DNA of 64,000 nt from a bacterium. Its GTDB lineage: Bacteria > Patescibacteriota > Minisyncoccia > Phycocordibacterales > UBA9973. The position numbers and the translations under genes were made by a program. The stretch is taken from contig JBAWZD010000001.1 in the NCBI GenBank assembly GCA_037143195.1, positions 80,892-144,891 of the forward strand. The letters run 5' to 3'. The notes beneath the pieces were generated by a model. It was not told the origin of the DNA. It searched no databases and saw nothing but the letters and a program-made list of their open reading frames with translations. This document shows, piece after piece, positions 1 to 64,000 of this stretch (positions are counted from its first letter, which is position 1; each line of letters begins with the position of its first letter).

Positions 1-1135
1 CGATCGTTTTGTCGCCATCTCAAACGATCAGGCTCGAGTCACTGCTACGTCGTGGAATCTTGGTTGGATTGTTGAGGCCATTCAATCCGCATTCATCATG
101 ACGATTGAATTTCTCGTCTTTTATTTTGGAATCACATTGTGGCGTGACGGACATATGTCGATTGGTACATTCGTACTCATTCAAGTGTATGTGATTTCGC
201 TGTCTGGATCGCTCTGGAACTTCGGCAAAGTCATTCGTGGATTTTATGAAGCGTTCGCCGATGGAGTGGAGCTCGTGCAGATTCTAAAAACTCCACACGA
301 TATCAGCGATGCACCACAGGCAGGGACGCTCACCATAGAGAATGGCTCGGTTGAATTTCGGGATGTGTGTTTTGAATATGGCAATGGGCGCATGGTGCTC
401 GATCATTTGAATATTCGGGTGAAGGCAGGAGAGCGCGTAGCGCTCGTGGGCGCGAGTGGTGCAGGCAAGACCACCGTCATGTCACTCTTGCTCCGATTTC
501 ACGATGTCACAAGCGGAGCTGTCCTCGTCGACGGTGTCGATATTCGCACTGTCACGCAATCAAGTCTGCACCACGCCATTGCCATGGTACCGCAAGATAC
601 TGTGCTCTTTCATCGAACACTGCGCGAAAATATTCGCTACGGCAGAATCGGTGCGACCGATGAAGAAGTAGAACACGCAGCGGGGCTTGCGCACTGTGAT
701 GAATTTATCGGCCGGCTTCCGCTTGGATATGATACCTACGTCGGTGAGCGTGGTGTGAAGCTCTCTGGTGGTGAACGCCAGCGCGTCGCTATCGCTCGCG
801 CAATTTTGAAACGCGCGCCACTGCTCGTTCTCGACGAAGCCACAAGCTCGCTTGATTCCGAATCTGAAGCGCTCATTCAAGACGCGCTCGCCACTGTCAT
901 GGAAGGACGCACGACGATCGTCATCGCGCACCGTCTCTCAACGATTCGCAAAATGGATCGCATCATTGTGCTCGATGGAGGACGCGTCGCCGAAGAGGGA
1001 ACACACGACGCGTTGATCCGAAACCCACACAGTCAGTACAAAAAACTCTGGGACCTTCAAGCCGGTGGATTTATTGGTGGCACTGCAGTCAAAGACGAAC
1101 AATCCGAAGATCTCGAAACTATTGAGGTGGAATAA
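1..1135 (+). CDS. ABC transporter ATP-binding/permease protein, C-terminal portion (MsbA-like lipid/multidrug exporter); 5' end lies outside the window
   Basis: The reading frame is open from base 2. Walker A GASGAGKTT, ABC signature LSGGERQR, Walker B LLVLDEATS and H-loop IAHRLST are all present, preceded by the end of a transmembrane domain. Confidence 0.85.
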   Translation, partial: DRFVAISNDQARVTATSWNLGWIVEAIQSAFIMTIEFLVFYFGITLWRDGHMSIGTFVLIQVYVISLSGSLWNFGKVIRGFYEAFADGVELVQILKTPHDISDAPQAGTLTIENGSVEFRDVCFEYGNGRMVLDHLNIRVKAGERVALVGASGAGKTTVMSLLLRFHDVTSGAVLVDGVDIRTVTQSSLHHAIAMVPQDTVLFHRTLRENIRYGRIGATDEEVEHAAGLAHCDEFIGRLPLGYDTYVGERGVKLSGGERQRVAIARAILKRAPLLVLDEATSSLDSESEALIQDALATVMEGRTTIVIAHRLSTIRKMDRIIVLDGGRVAEEGTHDALIRNPHSQYKKLWDLQAGGFIGGTAVKDEQSEDLETIEVE

Positions 1136-1179
1136 AAAAGAACCCCACACATTGTGCAGGGCTCTAGTTTTTTTGAGCG

Positions 1180-1632
1180 TTACAGCTTACGTAACAGTAA
1201 ATCCAATCCGTGTTTAAAGAGCGCAATCGAGGTTGTGTCATGGGCTGTTAGATCGATGTGCTCTTTGTGAATATCACAAATTATCGTTCCAAATTTATTT
1301 TTTCCAATAGCTCTCGTAACCGTAAAAAGGATTATAGTATCGCTCGTTTTGTGAGTGATGGATACAAAACCGTAACTTATATCCTTTTCTTCAAAGGTAT
1401 ATGAGCCCAGTATCGTTGAATCGAATTTGGTTTTTGAATTCGAAATCAGAAAATTAGTGGCACCTTCGAAGTAGGGCATAGGATACACAAGAACGTCAGG
1501 TATCTGAGGCTTTCCTGTGTCAATTTTTGTTGCCGTACTTTGTACTATTGGCTTTTTGCTTTCATAGCCAATTATCCCGAGAGCTATCGTTATAGCTGCA
1601 ATCGTGATCATAACAGTCGTGTATTTTTTCAT
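1180..1632 (-). CDS. hypothetical membrane-anchored or secreted protein
   Basis: 150-aa ORF with an N-terminal hydrophobic segment (MKKYTTVMITIAAITIALGIIGY). It is convergent with the ABC gene. No recognisable domain. Confidence 0.4.
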   Translation of the reverse strand: MKKYTTVMITIAAITIALGIIGYESKKPIVQSTATKIDTGKPQIPDVLVYPMPYFEGATNFLISNSKTKFDSTILGSYTFEEKDISYGFVSITHKTSDTIILFTVTRAIGKNKFGTIICDIHKEHIDLTAHDTTSIALFKHGLDLLLRKL

Positions 1633-1795
1633 GTTTTTTGTTTTTTAAAGTGCAAGGCACTTTTTTGTGTGAGAAAAATTTGAACTTATTATACATATTT
1701 AGTTATAAAAGTCAAGCATTTCACGACCCCATATTCCACTGTGAAAAAAACCGATTTTCGTATATACTAGCAGGCATTACTAACTCACATTTTAT

Positions 1796-3019
1796 ATGAC
1801 TAATCCATTCGAAAACGCATTGATGCAGTTGAAGCGTGCCACAGACGTACAGGCCTTCCCAGAGGGCTTTATGAAGCAGATTTCGGTTCCAAACCGTGAG
1901 GTCCGTATCTCTATCCCAGTTGTGATGGACGATGGCAGTACACAGGTCTTTGAAGGCTACCGTGTTGAGCACAACAATGCTCGCGGACCATACAAAGGCG
2001 GAATTCGTTACCACCATGACACTGATATTTATGAAGTGAAAGCGCTCGCTTTCTGGATGGCACTCAAGTGTGCTGTCGCAAATATCCCGATGGGTGGAGG
2101 AAAAGGTGGAATTACAGTTGACCCAAAGAAACTTTCAAAGACCGAACTTGAGAAACTCTCACGCGGATGGGCACGCGGAATGGCAGACATTCTTGGACCA
2201 AAGAAAGATGTTCCAGCTCCAGACGTCAACACAACTCCAGAAATCATGTCATGGATGAACGATGAGTTCATGAAAATCTCAGGTGACACAACAGGTGCAA
2301 CGTTTACCGGTAAGCCACTCGACAAGGGCGGTTCAGAAGGTCGCGGTGCAGCTACTGGTCTCGGTGGATGGTACGTCTTTAGTGCACTCCGTGAGAAATA
2401 CAATGTTCAGCCAGGATCTACTGTTGTCATTCAGGGATTTGGAAACGTTGGAGGTCATGCAGCAAGTATCTTTTCTTCGAATGGATACAAAGTCATTGCA
2501 ACATCTGACTCAAAGGGTGGTATCGTCAAAGAAGACGGTATTGATGTCAAAGCGCTCGAAGATTGGAAGAAGCAGAATGGAACACTCGCAGGATTCCCTG
2601 GATCACGCGTTGTTACCAATGCAGAACTCCTCGAACTCCCATGTGATATTTTGATTCCAAGTGCGCTTGAAAATCAGATTACATTTGATAATGCAGTAAA
2701 GATCAAAGCAAAGTTTATTCTTGAACTTGCAAACGGACCAATCACTCCAGAAGCTGATGAAATCCTCTTTGATCGTGGCATTCCCGTTATTCCAGACATT
2801 CTTGCAAACTCAGGTGGTGTGACTGTTTCAACATTCGAATGGGAACAGAACATCAAGGGTGAGCATTGGACAGAAGCTGATGTGAACGCAAAATTGCTTG
2901 AAATTCTCAATCGTGAATCACTCGTGATTTATGAGAAGTCGCTTTCAGCGAAAACTGATATGCGTCGTGCAGCCTTCATTGTTGCGCTTGAGCGCATCGC
3001 GAAGGAGATGGGGTACTAA
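1796..3019 (+). CDS. gdhA: NAD(P)-dependent glutamate dehydrogenase
   Basis: Glu/Leu/Phe/Val dehydrogenase signature around KCAVANIPMGGGKGG, a Rossmann motif GFGNVGG, and a length of 407 aa. Confidence 0.9.
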   Translation: MTNPFENALMQLKRATDVQAFPEGFMKQISVPNREVRISIPVVMDDGSTQVFEGYRVEHNNARGPYKGGIRYHHDTDIYEVKALAFWMALKCAVANIPMGGGKGGITVDPKKLSKTELEKLSRGWARGMADILGPKKDVPAPDVNTTPEIMSWMNDEFMKISGDTTGATFTGKPLDKGGSEGRGAATGLGGWYVFSALREKYNVQPGSTVVIQGFGNVGGHAASIFSSNGYKVIATSDSKGGIVKEDGIDVKALEDWKKQNGTLAGFPGSRVVTNAELLELPCDILIPSALENQITFDNAVKIKAKFILELANGPITPEADEILFDRGIPVIPDILANSGGVTVSTFEWEQNIKGEHWTEADVNAKLLEILNRESLVIYEKSLSAKTDMRRAAFIVALERIAKEMGY

Positions 3020-3033
3020 TACGAATACTGAAA

Positions 3034-3073
3034 GAAAATGCGCGGTCGCCCGAAGGGCGACCGCGCATTTTTG
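3034..3073. terminator. intrinsic terminator downstream of gdhA (13-bp GC-rich stem, loop CGAAG, T-tract)
   Basis: Perfect inverted repeat atgcgcggtcgcc / ggcgaccgcgcat at 3038-3050 and 3056-3068, followed by ttttt and preceded by aaaa. Confidence 0.6.
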
Positions 3074-3127
3074 TACCCCGACAATATCCTTTCCCGATCT
3101 CAAACCAAGGCGTATACTATATCTACT

Positions 3128-3547
3128 ATGGAAAACCTACCAAAAGCATCCAAATGGCAGATTATCAATCGTCATTATTATGGCAATGTCGTCCGCGGTA
3201 TTTTCGTGATTGTGGGGCTTATGATGCTCGCCACATTCCCATTTTTTAGCGATCTCGTTCCTGTTCCACTTTGGCTCTCGATTGGCATCATTGCGATGCT
3301 CGCAGTGTTTGGCGGATTACTCAATCCCGCACAGCGCTGGCTTCTCGTTGTAAACACTATTTTACCTATCGTAGGTTTGATCGTGTTTCAGTATGAAGCA
3401 GCCTTTGCATATACACACATTCCTGTCACCGAAACACGTCGCGTCGCGTTTTTCTGGGCAAATGAAATCGTCTCACTTCTTTTCTTTGTTGCCACATACC
3501 TTGCAGTCAAAACTGCCCGTGGACGTTTTGTCGAGGAGGTAGAATAG
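3128..3547 (+). CDS. hypothetical integral membrane protein
   Basis: ORF with at least three hydrophobic helices. The ATG at 3128 (MENLPKASKWQ...) is the first start after the terminator hairpin; the six-frame track start at 3038 lies inside the hairpin. Confidence 0.45.
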   Translation: MENLPKASKWQIINRHYYGNVVRGIFVIVGLMMLATFPFFSDLVPVPLWLSIGIIAMLAVFGGLLNPAQRWLLVVNTILPIVGLIVFQYEAAFAYTHIPVTETRRVAFFWANEIVSLLFFVATYLAVKTARGRFVEEVE

Positions 3548-3573
3548 TCCGACGTATGGTATTCTGTTAAGGT

Positions 3574-5073
3574 ATGGCACGAGCCAATAAGATTCAGATA
3601 ATCAAATACGCTCCGCCACCACTCGAGCTTCCAGTCTATGGCAAGGTTGATCCGGCGGAGGTATCTTTTATTGGTCGCACCAACTACGTCGCGGCCCTTG
3701 AAGAAAAGAAATTCCTTTTCGGTATCAAACGAGCCGATCGTCGTCGTCATCTCTATATCATCGGAAAGTCAGGTGTTGGAAAATCTAAGCTCCAAGAGCT
3801 TTTTGTGCGTCAGGACATCGCATATGGTCACGGTGTCTGTGTGATTGATCCGCACGGAGAATTCATCGACGACATTCTTGTTTCGATTCCAGAAAACCGT
3901 GTTGAGGACGTCTGTATCATTGACCCATCAGATGTTGATTTTCCTGCGTCATTCAATCCGCTCCAAAACGTTGATCCAACTTTCAAACATCAACTCACAC
4001 AAGGATTGATTGAAGTGCTCGAAAAGCAATTCGGAGCAAACTGGACACCACGTCTTGAGCATGTCTTCCGCTTCACGACACTCGCGCTCCTCGACTATCC
4101 GCACGCAACAATGCGCGGAATGATTTCAATGCTCACCGACCGTAACTACCGTCAAAAAGTGGTTGAATATATCGAAGACGACATGGTCAAGCGCTTCTGG
4201 GCAATCGAATTCGCCGATTGGTCTGAGAAATTCGACACTGACGCTATCATCCCGCTCGTCAACAAACTCGGACAATTTTTGTCTGATCCGATGCTCCGCA
4301 ATATCTTCGGACAAAAAACAAACAAGATCAATTTGGAAGAAATGATGAACACGCAAAAGATTTTGCTCATCAACCTTTCAAAAGGAAAAATTGGTGAAGA
4401 AAACTCATCATTCTTTGGAGCAATGTTTTTGACCAAGATCAAACAAGCCGGAATGGCGCGTGCGAAGATTGACGCGAAAGATCGTAAAGACTTTTATCTC
4501 TACGTGGACGAGTTCCAAAACGTTGTGACGGATACGTTTGAAAACTTGCTTTCTGAGGCCCGTAAATATGCGATCAATCTCACGATGGCACATCAATACG
4601 TCGGACAAATCCCCGAGAAGGTTGAAGCTGCCGTACTCGGAAACGTCGGATCGATTATTTCATTCCGTGTGGGTGGTGACGATGCAGTGAAGCTCAAACC
4701 TGAGTTCGCGCCTATCTTCGATGTCAAAGACATGATCAACCTTGGAGTCGGGGAGTTCTATATCAAAATGACAATCGATGGTGAATCATACGACCCATTT
4801 TCTGCCGAGACACTCAAGGTCCTTCCGCCACCATATCCATCAAACAAAGAACGTATTATCGCATCATCACGACGCAAATTCGCGATTACGGCAGAAGATG
4901 CCAAGCGTTTGATTGCGGAAGAAGAATCCACTATCATTCGTAGCGCACAAGAAAAGGCTGCTATTATGCGAAAGGGTGTGAACGAGGGCGGAAGTGCGGG
5001 AGTGGGCGCGAGCGGAGCGAGCGCCCCACAAGCTCCTGCAAAAGTGGAAGAAATCGCCGAACCATTAATCTAA
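3574..5073 (+). CDS. soluble P-loop NTPase of the FtsK/HerA/TraG(VirD4) superfamily (ATPase-1 of the locus)
   Basis: Walker A IIGKSGVGKS, a DPHGE box (VCVIDPHGEF), Walker B FYLYVDEFQN, and an arginine-finger-like EARKYAINLTMAHQY. No N-terminal transmembrane segments. It is a paralog of 8570..10999. Confidence 0.7.
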   Translation: MARANKIQIIKYAPPPLELPVYGKVDPAEVSFIGRTNYVAALEEKKFLFGIKRADRRRHLYIIGKSGVGKSKLQELFVRQDIAYGHGVCVIDPHGEFIDDILVSIPENRVEDVCIIDPSDVDFPASFNPLQNVDPTFKHQLTQGLIEVLEKQFGANWTPRLEHVFRFTTLALLDYPHATMRGMISMLTDRNYRQKVVEYIEDDMVKRFWAIEFADWSEKFDTDAIIPLVNKLGQFLSDPMLRNIFGQKTNKINLEEMMNTQKILLINLSKGKIGEENSSFFGAMFLTKIKQAGMARAKIDAKDRKDFYLYVDEFQNVVTDTFENLLSEARKYAINLTMAHQYVGQIPEKVEAAVLGNVGSIISFRVGGDDAVKLKPEFAPIFDVKDMINLGVGEFYIKMTIDGESYDPFSAETLKVLPPPYPSNKERIIASSRRKFAITAEDAKRLIAEEESTIIRSAQEKAAIMRKGVNEGGSAGVGASGASAPQAPAKVEEIAEPLI

Positions 5074-5086
5074 CTAATTCAATCGA

Positions 5087-6742
5087 ATGGATACACAAGA
5101 GAAGACATGCGAGTATTGTGGTAATAATTTCAAGCTAAGTAGTGACGAACTCGTAATGTATGGGAAAGTTCAAGTCGAATTTCCAACTATTTGTATTACC
5201 TGTCGCTGGGCACAGCAATTCGCATTTTGGCCATTCGGTAAATTTCGAAAAGGAGTATCCGCTTTGTCGGGACAAAGTTTGATTACGATGCTCCCTGCGA
5301 GTGTTCGATATCCAATTTACACTGCCAAAGAATGGTGGAGCGACGCATGGGATCCAATGGAGTTTGGCCAAGACTATGATTCAACACGATCCTTTTTCGA
5401 TCAACTGAAAGAAGTACAGGAAAAAGTTCCGCGTCCACATCAGCAGGGGACGAATAGTACAGGATGTGATTGGTGTGACGATATTTGGGACTCCAAAAAT
5501 TGTTATCTCTCGCGTTCATGTGCGCGAGCCGAAAATGTCTCATATGGATATCGCGGTTTCGACGTAAAAGATTCTATCGATATTTCGCATGCATTTTCGC
5601 TCGATAATTGTTACGAATGTACATACTCGTTCAATTGCTTTGAGCTTTATTTTTCTCGCAATTGCCGCGATTGTATGAACAGTCGATTTTTGTACGATTG
5701 CCGCAATTGTAGTAATTGTACGATGTGTTGGAATCTTCGTGGCAAACAATATTGTATCGAGAATGTGCAGTACTCAAAAGAAGAGTACTTTGAAAAAGTG
5801 AAGGAATATGACATGAGCTCGTATCAGAATTTACAGCACCTCCAAAAGCGATATACTGATATCCTAAAAACTGAGACTATCCATCGCGAGAATTTTAATA
5901 TCAATACATATACTTCGACGGGCACGTATCTCGCGGACTGTAACAATTGTAAAAATGTATTTGGTTGGGAAGAATCTGAAAACTGTATCAACTGTTTGCG
6001 TGGTCGCGAAGCGAAAGATAGTATCGATTTGCTTGGCACATGGAAAGTAGAATTGTGCGGAAACGATAGTTGTTGCACGGGCGGATACGAACTCCGCTAT
6101 TCGTCATGGTCAGAGGGAAGATATTCTGAATATTTGGATGAATGTATTGAAGTGGAAAATTGTTTTGGGTGTGTTGGTCTTCGCAAGAAAAATTATTGTA
6201 TTCTCAATCGTCAATATACAAAAGAAGAGTACGAAGCGCTAAAGGAGAAAATCATTGCAGATATGCGCGCACGAGGAGAATATGGGCGCTTCTTGCCATA
6301 CTCGATGGGGCTTTGTTCGTACAATCTCACGACTGCTGCGATTTATATGCCCGAAATTTCAAAGGACTATGTACTTGCTCGTGGAGGGTATTGGGATGAT
6401 CAATCAGAAGATGCCGTAGAAGGACTCGCGACGAGCGAACTTCCAGACTCAATCAGAGAAGTCGATGCAACAATATCAAAACAACCGCTTGTGTGTCCGG
6501 TGACCGGATGGCGCTACAATATTTCTGCTGACGAGTTTCAGTTTTTGTCACGAAAAGGAATCGCACTTCCACGAGTCCATTTCGATGTTCGAACCAAGAA
6601 CCGTATGCGAGCGCTTGCGACTCTCCACGGAGAACACTACTCATGTGTTTTTTGTGCCAAAGATTGCATCGGATATTATCCAAAAGATTGGGGCTACACT
6701 CACATCGCATGTGAGGAATGTTACAAGCAAAATATCAATTAG
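5087..6742 (+). CDS. cysteine-rich protein with terminal zinc ribbons and a duplicated internal Cys-repeat module (unknown family)
   Basis: 551 aa with about 50 Cys. N-terminal CEYCG...CITCR and C-terminal CVFCAKDC...CEECY zinc ribbons. Motif WWSDAWDP. Internally repeated NCFGCVGLRKKNYCILNRQYTKEEYE-type units. Starts 14 nt after ATPase-1. Confidence 0.6.
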   Translation: MDTQEKTCEYCGNNFKLSSDELVMYGKVQVEFPTICITCRWAQQFAFWPFGKFRKGVSALSGQSLITMLPASVRYPIYTAKEWWSDAWDPMEFGQDYDSTRSFFDQLKEVQEKVPRPHQQGTNSTGCDWCDDIWDSKNCYLSRSCARAENVSYGYRGFDVKDSIDISHAFSLDNCYECTYSFNCFELYFSRNCRDCMNSRFLYDCRNCSNCTMCWNLRGKQYCIENVQYSKEEYFEKVKEYDMSSYQNLQHLQKRYTDILKTETIHRENFNINTYTSTGTYLADCNNCKNVFGWEESENCINCLRGREAKDSIDLLGTWKVELCGNDSCCTGGYELRYSSWSEGRYSEYLDECIEVENCFGCVGLRKKNYCILNRQYTKEEYEALKEKIIADMRARGEYGRFLPYSMGLCSYNLTTAAIYMPEISKDYVLARGGYWDDQSEDAVEGLATSELPDSIREVDATISKQPLVCPVTGWRYNISADEFQFLSRKGIALPRVHFDVRTKNRMRALATLHGEHYSCVFCAKDCIGYYPKDWGYTHIACEECYKQNIN

Positions 6743-6748
6743 TTCTGT

Positions 6749-8491
6749 ATGGAATCTCGCAATTGCCAAAACTGCAAAACTGATTTCGAGATTGAGCCAG
6801 AAGATTTTTTGTTCTACGAAAAAATCCAAGCCCCACCACCGACGTTTTGTCCCGAGTGTCGCACGGCACGACGTCTTTCGTGGCGCAACGAGATGTCGCT
6901 TTATAAGCGTACATGTGACGCTCCTTCACACGGAGAGCCACTCATTACGATCTATCATCCTGACACAAAATTGCACGTGGTTGATTCAAAATATTGGTGG
7001 AGTGACGCATGGGATCCATTTGATTACGGGGTAGAATACGATTTTTCGAAACCATTTTTTCAGCAATGGATTGAGCTCTATCGACGTATCCCCGTACAAG
7101 GACTTTCCAATTCAAATGCAACGAATAGCGATTATTGTAATATCGCAGAGGAGAGTCGTGATTCATACATGATATCAGCTACATGGAAAGTTGAGCGTAG
7201 TTTTTATTCCAACCGCATCATGGAAGTGAAGGATTCATCTGATTTGTATGTCGTGCATGATTCCGAACTCTGTTACGAAGATATCATTTCTTCTGATTGC
7301 TATCATGTTCTGTATTCTGCGAACTGCAAAAGCTGTGTCGATTCGTATTTCCTTTATGATTGTCATGGATGCACCAACTGTTTTGGATGTACCAATTTGC
7401 GAAACCAATCATACTGTATGTGGAATGAACAATTGGGTAAGGAGGAATACATGCGTAGGATGTCTGAACTCGATATGAGTAGTTATACAGTCGTTGCAGA
7501 CTGCAAGCAACGATTTTCTGAGATGTGCATGCAAGCGATTCATCGTTTCGCAAACCAAATTAAAATTGTAAATTCTACCGGCGACAATCTTGAGGGAGTG
7601 AAAAATACTCGGATGTGTTTTGATGCGAGCGGACAGATTGAAGACTCGAAATTCGTTCACTGGGCAAAGGTGAGTGCAAAGGATGTGTATGATTCTGGTC
7701 CTGGAGTTGGTATGGGTGAAATGATGTACGAGGTTTTTGATACCGGTATTGGGAATTTTCGAAACCTTTTTACGAGTGTTGTGTATAGTTCAAACGAGAT
7801 TGAGTATTCATTCAACTGTCACGGTTCTTCGAATTTGTTCGGCTGTATTGGTATTCGAGGAAAAAATTACTGTATTTTAAATCGACCGTATGAGAAAGAG
7901 GAGTACGAATCGCTTGTACCCAAAATCAAAGAGCATATGATGACGATGCCATATATCGACGCGAAGGGTAGAACGTATCGTTATGGAGAATTTTTCCCTT
8001 CCGAACTTTCACCGTTCGCATACAACGAGACGGTTGCGCAGGATTATTTTCCACTTTCAAAGATCGATGCGGTTGAGCGAGGACATTTGTGGCGAGACAA
8101 GACACTTCAAAATTATGCAGTCACACTATTTGCGAAAGATTTACCGGACTCGCTCTCAATGGTTTCGGATACAATTACAAAAGAAATCATTGGCTGTCTT
8201 CACAACGGAGAGTGTTCGGATCGATGCGCTCGAGCATATCGCATAACAGCTGACGAGCTTAATTTGTACCGCAGAATCGGTGTTCCGCTTCCACGGCTTT
8301 GTTTTGGCTGTCGTCACGACGAGCGTCTTCGAAAGCGTAATCCAATGAAGCTTTGGTCTCGTACCTGCATGTGCACCCAGTCAAACCACGACCACACAGG
8401 CCCATGTCAGGCGACATTCGAGACTGCATATGCACCAGAGCGAAAGGAGATTGTGTACTGTGAATCGTGTTACCAAAAAGAGGTCTTGTAA
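6749..8491 (+). CDS. cysteine-rich protein, paralog of 5087..6742
   Basis: 580 aa with the same architecture. N-terminal ribbon CQNCK...CPECR, motif WWSDAWDP, units CFGCIGIRGKNYCILNRPYEKEEYE, C-terminal ribbon CFGCRHD...CESCYQ. Starts 7 nt after the preceding gene. Confidence 0.6.
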   Translation: MESRNCQNCKTDFEIEPEDFLFYEKIQAPPPTFCPECRTARRLSWRNEMSLYKRTCDAPSHGEPLITIYHPDTKLHVVDSKYWWSDAWDPFDYGVEYDFSKPFFQQWIELYRRIPVQGLSNSNATNSDYCNIAEESRDSYMISATWKVERSFYSNRIMEVKDSSDLYVVHDSELCYEDIISSDCYHVLYSANCKSCVDSYFLYDCHGCTNCFGCTNLRNQSYCMWNEQLGKEEYMRRMSELDMSSYTVVADCKQRFSEMCMQAIHRFANQIKIVNSTGDNLEGVKNTRMCFDASGQIEDSKFVHWAKVSAKDVYDSGPGVGMGEMMYEVFDTGIGNFRNLFTSVVYSSNEIEYSFNCHGSSNLFGCIGIRGKNYCILNRPYEKEEYESLVPKIKEHMMTMPYIDAKGRTYRYGEFFPSELSPFAYNETVAQDYFPLSKIDAVERGHLWRDKTLQNYAVTLFAKDLPDSLSMVSDTITKEIIGCLHNGECSDRCARAYRITADELNLYRRIGVPLPRLCFGCRHDERLRKRNPMKLWSRTCMCTQSNHDHTGPCQATFETAYAPERKEIVYCESCYQKEVL

Positions 8492-8569
8492 AATCGAGCG
8501 TAAAACAGCCAACATATAAAAGTTTTGAACTGTGGCGTAAAAGTTTTAAAGCTTGTATAATTTCAGTAT

Positions 8570-10999
8570 ATGGATTTCCTCCCCGATGGGGTTGCTTTTA
8601 ATAAAAATATTACCTATCTCGCGAAAACAAATTTTCGCGCTCATGAGCAGGTATTCGGTATCAAGCGTAAGGATCGACGCCAGCATATGTACGTGCTTGG
8701 AAAGTCCGGTTCGGGTAAATCCGTGCTTCTTGGAAACATGATCGTCCAGAATATCTGGAACGGTGAAGGTGTGTGTGTCATCGACCCGCACGGCGAGCTT
8801 GTGGAAAGTGTACTTGCGACTATTCCTGCACACCGCGCGAAAGATGTCATCTATTTCAACCCAGCCGATACTGACTACCACATTGGATTCAATGTGCTTC
8901 AAGTGGACGATCCAAAGTACAAACACCTTGTGGCATCCGGACTTATGGGAATCTTTACCAAGATTTGGGCCAATGCGTGGAGTGCCCGTATGGAATACAT
9001 TTTGAACAATGCGATTCTTGCACTTGCCGATACACCTGGGTCAACACTGCTTGGTATTCCACGTCTCCTCGTGGATAAAGACTACCGTCAGGTGGTCATC
9101 AACAACTTGAAAGATCCAGTGATCAAAGCGTTCTGGATTCATGAATACGAAAACTGGCGTGATCAATATCGTAACGAAGCGATCGCTCCAATTCAAAACA
9201 AAGTCGGACAATTTCTTTCGACCTCTATTGTTCGTAACGTCGTTGGTCAAGCGAAGTCTACGATCGATTTGTTTGAAATGATGAACACGGGAAAAATATT
9301 CCTCGTCAACGTTTCAAAAGGACGTATCGGTGAAGACAACTCTGCACTGCTCGGAGGTATGATCATTACCAAGCTTCAGCTCGCGGCGATGGAACGCGTG
9401 CGTATTCCTGAAGACGAGCGTAAGGATTTCTATCTCTACGTGGACGAATTTCAAAACTTCGTGACCGATGCATTCGCGTCGATTCTTTCTGAGGCACGTA
9501 AATATCGTCTCAACCTCACACTCGCGCACCAATACATTGCTCAGCTGGTGACCAAAGATTCAGAGGCCGTGCGTGATGCCGTATTCGGAAACGTTGGAAC
9601 GATGATTGTGTTTCGTGTTGGTGCGGCAGACGCTGAATTCTTGGAGCAAGAATTTGAACCAGAGTTTATGATTCAAGACATGGTGAATTTGCCGAACTAC
9701 ACAATCTATCTCAAGCTCATGGTGGACGGTGTTACGTCTCGTCCATTTTCTGCAAAGACACTTCCTCCATACAAAATTCCAGAGAACAGTAACGTTGCAC
9801 AAGAAATCATCGAATCATCACGACGATTGTATGCGCGTCCACGCGAAACCGTTGAAAAAGAAATTAATGAATGGAGTGGAATGCTCGTTGGACTTGCCGA
9901 AGAAGGGAAGTTTAAGGCGGTATGTTCGTCGTGTGGCAAAGAAACGATGGTGCCATTTGAACCTGAGGCAGGACGTCCAGTGTATTGTAAGGAATGTATC
10001 GCCAAGATCAAATCGGGTGAAATGAAACCGCTCAAGGGAACGAAACAGGAAAGTCTTCGTCCTCAATCGTATGCTGCCCTTTCGAGTCTCGGAATCGAAT
10101 TCGTTTCTGACGGATCGCCAATGCCGAAGCCGAGTGCTCCGCGGGGCATGCCACCACCAATGGCGCGTCCTCCAATCGGAAAGCCATTCGTGCCAACACG
10201 CATGCCACTTCCAGTGACGAAACCTGTCATGAATGGAGCGAAAGCTTCCTCGCCCGTTGTACCAAAAGCACCAATCAAGGGCGGAGAAAAACCTTCGCTT
10301 GGCGCTATTGCTCGGGCGAATAATGCGCAGGCGGCTCGTGCGACACAAGCTCCTGAAAGTACACAATCTGATCGACCAAAGAATTTCCGAACGCCAAACG
10401 TCGAGCGCAAAGGTCCTGATCATGAAGGATTGCAGTCAATCTTGAAACAAGCACTCGGCAGTGCGATGAAAGAAGAAACACCGGTTGTTCCTCAAACAAC
10501 AAACACCGAGACAGTAAAAAATGGGCCAGACATGGTTGTTGAGAAAAAAGAGGAGCGACCAACGATATCGTTGTCAGCACTCAAGAAGCCTGATTCTGTC
10601 GTGAATGCTGCTCCAAAACTCCAGACCAAAACAGCTTCTGATGAACGTGTCTCGGCATTGCAGAATGCAATCGCACGAGCAGCAAAAATTGAAATCAAAC
10701 CGGAACCAAAAGTCGAACCTACGCCAATCGTTGAGGAAAAGAGCGAAGCTTCTCTCGCTCCAGTTGCTCCGCGGGTAGAGACTACTTTTGTTCCGCGCCC
10801 CGCACCGCCCGTGGTAGAGACTCCAACACCGAAAATAGATGTCACTCCTATACCTCAAGCCCCAAGTACTCCGCCACCACCTGCTGAAAAACAAACACCT
10901 GATGAGGACAAACAACCTGAAGAAAAACCGGCTGACGCAACTGGCAAAAAAGTTCGCGAAATTCCGGAAGATATCTTGAGGAAGGTTCTCAATGAATAA
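8570..10999 (+). CDS. P-loop NTPase paralog (ATPase-2) with a C-terminal zinc ribbon and a long Pro/Ala/Lys-rich disordered tail
   Basis: Walker A VLGKSGSGKS, VCVIDPHGEL, Walker B FYLYVDEFQN and EARKYRLNLTLAHQY are collinear with ATPase-1 over about 440 aa. This is followed by CSSCGK...YCKECIAKIK and roughly 330 aa of low-complexity sequence. Confidence 0.7.
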   Translation: MDFLPDGVAFNKNITYLAKTNFRAHEQVFGIKRKDRRQHMYVLGKSGSGKSVLLGNMIVQNIWNGEGVCVIDPHGELVESVLATIPAHRAKDVIYFNPADTDYHIGFNVLQVDDPKYKHLVASGLMGIFTKIWANAWSARMEYILNNAILALADTPGSTLLGIPRLLVDKDYRQVVINNLKDPVIKAFWIHEYENWRDQYRNEAIAPIQNKVGQFLSTSIVRNVVGQAKSTIDLFEMMNTGKIFLVNVSKGRIGEDNSALLGGMIITKLQLAAMERVRIPEDERKDFYLYVDEFQNFVTDAFASILSEARKYRLNLTLAHQYIAQLVTKDSEAVRDAVFGNVGTMIVFRVGAADAEFLEQEFEPEFMIQDMVNLPNYTIYLKLMVDGVTSRPFSAKTLPPYKIPENSNVAQEIIESSRRLYARPRETVEKEINEWSGMLVGLAEEGKFKAVCSSCGKETMVPFEPEAGRPVYCKECIAKIKSGEMKPLKGTKQESLRPQSYAALSSLGIEFVSDGSPMPKPSAPRGMPPPMARPPIGKPFVPTRMPLPVTKPVMNGAKASSPVVPKAPIKGGEKPSLGAIARANNAQAARATQAPESTQSDRPKNFRTPNVERKGPDHEGLQSILKQALGSAMKEETPVVPQTTNTETVKNGPDMVVEKKEERPTISLSALKKPDSVVNAAPKLQTKTASDERVSALQNAIARAAKIEIKPEPKVEPTPIVEEKSEASLAPVAPRVETTFVPRPAPPVVETPTPKIDVTPIPQAPSTPPPPAEKQTPDEDKQPEEKPADATGKKVREIPEDILRKVLNE

Positions 11000-11027
11000 T
11001 TAGTAATTAGTTTTTTTGTGTTTTCTC

Positions 11028-12563
11028 ATGCGCCATATTTCTATGTGTGTTCTTTTTGGTGTGATGTTTGTGAGTGTGCTATGTTTGGGCGTGAAGTACG
11101 TACAGGCCTCGAATGGTTTAGAAATATCAGAAATAATGTACGACCCGAGTGGTACTGATACGAATCGCGAGTGGATTGAAGTACACAATACAAGTTCTGA
11201 GAGTATTGATCTCGCGGGATATTTTTTGTTGACGGATGGTTTGTCGAGCTCGCATCATGCGCTCGCGCCTGTCGGCGCGAGCGCAATCCCACATGACGGA
11301 TATGCCGTCATCGTTCAGGATGTGAATGCATTCAAAACAGATTATCCAAATTACTCAGGATTGCTGTTTGATTCTAGTTGGACAGGACTTACTGCAAGTA
11401 GTGGTAAAACAATCGCCCTCATTGATACCGCGGGAGTGGTGCTTGATCAAGTCACATATGACCCATCGATCGGTGCGACAAACGATGGCAATTCGTTACA
11501 AAAAAATTCCACCGGCGCATGGGTGAGTGCACCGCCGACACCGAATAGTGCTCTCCAAAATACTGATACGAATTCTCATGCTACGACAGATACAGGAACG
11601 AACGAGCAAACAACAAATCAAAGCGCGAGTAGTGTTTCGGTGCTTGCTCCCGTGAGTTCCGAAAAAAATGTTGAATCAAAAGCGACCGTACCACATATCG
11701 ATTTTTCGATTCCAAAAATCGCAACCACCGGTATTCCGGTTCCAATCGTGTATACCGTTTATGGTGCACAAGGAGATATCCGCTATTACGGGAGTGTTCA
11801 TATTGCGTTTGGAGATGGTTCGGAATATGGTGGTTCGTCAAAGGATGAGACCTCACACATCTATCAATCCGCGGGAACATATATTGTGAAGCTCGACTAT
11901 CGCTCAAATTCGTATATACAAAAACCTGACATGTCTGTGCGAGCGACCGTCGTCGTGTCGAGCCCGAGCGTTGTAGTGTCGCAGGTTACCTCAGATGATT
12001 CAATCGTGCTCGCGAATACGAGCACGAGCGAGGCAGATATTTCGGGGTGGATTCTGACTGCAACCCTCGGTGAAAAGAAAAACGAATTTCACATTCCCGA
12101 TGGTACGATTATTGCACCCAAGGCGATAGTAACAGTACCCGCAAGTGTCGTCGGATTTTTGGGTGACGTTCCGACGATTACACTCTCGTTACCACTGCAT
12201 ATACCGGTTAGTACCTATACAATGAGTATCGAAAACGAAACGGATCAACCCATTGTTGCAGCAACACCAAATCAAAGAGCGACTATCTCAACAATCGATC
12301 AATCAGAAAAATCACCTGAAACAAATGTCGAAATGAATAGTGCGCTCGCGCTCCAACCAACAGAAACAAAAACAGGGAAGTCATTCTTTTGGTATGCGAT
12401 GTTTCTGCTTGTCGTGATTGCGTGTTCTGTTTATTCGTTTCTACGTTTTGTCGGAATAAAAAAACAAGATGGAGATATCCCAATCGTTCGTGAAGCATTC
12501 GCGCAAGAAGTAGAAGGCGAGCATCCGAGTGGTATTGATGATGTGCGGATTGTCGAAGAATAG
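11028..12563 (+). CDS. membrane-anchored extracellular protein with two lamin-tail domains (LTD)
   Basis: Signal-peptide-like N-terminus. LTD signature LEISEIMYDPSGTDTNREWIEVHN...DLAGYFLLTDG, and a second LTD-like segment SIVLANTSTSEADISGWILT. C-terminal TM anchor FFWYAMFLLVVIACSVYSFL. The ATG at 11028 is preferred over the TTG at 11016. Confidence 0.6.
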   Translation: MRHISMCVLFGVMFVSVLCLGVKYVQASNGLEISEIMYDPSGTDTNREWIEVHNTSSESIDLAGYFLLTDGLSSSHHALAPVGASAIPHDGYAVIVQDVNAFKTDYPNYSGLLFDSSWTGLTASSGKTIALIDTAGVVLDQVTYDPSIGATNDGNSLQKNSTGAWVSAPPTPNSALQNTDTNSHATTDTGTNEQTTNQSASSVSVLAPVSSEKNVESKATVPHIDFSIPKIATTGIPVPIVYTVYGAQGDIRYYGSVHIAFGDGSEYGGSSKDETSHIYQSAGTYIVKLDYRSNSYIQKPDMSVRATVVVSSPSVVVSQVTSDDSIVLANTSTSEADISGWILTATLGEKKNEFHIPDGTIIAPKAIVTVPASVVGFLGDVPTITLSLPLHIPVSTYTMSIENETDQPIVAATPNQRATISTIDQSEKSPETNVEMNSALALQPTETKTGKSFFWYAMFLLVVIACSVYSFLRFVGIKKQDGDIPIVREAFAQEVEGEHPSGIDDVRIVEE

Positions 12564-12568
12564 AAATA

Positions 12569-12596
12569 AAAATACCCCGAGTGTCGGGGTATTTTT
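12569..12596. terminator. intrinsic terminator closing the 3574-12563 gene block
   Basis: aaaataccccga gtg tcggggtattttt: a 10-bp stem with a 3-nt loop and a T-tract. Confidence 0.55.
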
Positions 12597-12840
12597 ATGA
12601 GAGGCGATTACTTGTTTTCATTTTTTTCGTGAGACTTCTCGTCGTGGCCTTCACTTTGGCAATGACATGCCTCGAGTGGTTGACCGTGTTTTGCACAGGA
12701 TTCGGCCTGACACGTTCCTGGCGTAAGGGAGATACCTTTGCATCCGCCCGTACAGATGTAGTGTTCTTTCATCGCAACGCTTACTTAGCCCGCAGTGTGC
12801 GGGTATTTAATAATACGCACACCTACAGTATAATCGAAAT

Positions 12841-13434
12841 ATGAAAAAGCGAGAAGCGCTCGCTGAGCTCAATGAGCGCAATCACCAAGTAAATACCTGT
12901 TCGCTCAAAAGCCTTGCCACGCAAGCGGTATTTGGTGCTGGTTCTCCGACCGCCGAAGTCGTTTTTATTGGGGAGGCTCCGGGCAAAACGGAGGACAAAC
13001 TCGGTATCCCGTTTATGGGTTCAGCCGGAAGATTCTTGGATGAGATGCTTAGCGAAATTAAGCTTTCTCGCAGTGATGTATATATAACGAACGTAGTGAA
13101 ATATCGACCGCCCAACAATCGTGATCCGTTGCCCGAGGAAAAGGACGCATGCCGGGCGTGGCTCATTGAAGAACTCGAACTTGTGCAACCGAAGTTGATT
13201 GTGTTTCTTGGTCGTCATGCACTACGAAGTTTTTTTCCTGATCTAAAAATTGGTGAAGCACACGGAAAGCTCGTTCACGCTCACGTTGATGGATTGCACA
13301 CGGAATATTTTCTTCCGCTGTACCATCCTGCGAGTGCTCTCTATAATGGTGCGCTACGCGAAACACTCAAAAAAGATTTTGTGCAGATCTTGAATGCTCT
13401 GAAAAAAATCGAGCGTGGTGAGGGGCGAGATTAA
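12841..13434 (+). CDS. uracil-DNA glycosylase, family 4-like (UDG superfamily)
   Basis: Motif [24 protein letters not shown] and motif [16 protein letters not shown] hexamer sits 7 nt upstream of the ATG. Confidence 0.75.
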
Positions 13435-14699
13435 TGAGTCCGAGCGGCTTCTTCTTCGGCGAAGATGCAAGTCGGACAGGACTCGGTGAGCATTCCTCCT
13501 TCGCGCCATACAGTAAATGCCTTGTGCAAGGGGAGAATGGAAAGGAAGAATTTGAAGTCAATGATTTGACGAAGCCACCAAAACAAACGACCGCTGAGCG
13601 TTATATTTTTGTAGGTTAGTACGGCCCAATTTTCTCCAATTGGGATGACGTACGGTGTGACACGTGGATCGTGGCGAGGAAGTTTTCTGTGACGAATGAT
13701 ATTCGCAATCATTTCTCCCATGTAATTGCCATCATAAATCGCAGTCTGTGCAGTACCAGAAAATGGAGTCGCGGCACCGTCACCGACGGCAAATACGGTA
13801 TCGAGATCCTGCACTTTGAGATGTTCATCGACGAGTATTCGGCCAGCTTTGTCGAGAGGGAGTCCTTGAATGAGCGCATGTACACGATTTGGTCGAACAC
13901 CTGCCGTCCAGACGACCGTCTTTGCATTGAGCGCGATGTCTTTCATGTAGACACCTTTTTCATCTTCATTTGTAACTGCATGGTTGAGGATGATATTGAT
14001 GCCGAGCTTATCAAGACGTTTTACAACGCGCTCTGATACGGCTTCAGACATTGTTGGAAGGAGTCGAGATGCTGCTTGTAAAATATCGACGGTCACGAGT
14101 TTTTCTGAAATCGTGTGAATACGCGCGAGACTTCGAGCATAGCGTCTGATTTCACCAGCGAGCTCAACACCAGCTGGACCTCCGCCGACGATGACGAATT
14201 GAAATTGTGGCATAATCTCCGCCTTTGAGAGACCTGAGTGATCGTCGAACAATTCATGCAAATGATTTTTGAGTTTTAGTGCTGAGCCGACGGATTTAAT
14301 CGTGTAGGAATTTTGCTCAACTCCAGGGATACCGAAGTATGCAGTCTCTGCACCGAGTGCAAGCACGAGATAGTCGTAATGATAGACAGAACCACTTGCT
14401 CCAGTCAGTGTTCGCGTGACGACAGATCCACCAGTGATGGTATCAATGACGTATTCAATTTTTTTCCTGCCAATAATATCTCCAAGTGGAATACAGGTTT
14501 CCATCGGGGATTTGCCGGTAGCGAGCTTGTAGAGTGCTGGCGTGTATTCAAAATGGTGACGATCGGAGATGAGTGTGATGATGAGGTTTGGAATTTTTGC
14601 TTTTTCCAAACGAAGTGCCGTGCGAATTCCACCGAAGCCTCCGCCGATGATAAGAACACGTGTTGGATTTGCAGGAACACCGACCGGTGATGAATTCAT
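13431..14699 (-). CDS. ndh: type II NADH dehydrogenase / FAD-dependent pyridine nucleotide-disulfide oxidoreductase
   Basis: N-terminal FAD site VLIIGGGFGGIRTAL, a second dinucleotide site FVIVGGGPAGVELAGE, 422 aa. Confidence 0.8.
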   Translation of the reverse strand: MNSSPVGVPANPTRVLIIGGGFGGIRTALRLEKAKIPNLIITLISDRHHFEYTPALYKLATGKSPMETCIPLGDIIGRKKIEYVIDTITGGSVVTRTLTGASGSVYHYDYLVLALGAETAYFGIPGVEQNSYTIKSVGSALKLKNHLHELFDDHSGLSKAEIMPQFQFVIVGGGPAGVELAGEIRRYARSLARIHTISEKLVTVDILQAASRLLPTMSEAVSERVVKRLDKLGINIILNHAVTNEDEKGVYMKDIALNAKTVVWTAGVRPNRVHALIQGLPLDKAGRILVDEHLKVQDLDTVFAVGDGAATPFSGTAQTAIYDGNYMGEMIANIIRHRKLPRHDPRVTPYVIPIGENWAVLTYKNITLSGRLFWWLRQIIDFKFFLSILPLHKAFTVWREGGMLTESCPTCIFAEEEAARTH

Positions 14700-14784
14700 G
14701 TCTCTTTATTGTATCACGCTTGAGGCGTTGCCAAAAATGATGAGTGCGGGTATAGTGCTCGGTATGGGAATTCAAACATTTTTG

Positions 14785-15075
14785 ATGAAGAAGGCATTAC
14801 AAGCAAAGGGTATGTCTAAGGAACAGGCCGAGATGATTGCCGACAAACTTGAGAAAGATCCTTCGATCGCCGATAAGATGAAAGCACTTGAGAGTAATAA
14901 AGAACTCAAGACTTTGTTTGAAAATATTCAAAAAGAAATCGAACAAAAAACCAAAAGGGGAATGCCTGAGCAATATGCTGCGATGGCCGTGATGACGAAA
15001 TATAAAGATCAGGTCGCAAAACATCGCGATGATCTCGCGCCACTCATGGAACTCATGATGGGCATCAAGGGTTAA
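14785..15075 (+). CDS. hypothetical small all-helical protein (start uncertain; the open frame extends back to 14698)
   Basis: ORF immediately upstream of mscL on the same strand. Lys/Glu-rich predicted helices. No recognisable domain. Confidence 0.3.
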   Translation: MKKALQAKGMSKEQAEMIADKLEKDPSIADKMKALESNKELKTLFENIQKEIEQKTKRGMPEQYAAMAVMTKYKDQVAKHRDDLAPLMELMMGIKG

Positions 15076-15086
15076 TCTTTAATCAC

Positions 15087-15488
15087 ATGATAGACGACTT
15101 CAAAAAATTCTTGCTTCGTGGCAACGTAATCGACCTCGCGGTGGGTGTTGTTATCGGTGCCGCGTTTGGAGCGATTGTTTCTGCACTTGTGACTGATTTG
15201 ATCACGCCACTGATCGCGGCTATTGCAAAAGTTCCTGATTTTTCCGGAATGTATTTTACGCTTCACGGAAGCAAATTTATGTATGGTCATTTTGTTAATG
15301 CACTCATATCATTTTTCCTCGTTTCGGGATCTGTCTTTTTCTTTGTCGTCCGACCAATGAACGCACTCATCTCACGTTCACGAAAAGAAAAAACAATTCA
15401 TCCCACAACAAAAAAATGTGCCGAGTGTCTCAGCGAGATTCCAATTGAGGCGAAGCGATGCGCGTACTGTGCACAACTTGTCGATTAA
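15087..15488 (+). CDS. mscL: large-conductance mechanosensitive channel MscL with a C-terminal CxxC...CxxC zinc ribbon
   Basis: N-terminal MIDDFKKFLLRGNVIDLAVGVVIGAAFGAIV is canonical MscL TM1. The C-terminus is KKCAECLSEIPIEAKRCAYCAQ. Confidence 0.85.
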   Translation: MIDDFKKFLLRGNVIDLAVGVVIGAAFGAIVSALVTDLITPLIAAIAKVPDFSGMYFTLHGSKFMYGHFVNALISFFLVSGSVFFFVVRPMNALISRSRKEKTIHPTTKKCAECLSEIPIEAKRCAYCAQLVD

Positions 15489-15563
15489 TATCGCTCCACA
15501 ATAGATATGCTTCTGACAATGCGTAAAACCTGTTACTATAGGTATGGGTCTCGCAAAAATCAT

Positions 15564-18500
15564 ATGAACACAAGAATACACACACTCTCGCTCGGGCTCC
15601 TTTTTTTGGGCGCACTCTTTTTCCCGTACGCACACGCAGATGCGTTTGCAACCATAAATACCGGTGCAGGATCGACGCCTAACTACTCATCCGTCGCAGA
15701 AAAAAAACTCTACGCAGGAAGCGGGAGTGATGACGTCGTTGTTATCAACGGTGCGGATGATTCCGTGTCTCATATTCCTGTCGGTGGCCCGACAGGTTTT
15801 TCTGTTCCTGTGGGCAACAAAGTCTACATGGAGACCAACGATGGGATTGTGGTCATTAACGCAACGACCGATACAGTCATCACCACGATTCCGGTTCTTG
15901 GATTGAATGGACGAGGTGGAACCTACGGCACTGTCGTGGGAACGCACTTGTACTGGGGTAACATTTCAAACTCGACTGTGTCTGTGATCGATACGACGAC
16001 TGATACCGTCGTCGGAAGTCCGATTTCTGTCGGAGGCGTTCCATTTTCTGCGAGTGTCGTTGGCACTACGATATACCTCAACTGCCAAACTGCGAATACT
16101 GTATATGTCATCGACGCTGATCCACGCTCGACTAACTACAATACTGTCATCGCGACGATTCCGGTAGGAGGAAGTCCATACTACTCGACTGCATTCGGCA
16201 AAAAAGTGTATGTGAGTAACAATAGTGACGCCACGATGTCTGTCATTGACGCAGATCCCGAGTCTGCATCGTACAATCATGTCATCGGAAGTCCGATTCC
16301 AATTGGAAGTGCTCCGTACACTGCGCGATCGATAGGACATAAGATATATGTCAGCGTGTATGGTGACAACGCGGAATCTGTCATTGATACAACAGATACG
16401 ACACCAGAGTTTCCGGGTGGACGATTCATGAAAAAAATTCCTGTCGGTGTCGCACCTGACTACGCACGATTTGTCGGAACGCGATTGTACGTCGCAAACC
16501 AAGGTGATCATAGTGTGTCGGTGATTGATACGGATACAGATACTGTTGTTGGTACAATCAGCGGAACAGGAATTCGATATCCAAGTGTTATCGGAACAAA
16601 AGTGTATGTTCCTGCGCTTGGATACGATTCTGTCACTGTTATCGATACAACCACTGACGTGACAGGGGATTTTCCCCAGCTTGTATCGTTTAGCACAAGC
16701 TCGCCCGATGGAACGTACTCGGCATCGGACACGATTCCTATCACGGCAAACTTTGGTCGTCCACTTCATTCGGGATCAACAATGACTGTTCGACTGAATA
16801 CCGGGGCTTCAGTTGTTTTGAATTCAGTTTCGGGTACGCAATTGTCGGGTACGTATACGGTCGGTGTGAATGATCAAACTCCTGATTTGGCAGTCTCGTC
16901 GATTCTGAGTGCTTCGGTTACTGATACGACAAATCACACACGCATGAATTATGCGATGCCGTATTCTGCAGGCAATTTTTCAGCCGAGAATTCTTTGATT
17001 GAGCGTAATATTGGTGATAGCAAAAATATTGTCATCGGAACATTTTTTTCTATTCCTGTTGGGAATAATCCTTATCAAATTTCTCCAGTCGTGACAGTCG
17101 GTGGTACAAAGTATGTCTATGTTGCCAATCAGGGCGATGGTACGGTGTCAGTCATTCGTTTGTCGGATTCGACAGTTGTTAGCACAATCACTGTTGGTTC
17201 TGAGCCGTATGGAATTGCCTCGGCCACTGTTTCGGGGGTTGTGTATTTATATGTCGCGAACACTGGTTCAAAATCAGTTTCTGTTATCGACACAAGCACC
17301 AACACCGTAGCTGCAACTGTCACTGTTGGATTAAATCCGTACTATGCGACGACTGTCGGAACAAACGTGTATGTCACAAATGGATTATCGAATACCGTCT
17401 CTGTGATTGATGCGAATACAAATACACTTGAGTCGACCGTCGAAGTAGGCTCGTATCCTCGTGGCATCAAAGCCCACGGTACGAATGTGTACGTCGCAAA
17501 CTACGGTGACATCAACAACAATTATGGTGGCAATAACACGATTTCTGTCATCGATGCAAACCCTGCATCTCCGACGTTCAACCAAGTCACGGCAACGATT
17601 GTTTCTCCAGGAGGAAGTGCCGGGCCTCGCGGAGTGACAATGCATACCGATGCAACGCTTGGAGACAAAGTCTATGTTTCTAACTTTCGTTCAGACACAG
17701 TTTCTGTTATCGACGTTAATCCGGCGCATGGGAACACTTACAACAAAATCGTACAAACTATCGCGGTTGGTAAAGGTCCGCGCGGCATGACTATCTTCGG
17801 TGATTATGTTTATGTAGAAAATTTTGACGACGGTACGATATCGATTATTGATACAACTGCATCGGGTGGTCTTGGTGCACTTATCGGATCGATTGATCCT
17901 GCAGGGCATTCACCGTCTGGTATTACCCCTGTGACGGGTGCTGGCGTTGCGATTCCAGGGATCTATTTTTCTCGCTTTCAGGACGGCGTTGTTTCGATTA
18001 TTGATACTGCAACCAATCAAGTCTATCCGCCACATCCAGCGACAACCTATACAATCACTGGACCGAGTACTGGAGTTTTGAATACGGTGTCAGACGTGTT
18101 TTCCGTACGTATGAACGGTACATTTTCTGGTGCCGTCACCATCACTCCGTCGGGCGGGGGAATCACAAATCCAATCGTACTCCATTTCTCAAATTCTCCG
18201 ACGCAATTTTTTACCATTACTCCGAGCGCAGTTGGAACGATATCACTCACTGCTTCAAACGATGGTGGATTACCTGATCCATCATCGCTCACATACCTCG
18301 CATACAATACGATGCCGTTTGTCTCGACCGGTAGTGCGACGGTACTTTCAGACACGTCAGTCCAAATGAGTGGCACGGTGACTGACATTGGTACGAGTAC
18401 TGTCACCACTACAGGATTCCATTATGGTACTGATGCATCGCTTGTGACGTATAGCGATAGTCGTACGATTGATTTGTCTATAACATCTACGCCGACAGGT

Positions 18501-21500
18501 TTCCAACGAAAAAATTCCGGTCTCATTTGTAACACACGATATTACTACCAAGCGTATGCAACGAACACGAGTGGAACGAGCTATGGAACAATACAAAGTT
18601 TTACCACCGACACCTGTGGTAGTGCTTCGCCAACAGTCGCGTGGTACGACACAGCGTGGAGTTATCGCACCAAGCTCACGATCGACCGCACAAAAGTCGC
18701 GAACAGTGATCAAACAAATTTCCCCGTACTTATTCGAAGCACGAATTCTGCATGGAAGAGCGCTGCACACAATGGACATGTCGCGTTTGATACGGGGAAC
18801 GATATCGTTTTTGTTGCTGACGACGGAGTAACAAAACTCAATCACGAAATTGAAAAATACGACCCGACTACAGGGGAATTGATCGCATGGGTGCGTGTTC
18901 CGACGGTCTCATATACTGCAGATACAGACGTATATATGTATTACGGCAATGCTTCTGCGAGTGATCAGTCGAATCCGACTGGAGTGTGGACCAATCACTT
19001 TGGTGCGGTGTACCATTTGTCTGATAGTGGACCTTCGATAGCTTCCGATACGACAGGCAATCACGATGCAACGACGAGCGGGGCTATCACATTTGGACAA
19101 ACAGGCACGATTCATAAAGCCGTGACATTCGATGGCACGATTGGTGGAGATATGGACACGGGATACGTTGTTCCGTCATCGGATATTTCTATCAGCGCGT
19201 GGGCACAGTCATCATCGACGGGAATCACCAATCGCTTGCTTGGCGCGAACGGAACAAACATCATTTGGGGCGCACGAAACGTATCAACAAGTCTCATTGC
19301 TTCAATCAACAGTGCGAGCGGGGGTGGTGGCAGCATTAACATCGACGTACCAAGTCTTGCGAGTGGTTGGCACTATATCGAATTAACAATTGATTCTACG
19401 AACGGAACACAGTTGTATGATGACGGCGTGCTTGTCGGAAGTTCGATATCAAAAAATATTGTTTCGACGAATTCTTTCCATATTGGAAACGATGGAGACG
19501 GAGTACCAACCGACGTGTTTGACGGATCGGTTGATGAAGTCCATTTTGCAACAGTCGCACGATCTGCTGATTGGGTTATGACCGAATATGCCAACCAACA
19601 ATCTACGGCATCATTTTACTCGCAGAGCAGAGAAGAAAACCAAGCATTTTCTATCAATGGTGGCGCGACCACAACTGCATCACCTGCGGTTACGCTCTCA
19701 CTTACGTGTGCGGGGACTCCAGGACCATGCACGATGATGCAGTTTTCTGACGATGGCGTGACGTATTCTTCGTTCGAATCATTTTCGACGACGAAGCTGT
19801 ACACACTTTCAGCAGGCGATGGAACAAAAACAGTCTACGTGAAATTCAAAGACGGTAGTAGCAATCTGAGTACTCCAATCTCGTCGAGTATTTTGCTCGA
19901 TTCAACTCCGCCAACTGGATCAATCAGTATCAATAGTGGAGCACAATCGACGCGTGTGACAAGTGTCACGTTGACACTCTCATGTAGTGACGTCGCAACC
20001 TCCTGCGCTCAAATGCAGTTTTCAAACGACGATACGACATACACATCACTTGAATCATTTTCGACGACGAAGAGTTACACACTGTCATCGGGGCTCGGAA
20101 TCAAAACGGTATATGTGCGATTCACTGATGCGCTTGGCAATGTGAGCCCATCATTTTCTGCAAGTATTGATTACGAGACTGCGGCTCCTGCTGTGGCAAC
20201 GACGTCGCCACTTGTTTTTGTAACCAAAACTTCCGCCGTGCTTTTGGGATCGGTGACGGATATTGGCACGAGCGCTGTTGTCACGACCGGTTTCCATTTT
20301 GGTACTGATCCTGCGCTTGCAACGTCAATCGATGTTCATACCGATGGACAATCAATCAATGCTTCACCGTCGAGCTTTTCTGAAACTCTTTCTGGTCTCA
20401 CGTGTGCGACAACGTATTACTATCGTTCGTACGCAACAAACAGCGACGGTACGGGCAATGGCTCGATTCAAAATTTTGCCACATCTCCGTGCACGAGCAC
20501 TGGTGTGGTTGCAACATGTGGTGATCTTGCCGATATGAGTACCGATCTTTCTGGATCGTATTCGCTTTCACGAGACCTTGATTGTAGTGGCATTAGCTTC
20601 ACTTCGATTGGTACCGCAGTCAATCCGTTTCTTGGTACGTTTGATGGACGCGGACATACGATTACCGGACTCTCAATCACGGGCGTCAGTAATGTAGGAT
20701 TATTTGGATTTGTCCAAGACGCGACAATCAGCAATCTCGGATTGGTGTCAGTCTCGATAACTGGCAAAAACCAAGTTGGTGCACTCGTTGGATCTGCGAC
20801 TGGTACGACGCGTATTACACATTCGTACGCGACGGGAAGCATCACTGGATCTGCAAACGGCGTATCTGTGGGTGGACTTGTTGGATACACCAATGGAACA
20901 GTTTCAATTTCAAAATCATATTCGACTGCTACAATCACAACCGGCTCCGGTTACAGTTCTGCTGGAGGATTGGTAGGACAGGCAGATGGGGCACTTACAA
21001 TCAATGATTCGTATGCACGAGGCAATATAACGAGCAGTAGCGCTGGAGGTTTGGTGGGAAATACCACAGGTACAGTTACCGTTACGAATGCATACGCGAC
21101 AGGCAACATAAACAATCGTACACGCGGAACATTCGCTGGAGGTTTGGTGGCGAGTAGTACAGGTGCGATCACAATTACCAACGCATTTAGTGCAGGGAGT
21201 TTGACTGGCTCGGGTACATTCGGAGGAATCATCGGAAGATACAACGGAAGCACTGGTATCACGAATGCATACTTCACTGATGCGAGCGCAAATAACGCCA
21301 AAGGTGTTCTCGTCGGATCAGTCGGACTACTCAAATCAATCGACCATGCAGTTTATGCACAAGGTGGAGGTAGTCCATGGAATTTTACGACAACATGGGC
21401 ATTTGATGGAGGAATAAATAATGGTTTTCCATTCTTACTTCCTGTTGCCGTGCCAAGTGTGACTGCTGGTAGTGTCTCCGCTATCACGACGAGTACTGCA

Positions 21501-22130
21501 ACACTTGCGGGTTCGATCACGAATATCGGCGGCGTCGCGGTAGCGACGCGTGGGTTCCATTACGGTTTCACGGCTAGCTACGGTTCACTCACGACAGAAA
21601 GTGGCAGCTTCGACACGGGTGACTTCAGCGCTCAATTGACGGGGCTTCTGTGCGCGACACAATATCACCTCGAAGCATACGCCACGAATAGTATCGGCAC
21701 AGGCACAAGCTCACCTGACGTCACATTCACGACGAGTCAGTGTCCTGTCACGAGTCGCGGTCACGTAGATCAAACTTCAGGCACAACGACGACACAAGCG
21801 AACACGACAAAACCACAAATCGGCACACAAACGAGTGGAAGCGGAGCATTCGTTTTCAAAAAAGTACTTCGTGTTGGATCAAAAGGACCTGACGTACTCG
21901 CACTTCAAAAATATCTCAACAGTCAGGGCTTCATCATTGCACAAAAGGGCACAGGATCTATTGGCAAGGAATCAACCTATTTTGGCAAAGCCACAGCCAA
22001 AGCCCTCGCAAAATTCCAAGAGGCACACGCCAAAGAAATTCTCACTCCGTCAGGACTCAAAAAGGGAACAGGTGTTTTGGGCACATCGACAATTGCGTAC
22101 ATAAACAAAACTGCCGTACTCAGCCGATAG
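15564..22130 (+). CDS. giant (2188-aa) secreted cell-surface protein: YVTN beta-propeller repeats, DUF2341-like, LamG/concanavalin-like, repeated Ig/Fn-like modules, GLUG-type repeats and a C-terminal peptidoglycan-binding domain
   Basis: Signal peptide MNTRIHTLSLGLLFLGALFFPYAHA. More than 15 repeats of the form VYV(A/S)N.G..(T/S)VSVID(T/A).TNTV. The AWSYRTKLTID...YMYYGN segment resembles DUF2341. LamG-like VYHLSD...VTFDG. GLFGFVQDATISNLGL resembles GLUG. The C-terminal LRVGSKGPDVLALQKYLNSQGF...FGKATAKALAKFQ fits PG_binding_1. Confidence 0.8.
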   Translation: MNTRIHTLSLGLLFLGALFFPYAHADAFATINTGAGSTPNYSSVAEKKLYAGSGSDDVVVINGADDSVSHIPVGGPTGFSVPVGNKVYMETNDGIVVINATTDTVITTIPVLGLNGRGGTYGTVVGTHLYWGNISNSTVSVIDTTTDTVVGSPISVGGVPFSASVVGTTIYLNCQTANTVYVIDADPRSTNYNTVIATIPVGGSPYYSTAFGKKVYVSNNSDATMSVIDADPESASYNHVIGSPIPIGSAPYTARSIGHKIYVSVYGDNAESVIDTTDTTPEFPGGRFMKKIPVGVAPDYARFVGTRLYVANQGDHSVSVIDTDTDTVVGTISGTGIRYPSVIGTKVYVPALGYDSVTVIDTTTDVTGDFPQLVSFSTSSPDGTYSASDTIPITANFGRPLHSGSTMTVRLNTGASVVLNSVSGTQLSGTYTVGVNDQTPDLAVSSILSASVTDTTNHTRMNYAMPYSAGNFSAENSLIERNIGDSKNIVIGTFFSIPVGNNPYQISPVVTVGGTKYVYVANQGDGTVSVIRLSDSTVVSTITVGSEPYGIASATVSGVVYLYVANTGSKSVSVIDTSTNTVAATVTVGLNPYYATTVGTNVYVTNGLSNTVSVIDANTNTLESTVEVGSYPRGIKAHGTNVYVANYGDINNNYGGNNTISVIDANPASPTFNQVTATIVSPGGSAGPRGVTMHTDATLGDKVYVSNFRSDTVSVIDVNPAHGNTYNKIVQTIAVGKGPRGMTIFGDYVYVENFDDGTISIIDTTASGGLGALIGSIDPAGHSPSGITPVTGAGVAIPGIYFSRFQDGVVSIIDTATNQVYPPHPATTYTITGPSTGVLNTVSDVFSVRMNGTFSGAVTITPSGGGITNPIVLHFSNSPTQFFTITPSAVGTISLTASNDGGLPDPSSLTYLAYNTMPFVSTGSATVLSDTSVQMSGTVTDIGTSTVTTTGFHYGTDASLVTYSDSRTIDLSITSTPTGFQRKNSGLICNTRYYYQAYATNTSGTSYGTIQSFTTDTCGSASPTVAWYDTAWSYRTKLTIDRTKVANSDQTNFPVLIRSTNSAWKSAAHNGHVAFDTGNDIVFVADDGVTKLNHEIEKYDPTTGELIAWVRVPTVSYTADTDVYMYYGNASASDQSNPTGVWTNHFGAVYHLSDSGPSIASDTTGNHDATTSGAITFGQTGTIHKAVTFDGTIGGDMDTGYVVPSSDISISAWAQSSSTGITNRLLGANGTNIIWGARNVSTSLIASINSASGGGGSINIDVPSLASGWHYIELTIDSTNGTQLYDDGVLVGSSISKNIVSTNSFHIGNDGDGVPTDVFDGSVDEVHFATVARSADWVMTEYANQQSTASFYSQSREENQAFSINGGATTTASPAVTLSLTCAGTPGPCTMMQFSDDGVTYSSFESFSTTKLYTLSAGDGTKTVYVKFKDGSSNLSTPISSSILLDSTPPTGSISINSGAQSTRVTSVTLTLSCSDVATSCAQMQFSNDDTTYTSLESFSTTKSYTLSSGLGIKTVYVRFTDALGNVSPSFSASIDYETAAPAVATTSPLVFVTKTSAVLLGSVTDIGTSAVVTTGFHFGTDPALATSIDVHTDGQSINASPSSFSETLSGLTCATTYYYRSYATNSDGTGNGSIQNFATSPCTSTGVVATCGDLADMSTDLSGSYSLSRDLDCSGISFTSIGTAVNPFLGTFDGRGHTITGLSITGVSNVGLFGFVQDATISNLGLVSVSITGKNQVGALVGSATGTTRITHSYATGSITGSANGVSVGGLVGYTNGTVSISKSYSTATITTGSGYSSAGGLVGQADGALTINDSYARGNITSSSAGGLVGNTTGTVTVTNAYATGNINNRTRGTFAGGLVASSTGAITITNAFSAGSLTGSGTFGGIIGRYNGSTGITNAYFTDASANNAKGVLVGSVGLLKSIDHAVYAQGGGSPWNFTTTWAFDGGINNGFPFLLPVAVPSVTAGSVSAITTSTATLAGSITNIGGVAVATRGFHYGFTASYGSLTTESGSFDTGDFSAQLTGLLCATQYHLEAYATNSIGTGTSSPDVTFTTSQCPVTSRGHVDQTSGTTTTQANTTKPQIGTQTSGSGAFVFKKVLRVGSKGPDVLALQKYLNSQGFIIAQKGTGSIGKESTYFGKATAKALAKFQEAHAKEILTPSGLKKGTGVLGTSTIAYINKTAVLSR

Positions 22131-22169
22131 ATTGAGTTTTTGGTTAAAAAAAGCTATAGTCCTTGCATC

Positions 22170-23282
22170 ATGAGTCTATCTATTGGAATCGTAGGCCTGC
22201 CAAACGTTGGAAAATCAACGCTGTTTAACGCACTTACCAAAAAGGGCGTGCCCGCTGAAAACTATCCATTTTGTACGATCGATCCATCGGTCGGCATTGT
22301 TGGTGTGCCTGATGAACGACTCCAGAAGCTTGCGACATTTTCGCAGACAAACAAAATCATTCCGGCTGCTATTGAATTCGTCGATATCGCAGGGCTTGTT
22401 GCGGGTGCTGCAAAGGGTGAAGGTCTCGGCAACAAATTCCTCGCCAATATTCGCGAGACCGATGCCATTTTTGAAATGGTGCGTATTTTCCCGATCAAAG
22501 CCGAAAAGGGAACCGACATCATGCATGTGTATGGTGACATCGATCCACTCCGTGATATCAAAGTCATCAACATGGAATTGTTGCTCGCCGATCTTGAGAC
22601 TGCGACCAAGCGTATGAACAATATTTCGCGCGATGCAAAGCGTGGCGACAAGGAAGCTGTCATCGAGGAAGGCGCACTTAAAAAAATCCTCGAAGCGCTT
22701 GAAGCTGAACAAATGGTGAATACCATTGCTTTTGACGACAAAGAAATTCCAAAGGTGCACCAGCTCGGCTTGCTCACGGCAAAACCGATTCTCTACGGAC
22801 TCAACAAGCGCGCTGGTACCAAAAATCTCGACGAGACCAATCCAGAACTTTTCAAGCAACTGTGTGATTACATTCTCTCAACTGGTGCACAATATGTCGT
22901 GCTCGATGCGAAGATTGAAGATGAACTCAAAGATTTCGAAGGTGATGAAAAAGAAATGTTCCGCACCGAAATGGGTGGTGGTGACAATGGTATCAATAGT
23001 TTGATTACAGCAGCATACAAATTGCTCGGTCTCGAGACGTACTTCACGACAGGTGTCGAAGAGACTCGCGCGTGGACTATTAAGAAGGGCAGTACTGCTC
23101 CCGTCGCTGGAATGGCAATTCACACAGATTTTAAGGAAAAATTCATTCGTGCTGAAATCATCAACTGGCAAGACCTCTTGAACGCAGGCTCCTACGCCGA
23201 AGCGCGCTCCAAAGGCAAAGTCCGCACCGAAGGCAAAGAGTATATCGTCAAAGACGGCGACGTGATTGAGTTTAAAATCTAG
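22170..23282 (+). CDS. ychF: ribosome-binding ATPase YchF (Obg-family GTPase)
   Basis: [20 protein letters not shown]1 motif, DIAGLV, a C-terminal TGS-like domain, 370 aa. Confidence 0.85.
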
Positions 23283-23302
23283 CAATGGTAGACTAGAGCG
23301 CT

Positions 23303-23854
23303 ATGAACGGGGCGAGCTCCAAGGTACTCACAATGCTCAAAAAAGGCGCTATTGGCGTCTTTCCTACCGACACGCTCTATGGCGTGGTTGGGAGTGCTAT
23401 TTCGAAAAAAGCAGTAGAGCGTATTTTTGAGGTTAAAGGCCGAAGTGAGGGCAAGCCACTCATTATTTTGATTTCGTCGCTCGACGATATCAAACGATTT
23501 GGAATCAATCTCTTGCCCGAGCATGTTACGTATCTCGAGTCGGTCTGGCCAGGGGCGTTTTCGATTATTTTGCCATGCCCGCATCAGAAATTCGAGTATC
23601 TTCATCGCGGTACGAAATCACTCGCGTTTCGCATGCCCAAGAAAAAGAGTTTGCGCGATTTTCTCAAGGTGTCAGGACCACTCACTGCACCAAGTGCAAA
23701 TCCGCAAGGACTCAAACCTGCACACACCATCGCGGAAGCAAAAAAATATTTTGGAGACGCGGTTGATTTTTATTTTGCTGGTGGACGAAAGACAGGGAAG
23801 CCGTCGAGAGTCGTCTCGCTCCTATCGGGAAAACCGCTCGTACTTCGAAAATAA
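23303..23854 (+). CDS. tsaC: L-threonylcarbamoyladenylate synthase (YrdC/TsaC family)
   Basis: GVFPTDTLYGVVGSA and the KGRSEGKPLIIL motif typical of YrdC/Sua5, 183 aa. Confidence 0.8.
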   Translation: MNGASSKVLTMLKKGAIGVFPTDTLYGVVGSAISKKAVERIFEVKGRSEGKPLIILISSLDDIKRFGINLLPEHVTYLESVWPGAFSIILPCPHQKFEYLHRGTKSLAFRMPKKKSLRDFLKVSGPLTAPSANPQGLKPAHTIAEAKKYFGDAVDFYFAGGRKTGKPSRVVSLLSGKPLVLRK

Positions 23855-23895
23855 AATGATAGGCAAAAATAAAACTCGTGATACCATCACGAGTT

Positions 23896-24411
23896 TTATT
23901 CTCCCAAAATACTGCGATTCGTTGAACCTTTGCGCTTCATTTCAGCGATTTCTTTTCCGAGTTCGCGGAGTGAGTGCTCGATGCGGTGGAGCATTGCAGG
24001 ATCGATCGTAACCTCTTCCTCCTCATCGTCCTCTTGAATATCTTCGACATCCTCTTGAATATCATCGATATCTTTTTGAATCTCTTCGACGTCTTCTTGC
24101 ATCTCTTCCACGTTTTCTTGAATCTCGTCGACATCTTTCGCCACTTCGCGGAGATGTTTACTCTGACGATTGACACTCATTTGAATAAAAATCGAAAGGT
24201 AGATTGCCTCGAGCGAGACGACGGTCGTGAGTGCGAGCAAAATAGTGTTGAGTTCGATGCCAAAGAAGTAGAGCAGGAAGGAAATGATGAAAATCGCGGT
24301 GTGAAAAATGAGCGATGTCGTCGAACCGACCCAGCGGGTCGCGCGGAACGAAATATATTCGAGCAAGGGTTCGTCTTTTTGCCTCGGAGGGGCTACTTTG
24401 CGCGCATTCAT
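23896..24411 (-). CDS. DUF1003-family membrane protein with an acidic heptad-like repeat tail
   Basis: TM helices plus MSVNRQ, as in the DUF1003 SQNRQ motif. The C-terminus has about 7 repeats of (D/E)V(E/D)EIQ(E/K)D encoded by 21-nt tandem DNA repeats at 24010-24140. Confidence 0.55.
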   Translation of the reverse strand: MNARKVAPPRQKDEPLLEYISFRATRWVGSTTSLIFHTAIFIISFLLYFFGIELNTILLALTTVVSLEAIYLSIFIQMSVNRQSKHLREVAKDVDEIQENVEEMQEDVEEIQKDIDDIQEDVEDIQEDDEEEEVTIDPAMLHRIEHSLRELGKEIAEMKRKGSTNRSILGE

Positions 24412-24435
24412 GTGATGCTATAGTATACTACTTAT

Positions 24436-25005
24436 ATGGATACACAAACAACAATTACACCTGTTACTAAGGGGAAGGGCTTTATGAAGTGGGCCGTCGT
24501 CGTCGCAATTGTCATTGTTTTGAACCTCTTTTTCAATTATGCGATCTCGCTTGTGTACAAAGCACCGACATGGGACCAGTACATGCCTCGGACAGACGTT
24601 GTTGAGCCAATTACAAACAAGACTGATTGTTTAAATGTCGGAGGACAGTGGACGAATCCAGCTCCTGCGCCATCTGGTACAACCAACACTATTTCAAAGG
24701 GCGCAACTGCTCCAGGATATTGTGATCCAAATTATACGAATCTCCAGAAATACACTGCCGCTCAAAATACATATGATAGAACAGTGTTCATTATCCTCGT
24801 GGTGCTCGGTGTCATCTCGCTTGTGCTTGGTGCCGTAGTTACGAACATAATTTTACAACTTTCGTTTTCATGGGGTGGAGTACTTTCACTTGTGATCGCC
24901 TCGATGCGCTATTGGAGCGATGCGGACAATCTTCTCAAAGTCATCATTCTTGCAGTCGCGCTCGGAGCACTCATTTGGATTGCGGTCAAAAAATTAGCGA
25001 AGTAA
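24436..25005 (+). CDS. hypothetical membrane protein (N- and C-terminal TM segments, extracytoplasmic Cys-containing middle)
   Basis: ORF with hydrophobic ends. No recognisable domain. Confidence 0.4.
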   Translation: MDTQTTITPVTKGKGFMKWAVVVAIVIVLNLFFNYAISLVYKAPTWDQYMPRTDVVEPITNKTDCLNVGGQWTNPAPAPSGTTNTISKGATAPGYCDPNYTNLQKYTAAQNTYDRTVFIILVVLGVISLVLGAVVTNIILQLSFSWGGVLSLVIASMRYWSDADNLLKVIILAVALGALIWIAVKKLAK

Positions 25006-25011
25006 CAATCT

Positions 25012-27633
25012 ATGAAAGCGTACGATCATAAAAAAATAGAAAAAAAATGGCAAAAGACATGGCGGGAAAAAAAGACCTACCAAACATTGTCTGCAAAATC
25101 AGCCAAAGGCAAGAAGCCATTTTATGTGCTCGATATGTTTCCGTATCCATCAGGTGCAGGATTGCACGTTGGACATCCCCGCGGATATATCGGCTCTGAT
25201 GTGATCGCACGCAAAAAACGAATGGAGGGATGCAACGTTTTGCACCCTATGGGATATGACGCGTTCGGACTTCCAGCAGAACAATACGCAATCGCAAACA
25301 AAATTCATCCACGCAAAGCGGTGCTTGATAATGTCAAAACATTTGAACGACAATTGTCGGTGATTGGTTTTTCGTATGATTGGAATCGCACGGTAAACAC
25401 AACTGATCCTGAATATTACAAATGGACGCAATGGATTTTTCTCAAGATTTATAATTCGTGGTTTGACCTCTCAAAAAACAAGGCTCGACCGATCGAGGAC
25501 CTCGTATCAGTATTTGCAAAAAAGGGAAGTGCGGGAGTTTCTGCGGTGAATCACTCAAAGCGTGTTTTCTCGGCGAGTGAGTGGCGCTCGATGAGCCCAC
25601 TCGAACGGCAAACTGTACTGATGGATTATCGTCTTGCATACGAGGGATATTCTGAGGTCAATTGGTGCCCAGAAATGGGTACTGTGCTTGCGAACGATGA
25701 AATTGTTGATGGTCCGAATGGTCCTATGTCTGAGCGTGGCAATTATCCTGTCGAGAAGCGCTCGATGCGTCAGTGGTTTATGCGTATCACTGCCTATGGC
25801 GACCGATTGATCGAAGATCTCGAAGGACTTACATGGCCAGAACATATCAAGGAAATTCAGCGCAATTGGATCGGCCGTTCCGAAGGATTGTTGTTCCGTG
25901 CGCCAGTCAAAGATATGGATCTTGTTATTGAGACTTTTTCGGCGCACTTTGAGGCGTGTCATGCTGATACGTTTGTGGTGATCGCCCCGGATCATCCACT
26001 CCTTGCGACATTGCTTGATGGCGTTGAGAACAAAAACGATGTGCTCGCGCAAGCGAAAGCAATTGTGCAGAAACGCGAGGCGCTCGGTGACAAATACAAA
26101 GAAGTCGAAGGCGTGTTTACGGGACGATATATTGTGGACCCACTTGGCAATGGTGATTTGCCGATTTGGGTCGCGAGTTTCGCGCTCAAAGATTACGGTA
26201 CTGGTATTGTGAAGTGTTCTGCGCACGATGAGCGTGATTTTCTTTTTGCGAAAAAATATAACATTCCGCTCAAGGCAGTGATGCTTCCTCGTGATGAGGC
26301 GTTACGTGCACAAGTTGAGAATTTTGAAATGTGTTTTACGGATGCTTCGACGGGAGTTTTGACTGAGCCAAAGGAATTTGCTGGACGCGTCGCGCACGAA
26401 GTGCGCGACGCCGTAGCAGAGTATGCAGTAAAGAATGGCTTCGCGAAACGAAAAGTCAGTTACAAAATTCGTGACGCTGTCTTTGCTCGCCAGCGCTATT
26501 GGGGCGAACCAATTCCACTTTCAAAAGACAAGGAAGGAATTCTCCATGAAGTCGCAGAAAAGAAATTGCCACTCGAGCTTCCGAATGTAAAAAGCTATGA
26601 ACCATCAGGTACCGGAGAGAGTCCGCTCGCAAGTGTTCCCGCGTGGACAAAGGCAGGATATGAGACGAATACGATGCCAGGCTGGGCGGGAAGTTCATGG
26701 TATTTCTTGCGCTATGTAGATCCCAAAAACAAAAAGGCATTCGCAGGTGAATCTGAACTCGCGTATTGGTTTAACAAAAAACGTGTTGGGGGAGTCGACG
26801 TGTATGTTGGGGGTGCCGAACATGCAACAGGTCACTTGCTCTATTCGCGTTTTTGGCACAAGGTATTGTTTGACTACGGATTGGTCCCGACCAAGGAGCC
26901 ATTTCAATTGCTCCGCAATCAGGGAATCATCCTGGCTTCTGACGGCCGCAAGATGAGTAAGCGCTGGGGAAATGTCATCAATCCCGATGAAATCGTCGGC
27001 ACCTACGGTGCCGACACACTGCGCCTATACGAAATGTTTATGGGTCCATTCGACGCGAGTCTCCCATGGAGCACCGAAAGTATCATCGGCTCACGCCGAT
27101 TCATCGAACGTGTGTGGCGCTTCGTAGAAAAGATCGAAGCTCAGAAAGGCGCACCTCAGAACGAGAAGGCCGTCGCATATGAGCAAGCACTTCACAAAGC
27201 AATCAAAAAAGTGACCGAGGATATTGAAAACTTTAGTTTCAATACTGCAGTATCTGCGATGATGATTTGTTTGAATGAAATGGAAAAAGCAGAGTATGTT
27301 TCGGTTGGTGATTATAAAAAATTCTTACAATTACTGGCGCCATTTGCTCCGCATGTTACCGACGAACTCTGGGAGCACTTCGGTGAAAAAAAATCTATTC
27401 ATGTATCTGGATGGCCAACATTTGATGAATCAAAGCTTGTTTCTGATACTGTAACGATCGTCGTTCAAGTGAATAGCAAGAATCGAGCCGAACTTGAGAT
27501 CGCTCAAAATGCGTCTGATGACGAGGTAAAAGCGCTCGCGCTCGCATCTCCGAAGGTCCAAACTGCACTCGATGGTGCTACTCCAAAAAAAGTGATTTAT
27601 GTCAAAGGACGCCTCGTGAATATCGTCGTCTAA
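25012..27633 (+). CDS. leuS: leucyl-tRNA synthetase
   Basis: HVGHPRGY (HIGH-type), a KMSKRWGN (KMSKS-type) motif, and the class I editing-domain architecture. 873 aa. Confidence 0.95.
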   Translation: MKAYDHKKIEKKWQKTWREKKTYQTLSAKSAKGKKPFYVLDMFPYPSGAGLHVGHPRGYIGSDVIARKKRMEGCNVLHPMGYDAFGLPAEQYAIANKIHPRKAVLDNVKTFERQLSVIGFSYDWNRTVNTTDPEYYKWTQWIFLKIYNSWFDLSKNKARPIEDLVSVFAKKGSAGVSAVNHSKRVFSASEWRSMSPLERQTVLMDYRLAYEGYSEVNWCPEMGTVLANDEIVDGPNGPMSERGNYPVEKRSMRQWFMRITAYGDRLIEDLEGLTWPEHIKEIQRNWIGRSEGLLFRAPVKDMDLVIETFSAHFEACHADTFVVIAPDHPLLATLLDGVENKNDVLAQAKAIVQKREALGDKYKEVEGVFTGRYIVDPLGNGDLPIWVASFALKDYGTGIVKCSAHDERDFLFAKKYNIPLKAVMLPRDEALRAQVENFEMCFTDASTGVLTEPKEFAGRVAHEVRDAVAEYAVKNGFAKRKVSYKIRDAVFARQRYWGEPIPLSKDKEGILHEVAEKKLPLELPNVKSYEPSGTGESPLASVPAWTKAGYETNTMPGWAGSSWYFLRYVDPKNKKAFAGESELAYWFNKKRVGGVDVYVGGAEHATGHLLYSRFWHKVLFDYGLVPTKEPFQLLRNQGIILASDGRKMSKRWGNVINPDEIVGTYGADTLRLYEMFMGPFDASLPWSTESIIGSRRFIERVWRFVEKIEAQKGAPQNEKAVAYEQALHKAIKKVTEDIENFSFNTAVSAMMICLNEMEKAEYVSVGDYKKFLQLLAPFAPHVTDELWEHFGEKKSIHVSGWPTFDESKLVSDTVTIVVQVNSKNRAELEIAQNASDDEVKALALASPKVQTALDGATPKKVIYVKGRLVNIVV

Positions 27634-27677
27634 TCGATTGCTCGTCGCGGTCAACTCGGATATACTAGAGAGATAGT

Positions 27678-30020
27678 ATGCTCAAAAAGAACTTCCATCT
27701 CTGTGACCGCATTGCTCAAATTACAGTACTTGTCACCGTACTCCTTGTACTCGTCGTCTTTGTCCCTGGAGGGCTCGTTTCGCTTCCGCTCATCAAAGGG
27801 TATGTTCTTGTTGTTGGCATCTCGCTTTCACTTGTTGCATGGCTCATCGCTCGGTTGATGGAAGGTTCGCTACACTTTTCTCGTTCGTGGACGCTTCTTT
27901 CTATCGGAGTGCTTGCTGTTGTCGCGATTGTGTCGACATTCTTTTCGCATGCTCCATATCTGTCACTGTTCGGAGAACAACTTGATCAAGGTGCATGTAT
28001 TCCATTCGTTCTGATGTGTCTTTCGGTGTTTCTTGCTTCTGAACTTTTTCAAGAAGAGAAAGGGCTGTCATACTTTTTTTCATCAGCTTTTGTTTTGTAT
28101 GGAATCCTCGCCGTGTACCAACTCGTGCATTTGTTTTTCGCCGGAGCGCTTTCGTTTGGAGTATTTACAGCGAATGTCTCAACTCCACTCGGTCTCTGGA
28201 GTGATTTCTCGTATCTTTCAGGAGCAATGCTCGTTGGTTCGATCCTTGTGCATGAATTTTTCCAGTTTCCCAAAATCGTCCGCGTGATTATTTCTTGCGT
28301 TGGTGTGTTGTCACTTTTCTTTGTTGTTCTCACCAATAGTCTACTCGTGTGGCTACTTGTCGGTTTGTCGCTTCTCCTTGTACTTGTGTATCGATTGCTG
28401 TTTAGCGAACAGACAGAGGGGACACGTTTCCCAATTGTTTCGTTTCTCTTAACGATTCTTGCGATATTTATGAGTATCACGAATGCGAGTTTTGGAGGGA
28501 AGCTCGCCTCACTGCTTCACGCGCCGTACCTCGGCATTGACCCAAGTGTATCAGCCACAATCCATGTTGCGTATGAATCAATCAAATCACACCTTTTGTT
28601 TGGGGTAGGACCAAATCAATTTTTCCATGAATGGATTGCGTACCGACCACTATCGGTCAATATGAGCATGTTGTGGAATAACGTATTTTCGTTTGGTTCA
28701 AGTTTCCTACTAACGATTTCGCTCCTCACTGGTATTTTTGGGATCCTCGCGGGAATCTTCTTTGTCGGTTCGTTCCTCTGTGAAGGGTGGAAGAATTTGT
28801 TTCGACAGAGTTTTCATTCCGACAAAGAACGGGTTCACCCAGGTATTTTTGCTGTGTTTGTCAGTACACTGTACTTCTTTTTGATTGTTGTTTTTACTTC
28901 TCCTGGAATTTCAATTACGTTTTTGTCATTCTTCTTCATTGGGTTGTTTATCGCCGTGCTCACTCGCAGTGGTTTGTTTGAGCGAAGGACGATTCATTTT
29001 TCTCATAAAAAATATTTTGGTGTTCTGCTTATTTGTATCATCATACTTGGCACGACATTTTCTCTCTTTGGTATTGTTGATGCGACGAAGCGTCTCAGTG
29101 CTGGAGTCCATTACGGTCGTGGTGTTCGCGCTGCGAATGCGGGGGATGCAATTCAAGCTGACACAGAATTCGTAAAAGCGATTGCCGCTGTCGATCTTCC
29201 AAGTATCGAACGTGACCGTGTACAGCTCGCTGTAGAAATCATTCAAACAGAGTTTAGTTCATTGCCTGTGTCCGCGACCGAGCTTTCAGCTGATTCGAAA
29301 GCAATCATTCAAAATGCAATCAAAGTGGGAACATCTGCGTCGCTCGCTGCAGTATCGCTCGACACGACCGATGCGCAAAATTTCCTTGCCTATGGTGACT
29401 TCATGCAAGCACTTGCTCCACTCAAAATCCAAGCAGCGTTTGATAATAGCCGAGACGCGTATTTGAAGGCGATAAATGTCGCACCAAATTATCCGGTGTC
29501 GTACTATGATCTCGCACGCTTGTACGCAAAAAGTGGCGATACAAAAAATGCGATGAATTACGCGAGCCAAGCGCTCACAATCAAATCGAATTACACGGAT
29601 GTGTACTATCTCGAAGAACAAATCGCACTAAATCAATCCGATGTTGATACGGCAATTTCTCTGCTACAGAAGGCAATACATGCTGATCCAAGTAATGCGC
29701 AAATCTACGCAGAGCTTGGAAAAGTACAGTACGACGCTAGCAGGTACGCAGATGCCGTCGCTTCCTACGGAAGCGCAACGACGCTCGATTCAAACGATAC
29801 AGCATCATGGTTTTATTTGGCACAGTCGTTTGGAAAGACAGGGGACACCAAGGACGCAAGTATGATACTTACGGCACTCCACGCGCGGTATCCTGACAAT
29901 GCAGATATCAAAAATGCTTTACTTGCATTGACGAATCCTGCGCCGCTCAATACAACGACGGTACCTGATACGACCAAGACAAAAAAAGTGCCAGTCATTA
30001 TTCCGAAAGCCAAGAAATAA
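27678..30020 (+). CDS. polytopic membrane protein (Wzy/O-antigen-ligase-like N-terminal region) with C-terminal TPR repeats
   Basis: About 12 predicted TM helices, followed by TPR-like repeats (YYDLARLYAKSGDTKNA..., AQIYAELGKVQYD..., SWFYLAQSFGKTGDTKDA). Confidence 0.5.
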   Translation: MLKKNFHLCDRIAQITVLVTVLLVLVVFVPGGLVSLPLIKGYVLVVGISLSLVAWLIARLMEGSLHFSRSWTLLSIGVLAVVAIVSTFFSHAPYLSLFGEQLDQGACIPFVLMCLSVFLASELFQEEKGLSYFFSSAFVLYGILAVYQLVHLFFAGALSFGVFTANVSTPLGLWSDFSYLSGAMLVGSILVHEFFQFPKIVRVIISCVGVLSLFFVVLTNSLLVWLLVGLSLLLVLVYRLLFSEQTEGTRFPIVSFLLTILAIFMSITNASFGGKLASLLHAPYLGIDPSVSATIHVAYESIKSHLLFGVGPNQFFHEWIAYRPLSVNMSMLWNNVFSFGSSFLLTISLLTGIFGILAGIFFVGSFLCEGWKNLFRQSFHSDKERVHPGIFAVFVSTLYFFLIVVFTSPGISITFLSFFFIGLFIAVLTRSGLFERRTIHFSHKKYFGVLLICIIILGTTFSLFGIVDATKRLSAGVHYGRGVRAANAGDAIQADTEFVKAIAAVDLPSIERDRVQLAVEIIQTEFSSLPVSATELSADSKAIIQNAIKVGTSASLAAVSLDTTDAQNFLAYGDFMQALAPLKIQAAFDNSRDAYLKAINVAPNYPVSYYDLARLYAKSGDTKNAMNYASQALTIKSNYTDVYYLEEQIALNQSDVDTAISLLQKAIHADPSNAQIYAELGKVQYDASRYADAVASYGSATTLDSNDTASWFYLAQSFGKTGDTKDASMILTALHARYPDNADIKNALLALTNPAPLNTTTVPDTTKTKKVPVIIPKAKK

Positions 30021-31703
30021 ATGATTCGAAAATTACTCGACATGGTGAATCGACGTTTCCAAGGAATGCACGAAGCAGCCATCCTGCTTGGGGTATTTTC
30101 TCTCGTCTCTCAACTCATCGGTCTGTTTCGCGATCGCATGCTCGCGCATATGATTGGCCCAGGACCAACGCTCGACGTCTACTATGCTGCGTTTCAAATT
30201 CCCAATTTCATTTTCATTTCGATTGCTTCACTCGCATCAATCACAGTCCTCATGCCGTTTCTCGTTGCTCGAATGGACGGAGATGGTCAAGAGTCTGCAC
30301 GTACATTTTTTAGCGACGTACTCTCGGGCTTTTTCCTCTTGCTTGTTGCTGTCTCAATCGGTGTGTTTTTCTTGATGCCGTGGCTCGCGCGTATCATTGC
30401 TCCAGGGTTTTCAACGGACCAATTGCACGAGCTTGTTGCCGTCAGTCGCATCATGCTTCTCTCGCCGATATTCATGGGTCTCTCAAATATGCTCGGTACG
30501 GTGACTCAGCTTTTGCGAAAGTTTTTTGTATTTTCACTTTCGCCAATTTTTTATAACGTGGGTATTATTCTCGGTATCGTCTTTCTGTATCCGCGATATG
30601 GTGTCGCAGGGCTTGCCATTGGTGTTGTATTTGGAGCACTTCTTCATCTTCTCATTCAAGTGCCTACACTCTGGAGCGCAGGCTTTGCTCCGAGTATTAC
30701 GAGACGTCTCGATCGTTCGACGATTCGACAGGTCGTCGCGCTCTCACTTCCACGCACCCTTGGTATTTCTATGAATAGTCTCGCGCTCCTTGCTGTCGTA
30801 GCGATTGGGTCAACGCTTTCATCGGGTTCTATTTCTATTTTTAATTTTGCACTCAATCTTGAAACGACTCCGGTCGGGATTATCGGTATTTCATATGCAG
30901 TAGCTTCGTTCCCAATTTTGTCTGAAGCTTTTGCGCGAGGGGAGAAAGAGAAGTGGCAGAGTTGTATTCTCTCGGCCACACGCCAAATTATTTTTTGGTC
31001 ACTTCCGCTCACTGCGCTTCTCATCGTGCTTCGCGCCCAGATTGTGCGTGTCACACTCGGCACGGGAGCATTTAGTTGGGCTGACACCAAGCTCACCGCT
31101 GCGTGTTTCGCACTCTTTACTATCGGTCTCATTGCACAAAACATGGTACTCGTTTCGACTCGTGCGTTTTATGCCGCACACAACACAAAGACACCGCTCT
31201 ACATCAATGCGATTTGCTCGATTGGGATTATCGGTCTCGCATTCTTTTTGAAATATGAATTTTTGAACACTCCACTCTTCCGTTATTTCATTGAGTCACT
31301 GCTTCGTGTTGGTGACGTCCCAGGGACATCGGTGCTCATGCTTCCACTCGCATATTCACTTGGAACACTCGTGAATGCACTTTTGCATTGGGTGGATTTG
31401 CGCAAGCGCTATCTCGACACGACTGGCACGCTCCCGCGTGCCACATTCGAAGCCATCGGCGCCTCATTCGTGACAGGTGCGGTCGCCTACGGCTCCCTCA
31501 ACATCCTCTCAAACGTCTTTTCAATGCACACATTTTGGGGCGTGCTCATGCAAGGAGGGCTCGCCTGTCTCGCAGGTACCATTGCCGGCATCATCGTGCT
31601 CGCCCTCCTCAAGAGCGAGTCATTGTTCGAAATTTGGTCCGCCTTTCGCAAAAAATTCTGGCGCGTCGACCTCGTCACCTCCGAGGAGTTATCAACAAAA
31701 TAG
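30021..31703 (+). CDS. murJ: lipid II flippase MurJ (MviN)
   Basis: N-terminal LGLFRDRMLAHMIGPGPTLDVYYAAFQIPNF matches the MurJ consensus. 14-TM topology. 560 aa. Confidence 0.8.
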   Translation: MIRKLLDMVNRRFQGMHEAAILLGVFSLVSQLIGLFRDRMLAHMIGPGPTLDVYYAAFQIPNFIFISIASLASITVLMPFLVARMDGDGQESARTFFSDVLSGFFLLLVAVSIGVFFLMPWLARIIAPGFSTDQLHELVAVSRIMLLSPIFMGLSNMLGTVTQLLRKFFVFSLSPIFYNVGIILGIVFLYPRYGVAGLAIGVVFGALLHLLIQVPTLWSAGFAPSITRRLDRSTIRQVVALSLPRTLGISMNSLALLAVVAIGSTLSSGSISIFNFALNLETTPVGIIGISYAVASFPILSEAFARGEKEKWQSCILSATRQIIFWSLPLTALLIVLRAQIVRVTLGTGAFSWADTKLTAACFALFTIGLIAQNMVLVSTRAFYAAHNTKTPLYINAICSIGIIGLAFFLKYEFLNTPLFRYFIESLLRVGDVPGTSVLMLPLAYSLGTLVNALLHWVDLRKRYLDTTGTLPRATFEAIGASFVTGAVAYGSLNILSNVFSMHTFWGVLMQGGLACLAGTIAGIIVLALLKSESLFEIWSAFRKKFWRVDLVTSEELSTK

Positions 31704-31850
31704 GGTTTGTTGACATTGAGGCAGTACAAGGTAGATTTGACTCAAATATAAAAACGATGAAAAAATTATTTCGGGCCACACATGGTCCAACCAAACCTCG
31801 AGGTCAACATACCGTTCGGGGATAAGTAAAAAAATTGTATAATATTTAAA

Positions 31851-31872
31851 AAAAGGATCTTCGGATCCTTTT
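31851..31872. terminator. A-tract / 5-bp GGATC stem / UUCG tetraloop / T-tract hairpin between murJ and lepA. It is either the murJ terminator or a lepA leader hairpin.
   Basis: aaaaggatc ttcg gatcctttt. A TGTATAAT extended -10-like motif lies 8 nt upstream, at 31836-31843. Confidence 0.4.
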
Positions 31873-31900
31873 GTAGTTTTTCGGACATTTTTCTGTTAGT

Positions 31901-33733
31901 ATGGCGGAGTACATGGATTTACAGCATATTCGCAATTTCAGCATCATCGCCCATATTGACCACGGCAAGTCGACCCTTGCCGACCGCATGCTTGAGGTCA
32001 CGGGGACTATCGAGGCGCGCAAAATGCGCGACCAAGTGCTCGACAATATGGAGCTCGAACGTGAGCGTGGCATTACCATCAAGATGCAGCCAGTTCGTAT
32101 GCAACACAAAGTGGGGAATGACAGCTATCAGCTCAACCTCATCGATACCCCCGGACATATCGACTTTTCATATGAAGTTTCGCGTGCGCTCAAGGCCGTA
32201 GAAGGCTCAATCCTGCTCGTAGACTCGACTCAGGGTGTGCAGGCCCAAACGTTGACGACACTCGATGCTGCACGCAAGGAGGGGCTTGTTATCGTGCCTG
32301 TCGTGTCCAAGATTGATTCGCCACTCGCGCGTCCCGAAGAAGTGAAGCTTGAAATCGCCACACTGCTCGACATTGACCCCGACGATGTGCTCGAAGTTTC
32401 AGGACGTACTGGTCAAGGCGTCGAAGCTTTGCTCAAAGCCGTGATTGAACGCATCCCACCTCCAGCGCCTGCCGCTATCGCAAGTGGTTCTGGACTCAAA
32501 GCACTCGTGTTTGATTTTAAATATGATGACCACAAAGGCGTGATCGTGTATGTTCGTGTTTTTGAAGGTTCGGTCAAACGTCACGATCGTTTGCTCTTTT
32601 CGATTGCAGGTGAGAAATTCATCGCACTTGAAGTTGGAGTTTTTATGCCGTTCGAAGAAGCGCGCGATACATTGTCTGCGGGTGAAATCGGATACATCGT
32701 GACAGGTGTCAAACAGCCAGGTATTGCAAGTGTGGGAGATACAATCACCACAGAAAAGAATCCACTCCCAGCGCTTGCGGGATATGACAATCCACGACCC
32801 GTCGTATGGGCTTCAATATATCCAGAAAGTCAGGATGATTTTCCTGCGCTTCGCACCGCACTCGGACGACTTAAATTGTCTGACTCAGCATTCACGTTTG
32901 AAGAAGAATCAAGTGGGGCACTTGGTCGTGGATTTCGTGCAGGATTCCTTGGGATGCTTCACCTCGAAATCATCACCGAGCGTTTGCGTCGCGAATACCG
33001 TCTCGAGCTCATTGTGACGACGCCATCGATCACGTATATGGTGACGAAGCGTAGTGGCAAAGTCGAGACTGTGTATTCACCGCACCTCTTTCCAAACGAT
33101 GGAGACATCGTATCTGTCGACGAGCCATGGGCGAATGTGCGCATCATTACGCCTGAGCGATATATTGGAATCCTTATGCCGTTTTTGTACGGTCATGAGG
33201 CAGAAATTGGTACGACAGAAACCTTCGGAGAAGGACGTTCTGCGGTCAGTATTGTCATGCCACTTCGTGAAATGATGCGCGGATTTTTTGATGAGCTCAA
33301 GAGTCTGACGAGTGGATATGCTTCTATCACGTATTCGCTCGCGGGGCTTCGCCCCGCGAGCGTGACCCGCATGGACATCGTTCTTGCCGACGAAGTCGTC
33401 CCAGCATTCACTCGTGTCATCGCCAAGCGCCGTGCACAAGATGAAGCCGATGAGTCAACAGAAAAATTGCAAACGATTTTGCCACGACAGCAATTTGAAA
33501 TGAAAGTGCAAGCAGTCGCACTCGGCAAAATCCTCTCATCCAAAACAATCAAAGCATTCCGCAAAGATGTGCTCATGCACGGATCCAAAGTCGTGGGTGG
33601 AGGAGACGTATCTCGCAAAAAGAAATTGCTCGAAAAACAAAAGAAAGGAAAGGCTCGCATGCGCGATGCCGCCAAGGTGAACATTCCTCACGACGTCTTT
33701 TTGAAAATGATGCAGAGGGGAGACAACGCGTAA
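31901..33733 (+). CDS. lepA: elongation factor 4 (LepA)
   Basis: NFSIIAHIDHGKSTLADR G1 motif, DTPGHIDF, and the LepA-specific C-terminal domain. 610 aa. Confidence 0.95.
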   Translation: MAEYMDLQHIRNFSIIAHIDHGKSTLADRMLEVTGTIEARKMRDQVLDNMELERERGITIKMQPVRMQHKVGNDSYQLNLIDTPGHIDFSYEVSRALKAVEGSILLVDSTQGVQAQTLTTLDAARKEGLVIVPVVSKIDSPLARPEEVKLEIATLLDIDPDDVLEVSGRTGQGVEALLKAVIERIPPPAPAAIASGSGLKALVFDFKYDDHKGVIVYVRVFEGSVKRHDRLLFSIAGEKFIALEVGVFMPFEEARDTLSAGEIGYIVTGVKQPGIASVGDTITTEKNPLPALAGYDNPRPVVWASIYPESQDDFPALRTALGRLKLSDSAFTFEEESSGALGRGFRAGFLGMLHLEIITERLRREYRLELIVTTPSITYMVTKRSGKVETVYSPHLFPNDGDIVSVDEPWANVRIITPERYIGILMPFLYGHEAEIGTTETFGEGRSAVSIVMPLREMMRGFFDELKSLTSGYASITYSLAGLRPASVTRMDIVLADEVVPAFTRVIAKRRAQDEADESTEKLQTILPRQQFEMKVQAVALGKILSSKTIKAFRKDVLMHGSKVVGGGDVSRKKKLLEKQKKGKARMRDAAKVNIPHDVFLKMMQRGDNA

Positions 33734-33854
33734 GGCGGGCGCATACAAAAAATCCTTTGAAAGCACCGGCGTAAAATCCTGAAGGATTTTCGCCTCCCTC
33801 TCGCGCCGTCGCGCTCCGAGAGTGCTTTCAAAGGTTTTTTTGCTTGCGCCCGCC
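33734..33854. other. GC-rich multi-stem structured element (nested inverted repeats), candidate ncRNA or complex bidirectional terminator
   Basis: A 9-bp outer stem ggcgggcgc/gcgcccgcc encloses a 13-bp stem cctttgaaagcac/gtgctttcaaagg. That in turn encloses an 8-bp hairpin aaaatcct-gaa-aggatttt and a further GC-rich stem. A T7 run follows. Confidence 0.35.
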
Positions 33855-34040
33855 GTCCGTGCTTACTTCATGAACAAGACTGGCATGTACAAAGCAATCA
33901 TGAGAACAATGATCAATACTGAGACGATGCCCCAGGCGATATTCATGCGTTTTTTGTGTTTTTTCGAAAACATCATAGAGATATGTTGGAAGTTTGCACT
34001 TCAGGTACTACAATGGGTAATAGCTCAAAGCTACCACGAA

Positions 34041-34430
34041 ATGGCATATTTTAAAAGGACGAACATTTTTCAAAGCATTGTCTTCTCTCGGCTCATGGCG
34101 CTCGCGGTTTTGCTCGCGATCGTGTTCATGGCGTTTGCTCTCTACTCGATCGTCGGCAAAAGCATCGACGCCTCAAACGCCCGCAAACTCGCCGAATCGC
34201 AAGCAGTCGAACTCAAACAAAAACAGCTCGACCTCGACAAAAAACTCACCGACCTCAACACCACAAGTGGCCAAGAAGCCCTCCTCCGCGAACAATATCC
34301 CGTCGTCAAACCAGGGGAGCACGTTGTGGTCATAACAGATACAGATAGTGGAAGTGTCGCTGTACCTCAAGCAAACCAAGATGTTCCGCACACGGGATTT
34401 TGGACGCTCGTGAAGAGCTATTTTAAATAG
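34041..34430 (+). CDS. septum formation initiator family protein (FtsB/DivIC-like)
   Basis: A single N-terminal TM segment followed by a coiled coil (ESQAVELKQKQLDLDKKLTDL) and a conserved EQYPVVKPGE-like tail. The ATG at 34041 is preferred; the TTG-extended frame from 33822 overlaps the structured element. Confidence 0.55.
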   Translation: MAYFKRTNIFQSIVFSRLMALAVLLAIVFMAFALYSIVGKSIDASNARKLAESQAVELKQKQLDLDKKLTDLNTTSGQEALLREQYPVVKPGEHVVVITDTDSGSVAVPQANQDVPHTGFWTLVKSYFK

Positions 34431-34532
34431 AAAACGAAATCATCATTTTCGTTGACGGAATCACTTTAGTTTGATAAAGTGTACGCAAGGTATACAGCCG
34501 CCGAAAAGGGCTTAACTTTCAATACATTTATA

Positions 34533-34886
34533 ATGAAAAAAGTATTTCTTGTACTCACACTGGTTTGCTTTGGCTCAGGTTGCCAGCGAATTTCAGAACG
34601 AAGTTTTGAGACAAAAGTAACCAATGATTCTGGGTTGGTTACCAAGATCAACAAAAAGGGAAACGGCAAGATATTTGCCGTGGAGGTGACTGTTTCCTAC
34701 AGCCCAAACCCGATTTCGTTTAACAACGAATATTTACAAGATCCGCAATTTTTGTTTGATGCAGATCTCGCTTATTCTCTTAACCAAAGAGTAGGCATAG
34801 AACTCAAAAGAAATTATGAGTACGAAGCAGGTGTGGATGGTAGAACCGACACTACAACATTGAGCGCTACGTATACGCTCAAATAG
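34533..34886 (+). CDS. putative lipoprotein
   Basis: MKKVFLVLTLVCFGSGC lipobox-like signal. Confidence 0.45.
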   Translation: MKKVFLVLTLVCFGSGCQRISERSFETKVTNDSGLVTKINKKGNGKIFAVEVTVSYSPNPISFNNEYLQDPQFLFDADLAYSLNQRVGIELKRNYEYEAGVDGRTDTTTLSATYTLK

Positions 34887-34930
34887 TTTCTACACTGTTT
34901 GTGTATTCATTAAATTTCAACATGGAATTT

Positions 34931-34960
34931 AAAAACACCCTGCAAAAGCAGGGTATTTTT
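34931..34960. terminator. intrinsic terminator
   Basis: aaaaacaccctgc aaaa gcagggtattttt: a 7-bp stem, a 4-nt loop and a T-tract. Confidence 0.5.
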
Positions 34961-35127
34961 AAATGTGCGCCGTACTGGAGAGTGTTAGAACTGAATTGAT
35001 GAAATCGCCAGTTTTGCCGTATGTACCTGACCTCTCAAAATGGTCTTTACACATATAAATAAAAATGGTATTATAAAAATTAAGTTATAATGATAAAAAA
35101 ATTTTTTAACCTTCCAAACTTAATAAC

Positions 35128-35448
35128 ATGGTCAGTGGACATTTAATGATTGGTGTTGCAAACAGCGCAGATCGCCTTCGCGCAAACAGAAAGGCAGAAA
35201 TTGTATCTTACTTCCGATACCGTGACTTCGAATCTGCAAAAAAATTAATTAGAAAGGACCAATTCGAAATTGGTACAGGCTTAGGACTCTGCGCAGTTCT
35301 AATCTCATTCGCTATTTTTGGCGGGTTCCCCATTAACCTTATCTGCGGTATCTTAGGGGTATTCACATCTATTGCCTTCGCTCCTGCGTACATCTCAGAT
35401 CTTGTATTCGATTACAAGGTAATGCAACGGATCAAAAAGTATCATTAA
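35128..35448 (+). CDS. hypothetical small membrane protein
   Basis: 106-aa ORF with two hydrophobic helices. It is flanked by terminators. Confidence 0.4.
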   Translation: MVSGHLMIGVANSADRLRANRKAEIVSYFRYRDFESAKKLIRKDQFEIGTGLGLCAVLISFAIFGGFPINLICGILGVFTSIAFAPAYISDLVFDYKVMQRIKKYH

Positions 35449-35472
35449 GTTCGAGCCCGAAAAAGGGTACGA

Positions 35473-35505
35473 AAAAATAACCTTGCCAAGGCAAGGTTAT
35501 TTTTT
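35473..35505. terminator. bidirectional intrinsic terminator between 35128..35448 and tRNA-Tyr
   Basis: aaaaaataaccttg ccaagg caaggttatttttt. Confidence 0.5.
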
Positions 35506-35508
35506 ATG

Positions 35509-35591
35509 TGCGTCGGGTAGGATTCGAACCTACGAAGGCCGAAGCCGACAGATTTACAGTCTGTTGTGATAGACCACTCCACCACCGACGC
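35509..35591 (-). tRNA. tRNA-Tyr (anticodon GTA), type II with a long variable arm
   Basis: The reverse complement folds as a cloverleaf with acceptor GCGTCGG/CCGACGC, anticodon loop CTGTAAA and a 15-nt variable arm. CCA is not encoded. Confidence 0.9.
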
Positions 35592-35676
35592 ATAGACGAG
35601 AACCCATACAGTATACACATTTCGGCTCGAGTTTCAATCGCTTTACATTTCAAAATAACCCTGTAAAATAAGGGTT

Positions 35677-38067
35677 ATGGAAAAATGGAAATTTGCAAAG
35701 ATTCGGGTCGCCGTGCTTTGCGGAGGTCCGTCGCTCGAGCGTGGTATTTCGCTCAACTCGGCACGCAGTCTTTTGGACCATCTTGGTGGGGAGCATATCG
35801 AAATCGTGCCCGTGTATTTCGACCACAAAAAGAATGCGTATCATATCTCTACGGCACAGCTCTATTCCAATACGCCATCCGATTTTGATTTCAAACTCGC
35901 ACGTACCGCAAAGACACTGACAGAAGCGAGTCTCATCAAACTTCTCAAGACAGTCGATATTGTTTTCCCCGCGATTCATGGAGCATATGGAGAAGACGGT
36001 GGTGTGCAAGCGCTCCTTGAGAAAAACAACATTCCATTCATAGGGTCGTCGAGTGCGGCGTGCAAACGCGCGTTTGATAAGTTTAGCGCGAGCGAGCTCA
36101 TTCGCAAACACGGCTTTTATGCTCCGCCGTCGCTCCTCCTAAAGATCTACGGAAAAACGCACGCCGCGGATATCAAACAGTTTTTCAAAGAACACAAACT
36201 CAATCGCGTCGTCGTGAAGCCCGCATCTGGTGGCTCGTCGATTGGAGTTTTTTCGGTCAGTACGGCGAGCGAAGCACTCGAAAAAGTCGAGTATCTTTTT
36301 TCGAAGCGTATGGACACGCGTGTCGTCATCGAGCCATTTGCCGAAGGCAGGGAATTTACTGTTGTGTTGCTCGAGAATAAAAATGGACAACCAATCGCCG
36401 TCCTCCCGACCGAGATCGTGACGAATTATGAATATCACCAGATCTTTGATTTCCGCAAAAAATATCTTCCGACCAATCACGTGCATTATCACTGCCCGCC
36501 ACGATTTAGTGACGAAGTCGTGCACACGATTCAAGCGGATGCGCAAAAATTGTTTACGCTTCTCGGCATGCGTGATTTCGCGCGTTTCGACGGTTGGGTA
36601 TTTCCTGACGGTCGCATTTGGTTTAGCGACTTCAACCCAATCTCAGGTATGGAGCAAAATAGTTTTTTGTTCCAACAATCCGCACGTGTTGGTTTCTCGC
36701 ATCAAGATGTCCTTTTCTATATCGTTCGTCATGCACTCGCGCGCTTCGGTAAACAGCTTCCACTTTCCAAACAAGTCACAACGAAGCGCAAACCGGTGCC
36801 AGTTCTTTTTGGTGGAGGCACAGCCGAGCGTCAAGTCTCGCTCATGTCTGGGACGAATGTGTGGCTCAAACTTCGCAAATCAAAAAAATATATTCCTGAA
36901 CCATATCTGCTCGATCTCGATGGCTCGACTGTTTGGAGACTTCCATACGCACTCATTCTCAACCACACCGTTGAGGAAATAGTTGAGAATGCACAAAACG
37001 CGATCAAAGATGACGCGCGATTTCTCAGACTCATGCTTCCTGTTGTCGCCGATCTTGCGCTTGCACGGAATGAGGCTCGCGAGCAATTTTTCTTGCCACA
37101 ATCACAGACGCTTACCGAGTTCATAAAAAACAAAAAATTCATTTTCATTGCGCTTCATGGAGGAGTCGGCGAAAATGGCGAACTGCAGGCGATGCTTGAA
37201 AAAGAAGGTGTGAAGTATAACGGTTCAAGTAGTACGGTGTCGCATCTGTGTATGGACAAATGGGCGACAAACGAAGCCATCCGCGAAGCGAATATCAAAG
37301 GAGTCACGATTCCTGAGCATGCAAACGTGCCGACCGATGACCTTGCTATGCTCACCGAAAGAAATGCCGAAAAAATCTGGAGTGATTTAGTTCGCACGCT
37401 CGGAACAAAAAGTATCATCGTGAAGCCTCGTGGGGACGGATGTTCCGCTGGCGTCATGCGACTTTTTTCAGCCAAAGATTTTCTTGTGTATGCGCACGCG
37501 ATTGCGAAATGTGAAGGTCAGCTCGCGCCACACTCAATCACCAATCAAACCGGTATCGTCGAGATGCCAACGGAGATTCCATCTGACATCGTGTGTGAAG
37601 CATTCATCGAGACGGACATCATTCGCGCGAAAGGCAAAGAACTCAAACACACACGTCGCGCTGGTTGGATCGAAGTGACTGTCGGCGTTCTTGGTGAGAA
37701 AGGCAAACTTCATGTGCTCTCACCATCGCTCACCGTTGCTGAAGGGGAAGTGCTTTCACTTGAAGAAAAATTCCAAGGAGGTACGGGGATCAATATTACT
37801 CCACCACCAACGGAACTCGTTCGACCGAAAGCACTCGTAAAAGCAAAACAGCTGATTGGTGAAGTCGCGAAGCGTGTCGGTATTCGTGGGTACGCACGTA
37901 TCGATGCATTCATGCATATTGATTCAGGCAACATCATTGTGATTGAAATCAATACGCTCCCTGGGCTCACTCCATCGACCGTCTTGTATCACCAAGGTCT
38001 CGCAGAGTCTCCACAAATGTTCCCATGCGAATTACTCGAACGCATCATTCGCGAAGGAGGATACTAA
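35677..38067 (+). CDS. ddl: tandem-fused double D-alanine--D-alanine ligase (two complete Ddl / ATP-grasp modules in one 796-aa polypeptide)
   Basis: Module 1 runs aa 1-~370 (VAVLCGGPSLERGISLNSARS...VVVKPASGGSSIG...). Module 2 runs aa ~375-796 (PVLFGGGTAERQVSLMSG...IIVKPRGDGCSAGV...IEINTLPGLT). Confidence 0.85.
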   Translation: MEKWKFAKIRVAVLCGGPSLERGISLNSARSLLDHLGGEHIEIVPVYFDHKKNAYHISTAQLYSNTPSDFDFKLARTAKTLTEASLIKLLKTVDIVFPAIHGAYGEDGGVQALLEKNNIPFIGSSSAACKRAFDKFSASELIRKHGFYAPPSLLLKIYGKTHAADIKQFFKEHKLNRVVVKPASGGSSIGVFSVSTASEALEKVEYLFSKRMDTRVVIEPFAEGREFTVVLLENKNGQPIAVLPTEIVTNYEYHQIFDFRKKYLPTNHVHYHCPPRFSDEVVHTIQADAQKLFTLLGMRDFARFDGWVFPDGRIWFSDFNPISGMEQNSFLFQQSARVGFSHQDVLFYIVRHALARFGKQLPLSKQVTTKRKPVPVLFGGGTAERQVSLMSGTNVWLKLRKSKKYIPEPYLLDLDGSTVWRLPYALILNHTVEEIVENAQNAIKDDARFLRLMLPVVADLALARNEAREQFFLPQSQTLTEFIKNKKFIFIALHGGVGENGELQAMLEKEGVKYNGSSSTVSHLCMDKWATNEAIREANIKGVTIPEHANVPTDDLAMLTERNAEKIWSDLVRTLGTKSIIVKPRGDGCSAGVMRLFSAKDFLVYAHAIAKCEGQLAPHSITNQTGIVEMPTEIPSDIVCEAFIETDIIRAKGKELKHTRRAGWIEVTVGVLGEKGKLHVLSPSLTVAEGEVLSLEEKFQGGTGINITPPPTELVRPKALVKAKQLIGEVAKRVGIRGYARIDAFMHIDSGNIIVIEINTLPGLTPSTVLYHQGLAESPQMFPCELLERIIREGGY

Positions 38068-38068
38068 T

Positions 38069-39205
38069 ATGGATACGAAATTTTTGTCGTACATTACGCT
38101 CTCACAAGAAAACTTCGCACACAACATTCAAACTTTGCGTGCGCTCGGGCACAAAGATATGCACATCGCTTTTGCAGTGAAAGGGAATGCATACGGTCAT
38201 GGCCTCACGGAAATGGTGAAGATAGCGGATCCGCTGGTAGAGTATTTCGTCATTACAAATATCGACGATTTGCGAATTCTTCGACGTGAATCTACGAAGC
38301 CGACATTTGTCTTTGGATATATTCCTCCATATCTTCTCGACGAAGCGATGAATCTCGGGTGTATTCTCGGAGTTTTTTCGTTCGAACACATGAATGAGAT
38401 TGATACACATGCGCGTGCGCTCGGCAAAGTGCAAGAAGTTCATATCGCATGCGATGCGAATCTTGGACGTGAAGGATTTTTAGAGACTGATATGGCGCAG
38501 GTGTTTTCTCGTGCAAAAGATTGTACCGGAATTCAAGTGACAGGTATGTATGCGCATTTTGCAAACATCGAAGACACGAATGATTTTTCGCACGCACAAA
38601 AACAAATTGATACGTACGCGCGCATGCAGGCAATCGCGCGAGAATCTGGATACGAGAAAATCACTACACATATTTCGGCGACATCAGGATTGCTTACGTA
38701 TGAAAAAGATACAGGTATTCATCCGATCGTTCGTATTGGTATCGGCGGATATGGACTGTGGCCCCGCGAGACACTTGAACGACAATACAAAAAACGTGGT
38801 ATTGAATTGAAACCAGTGCTTTCGTGGAAGACACATGTCGCACAAGTCAAAATAGTGCCAATCGGTGTGACTGTCGGCTACGGACTCACGTACAAAACTC
38901 AGCGCGAAACCAAAATGGTGCTCGTACCACAAGGATATGCCGATGGATTTCCACGAGCACTTTCAAATACGGGGATGGTGCTCATTGGAGGCAGACGTTG
39001 CCCAGTCATTGGACGTGTTTCGATGAATATGTTTGTGGTAGATGCGACAAATGTGGATGAGGTGCACGAGGGCGACGAGGTCGTTTTGATTGGGGAACAA
39101 GGGGACAAAAGTATTTCGGCGAACGAAGTGGCAGAGAGATCTGGGACCATTTCCTATGAGGCCGTGACCCGCATTAGCCCATTACTCCCAAGGGTAATCT
39201 GCTAA
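38069..39205 (+). CDS. alr: alanine racemase
   Basis: PLP-lysine motif AFAVKGNAYGHG. GGAGG 9 nt upstream of the ATG at 38069. Starts 1 nt after the ddl stop. Confidence 0.85.
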   Translation: MDTKFLSYITLSQENFAHNIQTLRALGHKDMHIAFAVKGNAYGHGLTEMVKIADPLVEYFVITNIDDLRILRRESTKPTFVFGYIPPYLLDEAMNLGCILGVFSFEHMNEIDTHARALGKVQEVHIACDANLGREGFLETDMAQVFSRAKDCTGIQVTGMYAHFANIEDTNDFSHAQKQIDTYARMQAIARESGYEKITTHISATSGLLTYEKDTGIHPIVRIGIGGYGLWPRETLERQYKKRGIELKPVLSWKTHVAQVKIVPIGVTVGYGLTYKTQRETKMVLVPQGYADGFPRALSNTGMVLIGGRRCPVIGRVSMNMFVVDATNVDEVHEGDEVVLIGEQGDKSISANEVAERSGTISYEAVTRISPLLPRVIC

Positions 39206-39283
39206 ATCTTGTGGTTTTTCAATATGTATGCTATTCTGTTCGGGCATCGGCACACGGAGGTAATCCCTGCCAGAAGCTACCTA

Positions 39284-39443
39284 TATGTCTCAAGATAAAC
39301 TCATAAAACTCGCCTGCGGTACATGCAAGCGCATCAACTATTGGAGTCGCAAGAACAAAAAGCTTGTCACTCGAAAAATTGAGCTCAAAAAGTACTGTAA
39401 GTGGTGTAAAAAACAGACCAAACACAAAGAGGTCAAGAAATAA
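39284..39443 (+). pseudogene. rpmG: 50S ribosomal protein L33 (zinc-ribbon type), interrupted by a single-base frameshift in an A6 run
   Basis: Frame 1 gives MSQDKLIKLACGTCKRINYWSRKNKK. After one extra A (A6 instead of A5 at ~39356-39361), frame 2 continues LVTRKIELKKYCKWCKKQTKHKEVKK*. Together these match the L33 consensus. Confidence 0.6.
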
Positions 39444-39445
39444 AA

Positions 39446-39474
39446 CAAAAGCCCCATTCGGGGCTTTTGTTTTG
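39446..39474. terminator. intrinsic terminator after rpmG
   Basis: aaaagcccc attc ggggcttttgtttt. Confidence 0.5.
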
Positions 39475-39532
39475 GGTGACATGGATTTTTGCGTGCTTTT
39501 CTGTTATCCTCAATCTGGTTTCAAAATCGTAA

Positions 39533-39603
39533 GGGCCTATAGTTCAGCGGTAGAATTCTCGTCTCCAAAACGAGCGACCGAGGTTCGAATCCTCGTGGGC
39601 CCG
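39533..39603 (+). tRNA. tRNA-Trp (anticodon CCA)
   Basis: Cloverleaf with acceptor GGGCCTA/TGGGCCC, anticodon loop CTCCAAA and TPsiC arm GAGGTTCGAATCCTC. In the conserved rpmG-tRNA-Trp position. Confidence 0.85.
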
Positions 39604-39610
39604 CAAAAAA

Positions 39611-39988
39611 ATGAGTGAATCAATTCCTCTTGTCGACGGCGTTTCAAAAAGTCTTGAACTTGCTCGACCATATCTTGGGCGAGTTGTTTCTGTAGCGATC
39701 GACCAAGCATACGGGACGACATACAAAGGTGCTTTGTATACTTCGAATTATGGATATGTGCCGAATACTATCGCGCCGGACGGTATGGGGCTTGATGCGT
39801 ATGTGCTTGGTCCGACGGAACCGCTCGCGGAAGCGAGCGGGAAGTGTATTGCTATCATTCACCGACTCGATGATGACGATGACAAACTGATTCTCGTTCC
39901 GGATGGCATCGATATGAGCGATGAGGCGATTGAGCAAGCCGTGCATTTTCGCGAGCAATTTTTTCGTCACGAAATCGTACGTTCATAA
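39611..39988 (+). CDS. short, divergent inorganic-pyrophosphatase-family protein (125 aa; lacks the N- and C-terminal regions of canonical PPase and one active-site Asp)
   Basis: NYGYVPNTIAPDGMGLDAYVLGPTEPLAEASGKCIAIIHRLDDDDDKLILVP aligns with the PPase core NYGYI.HT...DGDP.DVLV...G.L.M.DE.G.DAKL.AVP. Here DGDPVD reads DGMGLD. Confidence 0.5.
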   Translation: MSESIPLVDGVSKSLELARPYLGRVVSVAIDQAYGTTYKGALYTSNYGYVPNTIAPDGMGLDAYVLGPTEPLAEASGKCIAIIHRLDDDDDKLILVPDGIDMSDEAIEQAVHFREQFFRHEIVRS

Positions 39989-40072
39989 AAATACCTTTTA
40001 AATATTGAATATATTTTTCCACACCTGCCTCGACGAGTTTAGAAATCGATTAACTCAATAAGCGTACGATGT

Positions 40073-40813
40073 ATGGATATGAATACTATCTATCGATACG
40101 CGACCAATGTGCAAACACTCGACAATCCGCAGAAGCGGTACGTGCTCACGATTCACGATTTGTTGCCAGCCGACAGACCTCGTGAGAAATTGCAAAAATA
40201 CGGCCCCGCAACGCTCTCGACGAGTGAACTTCTTGCTGTCGTGCTCAATCTTGGCACGACCAAAGAAGACGTGATGACGATGTCGAGTCGCATCATGCGT
40301 GAATATGGCGAGAAGAGCATCATGGTTGCGACCAATCCCAAAAAGCTCGCGAGCGATTTGGGTATTCCGATCGTGCGTGCGTCACAGATAGTCGCGTGTT
40401 CTGAGCTCGGCAGACGATTTTACAAAAAGAACGATGCCAGTGCCCCAACGATTCGTACGGCGGAAGAAGTGTTTGAGTATGTGCGCGACATGCGTGATCT
40501 ACCCAAAGAACACTTGCGAGGAATTTATTTGAATACGCATTACAAAGTCATTCATGACGAGATAATTTCCATCGGCACGATTGATACGAATATCATTCAT
40601 CCGCGTGAAGTGTTTCGGCCCGCACTCGAATATGCCGCTGCCGCCGTGATACTCGTGCATAATCATCCGTCAGGTGAGAGTGAACCAAGTGAAGCCGATA
40701 TCGAAGTGACAAAACAACTCGTCTCGGCGGGCAAACTCATCGGCATTGATCTGGTCGATCATGTTATTATTACCAAACGTTCATTCAAAAGTATCTCTAT
40801 CGAGTACTCATAA
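40073..40813 (+). CDS. radC: RadC-family JAB/MPN domain protein
   Basis: HNHPSGESEPSEAD JAMM-like motif and an N-terminal HhH region. 246 aa. Confidence 0.85.
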   Translation: MDMNTIYRYATNVQTLDNPQKRYVLTIHDLLPADRPREKLQKYGPATLSTSELLAVVLNLGTTKEDVMTMSSRIMREYGEKSIMVATNPKKLASDLGIPIVRASQIVACSELGRRFYKKNDASAPTIRTAEEVFEYVRDMRDLPKEHLRGIYLNTHYKVIHDEIISIGTIDTNIIHPREVFRPALEYAAAAVILVHNHPSGESEPSEADIEVTKQLVSAGKLIGIDLVDHVIITKRSFKSISIEYS

Positions 40814-40817
40814 TCAC

Positions 40818-41102
40818 ATGTATACAATCAAAGTCTCTTCAGGCGCGTATTTTGTTTCAACTCGTGTCGGGCGGTCACCATATTTTGTGTCGCACGATGC
40901 GCCAAAAAGTTCGAACAAGGGTCAAAATTTGCTCACTCAATATTTGAGTGATGCACGCACGATTTTTAAAAGTGAATGCGACATCTTGCTCGATACAGGA
41001 CGAGTGTTTACTGATACAGATTCAGACCGACTCATCATCATGCTCAAGCTTCTCATTGATGCGCGCAAGACGTGGCAGGAGGAAGAACTCGCTAGGAAGT
41101 GA
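40818..41102 (+). CDS. hypothetical protein
   Basis: 94-aa ORF starting 5 nt after radC. No recognisable domain. Its 3' end overlaps miaA, so the gene call is weak. Confidence 0.3.
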   Translation: MYTIKVSSGAYFVSTRVGRSPYFVSHDAPKSSNKGQNLLTQYLSDARTIFKSECDILLDTGRVFTDTDSDRLIIMLKLLIDARKTWQEEELARK

Positions 41103-41997
41103 GGAATTGGCGCACAAGCGAAGTTGTTTTTGTGAGCGTTGATTTTTTGGACGAATCAAACCAGACGATCGTTTTGTCGCGTTTCCACCATACTCGTTGA
41201 CGCTTGGCGTATTGCCAAATATCGTTCGCGAGGGTCATTTGGAACGCCTCACGACTCACTTTGGCGGTGAGAAGGTCTGCCATAGCCCCGTATTCAAGGC
41301 CCAATTGACGCATACGGCGGTATGTAAGGCCTTTTTGATGCAAAGCTCGTCCTTCGTCAAGCATGCCCATTTTGAGGCGCTGATTGAGTCGGAGCGCTAT
41401 TCGGCTTTTGAGCACCTCGTCCGGCATATCGAGTCCGATTTGGAGCACGTCGTAGGGAGCAACCGTTTTTTTGAGCGGGGGGACTTTGCCGAGTGCTTTT
41501 GCTATTTCGATCGCTCGAACAAGACGGACCGGATTGTGTTGGTCAATATTTTTTGCGCGCACGGGGTCAAGCTTCACGAGCATTTGAAAAAGTTCAGAGG
41601 CAGATTTCTTTTCGAGTTTTTTTCGGAGTGTTGGATTCGGCGGCACGTCGGGAAGCTGTGCTTTGCCGAGCACTGCGTCGATATAAAAAGCAGTGCCTCC
41701 ACAAATGATTGGAAGTTTGCCATGCGCATGGATATCTTTGATACAGGTGCGCGCTCCAAGCACGTAATCACTCACCGAGTAGACTTTCTTAGGATCGGCG
41801 ACATCGAGCATGTGATGGGGAATGTTTTGCATTTCCTCCTTTGTGACTTTGCCTGTGCCGAGGTTCATCCCGCGGTAGACTTGTCGAGAATCAGCCGAAA
41901 CAATCTCGCCGTTATATTTTTTTGCGAGTTCAATCGAAAGAGCCGTTTTGCCACTCGACGTTGGTCCGAGAATAACGAGGACTTTTTCTTTTTGCAT
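41092..41997 (-). CDS. miaA: tRNA dimethylallyltransferase
   Basis: P-loop ILGPTSSGKT and ADSRQVYRGMNLGTGK. The start at 41997 (MQKEKVLVILG) avoids overlap with tRNA-Leu. Confidence 0.9.
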   Translation of the reverse strand: MQKEKVLVILGPTSSGKTALSIELAKKYNGEIVSADSRQVYRGMNLGTGKVTKEEMQNIPHHMLDVADPKKVYSVSDYVLGARTCIKDIHAHGKLPIICGGTAFYIDAVLGKAQLPDVPPNPTLRKKLEKKSASELFQMLVKLDPVRAKNIDQHNPVRLVRAIEIAKALGKVPPLKKTVAPYDVLQIGLDMPDEVLKSRIALRLNQRLKMGMLDEGRALHQKGLTYRRMRQLGLEYGAMADLLTAKVSREAFQMTLANDIWQYAKRQRVWWKRDKTIVWFDSSKKSTLTKTTSLVRQFLTS

Positions 41998-41999
41998 TG

Positions 42000-42080
42000 T
42001 GCCGGAGAAGGGACTCGAACCCTTAAACCTTTCGGTGTGCGATTTTGAGTCGCATGCGTATACCATTCCGCCACTCCGGC
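42000..42080 (-). tRNA. tRNA-Leu (anticodon CAA), type II
   Basis: The reverse complement gives GCCGGAG...TGCGA CTCAAAA TCGCA...long variable arm...GGTTCGAGTCC...CTCCGGC. Confidence 0.85.
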
Positions 42081-42175
42081 TTTCTGACTAGAACTTTGGC
42101 ATTCTACACGAAATACACATATTTTTCCATACCTTGCATAGTTCCCAAATTCGGGGCGTGCGGTATACTAGACCC

Positions 42176-43234
42176 ATGGCAGATTTTTATTCTAATTCTA
42201 TTTTCTGGGTTGAACTCGACAAAGTTCGTCCAAATCCTTACCAACCACGTCGTGAGTTCGAAGAAGGTCCACTTCGCGACCTCTCTGAGTCGATTCGTCA
42301 GTACGGAGTGATGCAACCACTCACGGTCAGTCGTGTTGAATATCAAAAAGACGATGGTGGTATTGCCGTTGAGTATGAACTCATCGCGGGAGAGCGCCGT
42401 TTGCGTGCGTCAAAACTCGCCGGACTTTCTCAGGTACCGGTGCTCATCCGTCAGGGCGATACTCCTCAAGTCAAACTTGAGCTCGCAATCATCGAAAATC
42501 TTCAGCGTGCAGATCTCAATCCTGTTGAACGCGCGCATGCATTCGCACGTCTCGCAAACGAATTTAAATTGCAGCACGCCGAAATCGGCAAGAAGCTCGG
42601 ACGCAGTCGTGAGTACGTATCCAACACACTTCGTATTCTCGCGCTTCCTGATGAGATCCTCACTGCACTCGGACAAGGCAAAATCACTGAAGGTCACACA
42701 CGACCGCTCCTCATGTTGATTGATCGACCGATGGAACAGATGGTTTTGTTCAAGGAAATCATGAACAAAAAAGTCACGGTGCGCGAGGCAGAACGTGCAG
42801 CTCGCAACATTGCTGTCGACCGAGCGCGCAAAGCTCCACGACCAACCGATCCTGAAATTGCGCTCATCGAAGCACGCCTTCAAGAAATACTCGGCGAGCG
42901 TGTACACGTCGAGACTGATGCGATCGGTGGACGCGTAACGATTAGCTTCCTCACGCCAGAAGATTTGAAAAAAATAGTTGACCAGCTCCATATGTCTGGA
43001 GGTGAAGATCAGGCGATGTCCGAAGAAGCGTTCATGGACGAGACACCACTTCCTGAAACTATGCCTCTCACCGATACGATTGTTGAGACCGTCGAAACGA
43101 CTCATGCAGGACAGACTCCAAGTGAACCAACTGTTGTCGTAACTGAAACAGTAATGACTCCTGCACCAACACCCGTAGAACCACCAAAACCCGACGACTC
43201 AGAACTCTACAGTATCAGTAGTTTTAGTATATAA
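42176..43234 (+). CDS. parB: ParB/Spo0J-family partition protein with an acidic, Thr/Pro-rich C-terminal extension
   Basis: ParB box GERRLRASKLAGLSQVPVLIR and an HTH region. No parA is adjacent. Confidence 0.8.
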   Translation: MADFYSNSIFWVELDKVRPNPYQPRREFEEGPLRDLSESIRQYGVMQPLTVSRVEYQKDDGGIAVEYELIAGERRLRASKLAGLSQVPVLIRQGDTPQVKLELAIIENLQRADLNPVERAHAFARLANEFKLQHAEIGKKLGRSREYVSNTLRILALPDEILTALGQGKITEGHTRPLLMLIDRPMEQMVLFKEIMNKKVTVREAERAARNIAVDRARKAPRPTDPEIALIEARLQEILGERVHVETDAIGGRVTISFLTPEDLKKIVDQLHMSGGEDQAMSEEAFMDETPLPETMPLTDTIVETVETTHAGQTPSEPTVVVTETVMTPAPTPVEPPKPDDSELYSISSFSI

Positions 43235-43244
43235 AACGTAGATC

Positions 43245-43366
43245 TGGGCGAATAAAAATACCTTGTGTTTGATCAGGCCTTTCGCAGGCGCAAAGGCGCC
43301 GAGAAGCCCGCGCGCGAGCACGCGCGACGGGTTGCCTGGCAAACACAAGGTATTTTTATTTCGCCC
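43245..43366. repeat. near-perfect 26-bp inverted repeat separated by a 69-nt GC-rich spacer that contains further hairpins; between convergent parB and rel
   Basis: Left arm gggcgaataaaaataccttgtgtttg at 43245-43270. Right arm caaacacaaggtatttttatttcgccc at 43340-43366 (one extra t). Spacer is about 70% GC. The right arm overlaps the rel stop codon. Confidence 0.5.
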
Positions 43367-44843
43367 CCTTCTTCGTCTTTTTTACCGGAATTTTTGCTGC
43401 TTGAATTTTTTCTTCTTCAGCATTTAAGTGCTGGCGGATATGTTTGCGAGCCATAGTGGTAAGCGCGAATTTGAGCCAGTGTTCCTTTGGCGTGCCGTCT
43501 TTGCGAGTTTCGATTTCGACGATGTCACTTGAGTGGAGGACTGTGTCGAGCGAAACGAATTTACCATTGACGCGAGCTCCGCTCGCTTTGTTGCCAATCG
43601 CCGAGTGAATCGAATACGCGAAATCAATCACACTCGAACCTTTTGGAAGATCGATGACGTCACCGGCAGGCGTGAATGCAAAAATACGATCGTTGAAAAA
43701 ATCAGTCTTCAAGTGATCAAGCAATTCATCACTTGATTCGTTTTCTTGACTGAGGTGCTTGAATTCATTGATCCACTCAAATTTCTTTGGGCCTTTTTTC
43801 GAATTCGATTCTTTGTAAATATAGTGCGATGCAATACCGAATTCGGCACGACCATGCATTTCCTCCGTACGAATCTGAATTTCAGCAAGGCCACCGTCAC
43901 CCGTAAATATTGTGGTGTGGAGTGATTGGTATCCGTTCAATTTTGGGAGCGCAATGTAGTCTTTGATACGCGAAGGCAATGGCTTCCAAAGTGCGTGAAT
44001 AAGACCGAGCACGGCGTAACATTCTTCGACACTTTCGACGATGACGCGGAGCGCGACAAGGTCATAAATATTGTCGATATTGTTGTCGTACTTCTGCAAT
44101 TTTTTCCAGAGACTGTATTTGTGCTTGATACGGTAATCTACTTTTTTGACATGGAGTGGGGAAGTTTTGAGTTCGCTGACAAGTTTTTTATAAATTGCCT
44201 CAAGTGCATGTTTTCGTTCGTCGCCACGTTCAGCAAGCAATTTTTCTACCATTGCATATTCTTCAGGATATGCAAAAGGGAATGCGGCGTCTTCGATTTC
44301 GCCTTTGAGACGTCCGATACCGAGTCGGTCGGCGAGTGGAGCATAGACTTCGATTGATTCAAGTGCGATGCGCTTTTGCTTGTCTTCGCGCACGAATTCA
44401 AGCGTGCTGAGATTGTGCAATCGGTCGGCGAGTTTGATCATGAGTACACGATAGTCTTGCGCGAGCGCCATGAGGAATTTGCGCAAGCTCTCGATATGAC
44501 GCATGCGTCCGCGGTATTTTACATGGCCGAGCTTCGTGACACCTTTCACTAGATTTACAATTTCTTTTCCAAACTCCTTCTCGAGCTCATCATCAGTCGT
44601 TTCGGTATCTTCGAGTACGTCGTGCAAGAAACCAGCGGCGATTGTCGTCGCGTCCATTTCATATCGAGCGAGGTTTTTTGCTGTCTCAAAGACATGCACG
44701 AAATAGGGCACGCCCGACATACGCACTTGGCCTTGGTGGGCTTTGAGTGCAAAATTGTAGGCACTCATAATAAGGTCGACGTCCTTTTTGGGAGGCGTCG
44801 GCGGGAGCTCTTTGAGGATTTCTTTGACTTCAAATCCGTCCAT
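43356..44843 (-). CDS. rel: bifunctional (p)ppGpp synthetase/hydrolase Rel/SpoT homolog (HD + synthetase + TGS; no C-terminal ACT/RRM domain)
   Basis: HD motif HQGQVRMSGVPYFVHV...FLHDVLEDT. Synthetase motif LVALRVIV...YQSLHTTI. TGS-like IFAFTPAGDVIDLPKGSSVIDFAYSIHS. 495 aa. Confidence 0.85.
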   Translation of the reverse strand: MDGFEVKEILKELPPTPPKKDVDLIMSAYNFALKAHQGQVRMSGVPYFVHVFETAKNLARYEMDATTIAAGFLHDVLEDTETTDDELEKEFGKEIVNLVKGVTKLGHVKYRGRMRHIESLRKFLMALAQDYRVLMIKLADRLHNLSTLEFVREDKQKRIALESIEVYAPLADRLGIGRLKGEIEDAAFPFAYPEEYAMVEKLLAERGDERKHALEAIYKKLVSELKTSPLHVKKVDYRIKHKYSLWKKLQKYDNNIDNIYDLVALRVIVESVEECYAVLGLIHALWKPLPSRIKDYIALPKLNGYQSLHTTIFTGDGGLAEIQIRTEEMHGRAEFGIASHYIYKESNSKKGPKKFEWINEFKHLSQENESSDELLDHLKTDFFNDRIFAFTPAGDVIDLPKGSSVIDFAYSIHSAIGNKASGARVNGKFVSLDTVLHSSDIVEIETRKDGTPKEHWLKFALTTMARKHIRQHLNAEEEKIQAAKIPVKKTKKGAK

Positions 44844-44878
44844 ACCCTGAGTATAGAGGGGATATACCGAAAAGTAAA

Positions 44879-45346
44879 TCAGTCTTTATTAAACTCATTC
44901 TGTAGTGTTTGGATATCGAACTTTTTCATTTTGAGAAAGGCTTGGGTGACACGGCCAATTTTTTCTTTGTTTCCGCTTGCCATCATCGTGCTCGTTGCGG
45001 ACGGGACGATCTGCCACGAGAGTCCATATTTGTCTTTGCACCAACCACACTGACCTTCTTGGCCGCCGTTACTTGTGAGTGCGTTCCAGTAATAATCAAT
45101 CTCGGCCTGATCCTCACAGGTGATGACAAAAGATATTGCTTCGTTAAATTTGAACATCGGACCTGCTGTCATGAGACTGAATTCTTGTCCAAAGATTTCG
45201 ATAGTCGCCATTTCAACTTCACCCGATGGAGTGTCTGAAAGATTTCCGCCGCCGCGGACTTTTGCCTCAGGGAAAACAGAGACATAGAAATTGATAATTT
45301 CTTTGAGATTTTTATCAAACCAGAGGAACGGTGTTATTTTTTTCAT
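44879..45346 (-). CDS. VOC/glyoxalase-superfamily protein (PhnB-like)
   Basis: 155 aa with PhnB-like conserved segments (FLWFDKN...EAINFY..., GWCKDKYGLSWQI). Confidence 0.6.
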   Translation of the reverse strand: MKKITPFLWFDKNLKEIINFYVSVFPEAKVRGGGNLSDTPSGEVEMATIEIFGQEFSLMTAGPMFKFNEAISFVITCEDQAEIDYYWNALTSNGGQEGQCGWCKDKYGLSWQIVPSATSTMMASGNKEKIGRVTQAFLKMKKFDIQTLQNEFNKD

Positions 45347-45455
45347 AGATTGAATTGTACCAGATGCGGCGTCGTTATTTTGTCACGAGCTAGTGGGGAT
45401 TATTAGAATTAAAAAAGTTCAACCACACCTAAGGCGTGATTGAACTTTTCTTCGA

Positions 45456-45704
45456 TTATTTCATGAGTATTTTTTCAGACTCTAAAAAACCATGGAACAC
45501 GCCACGATAATATTGAGCCTTTTGTTTGATTAAGGCTTCATGGATTGAGCCCGGTTCATGCTCATAGAGATATGAGCATGAGTCGTTGTAAATTACTGCG
45601 CTATCTTCGTATGAATCAGATAGATCGTGTAATTTTTTGAAGTTGTGGTTCCTGCAGCTCATTCCGAGAACTGCGAATAAAAAAATGACTAATGTTGTTT
45701 TCAA
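45456..45704 (-). CDS. hypothetical small secreted protein
   Basis: 82-aa ORF with the signal peptide MKTTLVIFLFAVLGMSC. Confidence 0.3.
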   Translation of the reverse strand: MKTTLVIFLFAVLGMSCRNHNFKKLHDLSDSYEDSAVIYNDSCSYLYEHEPGSIHEALIKQKAQYYRGVFHGFLESEKILMK

Positions 45705-45802
45705 CGTCTGAAATTTTAAAGGTGAACAATGTATTTATTTATAGTATAGATTTATCGTTCTGTCAATTATTTTAACTGACAATTATCGTAGAAGTGGTTG
45801 AG

Positions 45803-48010
45803 TTACTTCTTTTCGATTTTGTGTGGGTTGTGATTTGGGCAGGATTTGTTGGAACAACGCTCAGGAATCGTTTTGGTACCTTCCATCATGAGCGCGCCAC
45901 ATTCAGAACAGATGCGTCCGGTAGGTTTTGCTTTGATTGCGTTTTTACAGTCAGGGTAGTTTGAACAGGAATAGAAAATACCGAATCGCCCACGACGTTC
46001 CATCATTTCGCCTTTTTGACACATCGGACAGGTGACGCCCGTCATTTTCTTTTTCTTTTCTTCCTCGTCTTCTTTGATGAATTTACATTTTGGATAGCGG
46101 GAGCAGGAGATGAACATTCCGAATTTGCCTTCACGGACGACGAGTTTGCCACCGCCATTCTTGCCGGTCTTTTCTCCACATACCGGACAGAGTTCGCCGG
46201 TCTCTTTTGGTCCCTGCATTTCAGATCCGTCGAGCTTGCGTGCTCCGGCACAATCAGGATATTTAGAACACGAAAAGAATTTGCCGTTGCGGGACAATTT
46301 ATAGATCATCGACGCGCCACATTTTGGACACACGATATCGTCAGGTGCGGGACCGAGGTCTGTCGCTTTGGCGAGTTTGTCTTTGGCTTTTACTTCCTTC
46401 AAGAATGGCGTGTAAAAATCTTTGAGTGTCTTTGCATATTCGCGGTCACCGTTTGAGATATCGTCGAGTTTGTCTTCCATTTCGGCAGTGAAGGTATCAG
46501 AAATATATTCTCCGAAGTTTGCTTCGAGGAAACTCGACACGACGTCACCGGTGTCGGTCGGGTAGAGCGTGCGTCCTTGCTTGGTGACGTAGCCACGTTC
46601 TTCGAGCGTACTCATGATAGACGCGTAAGTACTCGGGCGACCAATACCGCGTTCTTCGAGCGCTTTGACGAGTGCTGCTTCTGAATAACGGTTTGGTGGT
46701 TCTGTTGCTTTTTCGGTACTTGCGAGGTCGATGAGTTTGAGCGTCTCGCCAGCGACAACTTTTGGAAGCTCAACGTCTTCACCGCGTGCGTCGCTATCAA
46801 CGAGCAACCAGCCGGGGAACAAGACGCGCGAACCGTTTGCCGTGAAGTCTGGAATATCTTTTGCGTTTTCAACATTCGCAACGATTTTGGTTTTAAGCAG
46901 TTTTGCATCAGTCATCTGACTTGAAACTGCGCGTTCCCAAATGAGTTTGTAGAGATCTTTTTGTTCGTCGTTCATTCCTGCGGACAATTTGTCGATGTGG
47001 GTAGGACGAATACCTTCGTGGGCTTCCTGCGCATTCTTGGATTTTGTTTTGTAGGTGTGTGCTTCGGCGTATTCTTTGCCGTATTTTTTCTCGACGAGGG
47101 CGAGGATTTGTGACTGCGCGACCGCGGAGAGATTTGTACTGTCAGTACGCATGTAGGTAATGTGTCCCGCTTCGTACAACTTTTGTGCGACTTGCATTGT
47201 GCGCTTCGGCGAAAAACCGAGACGCGTACTTGCTGTCTGTTGAATACTTGATGTGGTGAATGGTGCGCGAGGAGAACGCTTTTGTTCTGATTCTTTGACT
47301 TCACTCACGAGCCACGGATTTTTCTTTCCGATCGTGAGGATGTGATCAACGATTTTTTCGTCGCGAGGTTCTTCAACACAGGAGAGTTTGATTTGTTGTT
47401 TTGCTTTGGTCTCAAACAATCCTTCGAGCGTCCAATATTTTTCTGGAATGAATGCGCGAATTTCACGTTCGCGTTCCATGAGAATACGAAGTGCAGGGGA
47501 TTGCACGCGTCCTGCGGAGAGCCCGTAGCGGACTTTTTTCCAAATGATTCCAGAGAGGTCATATCCGACGAGGCGGTCGAGCACGCGCCGCGCCTCCTGT
47601 GCTTGCACGAGCTTCTCATCAATATCGCGCGGCGCGCGAAGTGCCTCCTCCACCGCTTCTTTGGTGATTTCGTGAAAGGCCGCACGTTTGATCGGAGCTT
47701 TCACCTTTTTGTCTGCAGTGAGCAATTCTTTCAAATGCCACGAGATAGCTTCTCCTTCGCGGTCCGGGTCAGTCGCGAGCACGATCTCTTTTGCACTTCG
47801 AGCGAGGTCGGTGAGTTCGTGGACGACCTTTTCCTTGCCTTTTGAGATTTCGTAATGAGGCACGAATCCTGCAGGAATATCAATGGCTTTCTTGTTTGAT
47901 TTTGGAAGATCACGCACGTGACCAACAGAGGCACGCACGGTATATGCGCCATCAAGATACTTCTCGATTGTTTTGGCTTTTGATGGTGATTCAACGATGA
48001 GTAATTTCAT
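45803..48010 (-). CDS. topA: DNA topoisomerase I with C-terminal C4 zinc ribbons
   Basis: Toprim N-terminus MKLLIVESPSKAKTIEKYL, the catalytic Tyr region, and three or four CxxC...CxxC ribbons at the C-terminus. Confidence 0.95.
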   Translation of the reverse strand: MKLLIVESPSKAKTIEKYLDGAYTVRASVGHVRDLPKSNKKAIDIPAGFVPHYEISKGKEKVVHELTDLARSAKEIVLATDPDREGEAISWHLKELLTADKKVKAPIKRAAFHEITKEAVEEALRAPRDIDEKLVQAQEARRVLDRLVGYDLSGIIWKKVRYGLSAGRVQSPALRILMEREREIRAFIPEKYWTLEGLFETKAKQQIKLSCVEEPRDEKIVDHILTIGKKNPWLVSEVKESEQKRSPRAPFTTSSIQQTASTRLGFSPKRTMQVAQKLYEAGHITYMRTDSTNLSAVAQSQILALVEKKYGKEYAEAHTYKTKSKNAQEAHEGIRPTHIDKLSAGMNDEQKDLYKLIWERAVSSQMTDAKLLKTKIVANVENAKDIPDFTANGSRVLFPGWLLVDSDARGEDVELPKVVAGETLKLIDLASTEKATEPPNRYSEAALVKALEERGIGRPSTYASIMSTLEERGYVTKQGRTLYPTDTGDVVSSFLEANFGEYISDTFTAEMEDKLDDISNGDREYAKTLKDFYTPFLKEVKAKDKLAKATDLGPAPDDIVCPKCGASMIYKLSRNGKFFSCSKYPDCAGARKLDGSEMQGPKETGELCPVCGEKTGKNGGGKLVVREGKFGMFISCSRYPKCKFIKEDEEEKKKKMTGVTCPMCQKGEMMERRGRFGIFYSCSNYPDCKNAIKAKPTGRICSECGALMMEGTKTIPERCSNKSCPNHNPHKIEKK

Positions 48011-48059
48011 GGGTGAGACTTAAGTAGTAGCATTCTAAAAATTTTTTGGCAAATGAGAA

Positions 48060-48092
48060 CGAGGGAACAGACATATAAAATCTGTTCCCTCG
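48060..48092. promoter_or_regulatory. 12-bp perfect stem hairpin about 50-80 nt upstream of topA (not followed by a T-tract); candidate regulatory structure
   Basis: cgagggaacaga catataaaa tctgttccctcg. Confidence 0.35.
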
Positions 48093-48282
48093 CTTGCTTC
48101 AGTTCTGCTTGGTTGCGTTGCGTTTTATTATCATTTTTATTTCCTTTTGCAAGAAATAATTGCGTCTGACCTCGACAGGAATTGTCGCTGCAGACAGTGC
48201 AACCAGTGCTAGAAAAATCCATTTGATAATTAAGAATGCTGTTTCCATAAATAATATTTGTTAGTACGATACCACACTTTAA

Positions 48283-49152
48283 TTAAGAAACGCGACGTAC
48301 TTCGCCGAGCTCTTCTTTCACGATGCCTTTGATTTCGAGCGAGGAGATGAGGATGTTGATCTCGTGTGTTGGTTTTTGAAGGGTAGCTACAATTGTGTCG
48401 CGCGACATTGGTTCGACGAGGAGATCATAGACCGCGCGTTCATCGTTCGTTAGTGCGCTAATTTCAGATTCGCGCTCCGTCGCTTCATCTGTCCCAACCA
48501 AACCAAAAAATTCCAAAATATCTTCGCTCCGTGTAATCGGCGTTGAACCTTGTTTGATGAGTAGATTTGTTCCAAGTGAATTGCTACTTGTGATTGGCCC
48601 CGGTACGGCAAAAACTTCACGATTGTAATCGAGTGCGAGGCTTGCGGTGATGAGCGTGCCAGACTTGTCGGCTGCTTCTACGATGAGTACTGCTTGTGCA
48701 ATACCAGCGATGAGACGATTGCGTCGCGGAAAACTCCATTCAGTCGCGCGAAAATCATTCGCATATTCGGACACGAGCGTGCCACCACTTGCGAGGATTT
48801 CTTTTGCGAGTGAAAGATTGGTCGCAGGATACAAAACAGACTCTCCAAGACCGGAGCCCGGAAATGCTATCGTTCGGAGTCCGGCTTTGAGCGCCGAACG
48901 ATGCGCGACGGAATCAATCCCGAGCGCGAGACCCGATACTATAGTTATGTCCGAACCGCGCAGTCCAAGAATGAGCTTCTCACAGGCATCGGCACCGTAC
49001 CGTGTGTTGGTACGCGACCCAACAACGGCTAAATATCGCCCAAGTGGGTCGATTGGTGCACCTACTCGCTTGAGCGACGTAGGCGGGTCGGGGATCTCTA
49101 ATAATTGTGGCGGGTACTCACTGGGCCCAAGTGGCGAAATGATGAAATCCAT
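48283..49152 (-). CDS. dprA: DNA processing protein A (DprA/Smf)
   Basis: Rossmann-like AVVGSRTNTRYGADA...VSGLALGIDSVAH and a C-terminal winged-helix region. 289 aa. Confidence 0.85.
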   Translation of the reverse strand: MDFIISPLGPSEYPPQLLEIPDPPTSLKRVGAPIDPLGRYLAVVGSRTNTRYGADACEKLILGLRGSDITIVSGLALGIDSVAHRSALKAGLRTIAFPGSGLGESVLYPATNLSLAKEILASGGTLVSEYANDFRATEWSFPRRNRLIAGIAQAVLIVEAADKSGTLITASLALDYNREVFAVPGPITSSNSLGTNLLIKQGSTPITRSEDILEFFGLVGTDEATERESEISALTNDERAVYDLLVEPMSRDTIVATLQKPTHEINILISSLEIKGIVKEELGEVRRVS

Positions 49153-49217
49153 ATTGTAAAAGAACTACTTACACCGATAATTTTCTTATTATATCATTTG
49201 TGCTAGGATTTACGTAT

Positions 49218-50477
49218 ATGTTAGATATCAAATTTATCCGCGAAAATAGCGAGCTCGTGAAAGGTGCAATTCAAAAGAAATTCGTCAAACTCAATCTTGA
49301 TGACCTTCTTTCTCTCGATGACCGTCGTCGAGAAATAATGCAACTCACCGAGAACCTCCGTGCCGAGCAAAAGCGTATTTCTGACGGTATGGTATCTGCC
49401 GATCCTGCTCGTCGCGAACAACTTCTCGCCGAACTTCGTCCGCTCAAGGCGCATGTTGAAGAAAAAGAAGAAGAGCTCAAGAAAATCATGCTCGAATGGC
49501 GTGAGCTCATGCTCCAAGTGCCAAACGTTCCAGACATGACCGTGCCAGACGGAGAGAGTGATGCACAAAATCAGGAAGTCCATGCGTGGGGAGACAAACC
49601 AGAATTCAATTTTGTTCCAAAAGATCATATTGAAATCATGAACGCACTCAAGATGGTAGATTTTGAGCGTGGTACCAAGGTGCACGGATTCCGTGGATAT
49701 TTCCTCACGGGAGATGGGGTACGATTGTGTTTTGCAATTTGGAATTATGCGCTCGACTTCTTTGGCAAGCGTGGATTCACTCCGATCATCCCTCCAATGA
49801 TTGTGCGCAAACAAAACCTCTACGGTACCGGACATTTGCCAGGTGATGTTGAAGACTATTATATGACGCAGGACGGTGACGCACTCGTCGGTACATCTGA
49901 AGTGCCAATCATGGGCATGCATGCTGACGAAGTACTTGATCATTCACAATTTCCAATCAAGTATCTCGGATTTTCACCATGTTACAGACGTGAAGCGGGA
50001 AGCTATTCCAAAGATGTGAAGGGATTGATTCGTGTGCACGAGTTCTACAAATTTGAACAAGTCATTTTGTGTGAGGCATCACATCAGACATCGGTCACAC
50101 TCCACGAACAGCTTCGTCGCAACACAGAAGAATTCATCGAGTCGCTCGGTATTCCGTATCGCACGGTTGTGAACTGTGGTGGAGACCTCGGACTTGGTCA
50201 GGTCAAGAAATATGACATTGAGCTCTGGGTGCCAAAAGAAAATACGTATCGCGAAATCGCATCTGCTTCATACTTCCATGATTTCCAGACACGCCGATTT
50301 AATATTCGCTACAAAGATGCTGAAGGCAAAATGCAGTACGTGCACTCACTCAACAACACCGCAATCCCAACGCCACGTATTCTCGTTTCGATGATTGAAA
50401 ATTGTCAGGAAGCAGACGGACGCATTCGTGTGCCTGAAGTACTCAGATCATATCTCGGCAAAGAATACATTGGCTAA
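49218..50477 (+). CDS. serS: seryl-tRNA synthetase
   Basis: N-terminal coiled coil. Class II motifs FRGYFLTGDG and YRREAGS...GLIRVHEF. The ATG at 49218 is preferred. Confidence 0.95.
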   Translation: MLDIKFIRENSELVKGAIQKKFVKLNLDDLLSLDDRRREIMQLTENLRAEQKRISDGMVSADPARREQLLAELRPLKAHVEEKEEELKKIMLEWRELMLQVPNVPDMTVPDGESDAQNQEVHAWGDKPEFNFVPKDHIEIMNALKMVDFERGTKVHGFRGYFLTGDGVRLCFAIWNYALDFFGKRGFTPIIPPMIVRKQNLYGTGHLPGDVEDYYMTQDGDALVGTSEVPIMGMHADEVLDHSQFPIKYLGFSPCYRREAGSYSKDVKGLIRVHEFYKFEQVILCEASHQTSVTLHEQLRRNTEEFIESLGIPYRTVVNCGGDLGLGQVKKYDIELWVPKENTYREIASASYFHDFQTRRFNIRYKDAEGKMQYVHSLNNTAIPTPRILVSMIENCQEADGRIRVPEVLRSYLGKEYIG

Positions 50478-50498
50478 TCGTGTGCTCTCTCAAAAATT

Positions 50499-51416
50499 AT
50501 GAAGCGCGAAGTATCTCCACTCAAAAAACATATTGAGGAGTCGCCGAAACTTCGCGCGCTCCGTGAACGTAGGATTCGACGTCGTCGTCGCGTCATTACT
50601 GCACTCTGTGTTTTGTTTTTTGTACTGCTCGGCACGACAGTATATGTTTCGCGCTTGCCTCGTATCCAATTGAATACGGTCGAGGTGGTGGGGAACAAAG
50701 TCGTCGATACCGATGATGTCGTGTCGCATGTTGAGAAATATCTTTCAGGGTATTACGTATATCTCATTCCGCATCGCGACGCATTGATATATCCAAAACA
50801 AAAGATTGTGGCAGATTTGGTAAAATCATTTCCACGATTTGATTCAGTGGCGGTATATCGCACGAGTTGGCATACGCTTCAGGTGACGGTGTCGGAAGTG
50901 CGCGGTCGCGCCCTTTGGTGCGGTGAGACTGATACCGACCTCGGTGCGGGCGCGACCGCGCAGTCATGCTACTTCACCGACGAGACCGGCCGTATTGTGA
51001 GTGATGCGCCATACTATTCCGGCAATGTGTATCCGCGATTTTTCGGTGGCACAGTACCGGCGAGCTCCGCTCGCCTCGACAACGAGAACCCCATCGGCAC
51101 CACATTCACCGACCCTGATACATTCAAAAAACTCGTAGCCCTTCAAGAATCGATCGCCAATTTTGGATTTCAAATCAAGAGTGTCGATATTGGAGCAGAT
51201 ACCGAAGATACAATCATGATCGATCTTGGTTCTGGCAAGATAGCACCCGTACGATTCCTGAAGGCTGACAATTTTGAAACGCTCGAAGGCAATCTCTCCG
51301 CCGCACTTTCGAATCCAACGCTTGCAAACGCACTCAAGACTGACAAGCAGAATCTCGAATACTTTGATTTGCGATTTACGAATAAAGTGTATTACAAATT
51401 TTCCGATCAAGAATAA
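50499..51416 (+). CDS. FtsQ/DivIB-like cell-division protein (POTRA domain)
   Basis: Arg-rich cytoplasmic N-terminus, a single TM segment, then a POTRA-like LNTVEVVGNKVVDTDDV segment. Confidence 0.5.
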   Translation: MKREVSPLKKHIEESPKLRALRERRIRRRRRVITALCVLFFVLLGTTVYVSRLPRIQLNTVEVVGNKVVDTDDVVSHVEKYLSGYYVYLIPHRDALIYPKQKIVADLVKSFPRFDSVAVYRTSWHTLQVTVSEVRGRALWCGETDTDLGAGATAQSCYFTDETGRIVSDAPYYSGNVYPRFFGGTVPASSARLDNENPIGTTFTDPDTFKKLVALQESIANFGFQIKSVDIGADTEDTIMIDLGSGKIAPVRFLKADNFETLEGNLSAALSNPTLANALKTDKQNLEYFDLRFTNKVYYKFSDQE

Positions 51417-52039
51417 TGCATATGAAATGTCTTGATCGAAGAGGGTATACATACACCGTGTACGATATCGGGGGAGACCGAGTGCTCAAGAAAATGAAGC
51501 CAGCAGTTTTGCAGCGACTGCTCCATCTTTCGTCGGGAAACTCCAAAAAATATATTGAGCAACACCGAACACGAGCGCGACTCCTTGCAGAAACTTGTCG
51601 AGACAAAGCGCTCATCGGAAATCCTCAGTATGAAATTGACGGTTCATATACTCAGGATCGATGTGAGGTGATTGATACCTATTTTTTATCGCACACGCTC
51701 GAAGAAAATAAAAAATGCGTCGATATGTTTATCGAATGTATTTTTGAAACATGGAAAAATGGTTTTTCCGATATCATTTTTAATTTTACGCGTAACAATG
51801 GACTGTCACACGCAGGGAAAGTAGTTCTGTTTGATTTTAATGAAATTACCTTTGTAAAAAATGAGGTCCTCGCGTTGATCGAGACTGAGCGCTGGCTCCA
51901 TTGTTACTCATTTACAAAAGACTTGCATGCGGGTGCCCTAAAAGATTATTATGCCCAAGCAATGGCTACGGCCATGACGCGGGAGAATCTTGATCGATAT
52001 TGGAAAGACAATGAACAACTTTTGGCAAAAACTCAATAA
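51416..52039 (+). CDS. hypothetical protein (translationally coupled to the preceding gene through a TAATG overlap)
   Basis: 207-aa ORF. No recognisable domain. Confidence 0.35.
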   Translation: MHMKCLDRRGYTYTVYDIGGDRVLKKMKPAVLQRLLHLSSGNSKKYIEQHRTRARLLAETCRDKALIGNPQYEIDGSYTQDRCEVIDTYFLSHTLEENKKCVDMFIECIFETWKNGFSDIIFNFTRNNGLSHAGKVVLFDFNEITFVKNEVLALIETERWLHCYSFTKDLHAGALKDYYAQAMATAMTRENLDRYWKDNEQLLAKTQ

Positions 52040-52988
52040 ACCGTTTTTCGTTCTTGCGCCGATGGCAGATGTCACCGACGCTTCTTTTCGACAGATCATT
52101 GCCAAGTATTCTCGTCATGGGGAGGTGGGTGGAGGACCGGATGTTTTTTGGACTGAATTCGTCGCCGCAGACGGGCTCATGAGTCCGGGACGCGAGGTCT
52201 TGCGTCATGATTTGAAATTCGGGGAGAACGAGCACCCTATCGTCGCTCAACTCTTTGGTTCGCACCCTGAGAAAATGGAAGGTGCGGCCCGACTGTGTCA
52301 GGAACTCGGATTCGACGGGATTGATATCAATATGGGTTGTCCTGACAAGTCGATCGAGAAGCAGGGAGCAGGGGCGTGCATGATGAAGCATCCGGATGTT
52401 GCTCGTGAGATCATTCGAGCCGCGAAACGCGGCGCTCCCAACTTGCCAATCTCTGTCAAGACCCGCATCGGCTACAACAAAAACGAACTCGATACATGGA
52501 TTCCAGAATTGCTTGCAGAAAATATTGCCGCGCTCACCGTGCATTGTCGTACGCGCAAAGAAATGAGCAAGGTGCCTGCGCGATGGGAACATGTCCGAGA
52601 GGCGGTCGCTCTGCGCGACCGCCTCGGAGTCGACACACTCATTCTCGGCAATGGTGATGTCAAAGATATCGCCGACGCGAAACAAAAAGTCGCTGAGACA
52701 GGATGCGATGGCGTCATGCTCGGTCGCGCGATCTTCGGCAATCCGTGGCTCTTCGATCAGCATCGCACCGAAGTGACCAAAGAAGAAAAAATCCGCGTCA
52801 TGGTAGAACACACCAAACTCTACGAGCAAATGCTCGGTGGCATAAAAAGTTTTGCGATCATGAAAAAGCACTACAAAGCCTACGTGAATGGTTTCGACGG
52901 CGCAATGGAACTCCGCGAAAAATTCATGCAGTGCGAAAATGCGAGTGAGGTAGAGGCTGTGGCGAATGCATATCTCGAGGGGAAATAA
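52011..52988 (+). CDS. dus: tRNA-dihydrouridine synthase
   Basis: FVLAPMADVTDASFRQI and NMGCPDKSIEKQGAGACMM, the Dus FMN/catalytic Cys region. The ATG at 52011 is preferred over the TTG at 51990. Confidence 0.85.
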   Translation: MNNFWQKLNKPFFVLAPMADVTDASFRQIIAKYSRHGEVGGGPDVFWTEFVAADGLMSPGREVLRHDLKFGENEHPIVAQLFGSHPEKMEGAARLCQELGFDGIDINMGCPDKSIEKQGAGACMMKHPDVAREIIRAAKRGAPNLPISVKTRIGYNKNELDTWIPELLAENIAALTVHCRTRKEMSKVPARWEHVREAVALRDRLGVDTLILGNGDVKDIADAKQKVAETGCDGVMLGRAIFGNPWLFDQHRTEVTKEEKIRVMVEHTKLYEQMLGGIKSFAIMKKHYKAYVNGFDGAMELREKFMQCENASEVEAVANAYLEGK

Positions 52989-53031
52989 AAAAAGGAAAGC
53001 AATTATTGGATGCTTTCCTTTTTTTATTTTT
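52985..53031. terminator. bidirectional intrinsic terminator between dus and the convergent hypothetical gene
   Basis: aaaaaaaggaaagca attattgga tgctttcctttttttatttttt: a 10-bp stem. Confidence 0.5.
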
Positions 53032-53448
53032 TCACGGCTCAATGTAGACCGTAAACATATTCGGCACGTCTTCTTCCCACTGGAGAACAATTGCCGCTGT
53101 TGGCGACACTTCGTTCACTGGGTAGAAAAAAATAATTTCTCCACCTGATTCGACACCGAAGGTGGTTTGATATTTTAGGACGTATTCGCCCTTTTCAGTT
53201 TTGAGCATAAATCGAATGCTCTTTCTAAACGTCACAGCCATAATCATGACGTACAGGCGACTCTCATTGCCTCCTGTTGGTTTTGGAGCAATGATTGTTT
53301 GCCGTAAGTCACGCTGGAGTTTCTGTAGTCCAGTTTGATTGATTGTGATTGGGCACGAGCCAACACTGCCAGCCTCGGTTGCAAACGTAGCGACCTCACC
53401 GAAAAATTGAGGCAAGTACGCAAAATGTTCATCTGTAAAGTAATCCAT
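53032..53448 (-). CDS. hypothetical protein
   Basis: 138-aa ORF. No recognisable domain. Confidence 0.35.
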   Translation of the reverse strand: MDYFTDEHFAYLPQFFGEVATFATEAGSVGSCPITINQTGLQKLQRDLRQTIIAPKPTGGNESRLYVMIMAVTFRKSIRFMLKTEKGEYVLKYQTTFGVESGGEIIFFYPVNEVSPTAAIVLQWEEDVPNMFTVYIEP

Positions 53449-53552
53449 TGTGTATTTTTTTGGTTTGTCAGCAATATACCATTATTTTAAAATAAGTCAA
53501 AAAATACCTGAATTTTCAGACGGTGACTGTTTTCTGATATACTCATGAATAT

Positions 53553-54578
53553 ATGAGTGACCAAGCCCTATATCGCAAATATCGCCCTGAAGTGTTCGCC
53601 GATCTTGTCGGTCAGGAACACATTGTCGCTTCGCTTGAAGGCGCACTTTCGTCGGGCAAAATCGCGCATGCATATCTCTTTTCGGGCGGTCGCGGTACGG
53701 GCAAGACCACGAGTGCTCGCATTCTCGCGAGTGCGCTCGGTACGAGTACAAGTGACACGTATGAGATAGATGCGGCATCCAACAATGGTGTAGATGACAT
53801 TCGCGAATTGCGCGAGAACGTCGGCACGCTTCCGTTTGATTCGCGATTCAAGGTTTACATCATCGACGAGGTGCATATGCTTTCAAAAGCTGCGTTTAAT
53901 GCACTGCTCAAGACGCTCGAAGAACCACCAGCGCATGTCATTTTTATTCTCGCGACGACCGAACTCGAAAAAGTTCCTGACACTATCATCTCGCGTTGTC
54001 AGACATTTGTATTTCGCAAACCATCTGAATCGACACTTCGCACTGTGATCGAAAAGACTGCCAAGAAAGAAAAAGTCACCCTCGGCGCAGGCGTGGCAGA
54101 TTTGATCGCGCTCCTTGCGAATGGTTCGTTCCGCGATGCGCTTGGCACACTCCAAAAAGTTTGCACGAGCGGGGGAGACAAGGTTTCTCTCGAGCAAGCA
54201 GCCCGCATCACCGGCGCACCATCCGGCACGATCGTCCACGATATCATGGACGCAATCGCGCGCGGAGCACTCAGTGAGGCCCTCACGACTGTTGAGCGCG
54301 CGCGTGCATCCAACATCGAACCCAAAATATTGCTCGGTCTCTTGCTCCACACATTCCGCCGAGTGCTCTTGCTCAAAGTCGCTCCATCGCTCGCCAAAGG
54401 TGAGATTGATGGTTTGAGTGATGAAGAAAAAGTTTTTTTGATAAAGCTGTCAAAGTCGGATTCAGTGCACCTCAATTCAAACGCGCTCCTCGCGCTCCTC
54501 GACGCAATGAGCACCCAAAAGTACGCCTACATCGAAGAATTGCCCCTCGAGCTCGCGCTCATGAAGATGCTTGGGTAG
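53553..54578 (+). CDS. dnaX: DNA polymerase III subunit gamma/tau (short form)
   Basis: LYRKYRPEVFADLVGQEH, P-loop GGRGTGKTT, DExx IIDEVHML, and sensor SRCQTF. 341 aa. Confidence 0.75.
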   Translation: MSDQALYRKYRPEVFADLVGQEHIVASLEGALSSGKIAHAYLFSGGRGTGKTTSARILASALGTSTSDTYEIDAASNNGVDDIRELRENVGTLPFDSRFKVYIIDEVHMLSKAAFNALLKTLEEPPAHVIFILATTELEKVPDTIISRCQTFVFRKPSESTLRTVIEKTAKKEKVTLGAGVADLIALLANGSFRDALGTLQKVCTSGGDKVSLEQAARITGAPSGTIVHDIMDAIARGALSEALTTVERARASNIEPKILLGLLLHTFRRVLLLKVAPSLAKGEIDGLSDEEKVFLIKLSKSDSVHLNSNALLALLDAMSTQKYAYIEELPLELALMKMLG

Positions 54579-54678
54579 GACAGTGTTTCCGAAGGGGAGC
54601 CGACACGGATTCTAGTGAGAATCGCTCGAGAGGTTGTTTTTTGGTCGTAAAAAAGATAAGCTAAAGTGTTTTTACCAT

Positions 54679-54749
54679 TGAGGGATCGTCTAACGGTAGG
54701 ACAGAGGCCTTTGAAGCCTTTAATCGGGGTTCGATTCCCTGTCCCTCAG
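54679..54749 (+). tRNA. tRNA-Gln (anticodon TTG) with a U1:A72 pair
   Basis: Acceptor TGAGGGA/TCCCTCA, anticodon loop CTTTGAA, TPsiC arm CGGGGTTCGATTCCCTG. Confidence 0.8.
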
Positions 54750-54806
54750 CAAACAAGAACGCCGTTTGATTACTTAAGAAATAGTTATTAATTAATATTA
54801 CATATT

Positions 54807-55544
54807 ATGTTTTCAAAATGGTGGCAGTCATTTAAATTAGAAAATGAGTTAATTGATTCAACAAGGATGGCCATTGAAGACAGACTATCCTCACCATTTT
54901 ACGGATATTTTATATCCTCATGGTTTTTGTTTAATTGGAAAATAATTTATATCGCTTTTTTTGTTGATCAAAATATTATTCTGCAAAAAACTACTTTACT
55001 ACGCTCCGATTATCTTATCAGGTCTTTTCCTATCCTCTGGAGCTGGGAATTTTGGTTACATTTTTTTATCTATCCATTTTTTGCCACGGTACTTTTCTTT
55101 TGGATTTTTCCATACCTAACGAGGGAGTATTACAGAAAAAGTATCAGAAATAAAAAAGCACTTCGTATTATTGAAATAAAAGAAACAAAACAGGAGACAA
55201 TACAAGAAAAAGAACTTATCGAAGAGCAAGTTAAAAAAGCAATCATTGAACAAGAAGTCGAAGTAAGCAACCCGAAAGTGTTTTGGGAAAAAGATTTTCA
55301 AGCTTTTAAAGACACAAATCTCTTTGAAAAGTTTCAAATGATCTTGGATGGAATATACAAATATAATGGGGACGTTAAATGGAATTGGAATGGAGCAAGG
55401 TACACTGGTTCTATTGATAATGAAATTTTGGTTTTTTGTGATTTGAATGGTTTAGTTAATATTCATAATGGTAATAAAATCACCTTAACTGATAAAGGTA
55501 AATTTTTCGCCCGAAAATATATTGAAATTAAAAGCCAACCTTAA
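54807..55544 (+). CDS. hypothetical island protein (N-terminal TM helices, then a Lys/Glu-rich coiled coil)
   Basis: 245-aa ORF in the AT-rich island. No recognisable domain. Confidence 0.4.
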   Translation: MFSKWWQSFKLENELIDSTRMAIEDRLSSPFYGYFISSWFLFNWKIIYIAFFVDQNIILQKTTLLRSDYLIRSFPILWSWEFWLHFFIYPFFATVLFFWIFPYLTREYYRKSIRNKKALRIIEIKETKQETIQEKELIEEQVKKAIIEQEVEVSNPKVFWEKDFQAFKDTNLFEKFQMILDGIYKYNGDVKWNWNGARYTGSIDNEILVFCDLNGLVNIHNGNKITLTDKGKFFARKYIEIKSQP

Positions 55545-55600
55545 CTTTCAAAAAGCACGAACACTCCAGAGTGCCATAATAAAACCAAGGCAAGCCGTAT

Positions 55601-56107
55601 ATGAAAAAAGTAAAAATTAAAGAATTTAACAATGAAGAGCTTTGGCTTGGATACGGTGATATTCAACAAGAACTCAAAAAACGTAACCTAGTTCGAACCA
55701 ACAATATTACTGGAGAGCGAGGAGAATTTCTTGTAATTGAAACTTATAATTCGACCAAAGCTTTGCCAAATCTACAAGCTTCTCCACAAAGTACAAAAAA
55801 TATTGATGCGATCAGTCGCAATGGTGAAAGATATAGTATTAAATCAATCACTGATCCTTCTAGGATAACAGGTGTGTTTCATGATATGGGCGAGAAAGAG
55901 GATACGTCGGTACCTGATAAAAAGTTTGAATACGTGGTTATTGTTCAACTTTTTAATAACTATAGACCGAAACTAATAGTAGAATTAACGTGCGAGCAAT
56001 TTCTTAAATATAGAAAATGGCACAAAACAATGAGGGCTTGGAATTTAAGTTTAACTAAGTCACTACTTTCTGAAGCTAAGATTATTTTAGATAATACTCA
56101 AGGTTAA
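55601..56107 (+). CDS. hypothetical island protein
   Basis: 168-aa ORF, 4 nt upstream of the next gene. No recognisable domain. Confidence 0.4.
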   Translation: MKKVKIKEFNNEELWLGYGDIQQELKKRNLVRTNNITGERGEFLVIETYNSTKALPNLQASPQSTKNIDAISRNGERYSIKSITDPSRITGVFHDMGEKEDTSVPDKKFEYVVIVQLFNNYRPKLIVELTCEQFLKYRKWHKTMRAWNLSLTKSLLSEAKIILDNTQG

Positions 56108-56110
56108 TAT

Positions 56111-57160
56111 ATGGAGCCAACAGAAAAAGAAATTATCGAATCTTTATATAAAGCGATGTGCTCAGCCACAAGTACTGTGAGTGACGCTAAGCGTACTAAT
56201 AATAGTTATTTCAAAAGAAGAGTTTTAGGTTTTAAAGCGGAGATTGAGTTTTCTAAATTTATCGAGGGATATAAAGATATACATTTTTTTGAAGGTGGAA
56301 ACTTTATTTCTAGAAAACTTTCTGGGAAAGTATCGGATAAAAATAAGTTCATATATGTAACACTTGCAAAAAATGAGAGTGAGGATTTTAAGGAAATATA
56401 TTCCGTAATTTCGCAATGGGACGAAGTCGAGAATCTTTTTTATATAAAAATAGATAATAATAGCTGGTCGCAGACAGGGTTTGCGACCAGAAAAAAATTA
56501 AGAAATGGGAAAAGTAAGGATATTGAAGATTCTATTTTGGTTCCCAAATATACTTTTTATAGGTTTAATAAAAACATCGGATCATTTGATATGTGTGAAA
56601 TTCAAAATTTTGACTGTATTTTATCATGGTTTTCCAAGCCAACCAGAAAATCAAGTCTTTTCCCTCTAAGAAAAAAAGATCAATTCGAATACTTTTCAGA
56701 TTATGATGCCAGTGTGTTAAAAAATATTTATGCTAATCGTTATTTTTTAGATGTCATTTTAAGGCAAGCAAGCGGCCGACAAATAATTGATTTAGATGGG
56801 TTTTTAAAAGTGAACGGTCGTTATTTCGTTGTTGAAGTTAAAGAAAAAGATCCAATTAGAAAAAAAGGAAAGAAAGTAGACGACATAAATAATTGGCAGT
56901 TCGGTTGGGATTCAAGAAGAATACTCTGGTATTTGTATTTAAAAGTAAAGTTAAATCTACCTGTTTTGTATAATATTAGAGAAATAAGTAATCAAGAAGA
57001 GAGAACCTTTGTTCAATGGGATTCTATTTTTATAGATGATTTTCTTAAGGGTACTAGCTGGTCAAATAGTAGAAGTGGCGGAGGGGGTGGGGACACCGTA
57101 CTTGCACCTCACTCGTTTTTTAGAAGACTTAGTGACGTTCTTAATGAATTATTAAGATAA
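56111..57160 (+). CDS. hypothetical island protein with a possible PD-(D/E)xK nuclease-like core (IIDLDGF...FVVEVKEKD)
   Basis: 349-aa ORF. The D...D...EVK arrangement is compatible with a restriction-endonuclease-like fold. Gly5 tract near the C-terminus. Confidence 0.4.
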   Translation: MEPTEKEIIESLYKAMCSATSTVSDAKRTNNSYFKRRVLGFKAEIEFSKFIEGYKDIHFFEGGNFISRKLSGKVSDKNKFIYVTLAKNESEDFKEIYSVISQWDEVENLFYIKIDNNSWSQTGFATRKKLRNGKSKDIEDSILVPKYTFYRFNKNIGSFDMCEIQNFDCILSWFSKPTRKSSLFPLRKKDQFEYFSDYDASVLKNIYANRYFLDVILRQASGRQIIDLDGFLKVNGRYFVVEVKEKDPIRKKGKKVDDINNWQFGWDSRRILWYLYLKVKLNLPVLYNIREISNQEERTFVQWDSIFIDDFLKGTSWSNSRSGGGGGDTVLAPHSFFRRLSDVLNELLR

Positions 57161-57206
57161 CTCTTGTGTCGCTTTATTTTTTCTTTTTTGTTAGTATGTT
57201 CTGACT

Positions 57207-57974
57207 ATGGCGCAAAGAACTCCCGCTCAGGCGAAGAAGCGAATTATTCAGCTTTTTATTGACAATGTTAAGGGACGAACACCTGATACTCATAGCTCGA
57301 ACATAAGGCATGATGGTAAAGGAGGTCATTGGTTGGAAAAACAAATGGGTATTGCTCATAACGCAAGCAATACTCCGGACATTGATGGTTTTGAGATGAA
57401 GAATGACACGACAAGTAAAACCACGTTCGGTGATTGGTCGCCTAATTATCGCATTTACAAGAAAGGGAATGACTACGGTCTTGATCGTACAAAGTTCCTC
57501 GAAATCTTTGGCGCACCAAACCCCGCTAAAGATAATCGATATTCATGGTCAGGAAAACCTGTACCAAAAATTAATAAATACAATTCTTTTGGCCAGAAAC
57601 TTGAAATTGATAAGAATAATAATATCCTTGCCATGTATTCATTTTCGAAGGATGAACGACTGAATAAGTCTAAAATTGTTCCCAAGCTATTACAAAAGGA
57701 CGGCCTAGTTATCGCTCGCTGGGATTGTGAAAAAATGACCGTTCGAGTTGAACGAAAATTTAATAAGCTCGGTTGGTTTAAATGTCTAATTAAAGATGGA
57801 GTTTATACCAAGATTGTTTTCGGGGATCCAATTAGTTTTAGAACGTGGATAGCAGGAGTGAAGAAAGGTCAGATCTTTTTTGATAGCGGAATGTATGCTG
57901 GTAACCCACGACCGTATGCTCAGTGGCGTGCCGACAATAAATATTGGGATTCACTAATTACAGACGAGTACTAG
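57207..57974 (+). CDS. putative type II restriction endonuclease (PD-ExK: NTPDIDGFEMK)
   Basis: 255-aa ORF, convergent with the C5-methyltransferase and overlapping it by 17 bp. PD...D-x-E-x-K motif. Confidence 0.5.
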   Translation: MAQRTPAQAKKRIIQLFIDNVKGRTPDTHSSNIRHDGKGGHWLEKQMGIAHNASNTPDIDGFEMKNDTTSKTTFGDWSPNYRIYKKGNDYGLDRTKFLEIFGAPNPAKDNRYSWSGKPVPKINKYNSFGQKLEIDKNNNILAMYSFSKDERLNKSKIVPKLLQKDGLVIARWDCEKMTVRVERKFNKLGWFKCLIKDGVYTKIVFGDPISFRTWIAGVKKGQIFFDSGMYAGNPRPYAQWRADNKYWDSLITDEY

Positions 57975-59061
57975 TTTTAAGGAGTCTTTGTTGAGCACTC
58001 TTTACGCTTTCCCGTTTTATTTTTTCTAGATTGATTTGGCTGTTGTTGATCTGAGTATTTTTTTGAAGCTCCTTCATTGCAATGAGTACTTGTTTTGCTA
58101 GAGCTTTGATTACAGGGACAGCAACACTGTTCCCAAATTGCTTATAGGCTTGAGTGTCACTTGGAGAAACAATGTAACTATCAGGAAATCCTTGTAGTCG
58201 AGCAGCTTCACGTGGTGTCAGCTTGCGAGGGTTTTTGTTTTTTTGCTTAATTAGAATTTCAGACCCGTCTTTGTAATATCGAGCAGAAATAGTGCTTGTA
58301 TATTCTGAATTTTCATCAAATATTGAATATCCAAATCCGTTTCCTTTTTCACGATGCTCTTTTTTTCGTCTCTGGTGTCCTGCCCACAGTTTGTCGGAGA
58401 TTGTATATTTTGGATGAACTGTACTTTCAAGGATATTTCCAAGGCGAGTTGGTTTACCGGTTGGTTTTGGAAATGAAAAATTTGTTTTTCCGAGAAATCC
58501 GACAATATAAATACGTTCACGGTTTTGAGGAATACCAAAATCTCTCGCGTTCAAAACTTGAGCGTGGATTTCGTAACCGAGTCCCTCAAGGATGCTTTTG
58601 ATTGTTTCAAAAGTCTTGCCTCCGTCATGACTTTTGAATCGCTTGACGTTCTCTAAAAAGACGACTGATGGTCGATGGTGTTCGACAATCTTTGCAATAT
58701 CAAAGAACAATGTACCTCTTGTGTCAGCAAGACCTAATTTTTTTCCAGCTTGAGAGAAAGGCTGGCAGGGAAATCCAGCGAGGAGTACATCGAAGCTTGG
58801 GATACTTGCAGGCTCGATTTGTGTAATATCTCCGTAGGGGAGTTCATTGAAATTTTGTTGGTATGTTTTTTGTGCAGCGGAGTCCCATTCTGAAGTAAAT
58901 ACGCATTCTCCACCCACACTTTCGAATCCTAAGCGAATGCCTCCTATTCCAGCGAATAGATCAATCATTTTAAATTCAGAATTTATCGGGGTCTTTGTCT
59001 TAGAAAATAGACTTGAGACATCTATTTTTTTAAGTTGAGAGACTTTTGTTTTTTTAGCCAT
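57958..59061 (-). CDS. dcm: DNA (cytosine-5)-methyltransferase
   Basis: Motif I DLFAGIGGIRLGF, motif IV FPCQPFSQAGK, motif VI ENVK, motif VIII QNRERIYIVGF. Confidence 0.9.
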   Translation of the reverse strand: MAKKTKVSQLKKIDVSSLFSKTKTPINSEFKMIDLFAGIGGIRLGFESVGGECVFTSEWDSAAQKTYQQNFNELPYGDITQIEPASIPSFDVLLAGFPCQPFSQAGKKLGLADTRGTLFFDIAKIVEHHRPSVVFLENVKRFKSHDGGKTFETIKSILEGLGYEIHAQVLNARDFGIPQNRERIYIVGFLGKTNFSFPKPTGKPTRLGNILESTVHPKYTISDKLWAGHQRRKKEHREKGNGFGYSIFDENSEYTSTISARYYKDGSEILIKQKNKNPRKLTPREAARLQGFPDSYIVSPSDTQAYKQFGNSVAVPVIKALAKQVLIAMKELQKNTQINNSQINLEKIKRESVKSAQQRLLKTSTRL

Positions 59062-59162
59062 TTTATTTTGTTATTATAGCAATTTTTAATATGTCTCGAT
59101 ACATTGCCAGTTTTGTTTTTTGATTGTTGATTACCGAATCAAGAGAAGCTAACATAATTATA

Positions 59163-59180
59163 TGTGAACGATCGTTCACA
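59163..59180. promoter_or_regulatory. perfect 18-bp palindrome TGTGAACGATCGTTCACA (GAAC-N4-GTTC core) in the divergent promoter region between the methyltransferase and the SOUL gene
   Basis: Exact self-complementarity. The core matches the GAAC-N4-GTTC architecture of Cheo/LexA-type boxes, and the central GATC is a Dam-type site. Confidence 0.4.
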
Positions 59181-59261
59181 AGCAATATTCAAATATGTTG
59201 ATAACATTTTTACTCGTCTGCTTTCTGAATTTTACACCTAGCATAGTGGTATAATGAGTAT

Positions 59262-59882
59262 ATGAACATAATCTACGCCGTAGTGGGGCTGTGTGTGGTG
59301 TGGTCGATTTGGGGATTTGTTTCTTCGCGTGTGCCGAAGACTCCTTATTCCGTGCTTGAATCGAAGCACGGCTACGAGGTGCGACTATATCCAGCACACA
59401 TTGTCGCGCAGACGACCGTGAAGGGTTCGTATGAAATGGCGCTCAATCAGGGCTTCCGCATTGTTGCGGGATATATTTTTGGTGGCAATACGAAGAAGGA
59501 GAGTATCTCCATGACTTCACCTGTAGTGGAGAAGAGCGCATCCTCCGAATCGATCGCGATGACATCTCCCGTCGTCGCGACCATCGAAGGCGAGTCGCAT
59601 ACCATCGCATTTGGCATGCCACAATCGTACACACTCGAGACACTTCCGACACCGACTGACTCGCGTGTCACTATCGCGACCATTCCCGAAAAGAAAATGG
59701 CTGTCATCCGATTTGGCTGGATGCGCACACCAGAGCGCGTGCAATCCAAAAAGCAGACCCTCCTTGATGCGCTCGCTACTGACAAGGTCACTGTCGTCGG
59801 TTCATCAGAATACGCGGGCTACAATGCACCGTGGACTCCGCCATGGATGACACGTCACGAAGTGCTTGTCGAAATCAAATAA
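59262..59882 (+). CDS. SOUL/HBP-family heme-binding-like protein
   Basis: HGYEVRLYPAHIVAQT...YIFGGNTKKESISMTSPV matches the SOUL signature. N-terminal hydrophobic segment. Confidence 0.6.
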   Translation: MNIIYAVVGLCVVWSIWGFVSSRVPKTPYSVLESKHGYEVRLYPAHIVAQTTVKGSYEMALNQGFRIVAGYIFGGNTKKESISMTSPVVEKSASSESIAMTSPVVATIEGESHTIAFGMPQSYTLETLPTPTDSRVTIATIPEKKMAVIRFGWMRTPERVQSKKQTLLDALATDKVTVVGSSEYAGYNAPWTPPWMTRHEVLVEIK

Positions 59883-59901
59883 TCTTTTACGTAAAAAACG
59901 C

Positions 59902-61005
59902 ATGCATATGAAATTCTCAAAAAGCTCAGTACTCGTCATCGCGATCCTGCTCGTCGCAGGGATTATTCTTGTCGCGCGAAAACATACGATCATTGTTCTT
60001 CCGCATTCGATCGATGGATCGACGACGCCTGCTCCGCTCGCACCGGCTCCGACCGATGCGGTGGACACAACCAGTAGTTCAAAGTCTGCTCTGTATACAA
60101 GGATAACAACGGTGGATGGATATTCCACCGTGGATTTTTCGCGTGTCGGCAAAGACGCCGAGAGTGGGCCGAATCCACAAATGGGTATTGATGTGTCGAA
60201 GCAGACAGTCGTCACGAGTCTTGGGACGGCACAGCTCATGACAGAGTTTTCGATACTCGATGTTTGTGATGTGCGTTTCGATCGAATCATGAATATCGAT
60301 ACGGACGCAGGACATATCGAGCTTGATGTCGAGGCTGTGATGGCTGACGCAATGAATCCAAACGATACAGTGAGCAAAATAGTTCACGAAAATCCCTCGT
60401 ATTTTGAAAAAACAAAAGTATATGGATGTGGCGATCGACTCATTTGGAAAAAGAACGGACGAGAATCGTTTTACTCCGCGCTCGTTGCTGGCAAGACCGG
60501 ACCAATCAGTCAGGCATGGTTTAAAACATTTGATACCATATTCGCCAAGATTCGCACCGCAAAGACGGCGAATGAGGCAGTCGAGACTATAAACGCGATG
60601 TCGCTTGAAGCTTCGAATTCAAATACATTTACGAGTCAGCCTGCGGCGATTCAGTCGATCGTGAAGCAAGCGGACGGAACGTGGCAATTCGCCATCGACC
60701 TCTTGTCGAGGAACCCACATTGGTTGCCGGGCGGGGAAGAAGGCTTCTTCCTCAATCTGAGCCCCGTGATGCGTCATCTCGTCGTGACGAATGCGACCAA
60801 GACGTATGTGTGTGGCGGAAATCCGAACAACAATAACACGACGGCCGAGCTTCTTGAGCCGACAGCAGGCTATGTAGCAAAATTGCAGTCTCGACTTGCA
60901 CAGATACAAACTGAAACACAGGCGAGTATTTCTCAAACCCTCAACGCATACATGAGTGCCGATGGGACCAAAATCACCGCTCTATACGATCAATGTTTGC
61001 CCTAG
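59902..61005 (+). CDS. hypothetical membrane-anchored protein
   Basis: N-terminal TM segment (VLVIAILLVAGIILVA), then a soluble domain of about 340 aa of unknown family. Confidence 0.4.
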   Translation: MHMKFSKSSVLVIAILLVAGIILVARKHTIIVLPHSIDGSTTPAPLAPAPTDAVDTTSSSKSALYTRITTVDGYSTVDFSRVGKDAESGPNPQMGIDVSKQTVVTSLGTAQLMTEFSILDVCDVRFDRIMNIDTDAGHIELDVEAVMADAMNPNDTVSKIVHENPSYFEKTKVYGCGDRLIWKKNGRESFYSALVAGKTGPISQAWFKTFDTIFAKIRTAKTANEAVETINAMSLEASNSNTFTSQPAAIQSIVKQADGTWQFAIDLLSRNPHWLPGGEEGFFLNLSPVMRHLVVTNATKTYVCGGNPNNNNTTAELLEPTAGYVAKLQSRLAQIQTETQASISQTLNAYMSADGTKITALYDQCLP

Positions 61006-61073
61006 TTTCTGCTTCGGATTCGGTGCCGAAAAATGGTGTATACTGTCGGGTATATAAGTAACGATATAATTAT

Positions 61074-61319
61074 ATGTCAGAAAAAAAGCCAACAATGTGC
61101 GAAAGTTGTTTGATGCCGTTTGCGAAGGATACAGGCGTGCGTGAATCGGACAAGTATTGCAGTTTGTGTTTTAAGAACGGCAAACTGTGTTACGAAGGCA
61201 CCGACTTGAAAGAATTCCAAAAAGTCTGTTATGAGAGTATGCGCAAAAATGGTATCAATCCAATCACGGCGCGATTCTATACATGGATGATTCGATTCGC
61301 TCCACGTTGGAAAAAATAA
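61074..61319 (+). CDS. small zinc-ribbon protein
   Basis: 81 aa with CESC...CSLC...C..C spacing. Confidence 0.5.
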   Translation: MSEKKPTMCESCLMPFAKDTGVRESDKYCSLCFKNGKLCYEGTDLKEFQKVCYESMRKNGINPITARFYTWMIRFAPRWKK

Positions 61320-61325
61320 TCACGT

Positions 61326-62105
61326 ATGCAATCTACGTTTCTTGATTTTGTCGCGTTTGTACAAAAAGAAGCGCGAGCCTGTCTCTTTGCAGGCTCGTTT
61401 CTTTTTCTGATTTTTATTTCAAAATATATTCATGTGTTTGGGCTCGCGCGGTATGATTTCCTTTTCCTTGCAGCAGTCGCGATTCAAATTCTGATGCTTG
61501 TGTTCAAACTCGAGACCAAGGATGAGGCAAAGACGATCGTGCTTTTTCATGTGATTGGATTTTTGCTTGAAGTGTACAAAACGAGCCCGATGATTGGCTC
61601 GTGGTCGTATCCGGAAGCGGGATTTTTTAAACTCTGGAATGTGCCACTCTATAGCGGATTTATGTATGCATCAATCGGAAGCTATATCGCGCATGCGTGG
61701 AAAGGCCTATCGCTCCGGCTCGTGAATCCGCCACCATATAGGTACAGTGTGATGCTCTGTTTTTGTGTGTATCTCAATTTTTTCACAAACCATTTCATCT
61801 GGGATTTCCGTCCGCTCCTCATTCTTGCCGTGTTTGCACTCTACACTCGGACACGTATCGAATACACGCCACGTACGAAGGTATATTCAATGCCACTCGT
61901 GCTCGGTTTTGTATTGACCGCGCTCTTCGTTTGGATCGCTGAGAACATCGGTACGTTCTACGGCGCGTGGCAATATCCGTCACAAATCCATGCGTGGACT
62001 GTGGTCTCGACGCAAAAAATCACCTCATGGTTTCTCATGGTGATCATCAGTTTCATCATCGTCGCATATTTGAAACACGTAAAGGCTGGACGGAGTGCGC
62101 ACTAG
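61326..62105 (+). CDS. DUF817-like polytopic membrane protein
   Basis: 259 aa with about 8 TM helices. Composition and topology resemble the DUF817 family. Confidence 0.45.
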   Translation: MQSTFLDFVAFVQKEARACLFAGSFLFLIFISKYIHVFGLARYDFLFLAAVAIQILMLVFKLETKDEAKTIVLFHVIGFLLEVYKTSPMIGSWSYPEAGFFKLWNVPLYSGFMYASIGSYIAHAWKGLSLRLVNPPPYRYSVMLCFCVYLNFFTNHFIWDFRPLLILAVFALYTRTRIEYTPRTKVYSMPLVLGFVLTALFVWIAENIGTFYGAWQYPSQIHAWTVVSTQKITSWFLMVIISFIIVAYLKHVKAGRSAH

Positions 62106-62165
62106 TTTTGTTGTGGGAATATTTCAATATTTGGTACACTACCTATTATTTTTCAAATACAATTT

Positions 62166-62585
62166 ATGGAAACAACTCACGTACCAAATCCACGCATCGA
62201 AGAACGCGCCAAATCAGGTCCACATTTGACCAAGCATGAGCATACGGGGCTCAACGGTCGCATTGCTGTCGTCATCACGAGCCTCGTCGGTACGATGTGG
62301 TGTGCGTATCTCTTTGCAATCATCGCATTCATTAGTTTGCCTGCTGCAATCAAAGCGGGAACTCCGGCGCTCATCTCATGGATTGCACAGACATTTTTGC
62401 AGTTGGTGTTGCTCTCCGTCATTATGGTGGGACAAAAAGTCGCCGCTGCTGCATCTGACAAACAAGCACTTCAGACGTATAAAGACGCGGAGGCGCTCCT
62501 CAAAATGCAGGACGAAGTGCATCGCTTGATTACAATCAACAACCAACTGACACAAGAGATTCACGAGTTTGTCGTCAAGAAATAA
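62166..62585 (+). CDS. DUF1003-family membrane protein (second paralog in this window)
   Basis: TM hairpin followed by SVIMVGQ-like and coiled-coil segments. Resembles 23896..24411. Confidence 0.5.
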   Translation: METTHVPNPRIEERAKSGPHLTKHEHTGLNGRIAVVITSLVGTMWCAYLFAIIAFISLPAAIKAGTPALISWIAQTFLQLVLLSVIMVGQKVAAAASDKQALQTYKDAEALLKMQDEVHRLITINNQLTQEIHEFVVKK

Positions 62586-63337
62586 TGCGAATGACGAAAC
62601 AGAATCAATGTATCATTCGTACCATATCGATTTTTCTGCTGTGCATTCTTGCGCAAAGTTTTTTTGTGCACGACGTCTCTGCGAGCGAGGTGACACAAAC
62701 ACCAATTGAGAAAAAAGTCGCACTGACGTTCGACGATGGTCCGTACGGTGAACCGACGCGACAGATTCTCGCTATCCTGAAGCAGGAGCAAGTACACGCG
62801 ACGTTTTTTGTCATGGGAGAGAACGTTGAAAAATATCCCGATATTGCAAAGGCTATTGTCGACGATGGCAATGTAATTGCAAATCATTCATATGATCATC
62901 CAAAGAACATGACGAGTGAACCGACCAAGAAATTTGATAGTGAATTGATATTGACTGAGAATGCAATTTTTACGGCAACAAACAAACTGCCAGATTTGTT
63001 TCGTGCTCCCTATGGAAGAACCTCAGCTCCACTTTTGAAAAAATTGCATGATGAAAAATATTCGCTCGTGCGCTGGACGCTCGATACGCTCGATTGGAAT
63101 TTCCCGAAGAGTCCGTCGGATGCGATTGTGAAGCGTGTACTTACGAAAGTGCACCCGAACGATATTATATTGATGCACGATGGCCGTGATACAAAGATTG
63201 GGTATCCCCGAGACAATATTGTCGATGCGTTGCCAAAAGTGATTGAAGGTCTCAAAAAGGCAGGGTACACACTCGTGACCGTGGACCAAATCGTAGGCAA
63301 AAGCGCATATTTCGATTCAAAAGAAACACAACAATGA
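62585..63337 (+). CDS. polysaccharide deacetylase (NodB homology domain), secreted
   Basis: Signal peptide, then TFDDGPY...HATFFVMGE...NHSYDHP, the NodB motifs. Confidence 0.8.
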   Translation: MRMTKQNQCIIRTISIFLLCILAQSFFVHDVSASEVTQTPIEKKVALTFDDGPYGEPTRQILAILKQEQVHATFFVMGENVEKYPDIAKAIVDDGNVIANHSYDHPKNMTSEPTKKFDSELILTENAIFTATNKLPDLFRAPYGRTSAPLLKKLHDEKYSLVRWTLDTLDWNFPKSPSDAIVKRVLTKVHPNDIILMHDGRDTKIGYPRDNIVDALPKVIEGLKKAGYTLVTVDQIVGKSAYFDSKETQQ

Positions 63338-63424
63338 TTCGGGTGTCCGTCTTCATGCAAGAAAATGTCGTGGTATCCACATATTTCCTCGTGTTTCGCC
63401 TGAGCAATTGATACCATAGTAGGT

Positions 63425-63964
63425 ATGAGTATGAAAAAAATGAGCAAAACAATTTTGCGTGCACTCTTCGTGGGTGTTTTTTTATTGGCAGGCACGAGCG
63501 TTTTTGCAGGTACAGTGTTTGCAAAAGGTGGTCATAAAGTAAAAGACACACAAACAAGCGTCCCAGATTATGGCGCACTGTATGAACAAAAAACAAAAGA
63601 TGCGAATCTATCGCACGATATGATTACGGGGACCATCGCTGCGATCGAAGCGCACACACTTTCTGTTTCACTAACTGAGGTTTCAGGAAAATTGCCTGTC
63701 GGCACTCTCGTTACTGTTGCAACAGCACATGCAAAAATGACGCGCACTGGTTCCGCAAATCTATCAGCGAAACCATCAAGAAGTGCTTTGCGATCAATGA
63801 GCGCAAAATCACAAACAAACGCACCAAAAGTCTCGATGAGTGATTTCGCTGTTGGTGATGCTGTCACTGTCGTCGGCTCGCTCGATACAAACAACGCAAT
63901 GAAAGCAAAACAAATCCTTGCACACGCAAAGAATGATTTTCATATTAGTCAACCGGTAAAATAA
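63425..63964 (+). CDS. hypothetical secreted protein
   Basis: Signal peptide MSKTILRALFVGVFLLAGTSVFA. 179 aa. Confidence 0.4.
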   Translation: MSMKKMSKTILRALFVGVFLLAGTSVFAGTVFAKGGHKVKDTQTSVPDYGALYEQKTKDANLSHDMITGTIAAIEAHTLSVSLTEVSGKLPVGTLVTVATAHAKMTRTGSANLSAKPSRSALRSMSAKSQTNAPKVSMSDFAVGDAVTVVGSLDTNNAMKAKQILAHAKNDFHISQPVK

Positions 63965-63965
63965 T

Positions 63966-64000
63966 ATGAAAAAAATAACTCTCCTCGCCCTTGGTGTTTC
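63966..64000 (+). CDS. 5' fragment of a secreted or membrane protein (MKKITLLALGV...), truncated by the window end
   Basis: ATG 2 nt after the previous stop, with a hydrophobic N-terminus. Only 11 codons are visible. Confidence 0.25.
   Translation, partial: MKKITLLALGV

Follow-up and report, generated by a model that had tools for sequence, protein, structure and literature searches.

A block of paired ATPases and Cys-rich zinc-finger proteins in a Patescibacteria genome looks like the local layout of a conserved module for moving macromolecules

The gene block described here looks like the local layout of a conserved, Patescibacteria-wide module of housekeeping grade, a piece of core machinery for moving macromolecules. 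The reading that we favour, with a probability of roughly 0.4, is a membrane-associated coupling-type translocase handling protein cargo, in which the Cys-rich C proteins would serve as adaptors or as the cargo itself. Much of bacterial diversity belongs to Patescibacteria, whose genomes are tiny and most of which live on other cells. In this module, an ATPase paired with an uncharacterised membrane protein (N) stands beside a family thousands strong, whose tandem genes can number more than 10 in a genome of ~1 Mb; neither the C family nor N has a model in Pfam, NCBIfam or PADLOC, and the annotation of the ATPases stops at generic domain names. Identifying the module's substrate would close a gap in our picture of core cell biology in this phylum and explain the approximately two "orphan" coupling-protein homologs found per CPR genome.

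The window, that is, the whole stretch of 64,000 nucleotides analysed, carries on its + strand all five of the co-directional ORFs that a sequence-only reading had picked out, namely A1, C1, C2, A2 and LTD. The features are as follows.

3034..3072, + strand: 5' hairpin with T-run, 3' of the glutamate dehydrogenase gene (gdh); -33.7 kcal/mol, z -7.8, equalled by 0 of 200 shuffles (RNA fold)
3128..3547, + strand: small membrane-protein ORF, 139 aa, ~4 hydrophobic helices, 26 nt 5' of A1
3574..5073, + strand: A1, soluble P-loop ATPase of the VirD4/TraD/HerA clade, 499 aa, ATPase core alone
5087..6742, + strand: C1, cytoplasmic zinc-finger/beta-solenoid protein, 551 aa, 36 Cys, most conserved C subfamily
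6749..8491, + strand: C2, paralog of C1, 580 aa, 31 Cys
8570..10999, + strand: A2, paralog of A1, 809 aa
8570..9904, + strand: A2 ATPase core, aa 1-445, paralogous to A1
9911..10006, + strand: A2 treble-clef zinc finger zf_Tbcl_2, CxxC-x17-CxxC, aa 448-479; PF23477 E 3.8e-15, TIGR04272 E 1.9e-16
10007..10999, + strand: A2 C-terminal tail, ~325 aa, Pro/Ala/Lys-rich, pI 9.5 (composition)
11016/11043-12563, + strand: LTD protein with two lamin-tail domains and a PKD-like middle, 515/506 aa; the public assembly calls the start at 11043
12566..12598, no strand assigned: 3' palindromic hairpin with a 15-bp stem that closes the unit; -20 kcal/mol, z -5.3

The intergenic gap of 78 nt between C2 and A2 agrees with the earlier figure, and the other gaps, previously given as 14, 7 and 28 nt, are 13 nt (A1-C1), 6 nt (C1-C2) and 16-43 nt (A2-LTD). 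The strong terminator read at the end of the block is borne out by the 3' hairpin, and at the 5' end the hairpin behind gdh probably bounds the transcription unit, whose first gene is likely to be the 139-aa ORF, one gene before A1. What had been called a five-gene block thus does hold those five genes, but the hairpin-bounded unit (~3073-12565) includes a sixth, small membrane-protein gene. This ORF has no Pfam or PHROG family and its membership in the module is uncertain; it is kept in the closest relative only (L009, 95% identity), was not found in the other loci examined, and was rejected on this account as a general partner of the module. Purifying selection on the genes of the block is strong, the codon differences from the 95%-identical relative being 195 synonymous and 25 non-synonymous in C1, and 124 synonymous and 3 non-synonymous in the A2 core.

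Judged by their sequences, A1 and A2 belong to the VirD4/VirB4/HerA clade of P-loop ATPases; their paralogy and common motifs, already noticed before, are upheld by 45% identity over 440 aa (E 6e-137) and by the shared GKSG(V/S)GKS, VIDPHGE, FYLYVDEFQN and SEARKY. A1 matches DUF87, T4SS-DNA_transf, TrwB_AAD_bind and TraG-D_C in Pfam, the TraD and VirD4-like CD1115 families in NCBIfam with scores far under their cut-offs, and phrog_5156 (E 2e-51). The best NCBIfam score of the ATPases is 56 bits, against a cut-off of 366 for SXT_TraD, with CD1115 at 43.5 against 250; a match to CedD is weak. The TrwB_AAD_bind profile aligns over positions 11-313 of 387 (E 1e-12), and the model has a helical insert at residues 115-240, a candidate for the all-alpha domain that coupling proteins carry within the NBD, although the VirB4 C-terminal domain fits equally well; TrwB, DotL, HerA and FtsK are among the structural neighbours. 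Neither protein has a TM segment or any hydrophobic stretch before Walker A, which starts at residue ~64 in A1 and ~44 in A2, in keeping with their earlier description as soluble members of the HerA/FtsK/VirD4 superfamily. The finger and tail of A2 are basic, and the tail, disordered as inferred from its composition, retains short conserved motifs, including its last ~15 residues, as islands in a 64-sequence alignment.

The ATPases evolve very slowly. Orthologs of A1 in other genera are 76-87% identical, and the median identity of the A2 core across Paceibacteria is 89.5%, compared with 84.3% for DnaK and 73.8% for GrpE from the same loci, and the suggestion of a system "rather than housekeeping" is not supported: the module is core. 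VirD4-like homologs in CPR bacteria have been counted at 5,713 in 2,918 of 3,035 genomes (~96%), only 148 of them lying near virB4, and the T4CP homolog is not essential in the sole genetically tested CPR species (preprint 10.1101/2025.01.22.634366). A mobile or phage origin was rejected, since IMG/VR holds hardly any trace of the C family (two marginal matches) and the ATPase shares only 22-27% identity with its relatives in phages.

The Cys-rich proteins form a Patescibacteria-wide, unannotated family of ~4,900 clusters at 50% identity, with tandem arrays of up to 11 copies. C1 has 4,013 homologs, every one of them named "hypothetical", and C2 has 6,183, its orthologs being 60-91% identical. 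The proteins contain fewer cysteines than the ~50 initially ascribed to each (the family median is 36), but they are indeed paralogous (33% identity over 529 aa, E 2e-89) and their Cys modules are duplicated, with an hhalign probability of 99.6% (E 5e-25) for module 1 against module 2. Each has a treble-clef zinc finger at either end and two beta-solenoid modules (AF2 model of C1, pLDDT 87.8), and the N-terminal finger aligns with a C-terminal segment (hhalign probability 97.9%). Their placement outside known families stands as well: C1 and C2 match nothing in Pfam, NCBIfam or PADLOC, DnaJ_CXXCXGXG repeats have no Pfam match in C1, C2 or 77 diverse C members, no solved structural relative was found, and the literature searched on the C family, zf_Tbcl and a CPR FtsK or Hsp70 link yielded nothing relevant. 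The same 77 members include 29 with zf_Tbcl_2 (PF23477) and 23 with zf_Tbcl (PF13451), at a best E of 9e-10; C1 and C2 fall under the threshold for these models, and both align to members that match. A2 and the termini of C proteins have finger families in common, and hhalign gives a probability of 85% for the A2 finger against the C-terminal ribbon of C. Zinc binding of a zf_Tbcl-type domain has been shown by ICP-MS in small proteins of Methanosarcina (PMC12704099). The invariant positions of the C family are Q, P, N, N, P and R, and no invariant residue is of a catalytic type, as might be expected of a protein that binds or acts as a scaffold. The C arrays are mostly solitary, or accompanied by divergent TrmB-like regulators, ArsR-type HTH genes and CutA1.

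The co-occurrence of ATPase and Cys-rich genes in related genomes, proposed as something worth seeking, was found. The order A1-C1-C2-A2 of the window recurs in L009, and other arrangements are A1-C-CutA-C-A2 (L022, L023), DnaK-A2-C-HTH-C-C-C-A1-DnaJ (L008), C-C-A-CutA-C (L032, L073), N-C-A1-A2 (L113) and, in Peribacteria, C-C-C followed by a fused N-A gene (L065, L078). Among 63 long species-representative loci, 22 have an A gene at most 10 kb from a C gene, ~8 times the chance estimate of ~4% for two genes in a ~1-Mb genome, and in the distant clade a C gene is near A in just 1 of 48 A loci. Because, in addition, 41 of the 63 C loci have no A gene within 10 kb, the A-C link is lineage-restricted. 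In Paceibacteria the usual home of the module is inside grpE-dnaK-dnaJ: grpE directly precedes the C1 ortholog in 11 of 18 loci, and the order DnaK-A2-(C)-A1-DnaJ is seen in L008, L093, L094, L096, L097 and L099. This Hsp70 linkage is absent outside Paceibacteria, and the usual contexts of the module, besides grpE-dnaK-dnaJ, are ribosomal-protein operons and secA-secDF, not islands.

In distant lineages, a membrane-anchored protein of ~450 aa, N, with hydrophobic, Trp-rich helices at its N-terminus, lies directly 5' of the A2-type gene in 36 of 37 loci, at a median gap of ~40 nt. The N-A pair is often 3' of secA-secD-secF, with SecDF located 5' in 14 of 23 distant-clade loci, and a 342-aa DNA-binding protein (sigma70_r4 + HARE-HTH) is encoded 5' of N in 18 of 23. 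In Peribacteria and Gracilibacteria a single fused gene encodes N and the ATPase, and the N- and C-terminal parts of phrog_5156 correspond to N and to the ATPase, respectively; the N domain has no Pfam, NCBIfam or PDB-profile match, and no description of N or of the C family was found in the literature searched. The absence of a membrane anchor from A1 and A2, pointed out previously, is real, and a separate N gene 5' of the ATPase in most other lineages offers a different explanation: the near-invariant position of N implies that the "missing anchor" would be supplied in trans. Given this pairing, often downstream of secA-secD-secF, the ATPase most likely acts at the membrane, as a two-piece translocase resembling coupling proteins.

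A1 and A2 share with type IV coupling proteins (VirD4/TrwB/TraD/PcfC) the NBD of the FtsK/HerA superfamily, including its Walker A and Walker B motifs. Unlike those proteins, they lack a TM domain at the N-terminus, since the anchor, together with a ~380-aa domain, is encoded by a separate gene or is fused without TM; they show no linkage to virB or relaxase genes, lie on the chromosome, occur in nearly all CPR, are duplicated, bear the zf_Tbcl_2 finger and a long tail, and score far under every NCBIfam family cut-off. The DotL-DotM-DotN-IcmSW-LvgA complex of Legionella may offer an analogy, but the C proteins have no sequence relation to DotN or IcmSW, and there is no Dot/Icm apparatus here. 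Sequence profiles of A1 and A2 favour TraD/VirD4 over VirB4, of which CPR genomes carry a separate bona fide copy, and N resembles neither a known family nor any solved structure. HerA of HerA-NurA and of Sir2/DUF4297 defence differs in its HAS-barrel, which A1 and A2 lack, having only ~45 residues before Walker A, modelled as just short strands; moreover, their neighbours C1, C2, LTD and the small TM protein have no nuclease or Sir2 match, and the genes are not island-borne. The EccC/EssC ATPases of type VII systems (FtsK/SpoIIIE family) are much more distant, with multiple ATPase domains in tandem and TM segments of their own, and no WXG100-like genes occur here.

In the favoured reading, the engine would be a ring-type pair of A1 and A2, an ATPase that was duplicated in Paceibacteria, where the copies usually lie between dnaK and dnaJ, interleaved with C genes. 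Tethered at the membrane, it would use ATP to hand off or translocate a polypeptide cargo there, with Hsp70 in a helper role, while the C proteins, as zinc-finger adaptors or cargo, would bind by way of the finger that they share with A2, or of the A2 tail. Against this stand the lineage-restricted A-C link, the non-essential T4CP homolog, the phage homolog described below, the window itself, in which no homologs of N, dnaK, grpE, dnaJ or sec genes were found, the possibility that the arrangement near secDF reflects inherited synteny, and the fact that the closest characterised relatives of the ATPase family mostly move DNA. An HrcA/CIRCE operator was likewise looked for in the window and not found. 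A live alternative, though less well supported, is that N with A1/A2 is a chromosomal, exapted conjugative-coupling or FtsK-like motor that moves DNA or nucleoprotein at the membrane, in uptake, CPR type IV export or segregation, the fingers of A2 and C binding nucleic acid. The best sequence matches (TraD, VirD4-like CD1115 and TrwB, and CedD weakly), the structural neighbours, the basic finger and tail of A2 and the DNA-binding protein upstream of N agree with such a motor, as does the fused ATPase homolog gp27.4 of SPO1-like phages, which adjoins an actin-like protein and a "plasmid replication-relaxation protein". However, no T4SS, relaxase or nuclease gene is present among the ~35 larger window ORFs scanned, few CPR homologs lie near virB4, the HARE-HTH protein resembles an RNA-polymerase delta/sigma-type factor, and the strongest signals from the neighbourhood, dnaK/dnaJ/grpE and secA/secDF, point to protein handling. 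LIM domains are protein-binding modules, and they are the closest, weak match (E 0.017) of the double finger in the PDB. A Patescibacteria-specific export route, in which an N-tethered split coupling-type ATPase would send leaderless C proteins to the surface or into the host while Hsp70 keeps the cargo export-competent, seems rather unlikely; by analogy, it may be likened to type VII EccC with its PE/PPE cargo families, and the C family does grow to at least 10 tandem, separately regulated paralogs per genome.

It is unlikely, somewhat less so than such an export route, that there is no single machine at all and that the ATPases and the C family function independently, the C genes being frequent neighbours in compact, syntenic genomes with, e.g., zinc-buffering, regulatory or structural roles. 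The many C arrays that are solitary or accompanied by regulators and CutA1, the distant N-A loci, most of which are devoid of C, and the minority of C loci with an A gene are what this would predict, but A-C adjacency exceeds chance, outlasts several rearrangements and spans classes, the gaps in the window are tight (13, 6 and 78 nt) and the zf_Tbcl_2 finger is common to A2 and C. Purely cytoplasmic proteostasis, with A1/A2 as an unfoldase or disaggregase working with DnaK/DnaJ/GrpE, C proteins as zinc-dependent holdases or adaptors and no membrane translocation, would suit the embedding in grpE-dnaK-dnaJ, the soluble A1 and A2 and the absence of N nearby in the window; it is improbable given that the ancestral partner N is membrane-anchored and the Hsp70 linkage is confined to Paceibacteria, and no member of this ATPase clade is known as a disaggregase. 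The anti-phage role raised in the sequence-only reading, a HerA-like ATPase with effector partners, was rejected as highly improbable on PADLOC results, conservation and context: the ATPases have only weak HerA/mad8 matches, C and LTD have none, the ATPases, found almost universally, surpass DnaK in conservation and lie in a housekeeping setting, nuclease, Sir2 and other effector domains are all absent, the N-terminus is too short to hold a HAS-barrel, and viral contigs are almost free of the C family. The only defence-like spot in the window is a restriction-modification pair 45 kb away, and the dprA and radC genes once cited as a competence context do exist, but they are unremarkable and lie over 27 kb from the block.

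The LTD protein was correctly recognised as having two lamin-tail domains and anchored ends. PF00932 matches it in two stretches (E 3.4e-24, 85.8 bits against a cut-off of 34.3), and its sequence, read directly, shows a signal-like segment at the N-terminus and a TM helix at the C-terminus. In the favoured translocase, this surface protein might be a lineage-specific outer partner or client. An LTD gene follows an A2-type gene on its 3' side in 8 other loci (L009, L022, L023, L072, L092, L107, L143 and L113).

The block consists of five co-directional open reading frames (ORFs), all found where the sequence-only reading had placed them: two paralogous ATPases of the VirD4/HerA clade, A1 and A2 (499 and 809 aa), two cysteine-rich proteins, C1 and C2 (551 and 580 aa), and a lamin-tail-domain (LTD) surface protein (515 or 506 aa). 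These genes and the neighboring signals are, in window coordinates:

3034-3072, hairpin closing the upstream glutamate dehydrogenase gene (-33.7 kcal/mol, z -7.8)
3128-3547, ORF of 139 aa with four transmembrane (TM) segments, 26 nt 5' of A1
3574-5073, + strand, A1 ORF
5087-6742, + strand, C1 ORF
6749-8491, + strand, C2 ORF
8556-8561, TATAAT hexamer, 8 nt 5' of the A2 start codon
8570-10999, + strand, A2 ORF
11016/11043-12563, + strand, LTD ORF, with two alternative starts
12566-12598, hairpin ending the block (-20 kcal/mol, z -5.3)

A strong hairpin does lie where a terminator had been proposed at the end of the block. The five-gene extent needs revision: since an even stronger hairpin lies upstream, with the 139-aa ORF shortly before A1, the transcription unit probably comprises six genes. 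The gaps measure 13, 6, 78 and 16-43 nt (14, 7, 78 and 28 nt in the sequence-only reading). This sole long gap, between C2 and A2, shows no significant RNA structure (z 0.05), and its TATAAT hexamer may, judging from sequence, be an internal promoter producing a near-leaderless A2 mRNA. Codon comparison with a 95%-identical relative revealed strong purifying selection on all block genes (195 synonymous and 25 non-synonymous differences in C1, 124 and 3 in the A2 core), and therefore the cysteine-rich ORFs, for which lack of translation had been considered, are real genes.

The paralogy claimed for A1 and A2 is evident (440 aa aligned at 45% identity, E 6e-137), and both contain the Walker A, DPHGE, YLYVDEFQN and EARKY motifs attributed to them. 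They belong to the FtsK/HerA superfamily and are nearest to conjugative coupling proteins, as indicated by matches to DUF87, T4SS-DNA_transf, TrwB_AAD_bind and TraG-D_C in Pfam and to TraD and VirD4-like CD1115 in NCBIfam; an assignment to HerA itself was rejected, there being no HAS-barrel and no nuclease partner. A2 additionally carries a treble-clef CxxC-x17-CxxC finger (zf_Tbcl_2, E 4e-15) and a basic tail of ~325 aa, rich in Pro, Ala and Lys, in which short motifs are conserved; public databases name it a 'CxxC-x17-CxxC domain-containing protein' or 'type IV secretion system DNA-binding domain-containing protein', and the AlphaFold model of its core, of moderate confidence (pLDDT 73.9), has TrwB, DotL, HerA and FtsK among its nearest structures. 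Sequence, predicted structure and gene order suggest that A1 and A2 work like type IV coupling proteins, from which they nevertheless differ: both lack a built-in TM domain, no T4SS or relaxase gene is linked to them, and every score falls far short of the curated cut-offs. These ATPases have already been counted among the orphan T4CP homologs of CPR (Patescibacteria): 5,713 VirD4-like homologs occur in 2,918 of 3,035 CPR genomes, only 148 of them near virB4, and the authors note that exaptation 'cannot be ruled out' (2025 preprint, 10.1101/2025.01.22.634366). Compared within one set of Paceibacteria loci, the A2 core has a median pairwise identity of 89.5%, DnaK of 84.3%, GrpE of 73.8% and C1 of 60.4%.

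The absence of membrane anchors from A1 and A2 was correctly noticed, neither protein having a predicted TM segment; elsewhere, the anchor would be encoded by a separate gene. This gene, N, recurs near A genes and encodes a protein of ~450 aa with hydrophobic, Trp-rich N-terminal helices, which has no match among Pfam, NCBIfam or PDB profiles; none was found in the window. Peribacteria and Gracilibacteria encode N domain and ATPase as one fused protein (741-833 aa), and the phage family phrog_5156 matches N at positions 79-287 and both A1 and A2 at 394-806, so the 'missing anchor' would be a split-gene feature of the ATPase family. SPO1-like phages encode a 906-aa fused homolog, gp27.4 (Bacillus phage vB_BsuM-Goe10, 4705-7425), flanked by small membrane proteins and the actin-like gp27.9 on one side and the 'plasmid replication-relaxation protein' gp27.3 on the other.

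The ATPase profile was also run against metagenomes, and the 80 best-scoring loci (no taxonomy attached, counts ignoring kinship) fall into two clades, separated at 63% identity to A2. In the <63% clade, N is the gene immediately 5' of the finger-bearing ATPase in 36 of the 37 loci whose sequence extends far enough upstream (median gap ~40 nt), with SecD/SecF farther upstream in 14/23 loci and a sigma70_r4 + HARE-HTH protein upstream in 18/23, and a C gene accompanies only 1/48. The Paceibacteria-like clade (>=63%) has a C gene in 12/32 loci, Hsp70-system genes in 7/32 and N in 5/22. The recurrent order is secA, secD, secF, HARE-HTH, N, finger-bearing A, pgk, DHH, RNase H, murJ. It is kept across many metagenome contigs (among loci L121-L169, e.g., L165:6287-11455), where the HARE-HTH protein has 342 aa and DHH is a phosphoesterase. 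N with the finger-bearing ATPase forms the widely conserved core, whose Paceibacteria-centred elaboration consists of A1 and the association with C.

C1 and C2 are paralogs as proposed (33% identity, E 2e-89), with 36 and 31 cysteines instead of the ~50 each reported. That they fall outside known families is supported by the absence of matches in Pfam, NCBIfam, PADLOC or PDB sequences. Their homologs number thousands, every one named 'hypothetical' and, where a source is named, always from Patescibacteria; searching 1.84 billion cluster representatives with the family profile returned 4,878 clusters at 50% identity, 2,146 of them with E <= 1e-30, and the best 150 are all full length (520-600 aa). 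The duplication noted within these proteins corresponds to two beta-solenoid modules (hhalign probability 99.6%), each closing with an '...ILNxQYxKEEY' helix, and related finger units flank the chain at both termini (97.9%). Of 77 diverse members, 29 match zf_Tbcl_2 and 23 match zf_Tbcl, and the A2 finger aligns with the C-terminal ribbon of the family with a probability of 85%; zinc binding by this finger type is known from small Methanosarcina proteins (PMC12704099). Profile matches start at residue 1-8 in nearly all proteins, where the first finger begins, and the C proteins thus have no signal peptide. The invariant residues (Q, P, N, N, P, R) do not look catalytic, and C is read as a putative cytoplasmic, zinc-stabilised binding or scaffold protein.

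Scanning one genome per GTDB species gave at least 584 confirmed C matches, from Nomura-, Lipton-, Jorgensen-, Harrison- and Staskawicz-bacteria, Peri/Peregrinibacteria, Gracilibacteria and Altimarinota. Neighbourhoods were mapped for the best 80 loci, with counts ignoring kinship; the survey counted 282 C genes over 84 loci, with as many as 11 tandem copies in 21 kb. Directly 5' of C1 orthologs is grpE in 11/18 loci, and C1 orthologs directly follow A1 in 4/18. Paceibacteria loci typically run from a ribosomal operon through grpE, C1 and C(n) to a PaaX_M-like regulator read from the other strand, and on through dnaK, one small gene, A2, C(n) and A1 to dnaJ; this order is repeated on six metagenome contigs, one of which (L096) reads DnaK-A2-A1-DnaJ with no genes between. 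The regulator, a ~170-aa wHTH + PaaX_M (Cas2-like) protein encoded between the C array and dnaK, is divergent from dnaK in 14 loci and may be the Hsp70-locus regulator in these lineages. The window lacks grpE, dnaK and dnaJ, and a search of it for a CIRCE element gave none. CutA1 lies inside A-C blocks in seven loci and ArsR-type HTH genes occur in four other C arrays, together hinting at a link to metals; the CutA1 (divalent-ion tolerance) gene was seen in such blocks also at L100, L108 and L119. Divergent TrmB-like regulators interrupt Peribacteria C arrays in 11 loci, which suggests that sub-arrays are separately regulated; such arrays of up to 11 paralogs belong to Peribacteria/Peregrinibacteria (L041, L047, L056, L063-L065, L079).

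Two independent protein-handling neighbourhoods in different lineages, dnaK/dnaJ/grpE and secA/secDF, argue for ATP-driven hand-off or translocation of polypeptides, in which the C proteins would be adaptors or the cargo, and on sequence, modelling and gene order we give this favoured reading a probability of roughly 40%. The data point to a near-universal ring ATPase that evolves slowly, belongs with the coupling proteins and is probably held at the membrane via N; one large class has duplicated it and placed it in the Hsp70 operon beside zinc-finger proteins with the same finger. The main rival is translocation of DNA or nucleoprotein, to which the relatives of the ATPase family, the basic finger and tail of A2, and the phage proteins adjoining gp27.4 all point; set against the protein-handling neighbourhoods, we regard it as possible and less probable than polypeptide transfer. 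That C and A are neighbours only is also possible, at somewhat lower probability; an A gene lies within 10 kb of C in 22 of 63 long loci, where ~4% is estimated for chance. A purely cytoplasmic machine is improbable, and a defence system very unlikely. In the literature searched there was no account of the C family, of N, of the ATPase-Hsp70 operon link or of the sec-N-A synteny, and with neither family present in the libraries searched (Pfam and NCBIfam for both, PADLOC for C), we class C and N as two new protein families attached to a putative coupling-type machine.

The last protein of the block has, as described, two lamin-tail domains and a potential anchor at both ends (signal-like at the N-terminus, a TM helix at the C-terminus), between which there is also a PKD-like segment. 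An LTD/PKD surface protein follows an A2-type gene (ATPase plus zf_Tbcl_2 finger) in eight other loci, in one of which the ATPase is only 58% identical to A2; the adjacency is more than incidental and far from universal.

Ordinary housekeeping functions (LeuRS, MurJ, LepA, Ddl, Alr, RelA/SpoT, TopA, SerRS, ParB, DprA, RadC) account for the other window ORFs scanned; among these genes are the dprA and radC earlier associated with competence. The exception is a restriction-modification pair:

57207-57974, + strand, LlaMI-type restriction endonuclease
57958-59061, - strand, C5 cytosine methylase

The pair sits in a low-GC stretch (54000-58000 region, GC 0.34-0.39), the sole island-like or defence-like spot among the ORFs scanned, in which ORFs 54807-55544 and 56111-57160 gave no family match. 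A 796-aa ORF at 35677-38067 (+), with two D-Ala-D-Ala ligase units and followed by alanine racemase, looks like a tandem Ddl fusion, and 15507-22130 (+) encodes a predicted surface protein of 2,207 aa with DUF2341, Glug and PG_binding_1 matches and many beta-propeller-like repeats.

Follow-up and report, generated by a model that had tools for sequence, protein, structure and literature searches.

The segment at positions 54763–59234 of the window (the whole stretch of 64 000 nucleotides that was analysed) is interpreted, with a probability of roughly 0.7, as one allele of a strain-variable defence slot that holds a composite restriction cluster. In this reading a cytosine methylase (M) would modify CCNGG and thereby protect the host DNA, two unrelated endonucleases (I3 and I4) are predicted to cleave incoming DNA at CCNGG sites that lack methylation and a third nuclease (I2) is predicted to cut 5-methylcytosine DNA. 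The slot would be bounded by tRNA-Gln on the left and by the promoter of a SOUL gene on the right in a Parcubacteria/Paceibacterota (CPR) genome, and whole cassettes would be exchanged via these conserved flanks.

The conserved left anchor of the slot is the tRNA-Gln gene with anticodon TTG (54679..54750, forward strand; ARAGORN; Rfam RF00005, 61.7 bits). Two near-identical relatives, L160 and L162, were compared (DnaX identities to the window of 98.5 and 97.4%, respectively; Dus identities of 96–97%) and their homology runs through this gene. By blastn and junction alignment it ends at 54762 in L160 and at 54751 in L162, and in both it restarts exactly at 59235, shortly before the −10 box of the SOUL gene. 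The right anchor (59235..59261, forward strand; blastn and alignment) contains the SOUL gene's extended −10 box TGGTATAAT; the start codon of this gene is at 59262. Since the homology of the relatives stops at 54751–54762 and restarts at 59235, the cassette was delimited as 54763..59234 (4472 nt, GC 0.344, no strand assigned), using the blastn breakpoints, the junction alignments and the composition. A previous sequence-only reading had placed the end of the island at about 59100; the boundary is to be moved to 59234, as the segment 59062–59234 lies within the breakpoints and contains a palindrome belonging to the M gene.

The GC content drops from 0.466 to 0.344 directly past tRNA-Gln(ttg). 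Such a sharp fall had been noted previously and was confirmed by GC windows and codon usage: positions 54751–59100 have a GC content of 0.346, against 0.465 in the remaining window, and 1 kb windows have a mean of 0.457 ± 0.038, those below 0.40 all lying within 54501–59000 with one exception. The GC3 of the island genes is 0.24–0.36 (0.473 ± 0.057 in 39 host ORFs) and the codon-usage distance of the first three island genes is larger than that of every host ORF. The five open reading frames, including a convergent 17 nt overlap, were recovered at the coordinates given before, and the description as tRNA-adjacent, compositionally deviant accessory DNA with a restriction-modification (R-M) system was likewise upheld. 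This reading had counted three unknown genes beside the R-M system, which turn out not to be passengers: 56111–57160 is assigned to a partner nuclease and 55601–56107 to the BisI family, so that the cassette would comprise three nucleases and one methylase.

M (57958..59061, reverse strand) is a 367-residue C5-cytosine DNA methyltransferase of the short type, which has no N-terminal HTH (Pfam DNA_methylase, 1e-108; TIGR00675). Its residues 240–264, GNGFGYSIFDENSEYTSTISARYYK, match exactly the published recognition-domain signature for CCNGG, G(K/N)GFx13T(I/L)x3YYK (PMC3346939). M is 60–76% identical to the methylases partnered with I3 homologues and 52% identical to the plasmid partners of LlaMI. 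The best solved relative overall is M.HhaI (GCGC), and the predicted CCNGG specificity of M consequently rests on the signature, the linkage to the LlaMI family and the site depletion described below. A perfect 18 bp palindrome, TGTGAACGATCGTTCACA (59163..59180, no strand assigned), is unique in the window and is located 102–119 nt upstream of the M start. The element TGTGAAC-N4-GTTCACA is also found upstream of ∼70%-identical methylase genes in two other loci (L086 and L130), and the palindrome is probably an operator of the M gene.

I4 (57207..57974, forward strand) encodes a 255-residue Type II restriction endonuclease of the LlaMI/ScrFI family (CC^NGG), with matches to RE_LlaMI (PF09562, 2.3e-59, residues 29–254 of 255), MvaI_BcnI (1.6e-15) and PADLOC REase_II (2e-80). 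It is 48–53% identical over 96–99% of its length to dcm-paired plasmid genes annotated as 'LlaMI family restriction endonuclease'. The I4 and M genes are convergent and overlap by 17 nt (57207–57974 and 57958–59061), and the plasmid LlaMI and dcm pairs, which occur in Gammaproteobacteria and Bacillota, show the same convergent overlapping geometry. I4 is the putative second nuclease served by M, with predicted CC^NGG cleavage.

I3 (56111..57160, forward strand) is a 349-residue protein of an unannotated family, assigned from its motif, D227-x-D229…E242-x-K244, its gene linkage and its AF2 model. No match to I3 was found in Pfam, NCBIfam, PADLOC, PHROGs or the PDB sequence profiles, no homology to characterised restriction enzymes was detectable and hhalign gave no relation to either I4 or I2. 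None of the 88 clusters of homologues has a Pfam domain, and all of the named ones are called 'hypothetical protein'. Searches with 72 distant relatives gave no Pfam matches, single marginal PADLOC matches and, from the PDB profiles, just marginal matches to viral capsids (E ≥ 1). Residues D227, D229, E242 and K244 show no variation among 35 close members, nor do the equivalent residues among the 72 distant ones, and the pattern D-x-D…E-x-K-x-K is kept even across the latter. The AF2 model (pLDDT 91) consists of a large extra N-terminal domain and a C-terminal domain that matches Hjc resolvases (TM 0.52–0.59), a match limited to the generic PD-(D/E)xK core (Foldseek E ∼3e-3). An orthologous methylase adjoins I3 in all 21 evaluable unrelated loci (both flanks) and in 46 of 48 loci overall; these methylases are 52–76% identical and have the recognition-domain core in common, and the order of the two genes is shuffled among loci. 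I3 therefore combines a catalytic motif on a restriction-endonuclease-like fold with methyltransferase linkage, as in PD-(D/E)xK restriction enzymes, and is most likely a Type II restriction endonuclease of a new family, cognate to M and with predicted CCNGG specificity; it would be the regular partner of the short methylase type.

Site avoidance was pooled over unrelated contigs carrying the same gene pair, with a deamination control. Hosts with just I3 and the methylase have a CCNGG ratio of 0.52 (z = −7.2) compared with 0.93 in 80 control loci, and the per-locus comparison for all I3 loci gave p = 9e-7 (Mann–Whitney). The deamination product, CTNGG, is not enriched (ratio 1.00). In the host DNA of the window CCNGG has an observed/expected ratio of 0.48, ranking lowest among 96 palindromes; the cassette contains no CCNGG sites, with five expected. 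CCNGG is also depleted in L160 and L162, both of which have no such cassette at the slot; the depletion thus reflects the long-term history of the lineage and can neither date the cassette nor prove its activity.

These data also bear on whether I3 is rather a Vsr-like nuclease that repairs the T:G mismatches arising from deamination of 5-methylcytosine at CCNGG, which would leave I4 as the sole true restriction enzyme and make loci with just I3 and the methylase an orphan methylase plus repair, like dcm–vsr of E. coli. This is unlikely. I3 is indeed strictly tied to a C5 methylase, as vsr is to dcm, its core is small and of PD-(D/E)xK type, and LlaMI and its methylase are self-sufficient on plasmids without I3. 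However, CCNGG is depleted as strongly in hosts with only I3 and the methylase as in those that also have I4, with no CTNGG enrichment; a classical HTH_3 controller (C-protein) gene abuts the I3 start in four loci (L083, L086, L098 and L099), an arrangement known for toxic restriction genes and not for vsr; and in 34 of 46 loci I3 and the methylase gene, instead of forming a co-transcribed pair, face towards or away from each other. The length of 349 residues with the extra N-terminal domain, and the lack of a match to Vsr or any other Pfam family, also speak against a Vsr-like role.

Two solutions to CCNGG recognition are known, one LlaMI/ScrFI–MvaI/BcnI-like and the other SsoII/Ecl18kI/PspGI-like. 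The chances are judged to be about even that I3 is the founding member of a so far uncharacterised Type II restriction endonuclease family that recognises CCNGG by an architecture unrelated to both; this family comprises ∼200 clusters at 50% identity, is not covered by a model in Pfam, NCBIfam or PADLOC and has no relative of solved structure. The I3 and LlaMI families would then have been merged repeatedly into clusters of two nucleases and one methylase because both use the same methylase type, and the addition of a BisI-type enzyme here would allow unmethylated and hypermethylated invaders both to be cut.

The latter enzyme, I2 (55601..56107, forward strand), is a 168-residue BisI-family PD-(D/E)xK nuclease (PADLOC mREase_II, 1.6e-50, full length), the stop codon of which is 3 nt ahead of the I3 start. 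Its family profile matches Eco15I (6.4e-10, residues 6–158 against 7–149) and NhoI (1.6e-3) over the full length. Characterised members of the BisI family cut DNA only if it is modified with 5-methylcytosine. Their active site is of the Mrr-like PD-QxK type, composed of a Glu in α1, the Asp of xD and Q-x-K (PMC11347163). In I2, E42 and D69 are invariant and the third element is S79-I-K81, which is found in all five co-located homologues; in the alignment with NhoI the dipeptide (H/R)(V/I/T/M), which senses the internal methyl group, is T-M in I2; two of the homologues have R-M, the remaining two T-M or T-V. I2 is a predicted Type IIM enzyme that would require 5-methylcytosine, a requirement that is not assured given S-I-K in place of Q-x-K and the dipeptide T-M; nicking or cleavage of unmodified DNA is known for some BisI homologues (PMC8281217). 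It would cut 5-methylcytosine DNA in GCNGC-like sites and so catch phages that escape by heavy methylation. By analogy to BisI, which spares Cm5CWGG and coexists with a Cm5CWGG methylase without self-restriction (PMC8281217), I2 should spare the C5mCNGG of the host. Among the 21 I3 loci I2 is present in three and I4 in six (a LlaMI-like gene is missing in the other 15), so that the three-nuclease set represents one combination among several rather than a fixed system.

The product of I1 (54807..55544, forward strand), at the tRNA-proximal end, is a membrane protein of 245 residues. It has transmembrane helices at its N-terminus, a helix of ∼75 residues and, at its C-terminus, a small winged-helix-like domain (AF2 model pLDDT 79; weak MarR/S19e matches). 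About ten homologues were found, of which those with a named source are all from Paceibacterota MAGs; they adjoin tRNA-Gln on its downstream side in two distant relatives (L151 and L155) and are near tRNA-Glu in L153.

L160 and L162 keep dnaX–tRNA-Gln and the SOUL block, and the genes between are wholly different from those of the window: none of the five cassette genes is at the slot in either relative, and the cargo is 1.1 kb in L160 and 5.1 kb in L162, where it includes DUF6119, a MazG-like gene and an Nhi/AbiO-like helicase. The three cassettes have common breakpoints and unrelated cargo. In more distant relatives the same tRNA is followed by a different R-M pair (L004), by a zeta toxin (L003) or by GIY-YIG genes (L005 and L155). 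Because near-identical relatives carry unrelated cargo there, the slot qualifies as a defence hotspot, variable among strains and flanked by conserved core genes, and the synteny comparison around dnaX–tRNA-Gln–SOUL favours insertion, as had been anticipated.

No integrase or attachment repeat had been visible to the sequence-only reading, and this was borne out: a Pfam scan gave no integrase-like gene among the five island ORFs, the window contains no repeat of the tRNA-Gln 3′ end of at least 14 nt, and the gene products of the three cassette alleles have no match to an integrase or recombinase family in Pfam and PADLOC scans. The accompanying suggestion of an old, degraded insertion is not supported, as none of the five genes is truncated, their catalytic motifs are intact and the cassette differs between near-identical strains. 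The missing integrase is better explained by cassette exchange between conserved hotspot flanks than by decay, the cassettes most likely being swapped by recombination between these flanks without an integrase. It is considered quite unlikely that the cassette is the remnant of an integrase-mediated element, either a prophage or an ICE, that had the tRNA-Gln 3′ end as its target and was subsequently stripped of integrase and att sites. Such elements do typically sit at the 3′ end of a tRNA gene, the I1 N-terminus matches PHROG phage protein families of unknown function (best E = 2e-13) and a 16 nt duplication of the tRNA end flanks a GIY-YIG gene in L155; against this, the window is devoid of phage structural genes as well as of integrase and att repeat, the three alleles have identical breakpoints, no relatives of I3 were found in 2.9 million viral contigs and every cassette gene is intact. 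A native, AT-rich and fast-evolving region, the composition of which stems from its content of membrane proteins and nucleases and not from horizontal acquisition, is very improbable: in all genomes examined the I1 homologues have a higher AT content than the DNA on either side, and that of L155 is found beside the same tRNA-Gln, with a divergence similar to that of dus and dnaX (50% versus 53%), but the comparison with L160 and L162 contradicts this explanation, as relatives with 97–98.5% DnaX identity are without any of the five genes and, at identical breakpoints, carry different cargo, and the I2, I3, I4 and methylase modules are found in unrelated organisms (uncultured-bacterium MAGs, Halobacteriovorax, many metagenome contigs and, for LlaMI with dcm, plasmids).

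CPR bacteria (Patescibacteria) have tiny genomes, and restriction systems may matter greatly to them. Even such a reduced genome keeps a dedicated 1–5 kb slot beside a tRNA gene, the defence cassettes of which vary from one near-identical strain to another without involvement of an integrase. The cassette itself is predicted to provide compact, layered restriction, with two unrelated nucleases on one methylase plus a methyl-dependent nuclease. An unannotated protein family gains a function, as I3 is probably a restriction enzyme for CCNGG that represents a new sequence family; its specificity was predicted from pooled site avoidance without biochemistry, a method that may be reusable.

The slot resembles tRNA-adjacent defence islands and integration hotspots in its conserved flanks, sharp common breakpoints, low GC and differing defence-type cargo in close strains, and differs in that the three alleles seen are free of integrase and recombinase and that it is very small, in a reduced CPR genome. 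The four loci in which an HTH_3 controller directly precedes I3 with the methylase adjacent are similar to C-protein-controlled Type II R-M systems (PvuII, BamHI and EcoRV types), whereas in the window cassette a C gene is lacking, I3 is preceded by I2 and M instead has a conserved palindrome upstream. I2 is similar in size to the BisI family of modification-dependent enzymes (BisI, Eco15I and NhoI), its profile matches both members of solved structure over the full length, and its active-site elements occur in the same order; it differs in S-I-K replacing Q-x-K, in the partly conserved methyl-sensing dipeptide and in being encoded in an operon-like cluster with an m5C methylase. The closest parallels to I4 and M are the Type II R-M systems ScrFI/LlaMI of Lactococcus lactis (CC^NGG) and the LlaMI-family systems of plasmid pP62BP1: I4 is a full-length LlaMI-family protein, M has the CCNGG signature, and the nuclease and methylase genes of pP62BP1 and pTR3_5 are convergent and overlapping, as are those of I4 and M. 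M.ScrFI-like enzymes have an N-terminal XRE-HTH, whereas M is of the short type, and to the ScrFI/LlaMI arrangement the window cassette adds a second, unrelated nuclease, I3.

The AT-rich segment following tRNA-Gln(ttg) (54679–54750, plus strand; ARAGORN and Rfam) was compared with the corresponding region of two near-identical relatives, contigs L160 and L162, which were reached via the SOUL gene of the right flank, whose homologues lie on long contigs. The SOUL gene is 95% identical in L160 and 87% in L162; DnaX is 98.5 and 97.4% identical to that of the window, respectively, and Dus 96–97%. Nucleotide homology to L160 spans window positions 45917–54762 and 59235–64000, and homology to L162 stops at 54751 and restarts at 59235. 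The left breakpoint is 0–12 nt beyond tRNA-Gln and the right breakpoint is just upstream of the extended −10 box of the SOUL gene, TGGTATAAT. The window holds 4472 nt with five island genes in this slot, L160 holds 1093 nt with two small genes and L162 holds 5.1 kb encoding DUF6119, a MazG-like protein and a Schlafen-type helicase, the last of which matches Nhi/AbiO defence models. No homologues of the five island proteins were found in L160 or L162. Because the flanks are homologous, the cargo of the three genomes is wholly different and the island proteins are absent from both relatives, 54763–59234 is an allele of a defence slot whose content varies between strains. The sequence-only reading had proposed a horizontally acquired defence island, possibly old and degraded, and had suggested synteny across dnaX–tRNA-Gln–SOUL as the check; the class was correct, with the flanks kept and the cargo unrelated, and the insertion is not degraded.

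The host is an uncultured member of the Parcubacteria/Paceibacterota (CPR; locus tags WCG55_), and the closest DnaX relatives of the window are Paceibacterota/Parcubacteria MAGs. A DnaX query of species-representative genomes returned distant relatives only (50–57% identity), among which no empty site could be demonstrated. These retain dus–dnaX–tRNA-Gln and differ in the genes downstream, which encode another restriction–modification (R-M) pair (an N6/N4 methylase and a MutH-like nuclease, again with a drop in GC) in L004, a zeta toxin in L003 and a GIY-YIG protein in L005. Beside the SOUL gene, both near-identical relatives carry a 117/129-residue gene with a weak match to DUF559 (Vsr-like endonuclease; L160 9560–9949, L162 9596–9949; 98% identity); it is missing from the window and was therefore also replaced by the cassette. 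A 228-residue gene between dnaX and tRNA-Gln is present in L162 (4082–4768) and in the comparison contig L155 (5811–6497; 48% identity to each other) and absent from the window and L160, so that the left side of tRNA-Gln is also somewhat variable. The Logan assembly of SRR12676973 breaks within tRNA-Gln (end of L001 and start of L002, window ∼54697–54713) and is assembled through the right cassette junction; the break could reflect coexisting cassette alleles or tRNA sequence common to other community members.

The GC drop noted earlier directly past tRNA-Gln is borne out by window GC, GC3 and codon usage. GC falls from ∼0.51 to 0.30 and is back up at ∼59250, averaging 0.346 in 54751–59100 versus 0.465 in the remaining window. 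All 1 kb windows with GC < 0.40 lie inside this segment except one (34501–35500, 0.381), which adjoins tRNA-Tyr (35508–35591) and could be a further small variable patch beside a tRNA. The five open reading frames proposed previously were all recovered exactly: I1 (54807–55544), I2 (55601–56107), I3 (56111–57160), I4 (57207–57974) and M (57958–59061, minus strand). Their GC3 is 0.24–0.36 versus 0.473 ± 0.057 for host ORFs (n = 39), and the codon usage of I1–I3 is more distant from the host than that of every host ORF. The I4–M sub-block (57207–59061; GC 0.39, codon distance 0.35–0.38) is compositionally closer to the host than I1–I3 (54807–57160; GC 0.30–0.33, codon distance 0.62–0.67), which hints that the cassette was put together from parts differing in origin or age. 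Rfam returned no RNA gene besides tRNA-Gln, and a promoter and terminator scan gave matches not clearly above chance.

Neither an integrase nor an attachment repeat had been visible in the sequence-only reading, and this held: in none of the three alleles did Pfam and PADLOC scans match a cargo gene to an integrase or recombinase family, and no att-type repeat of the tRNA-Gln 3′ end was found in the window. The sole candidate repeat, at 58570, is only 74% identical, lies within the methylase gene and was attributed to chance. The most economical mechanism would be that cassettes are swapped by recombination between the conserved flanks. Separately, 16 nt of the tRNA-Gln 3′ end are repeated exactly and in direct orientation on either side of a small GIY-YIG ORF in L155 (6565–6580 and 6948–6963), and the GIY-YIG ORF of L005 (12795–13058) follows tRNA-Gln immediately; these look like a small mobile GIY-YIG element targeting the tRNA end.

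I1 has about ten homologues, and those with a source name are from Paceibacterota MAGs. It recurs in AT-rich segments at the end nearest the tRNA. The homologue lies 263 nt past tRNA-Gln(ctg) in L151, where the genomic context differs, after the same dnaX-linked tRNA-Gln(ttg) in L155 and near tRNA-Glu beside a PIN toxin gene in L153; on another contig its neighbour is a PemK toxin gene, and a serine recombinase gene lies within a few kilobases. The L155 copy, with the same tRNA-Gln, a divergence equal to that of dus and dnaX and a common upstream motif, prompted the reading of I1 as an ancestral backbone gene, which was rejected at the strain level as I1 is absent from L160 and L162. Its recurrence could stem from transfer together with the conserved tRNA when cassettes are exchanged through the flanks. 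The I1 model has membrane helices at the N-terminus, one helix of 75 residues and, at the C-terminus, a small domain that gave only weak winged-helix matches; the N-terminal part matches uncharacterized families of phage proteins.

The R-M system proposed for the island was supported. I4 is a nuclease of the LlaMI family over its entire length (Pfam, 2.3e-59), matching MvaI/BcnI more weakly, and M is a C5 methylase. Plasmids pTR3_5 and pP62BP1 carry a LlaMI-family nuclease and a dcm-type methylase that are convergent and overlapping like I4 and M. The study of pP62BP1 assigned ScrFI and LlaMI to this family (CCNGG) and gave G(K/N)GFx13T(I/L)x3YYK as the recognition-domain signature of CCNGG methylases (PMC3346939); residues 240–264 of M, GNGFGYSIFDENSEYTSTISARYYK, fit this signature exactly. 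The best solved match of M is M.HhaI, and together with the depletion of GCNGC in the host this had prompted GCNGC or GCGC as the specificity. These were rejected because relatives without the cassette are also GCNGC-depleted, because GCNGC is not depleted in hosts of I3 and I4 (ratio 0.99) and because the signature of M is of the CCNGG type. The GCNGC ratio is 0.60 (z = −5.0) in the host part of the window (1–54762 and 59235–64000), 0.72 pooled over Parcubacteria relatives (L003–L008 and L035; down to 0.41 in L007) and 0.93 in 80 control loci, which suggests lineage-wide exposure to a putative Fnu4HI-type restriction unconnected with the cassette.

Site counts bear independently on activity and specificity. 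In the host DNA of the window, none of 96 palindromic motifs has a lower observed/expected ratio than CCNGG (39 versus 81, 0.48), with CCWGG and CCSGG equally depleted; within the cassette none was observed with five expected. The ratio is 0.52 (z = −7.2) on contigs with I3 and the methylase lacking a LlaMI-like gene (33 unrelated, 205 kb pooled), 0.48 on 12 contigs that carry I4 as well and 0.93 in control loci (n = 80, 1.2 Mb). By locus, the median is 0.53 over all I3 loci versus 0.91 in controls (Mann–Whitney p = 9e-7). Deamination of 5-methylcytosine was rejected as the source of the loss, since its product CTNGG/CCNAG is not enriched (1.00 and 1.03). CCNGG is also low on the backbones of L160 and L162 (0.53 and 0.55), and the depletion is therefore a long-standing feature of the lineage and useless for dating the cassette.

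Beyond the R-M pair, the remaining genes had been taken as unknowns, which did not hold for two of them: I3 is a methylase partner and I2 is of the BisI family. I3 has 88 homologue clusters, none with a Pfam domain and all those bearing a source name labelled 'hypothetical protein'; the superfamily comprises ∼207 clusters among 1.84 billion representatives. Linkage was surveyed over 68 loci from unrelated organisms. In all 21 loci whose two flanks each extend 1.3 kb or more, a methylase orthologous to M (52–76% identity) adjoins I3; among the 48 loci where I3 is nearly complete, this holds for 46. The two genes are most often tail-to-tail, with varying gene order; a LlaMI-like gene is present in only six of the 21 and I2 in only three. 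I3 is thus the regular partner of methylases of the M type. All I3-linked methylases have the CCNGG recognition-domain core in common, and the methylases split into a short type occurring with I3 (including M) and a long type that occurs with LlaMI and carries an XRE-HTH at its N-terminus.

The invariant motif D227-x-D229...E242-x-K244 of I3 is kept even in 72 distant superfamily members. In the AlphaFold model (pLDDT 91) the C-terminal domain resembles Hjc-type minimal PD-(D/E)xK nucleases, and Foldseek returned only this generic core. No match to I3 was obtained in plasmids or viral contigs or in Pfam, NCBIfam, PADLOC or PHROGs, and the profile built from its family retrieved no PDB sequence; searching PDB with I3 alone yielded one match at chance level (E = 0.47). 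Distant relatives matched no named family in Pfam, PADLOC or a PDB profile search, and profile comparison showed no relation of I3 to I4 or I2. L084 (Halobacteriovorax sp. RT-2-4) contains a divergent paralogue of I3 (24% identity, 1352–2326) near an I3/I4/methylase cluster with a Gabija-like pair (OLD-TOPRIM ATPase and UvrD helicase, 7595–10962) directly downstream; this cluster belongs to a larger defence island.

I2 was identified by PADLOC as a methyl-directed Type II enzyme (1.6e-50), and a profile of five co-located homologues matches the two solved enzymes of the BisI family from end to end (Eco15I, 6.4e-10; NhoI, 1.6e-3). The family α1 Glu and xD Asp are retained, S-I-K replaces Q-x-K and the dipeptide that senses the methyl group is conserved only in part. 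BisI leaves Cm5CWGG uncut and is found together with a methylase of that kind (PMC8281217); pairing a BisI-type enzyme with a CCNGG methylase is therefore plausible and would not be suicidal. I2 would catch m5C-hypermodified invaders that escape I3 and I4.

A perfect 18 bp palindrome, TGTGAACGATCGTTCACA (TGTGAAC-N4-GTTCACA), lies upstream of the M gene at 59163–59180 and recurs upstream of ∼70%-identical methylase genes in two comparison contigs (L086 8098–8115 and L130 4548–4565). All three methylases are of the short type without an N-terminal HTH, the window contains no C-protein gene, and the palindrome is probably an operator of such genes. In four loci an HTH_3 controller gene abuts the I3 start codon, the classical layout for a toxic restriction gene. 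In one group of loci (L091 and L094–L096), a conserved 106–110-residue ORF without a Pfam match, ∼330 nt upstream of I3 and immediately before it, occupies the slot held elsewhere by the C-protein gene and may be an alternative regulator.

With the enzyme roles as predicted, the cassette would comprise three nucleases around one CCNGG methylase, in a hotspot differing between near-identical strains. Elements of this kind are already well known; new are the composite architecture and the unannotated I3 nuclease family with its predicted specificity.
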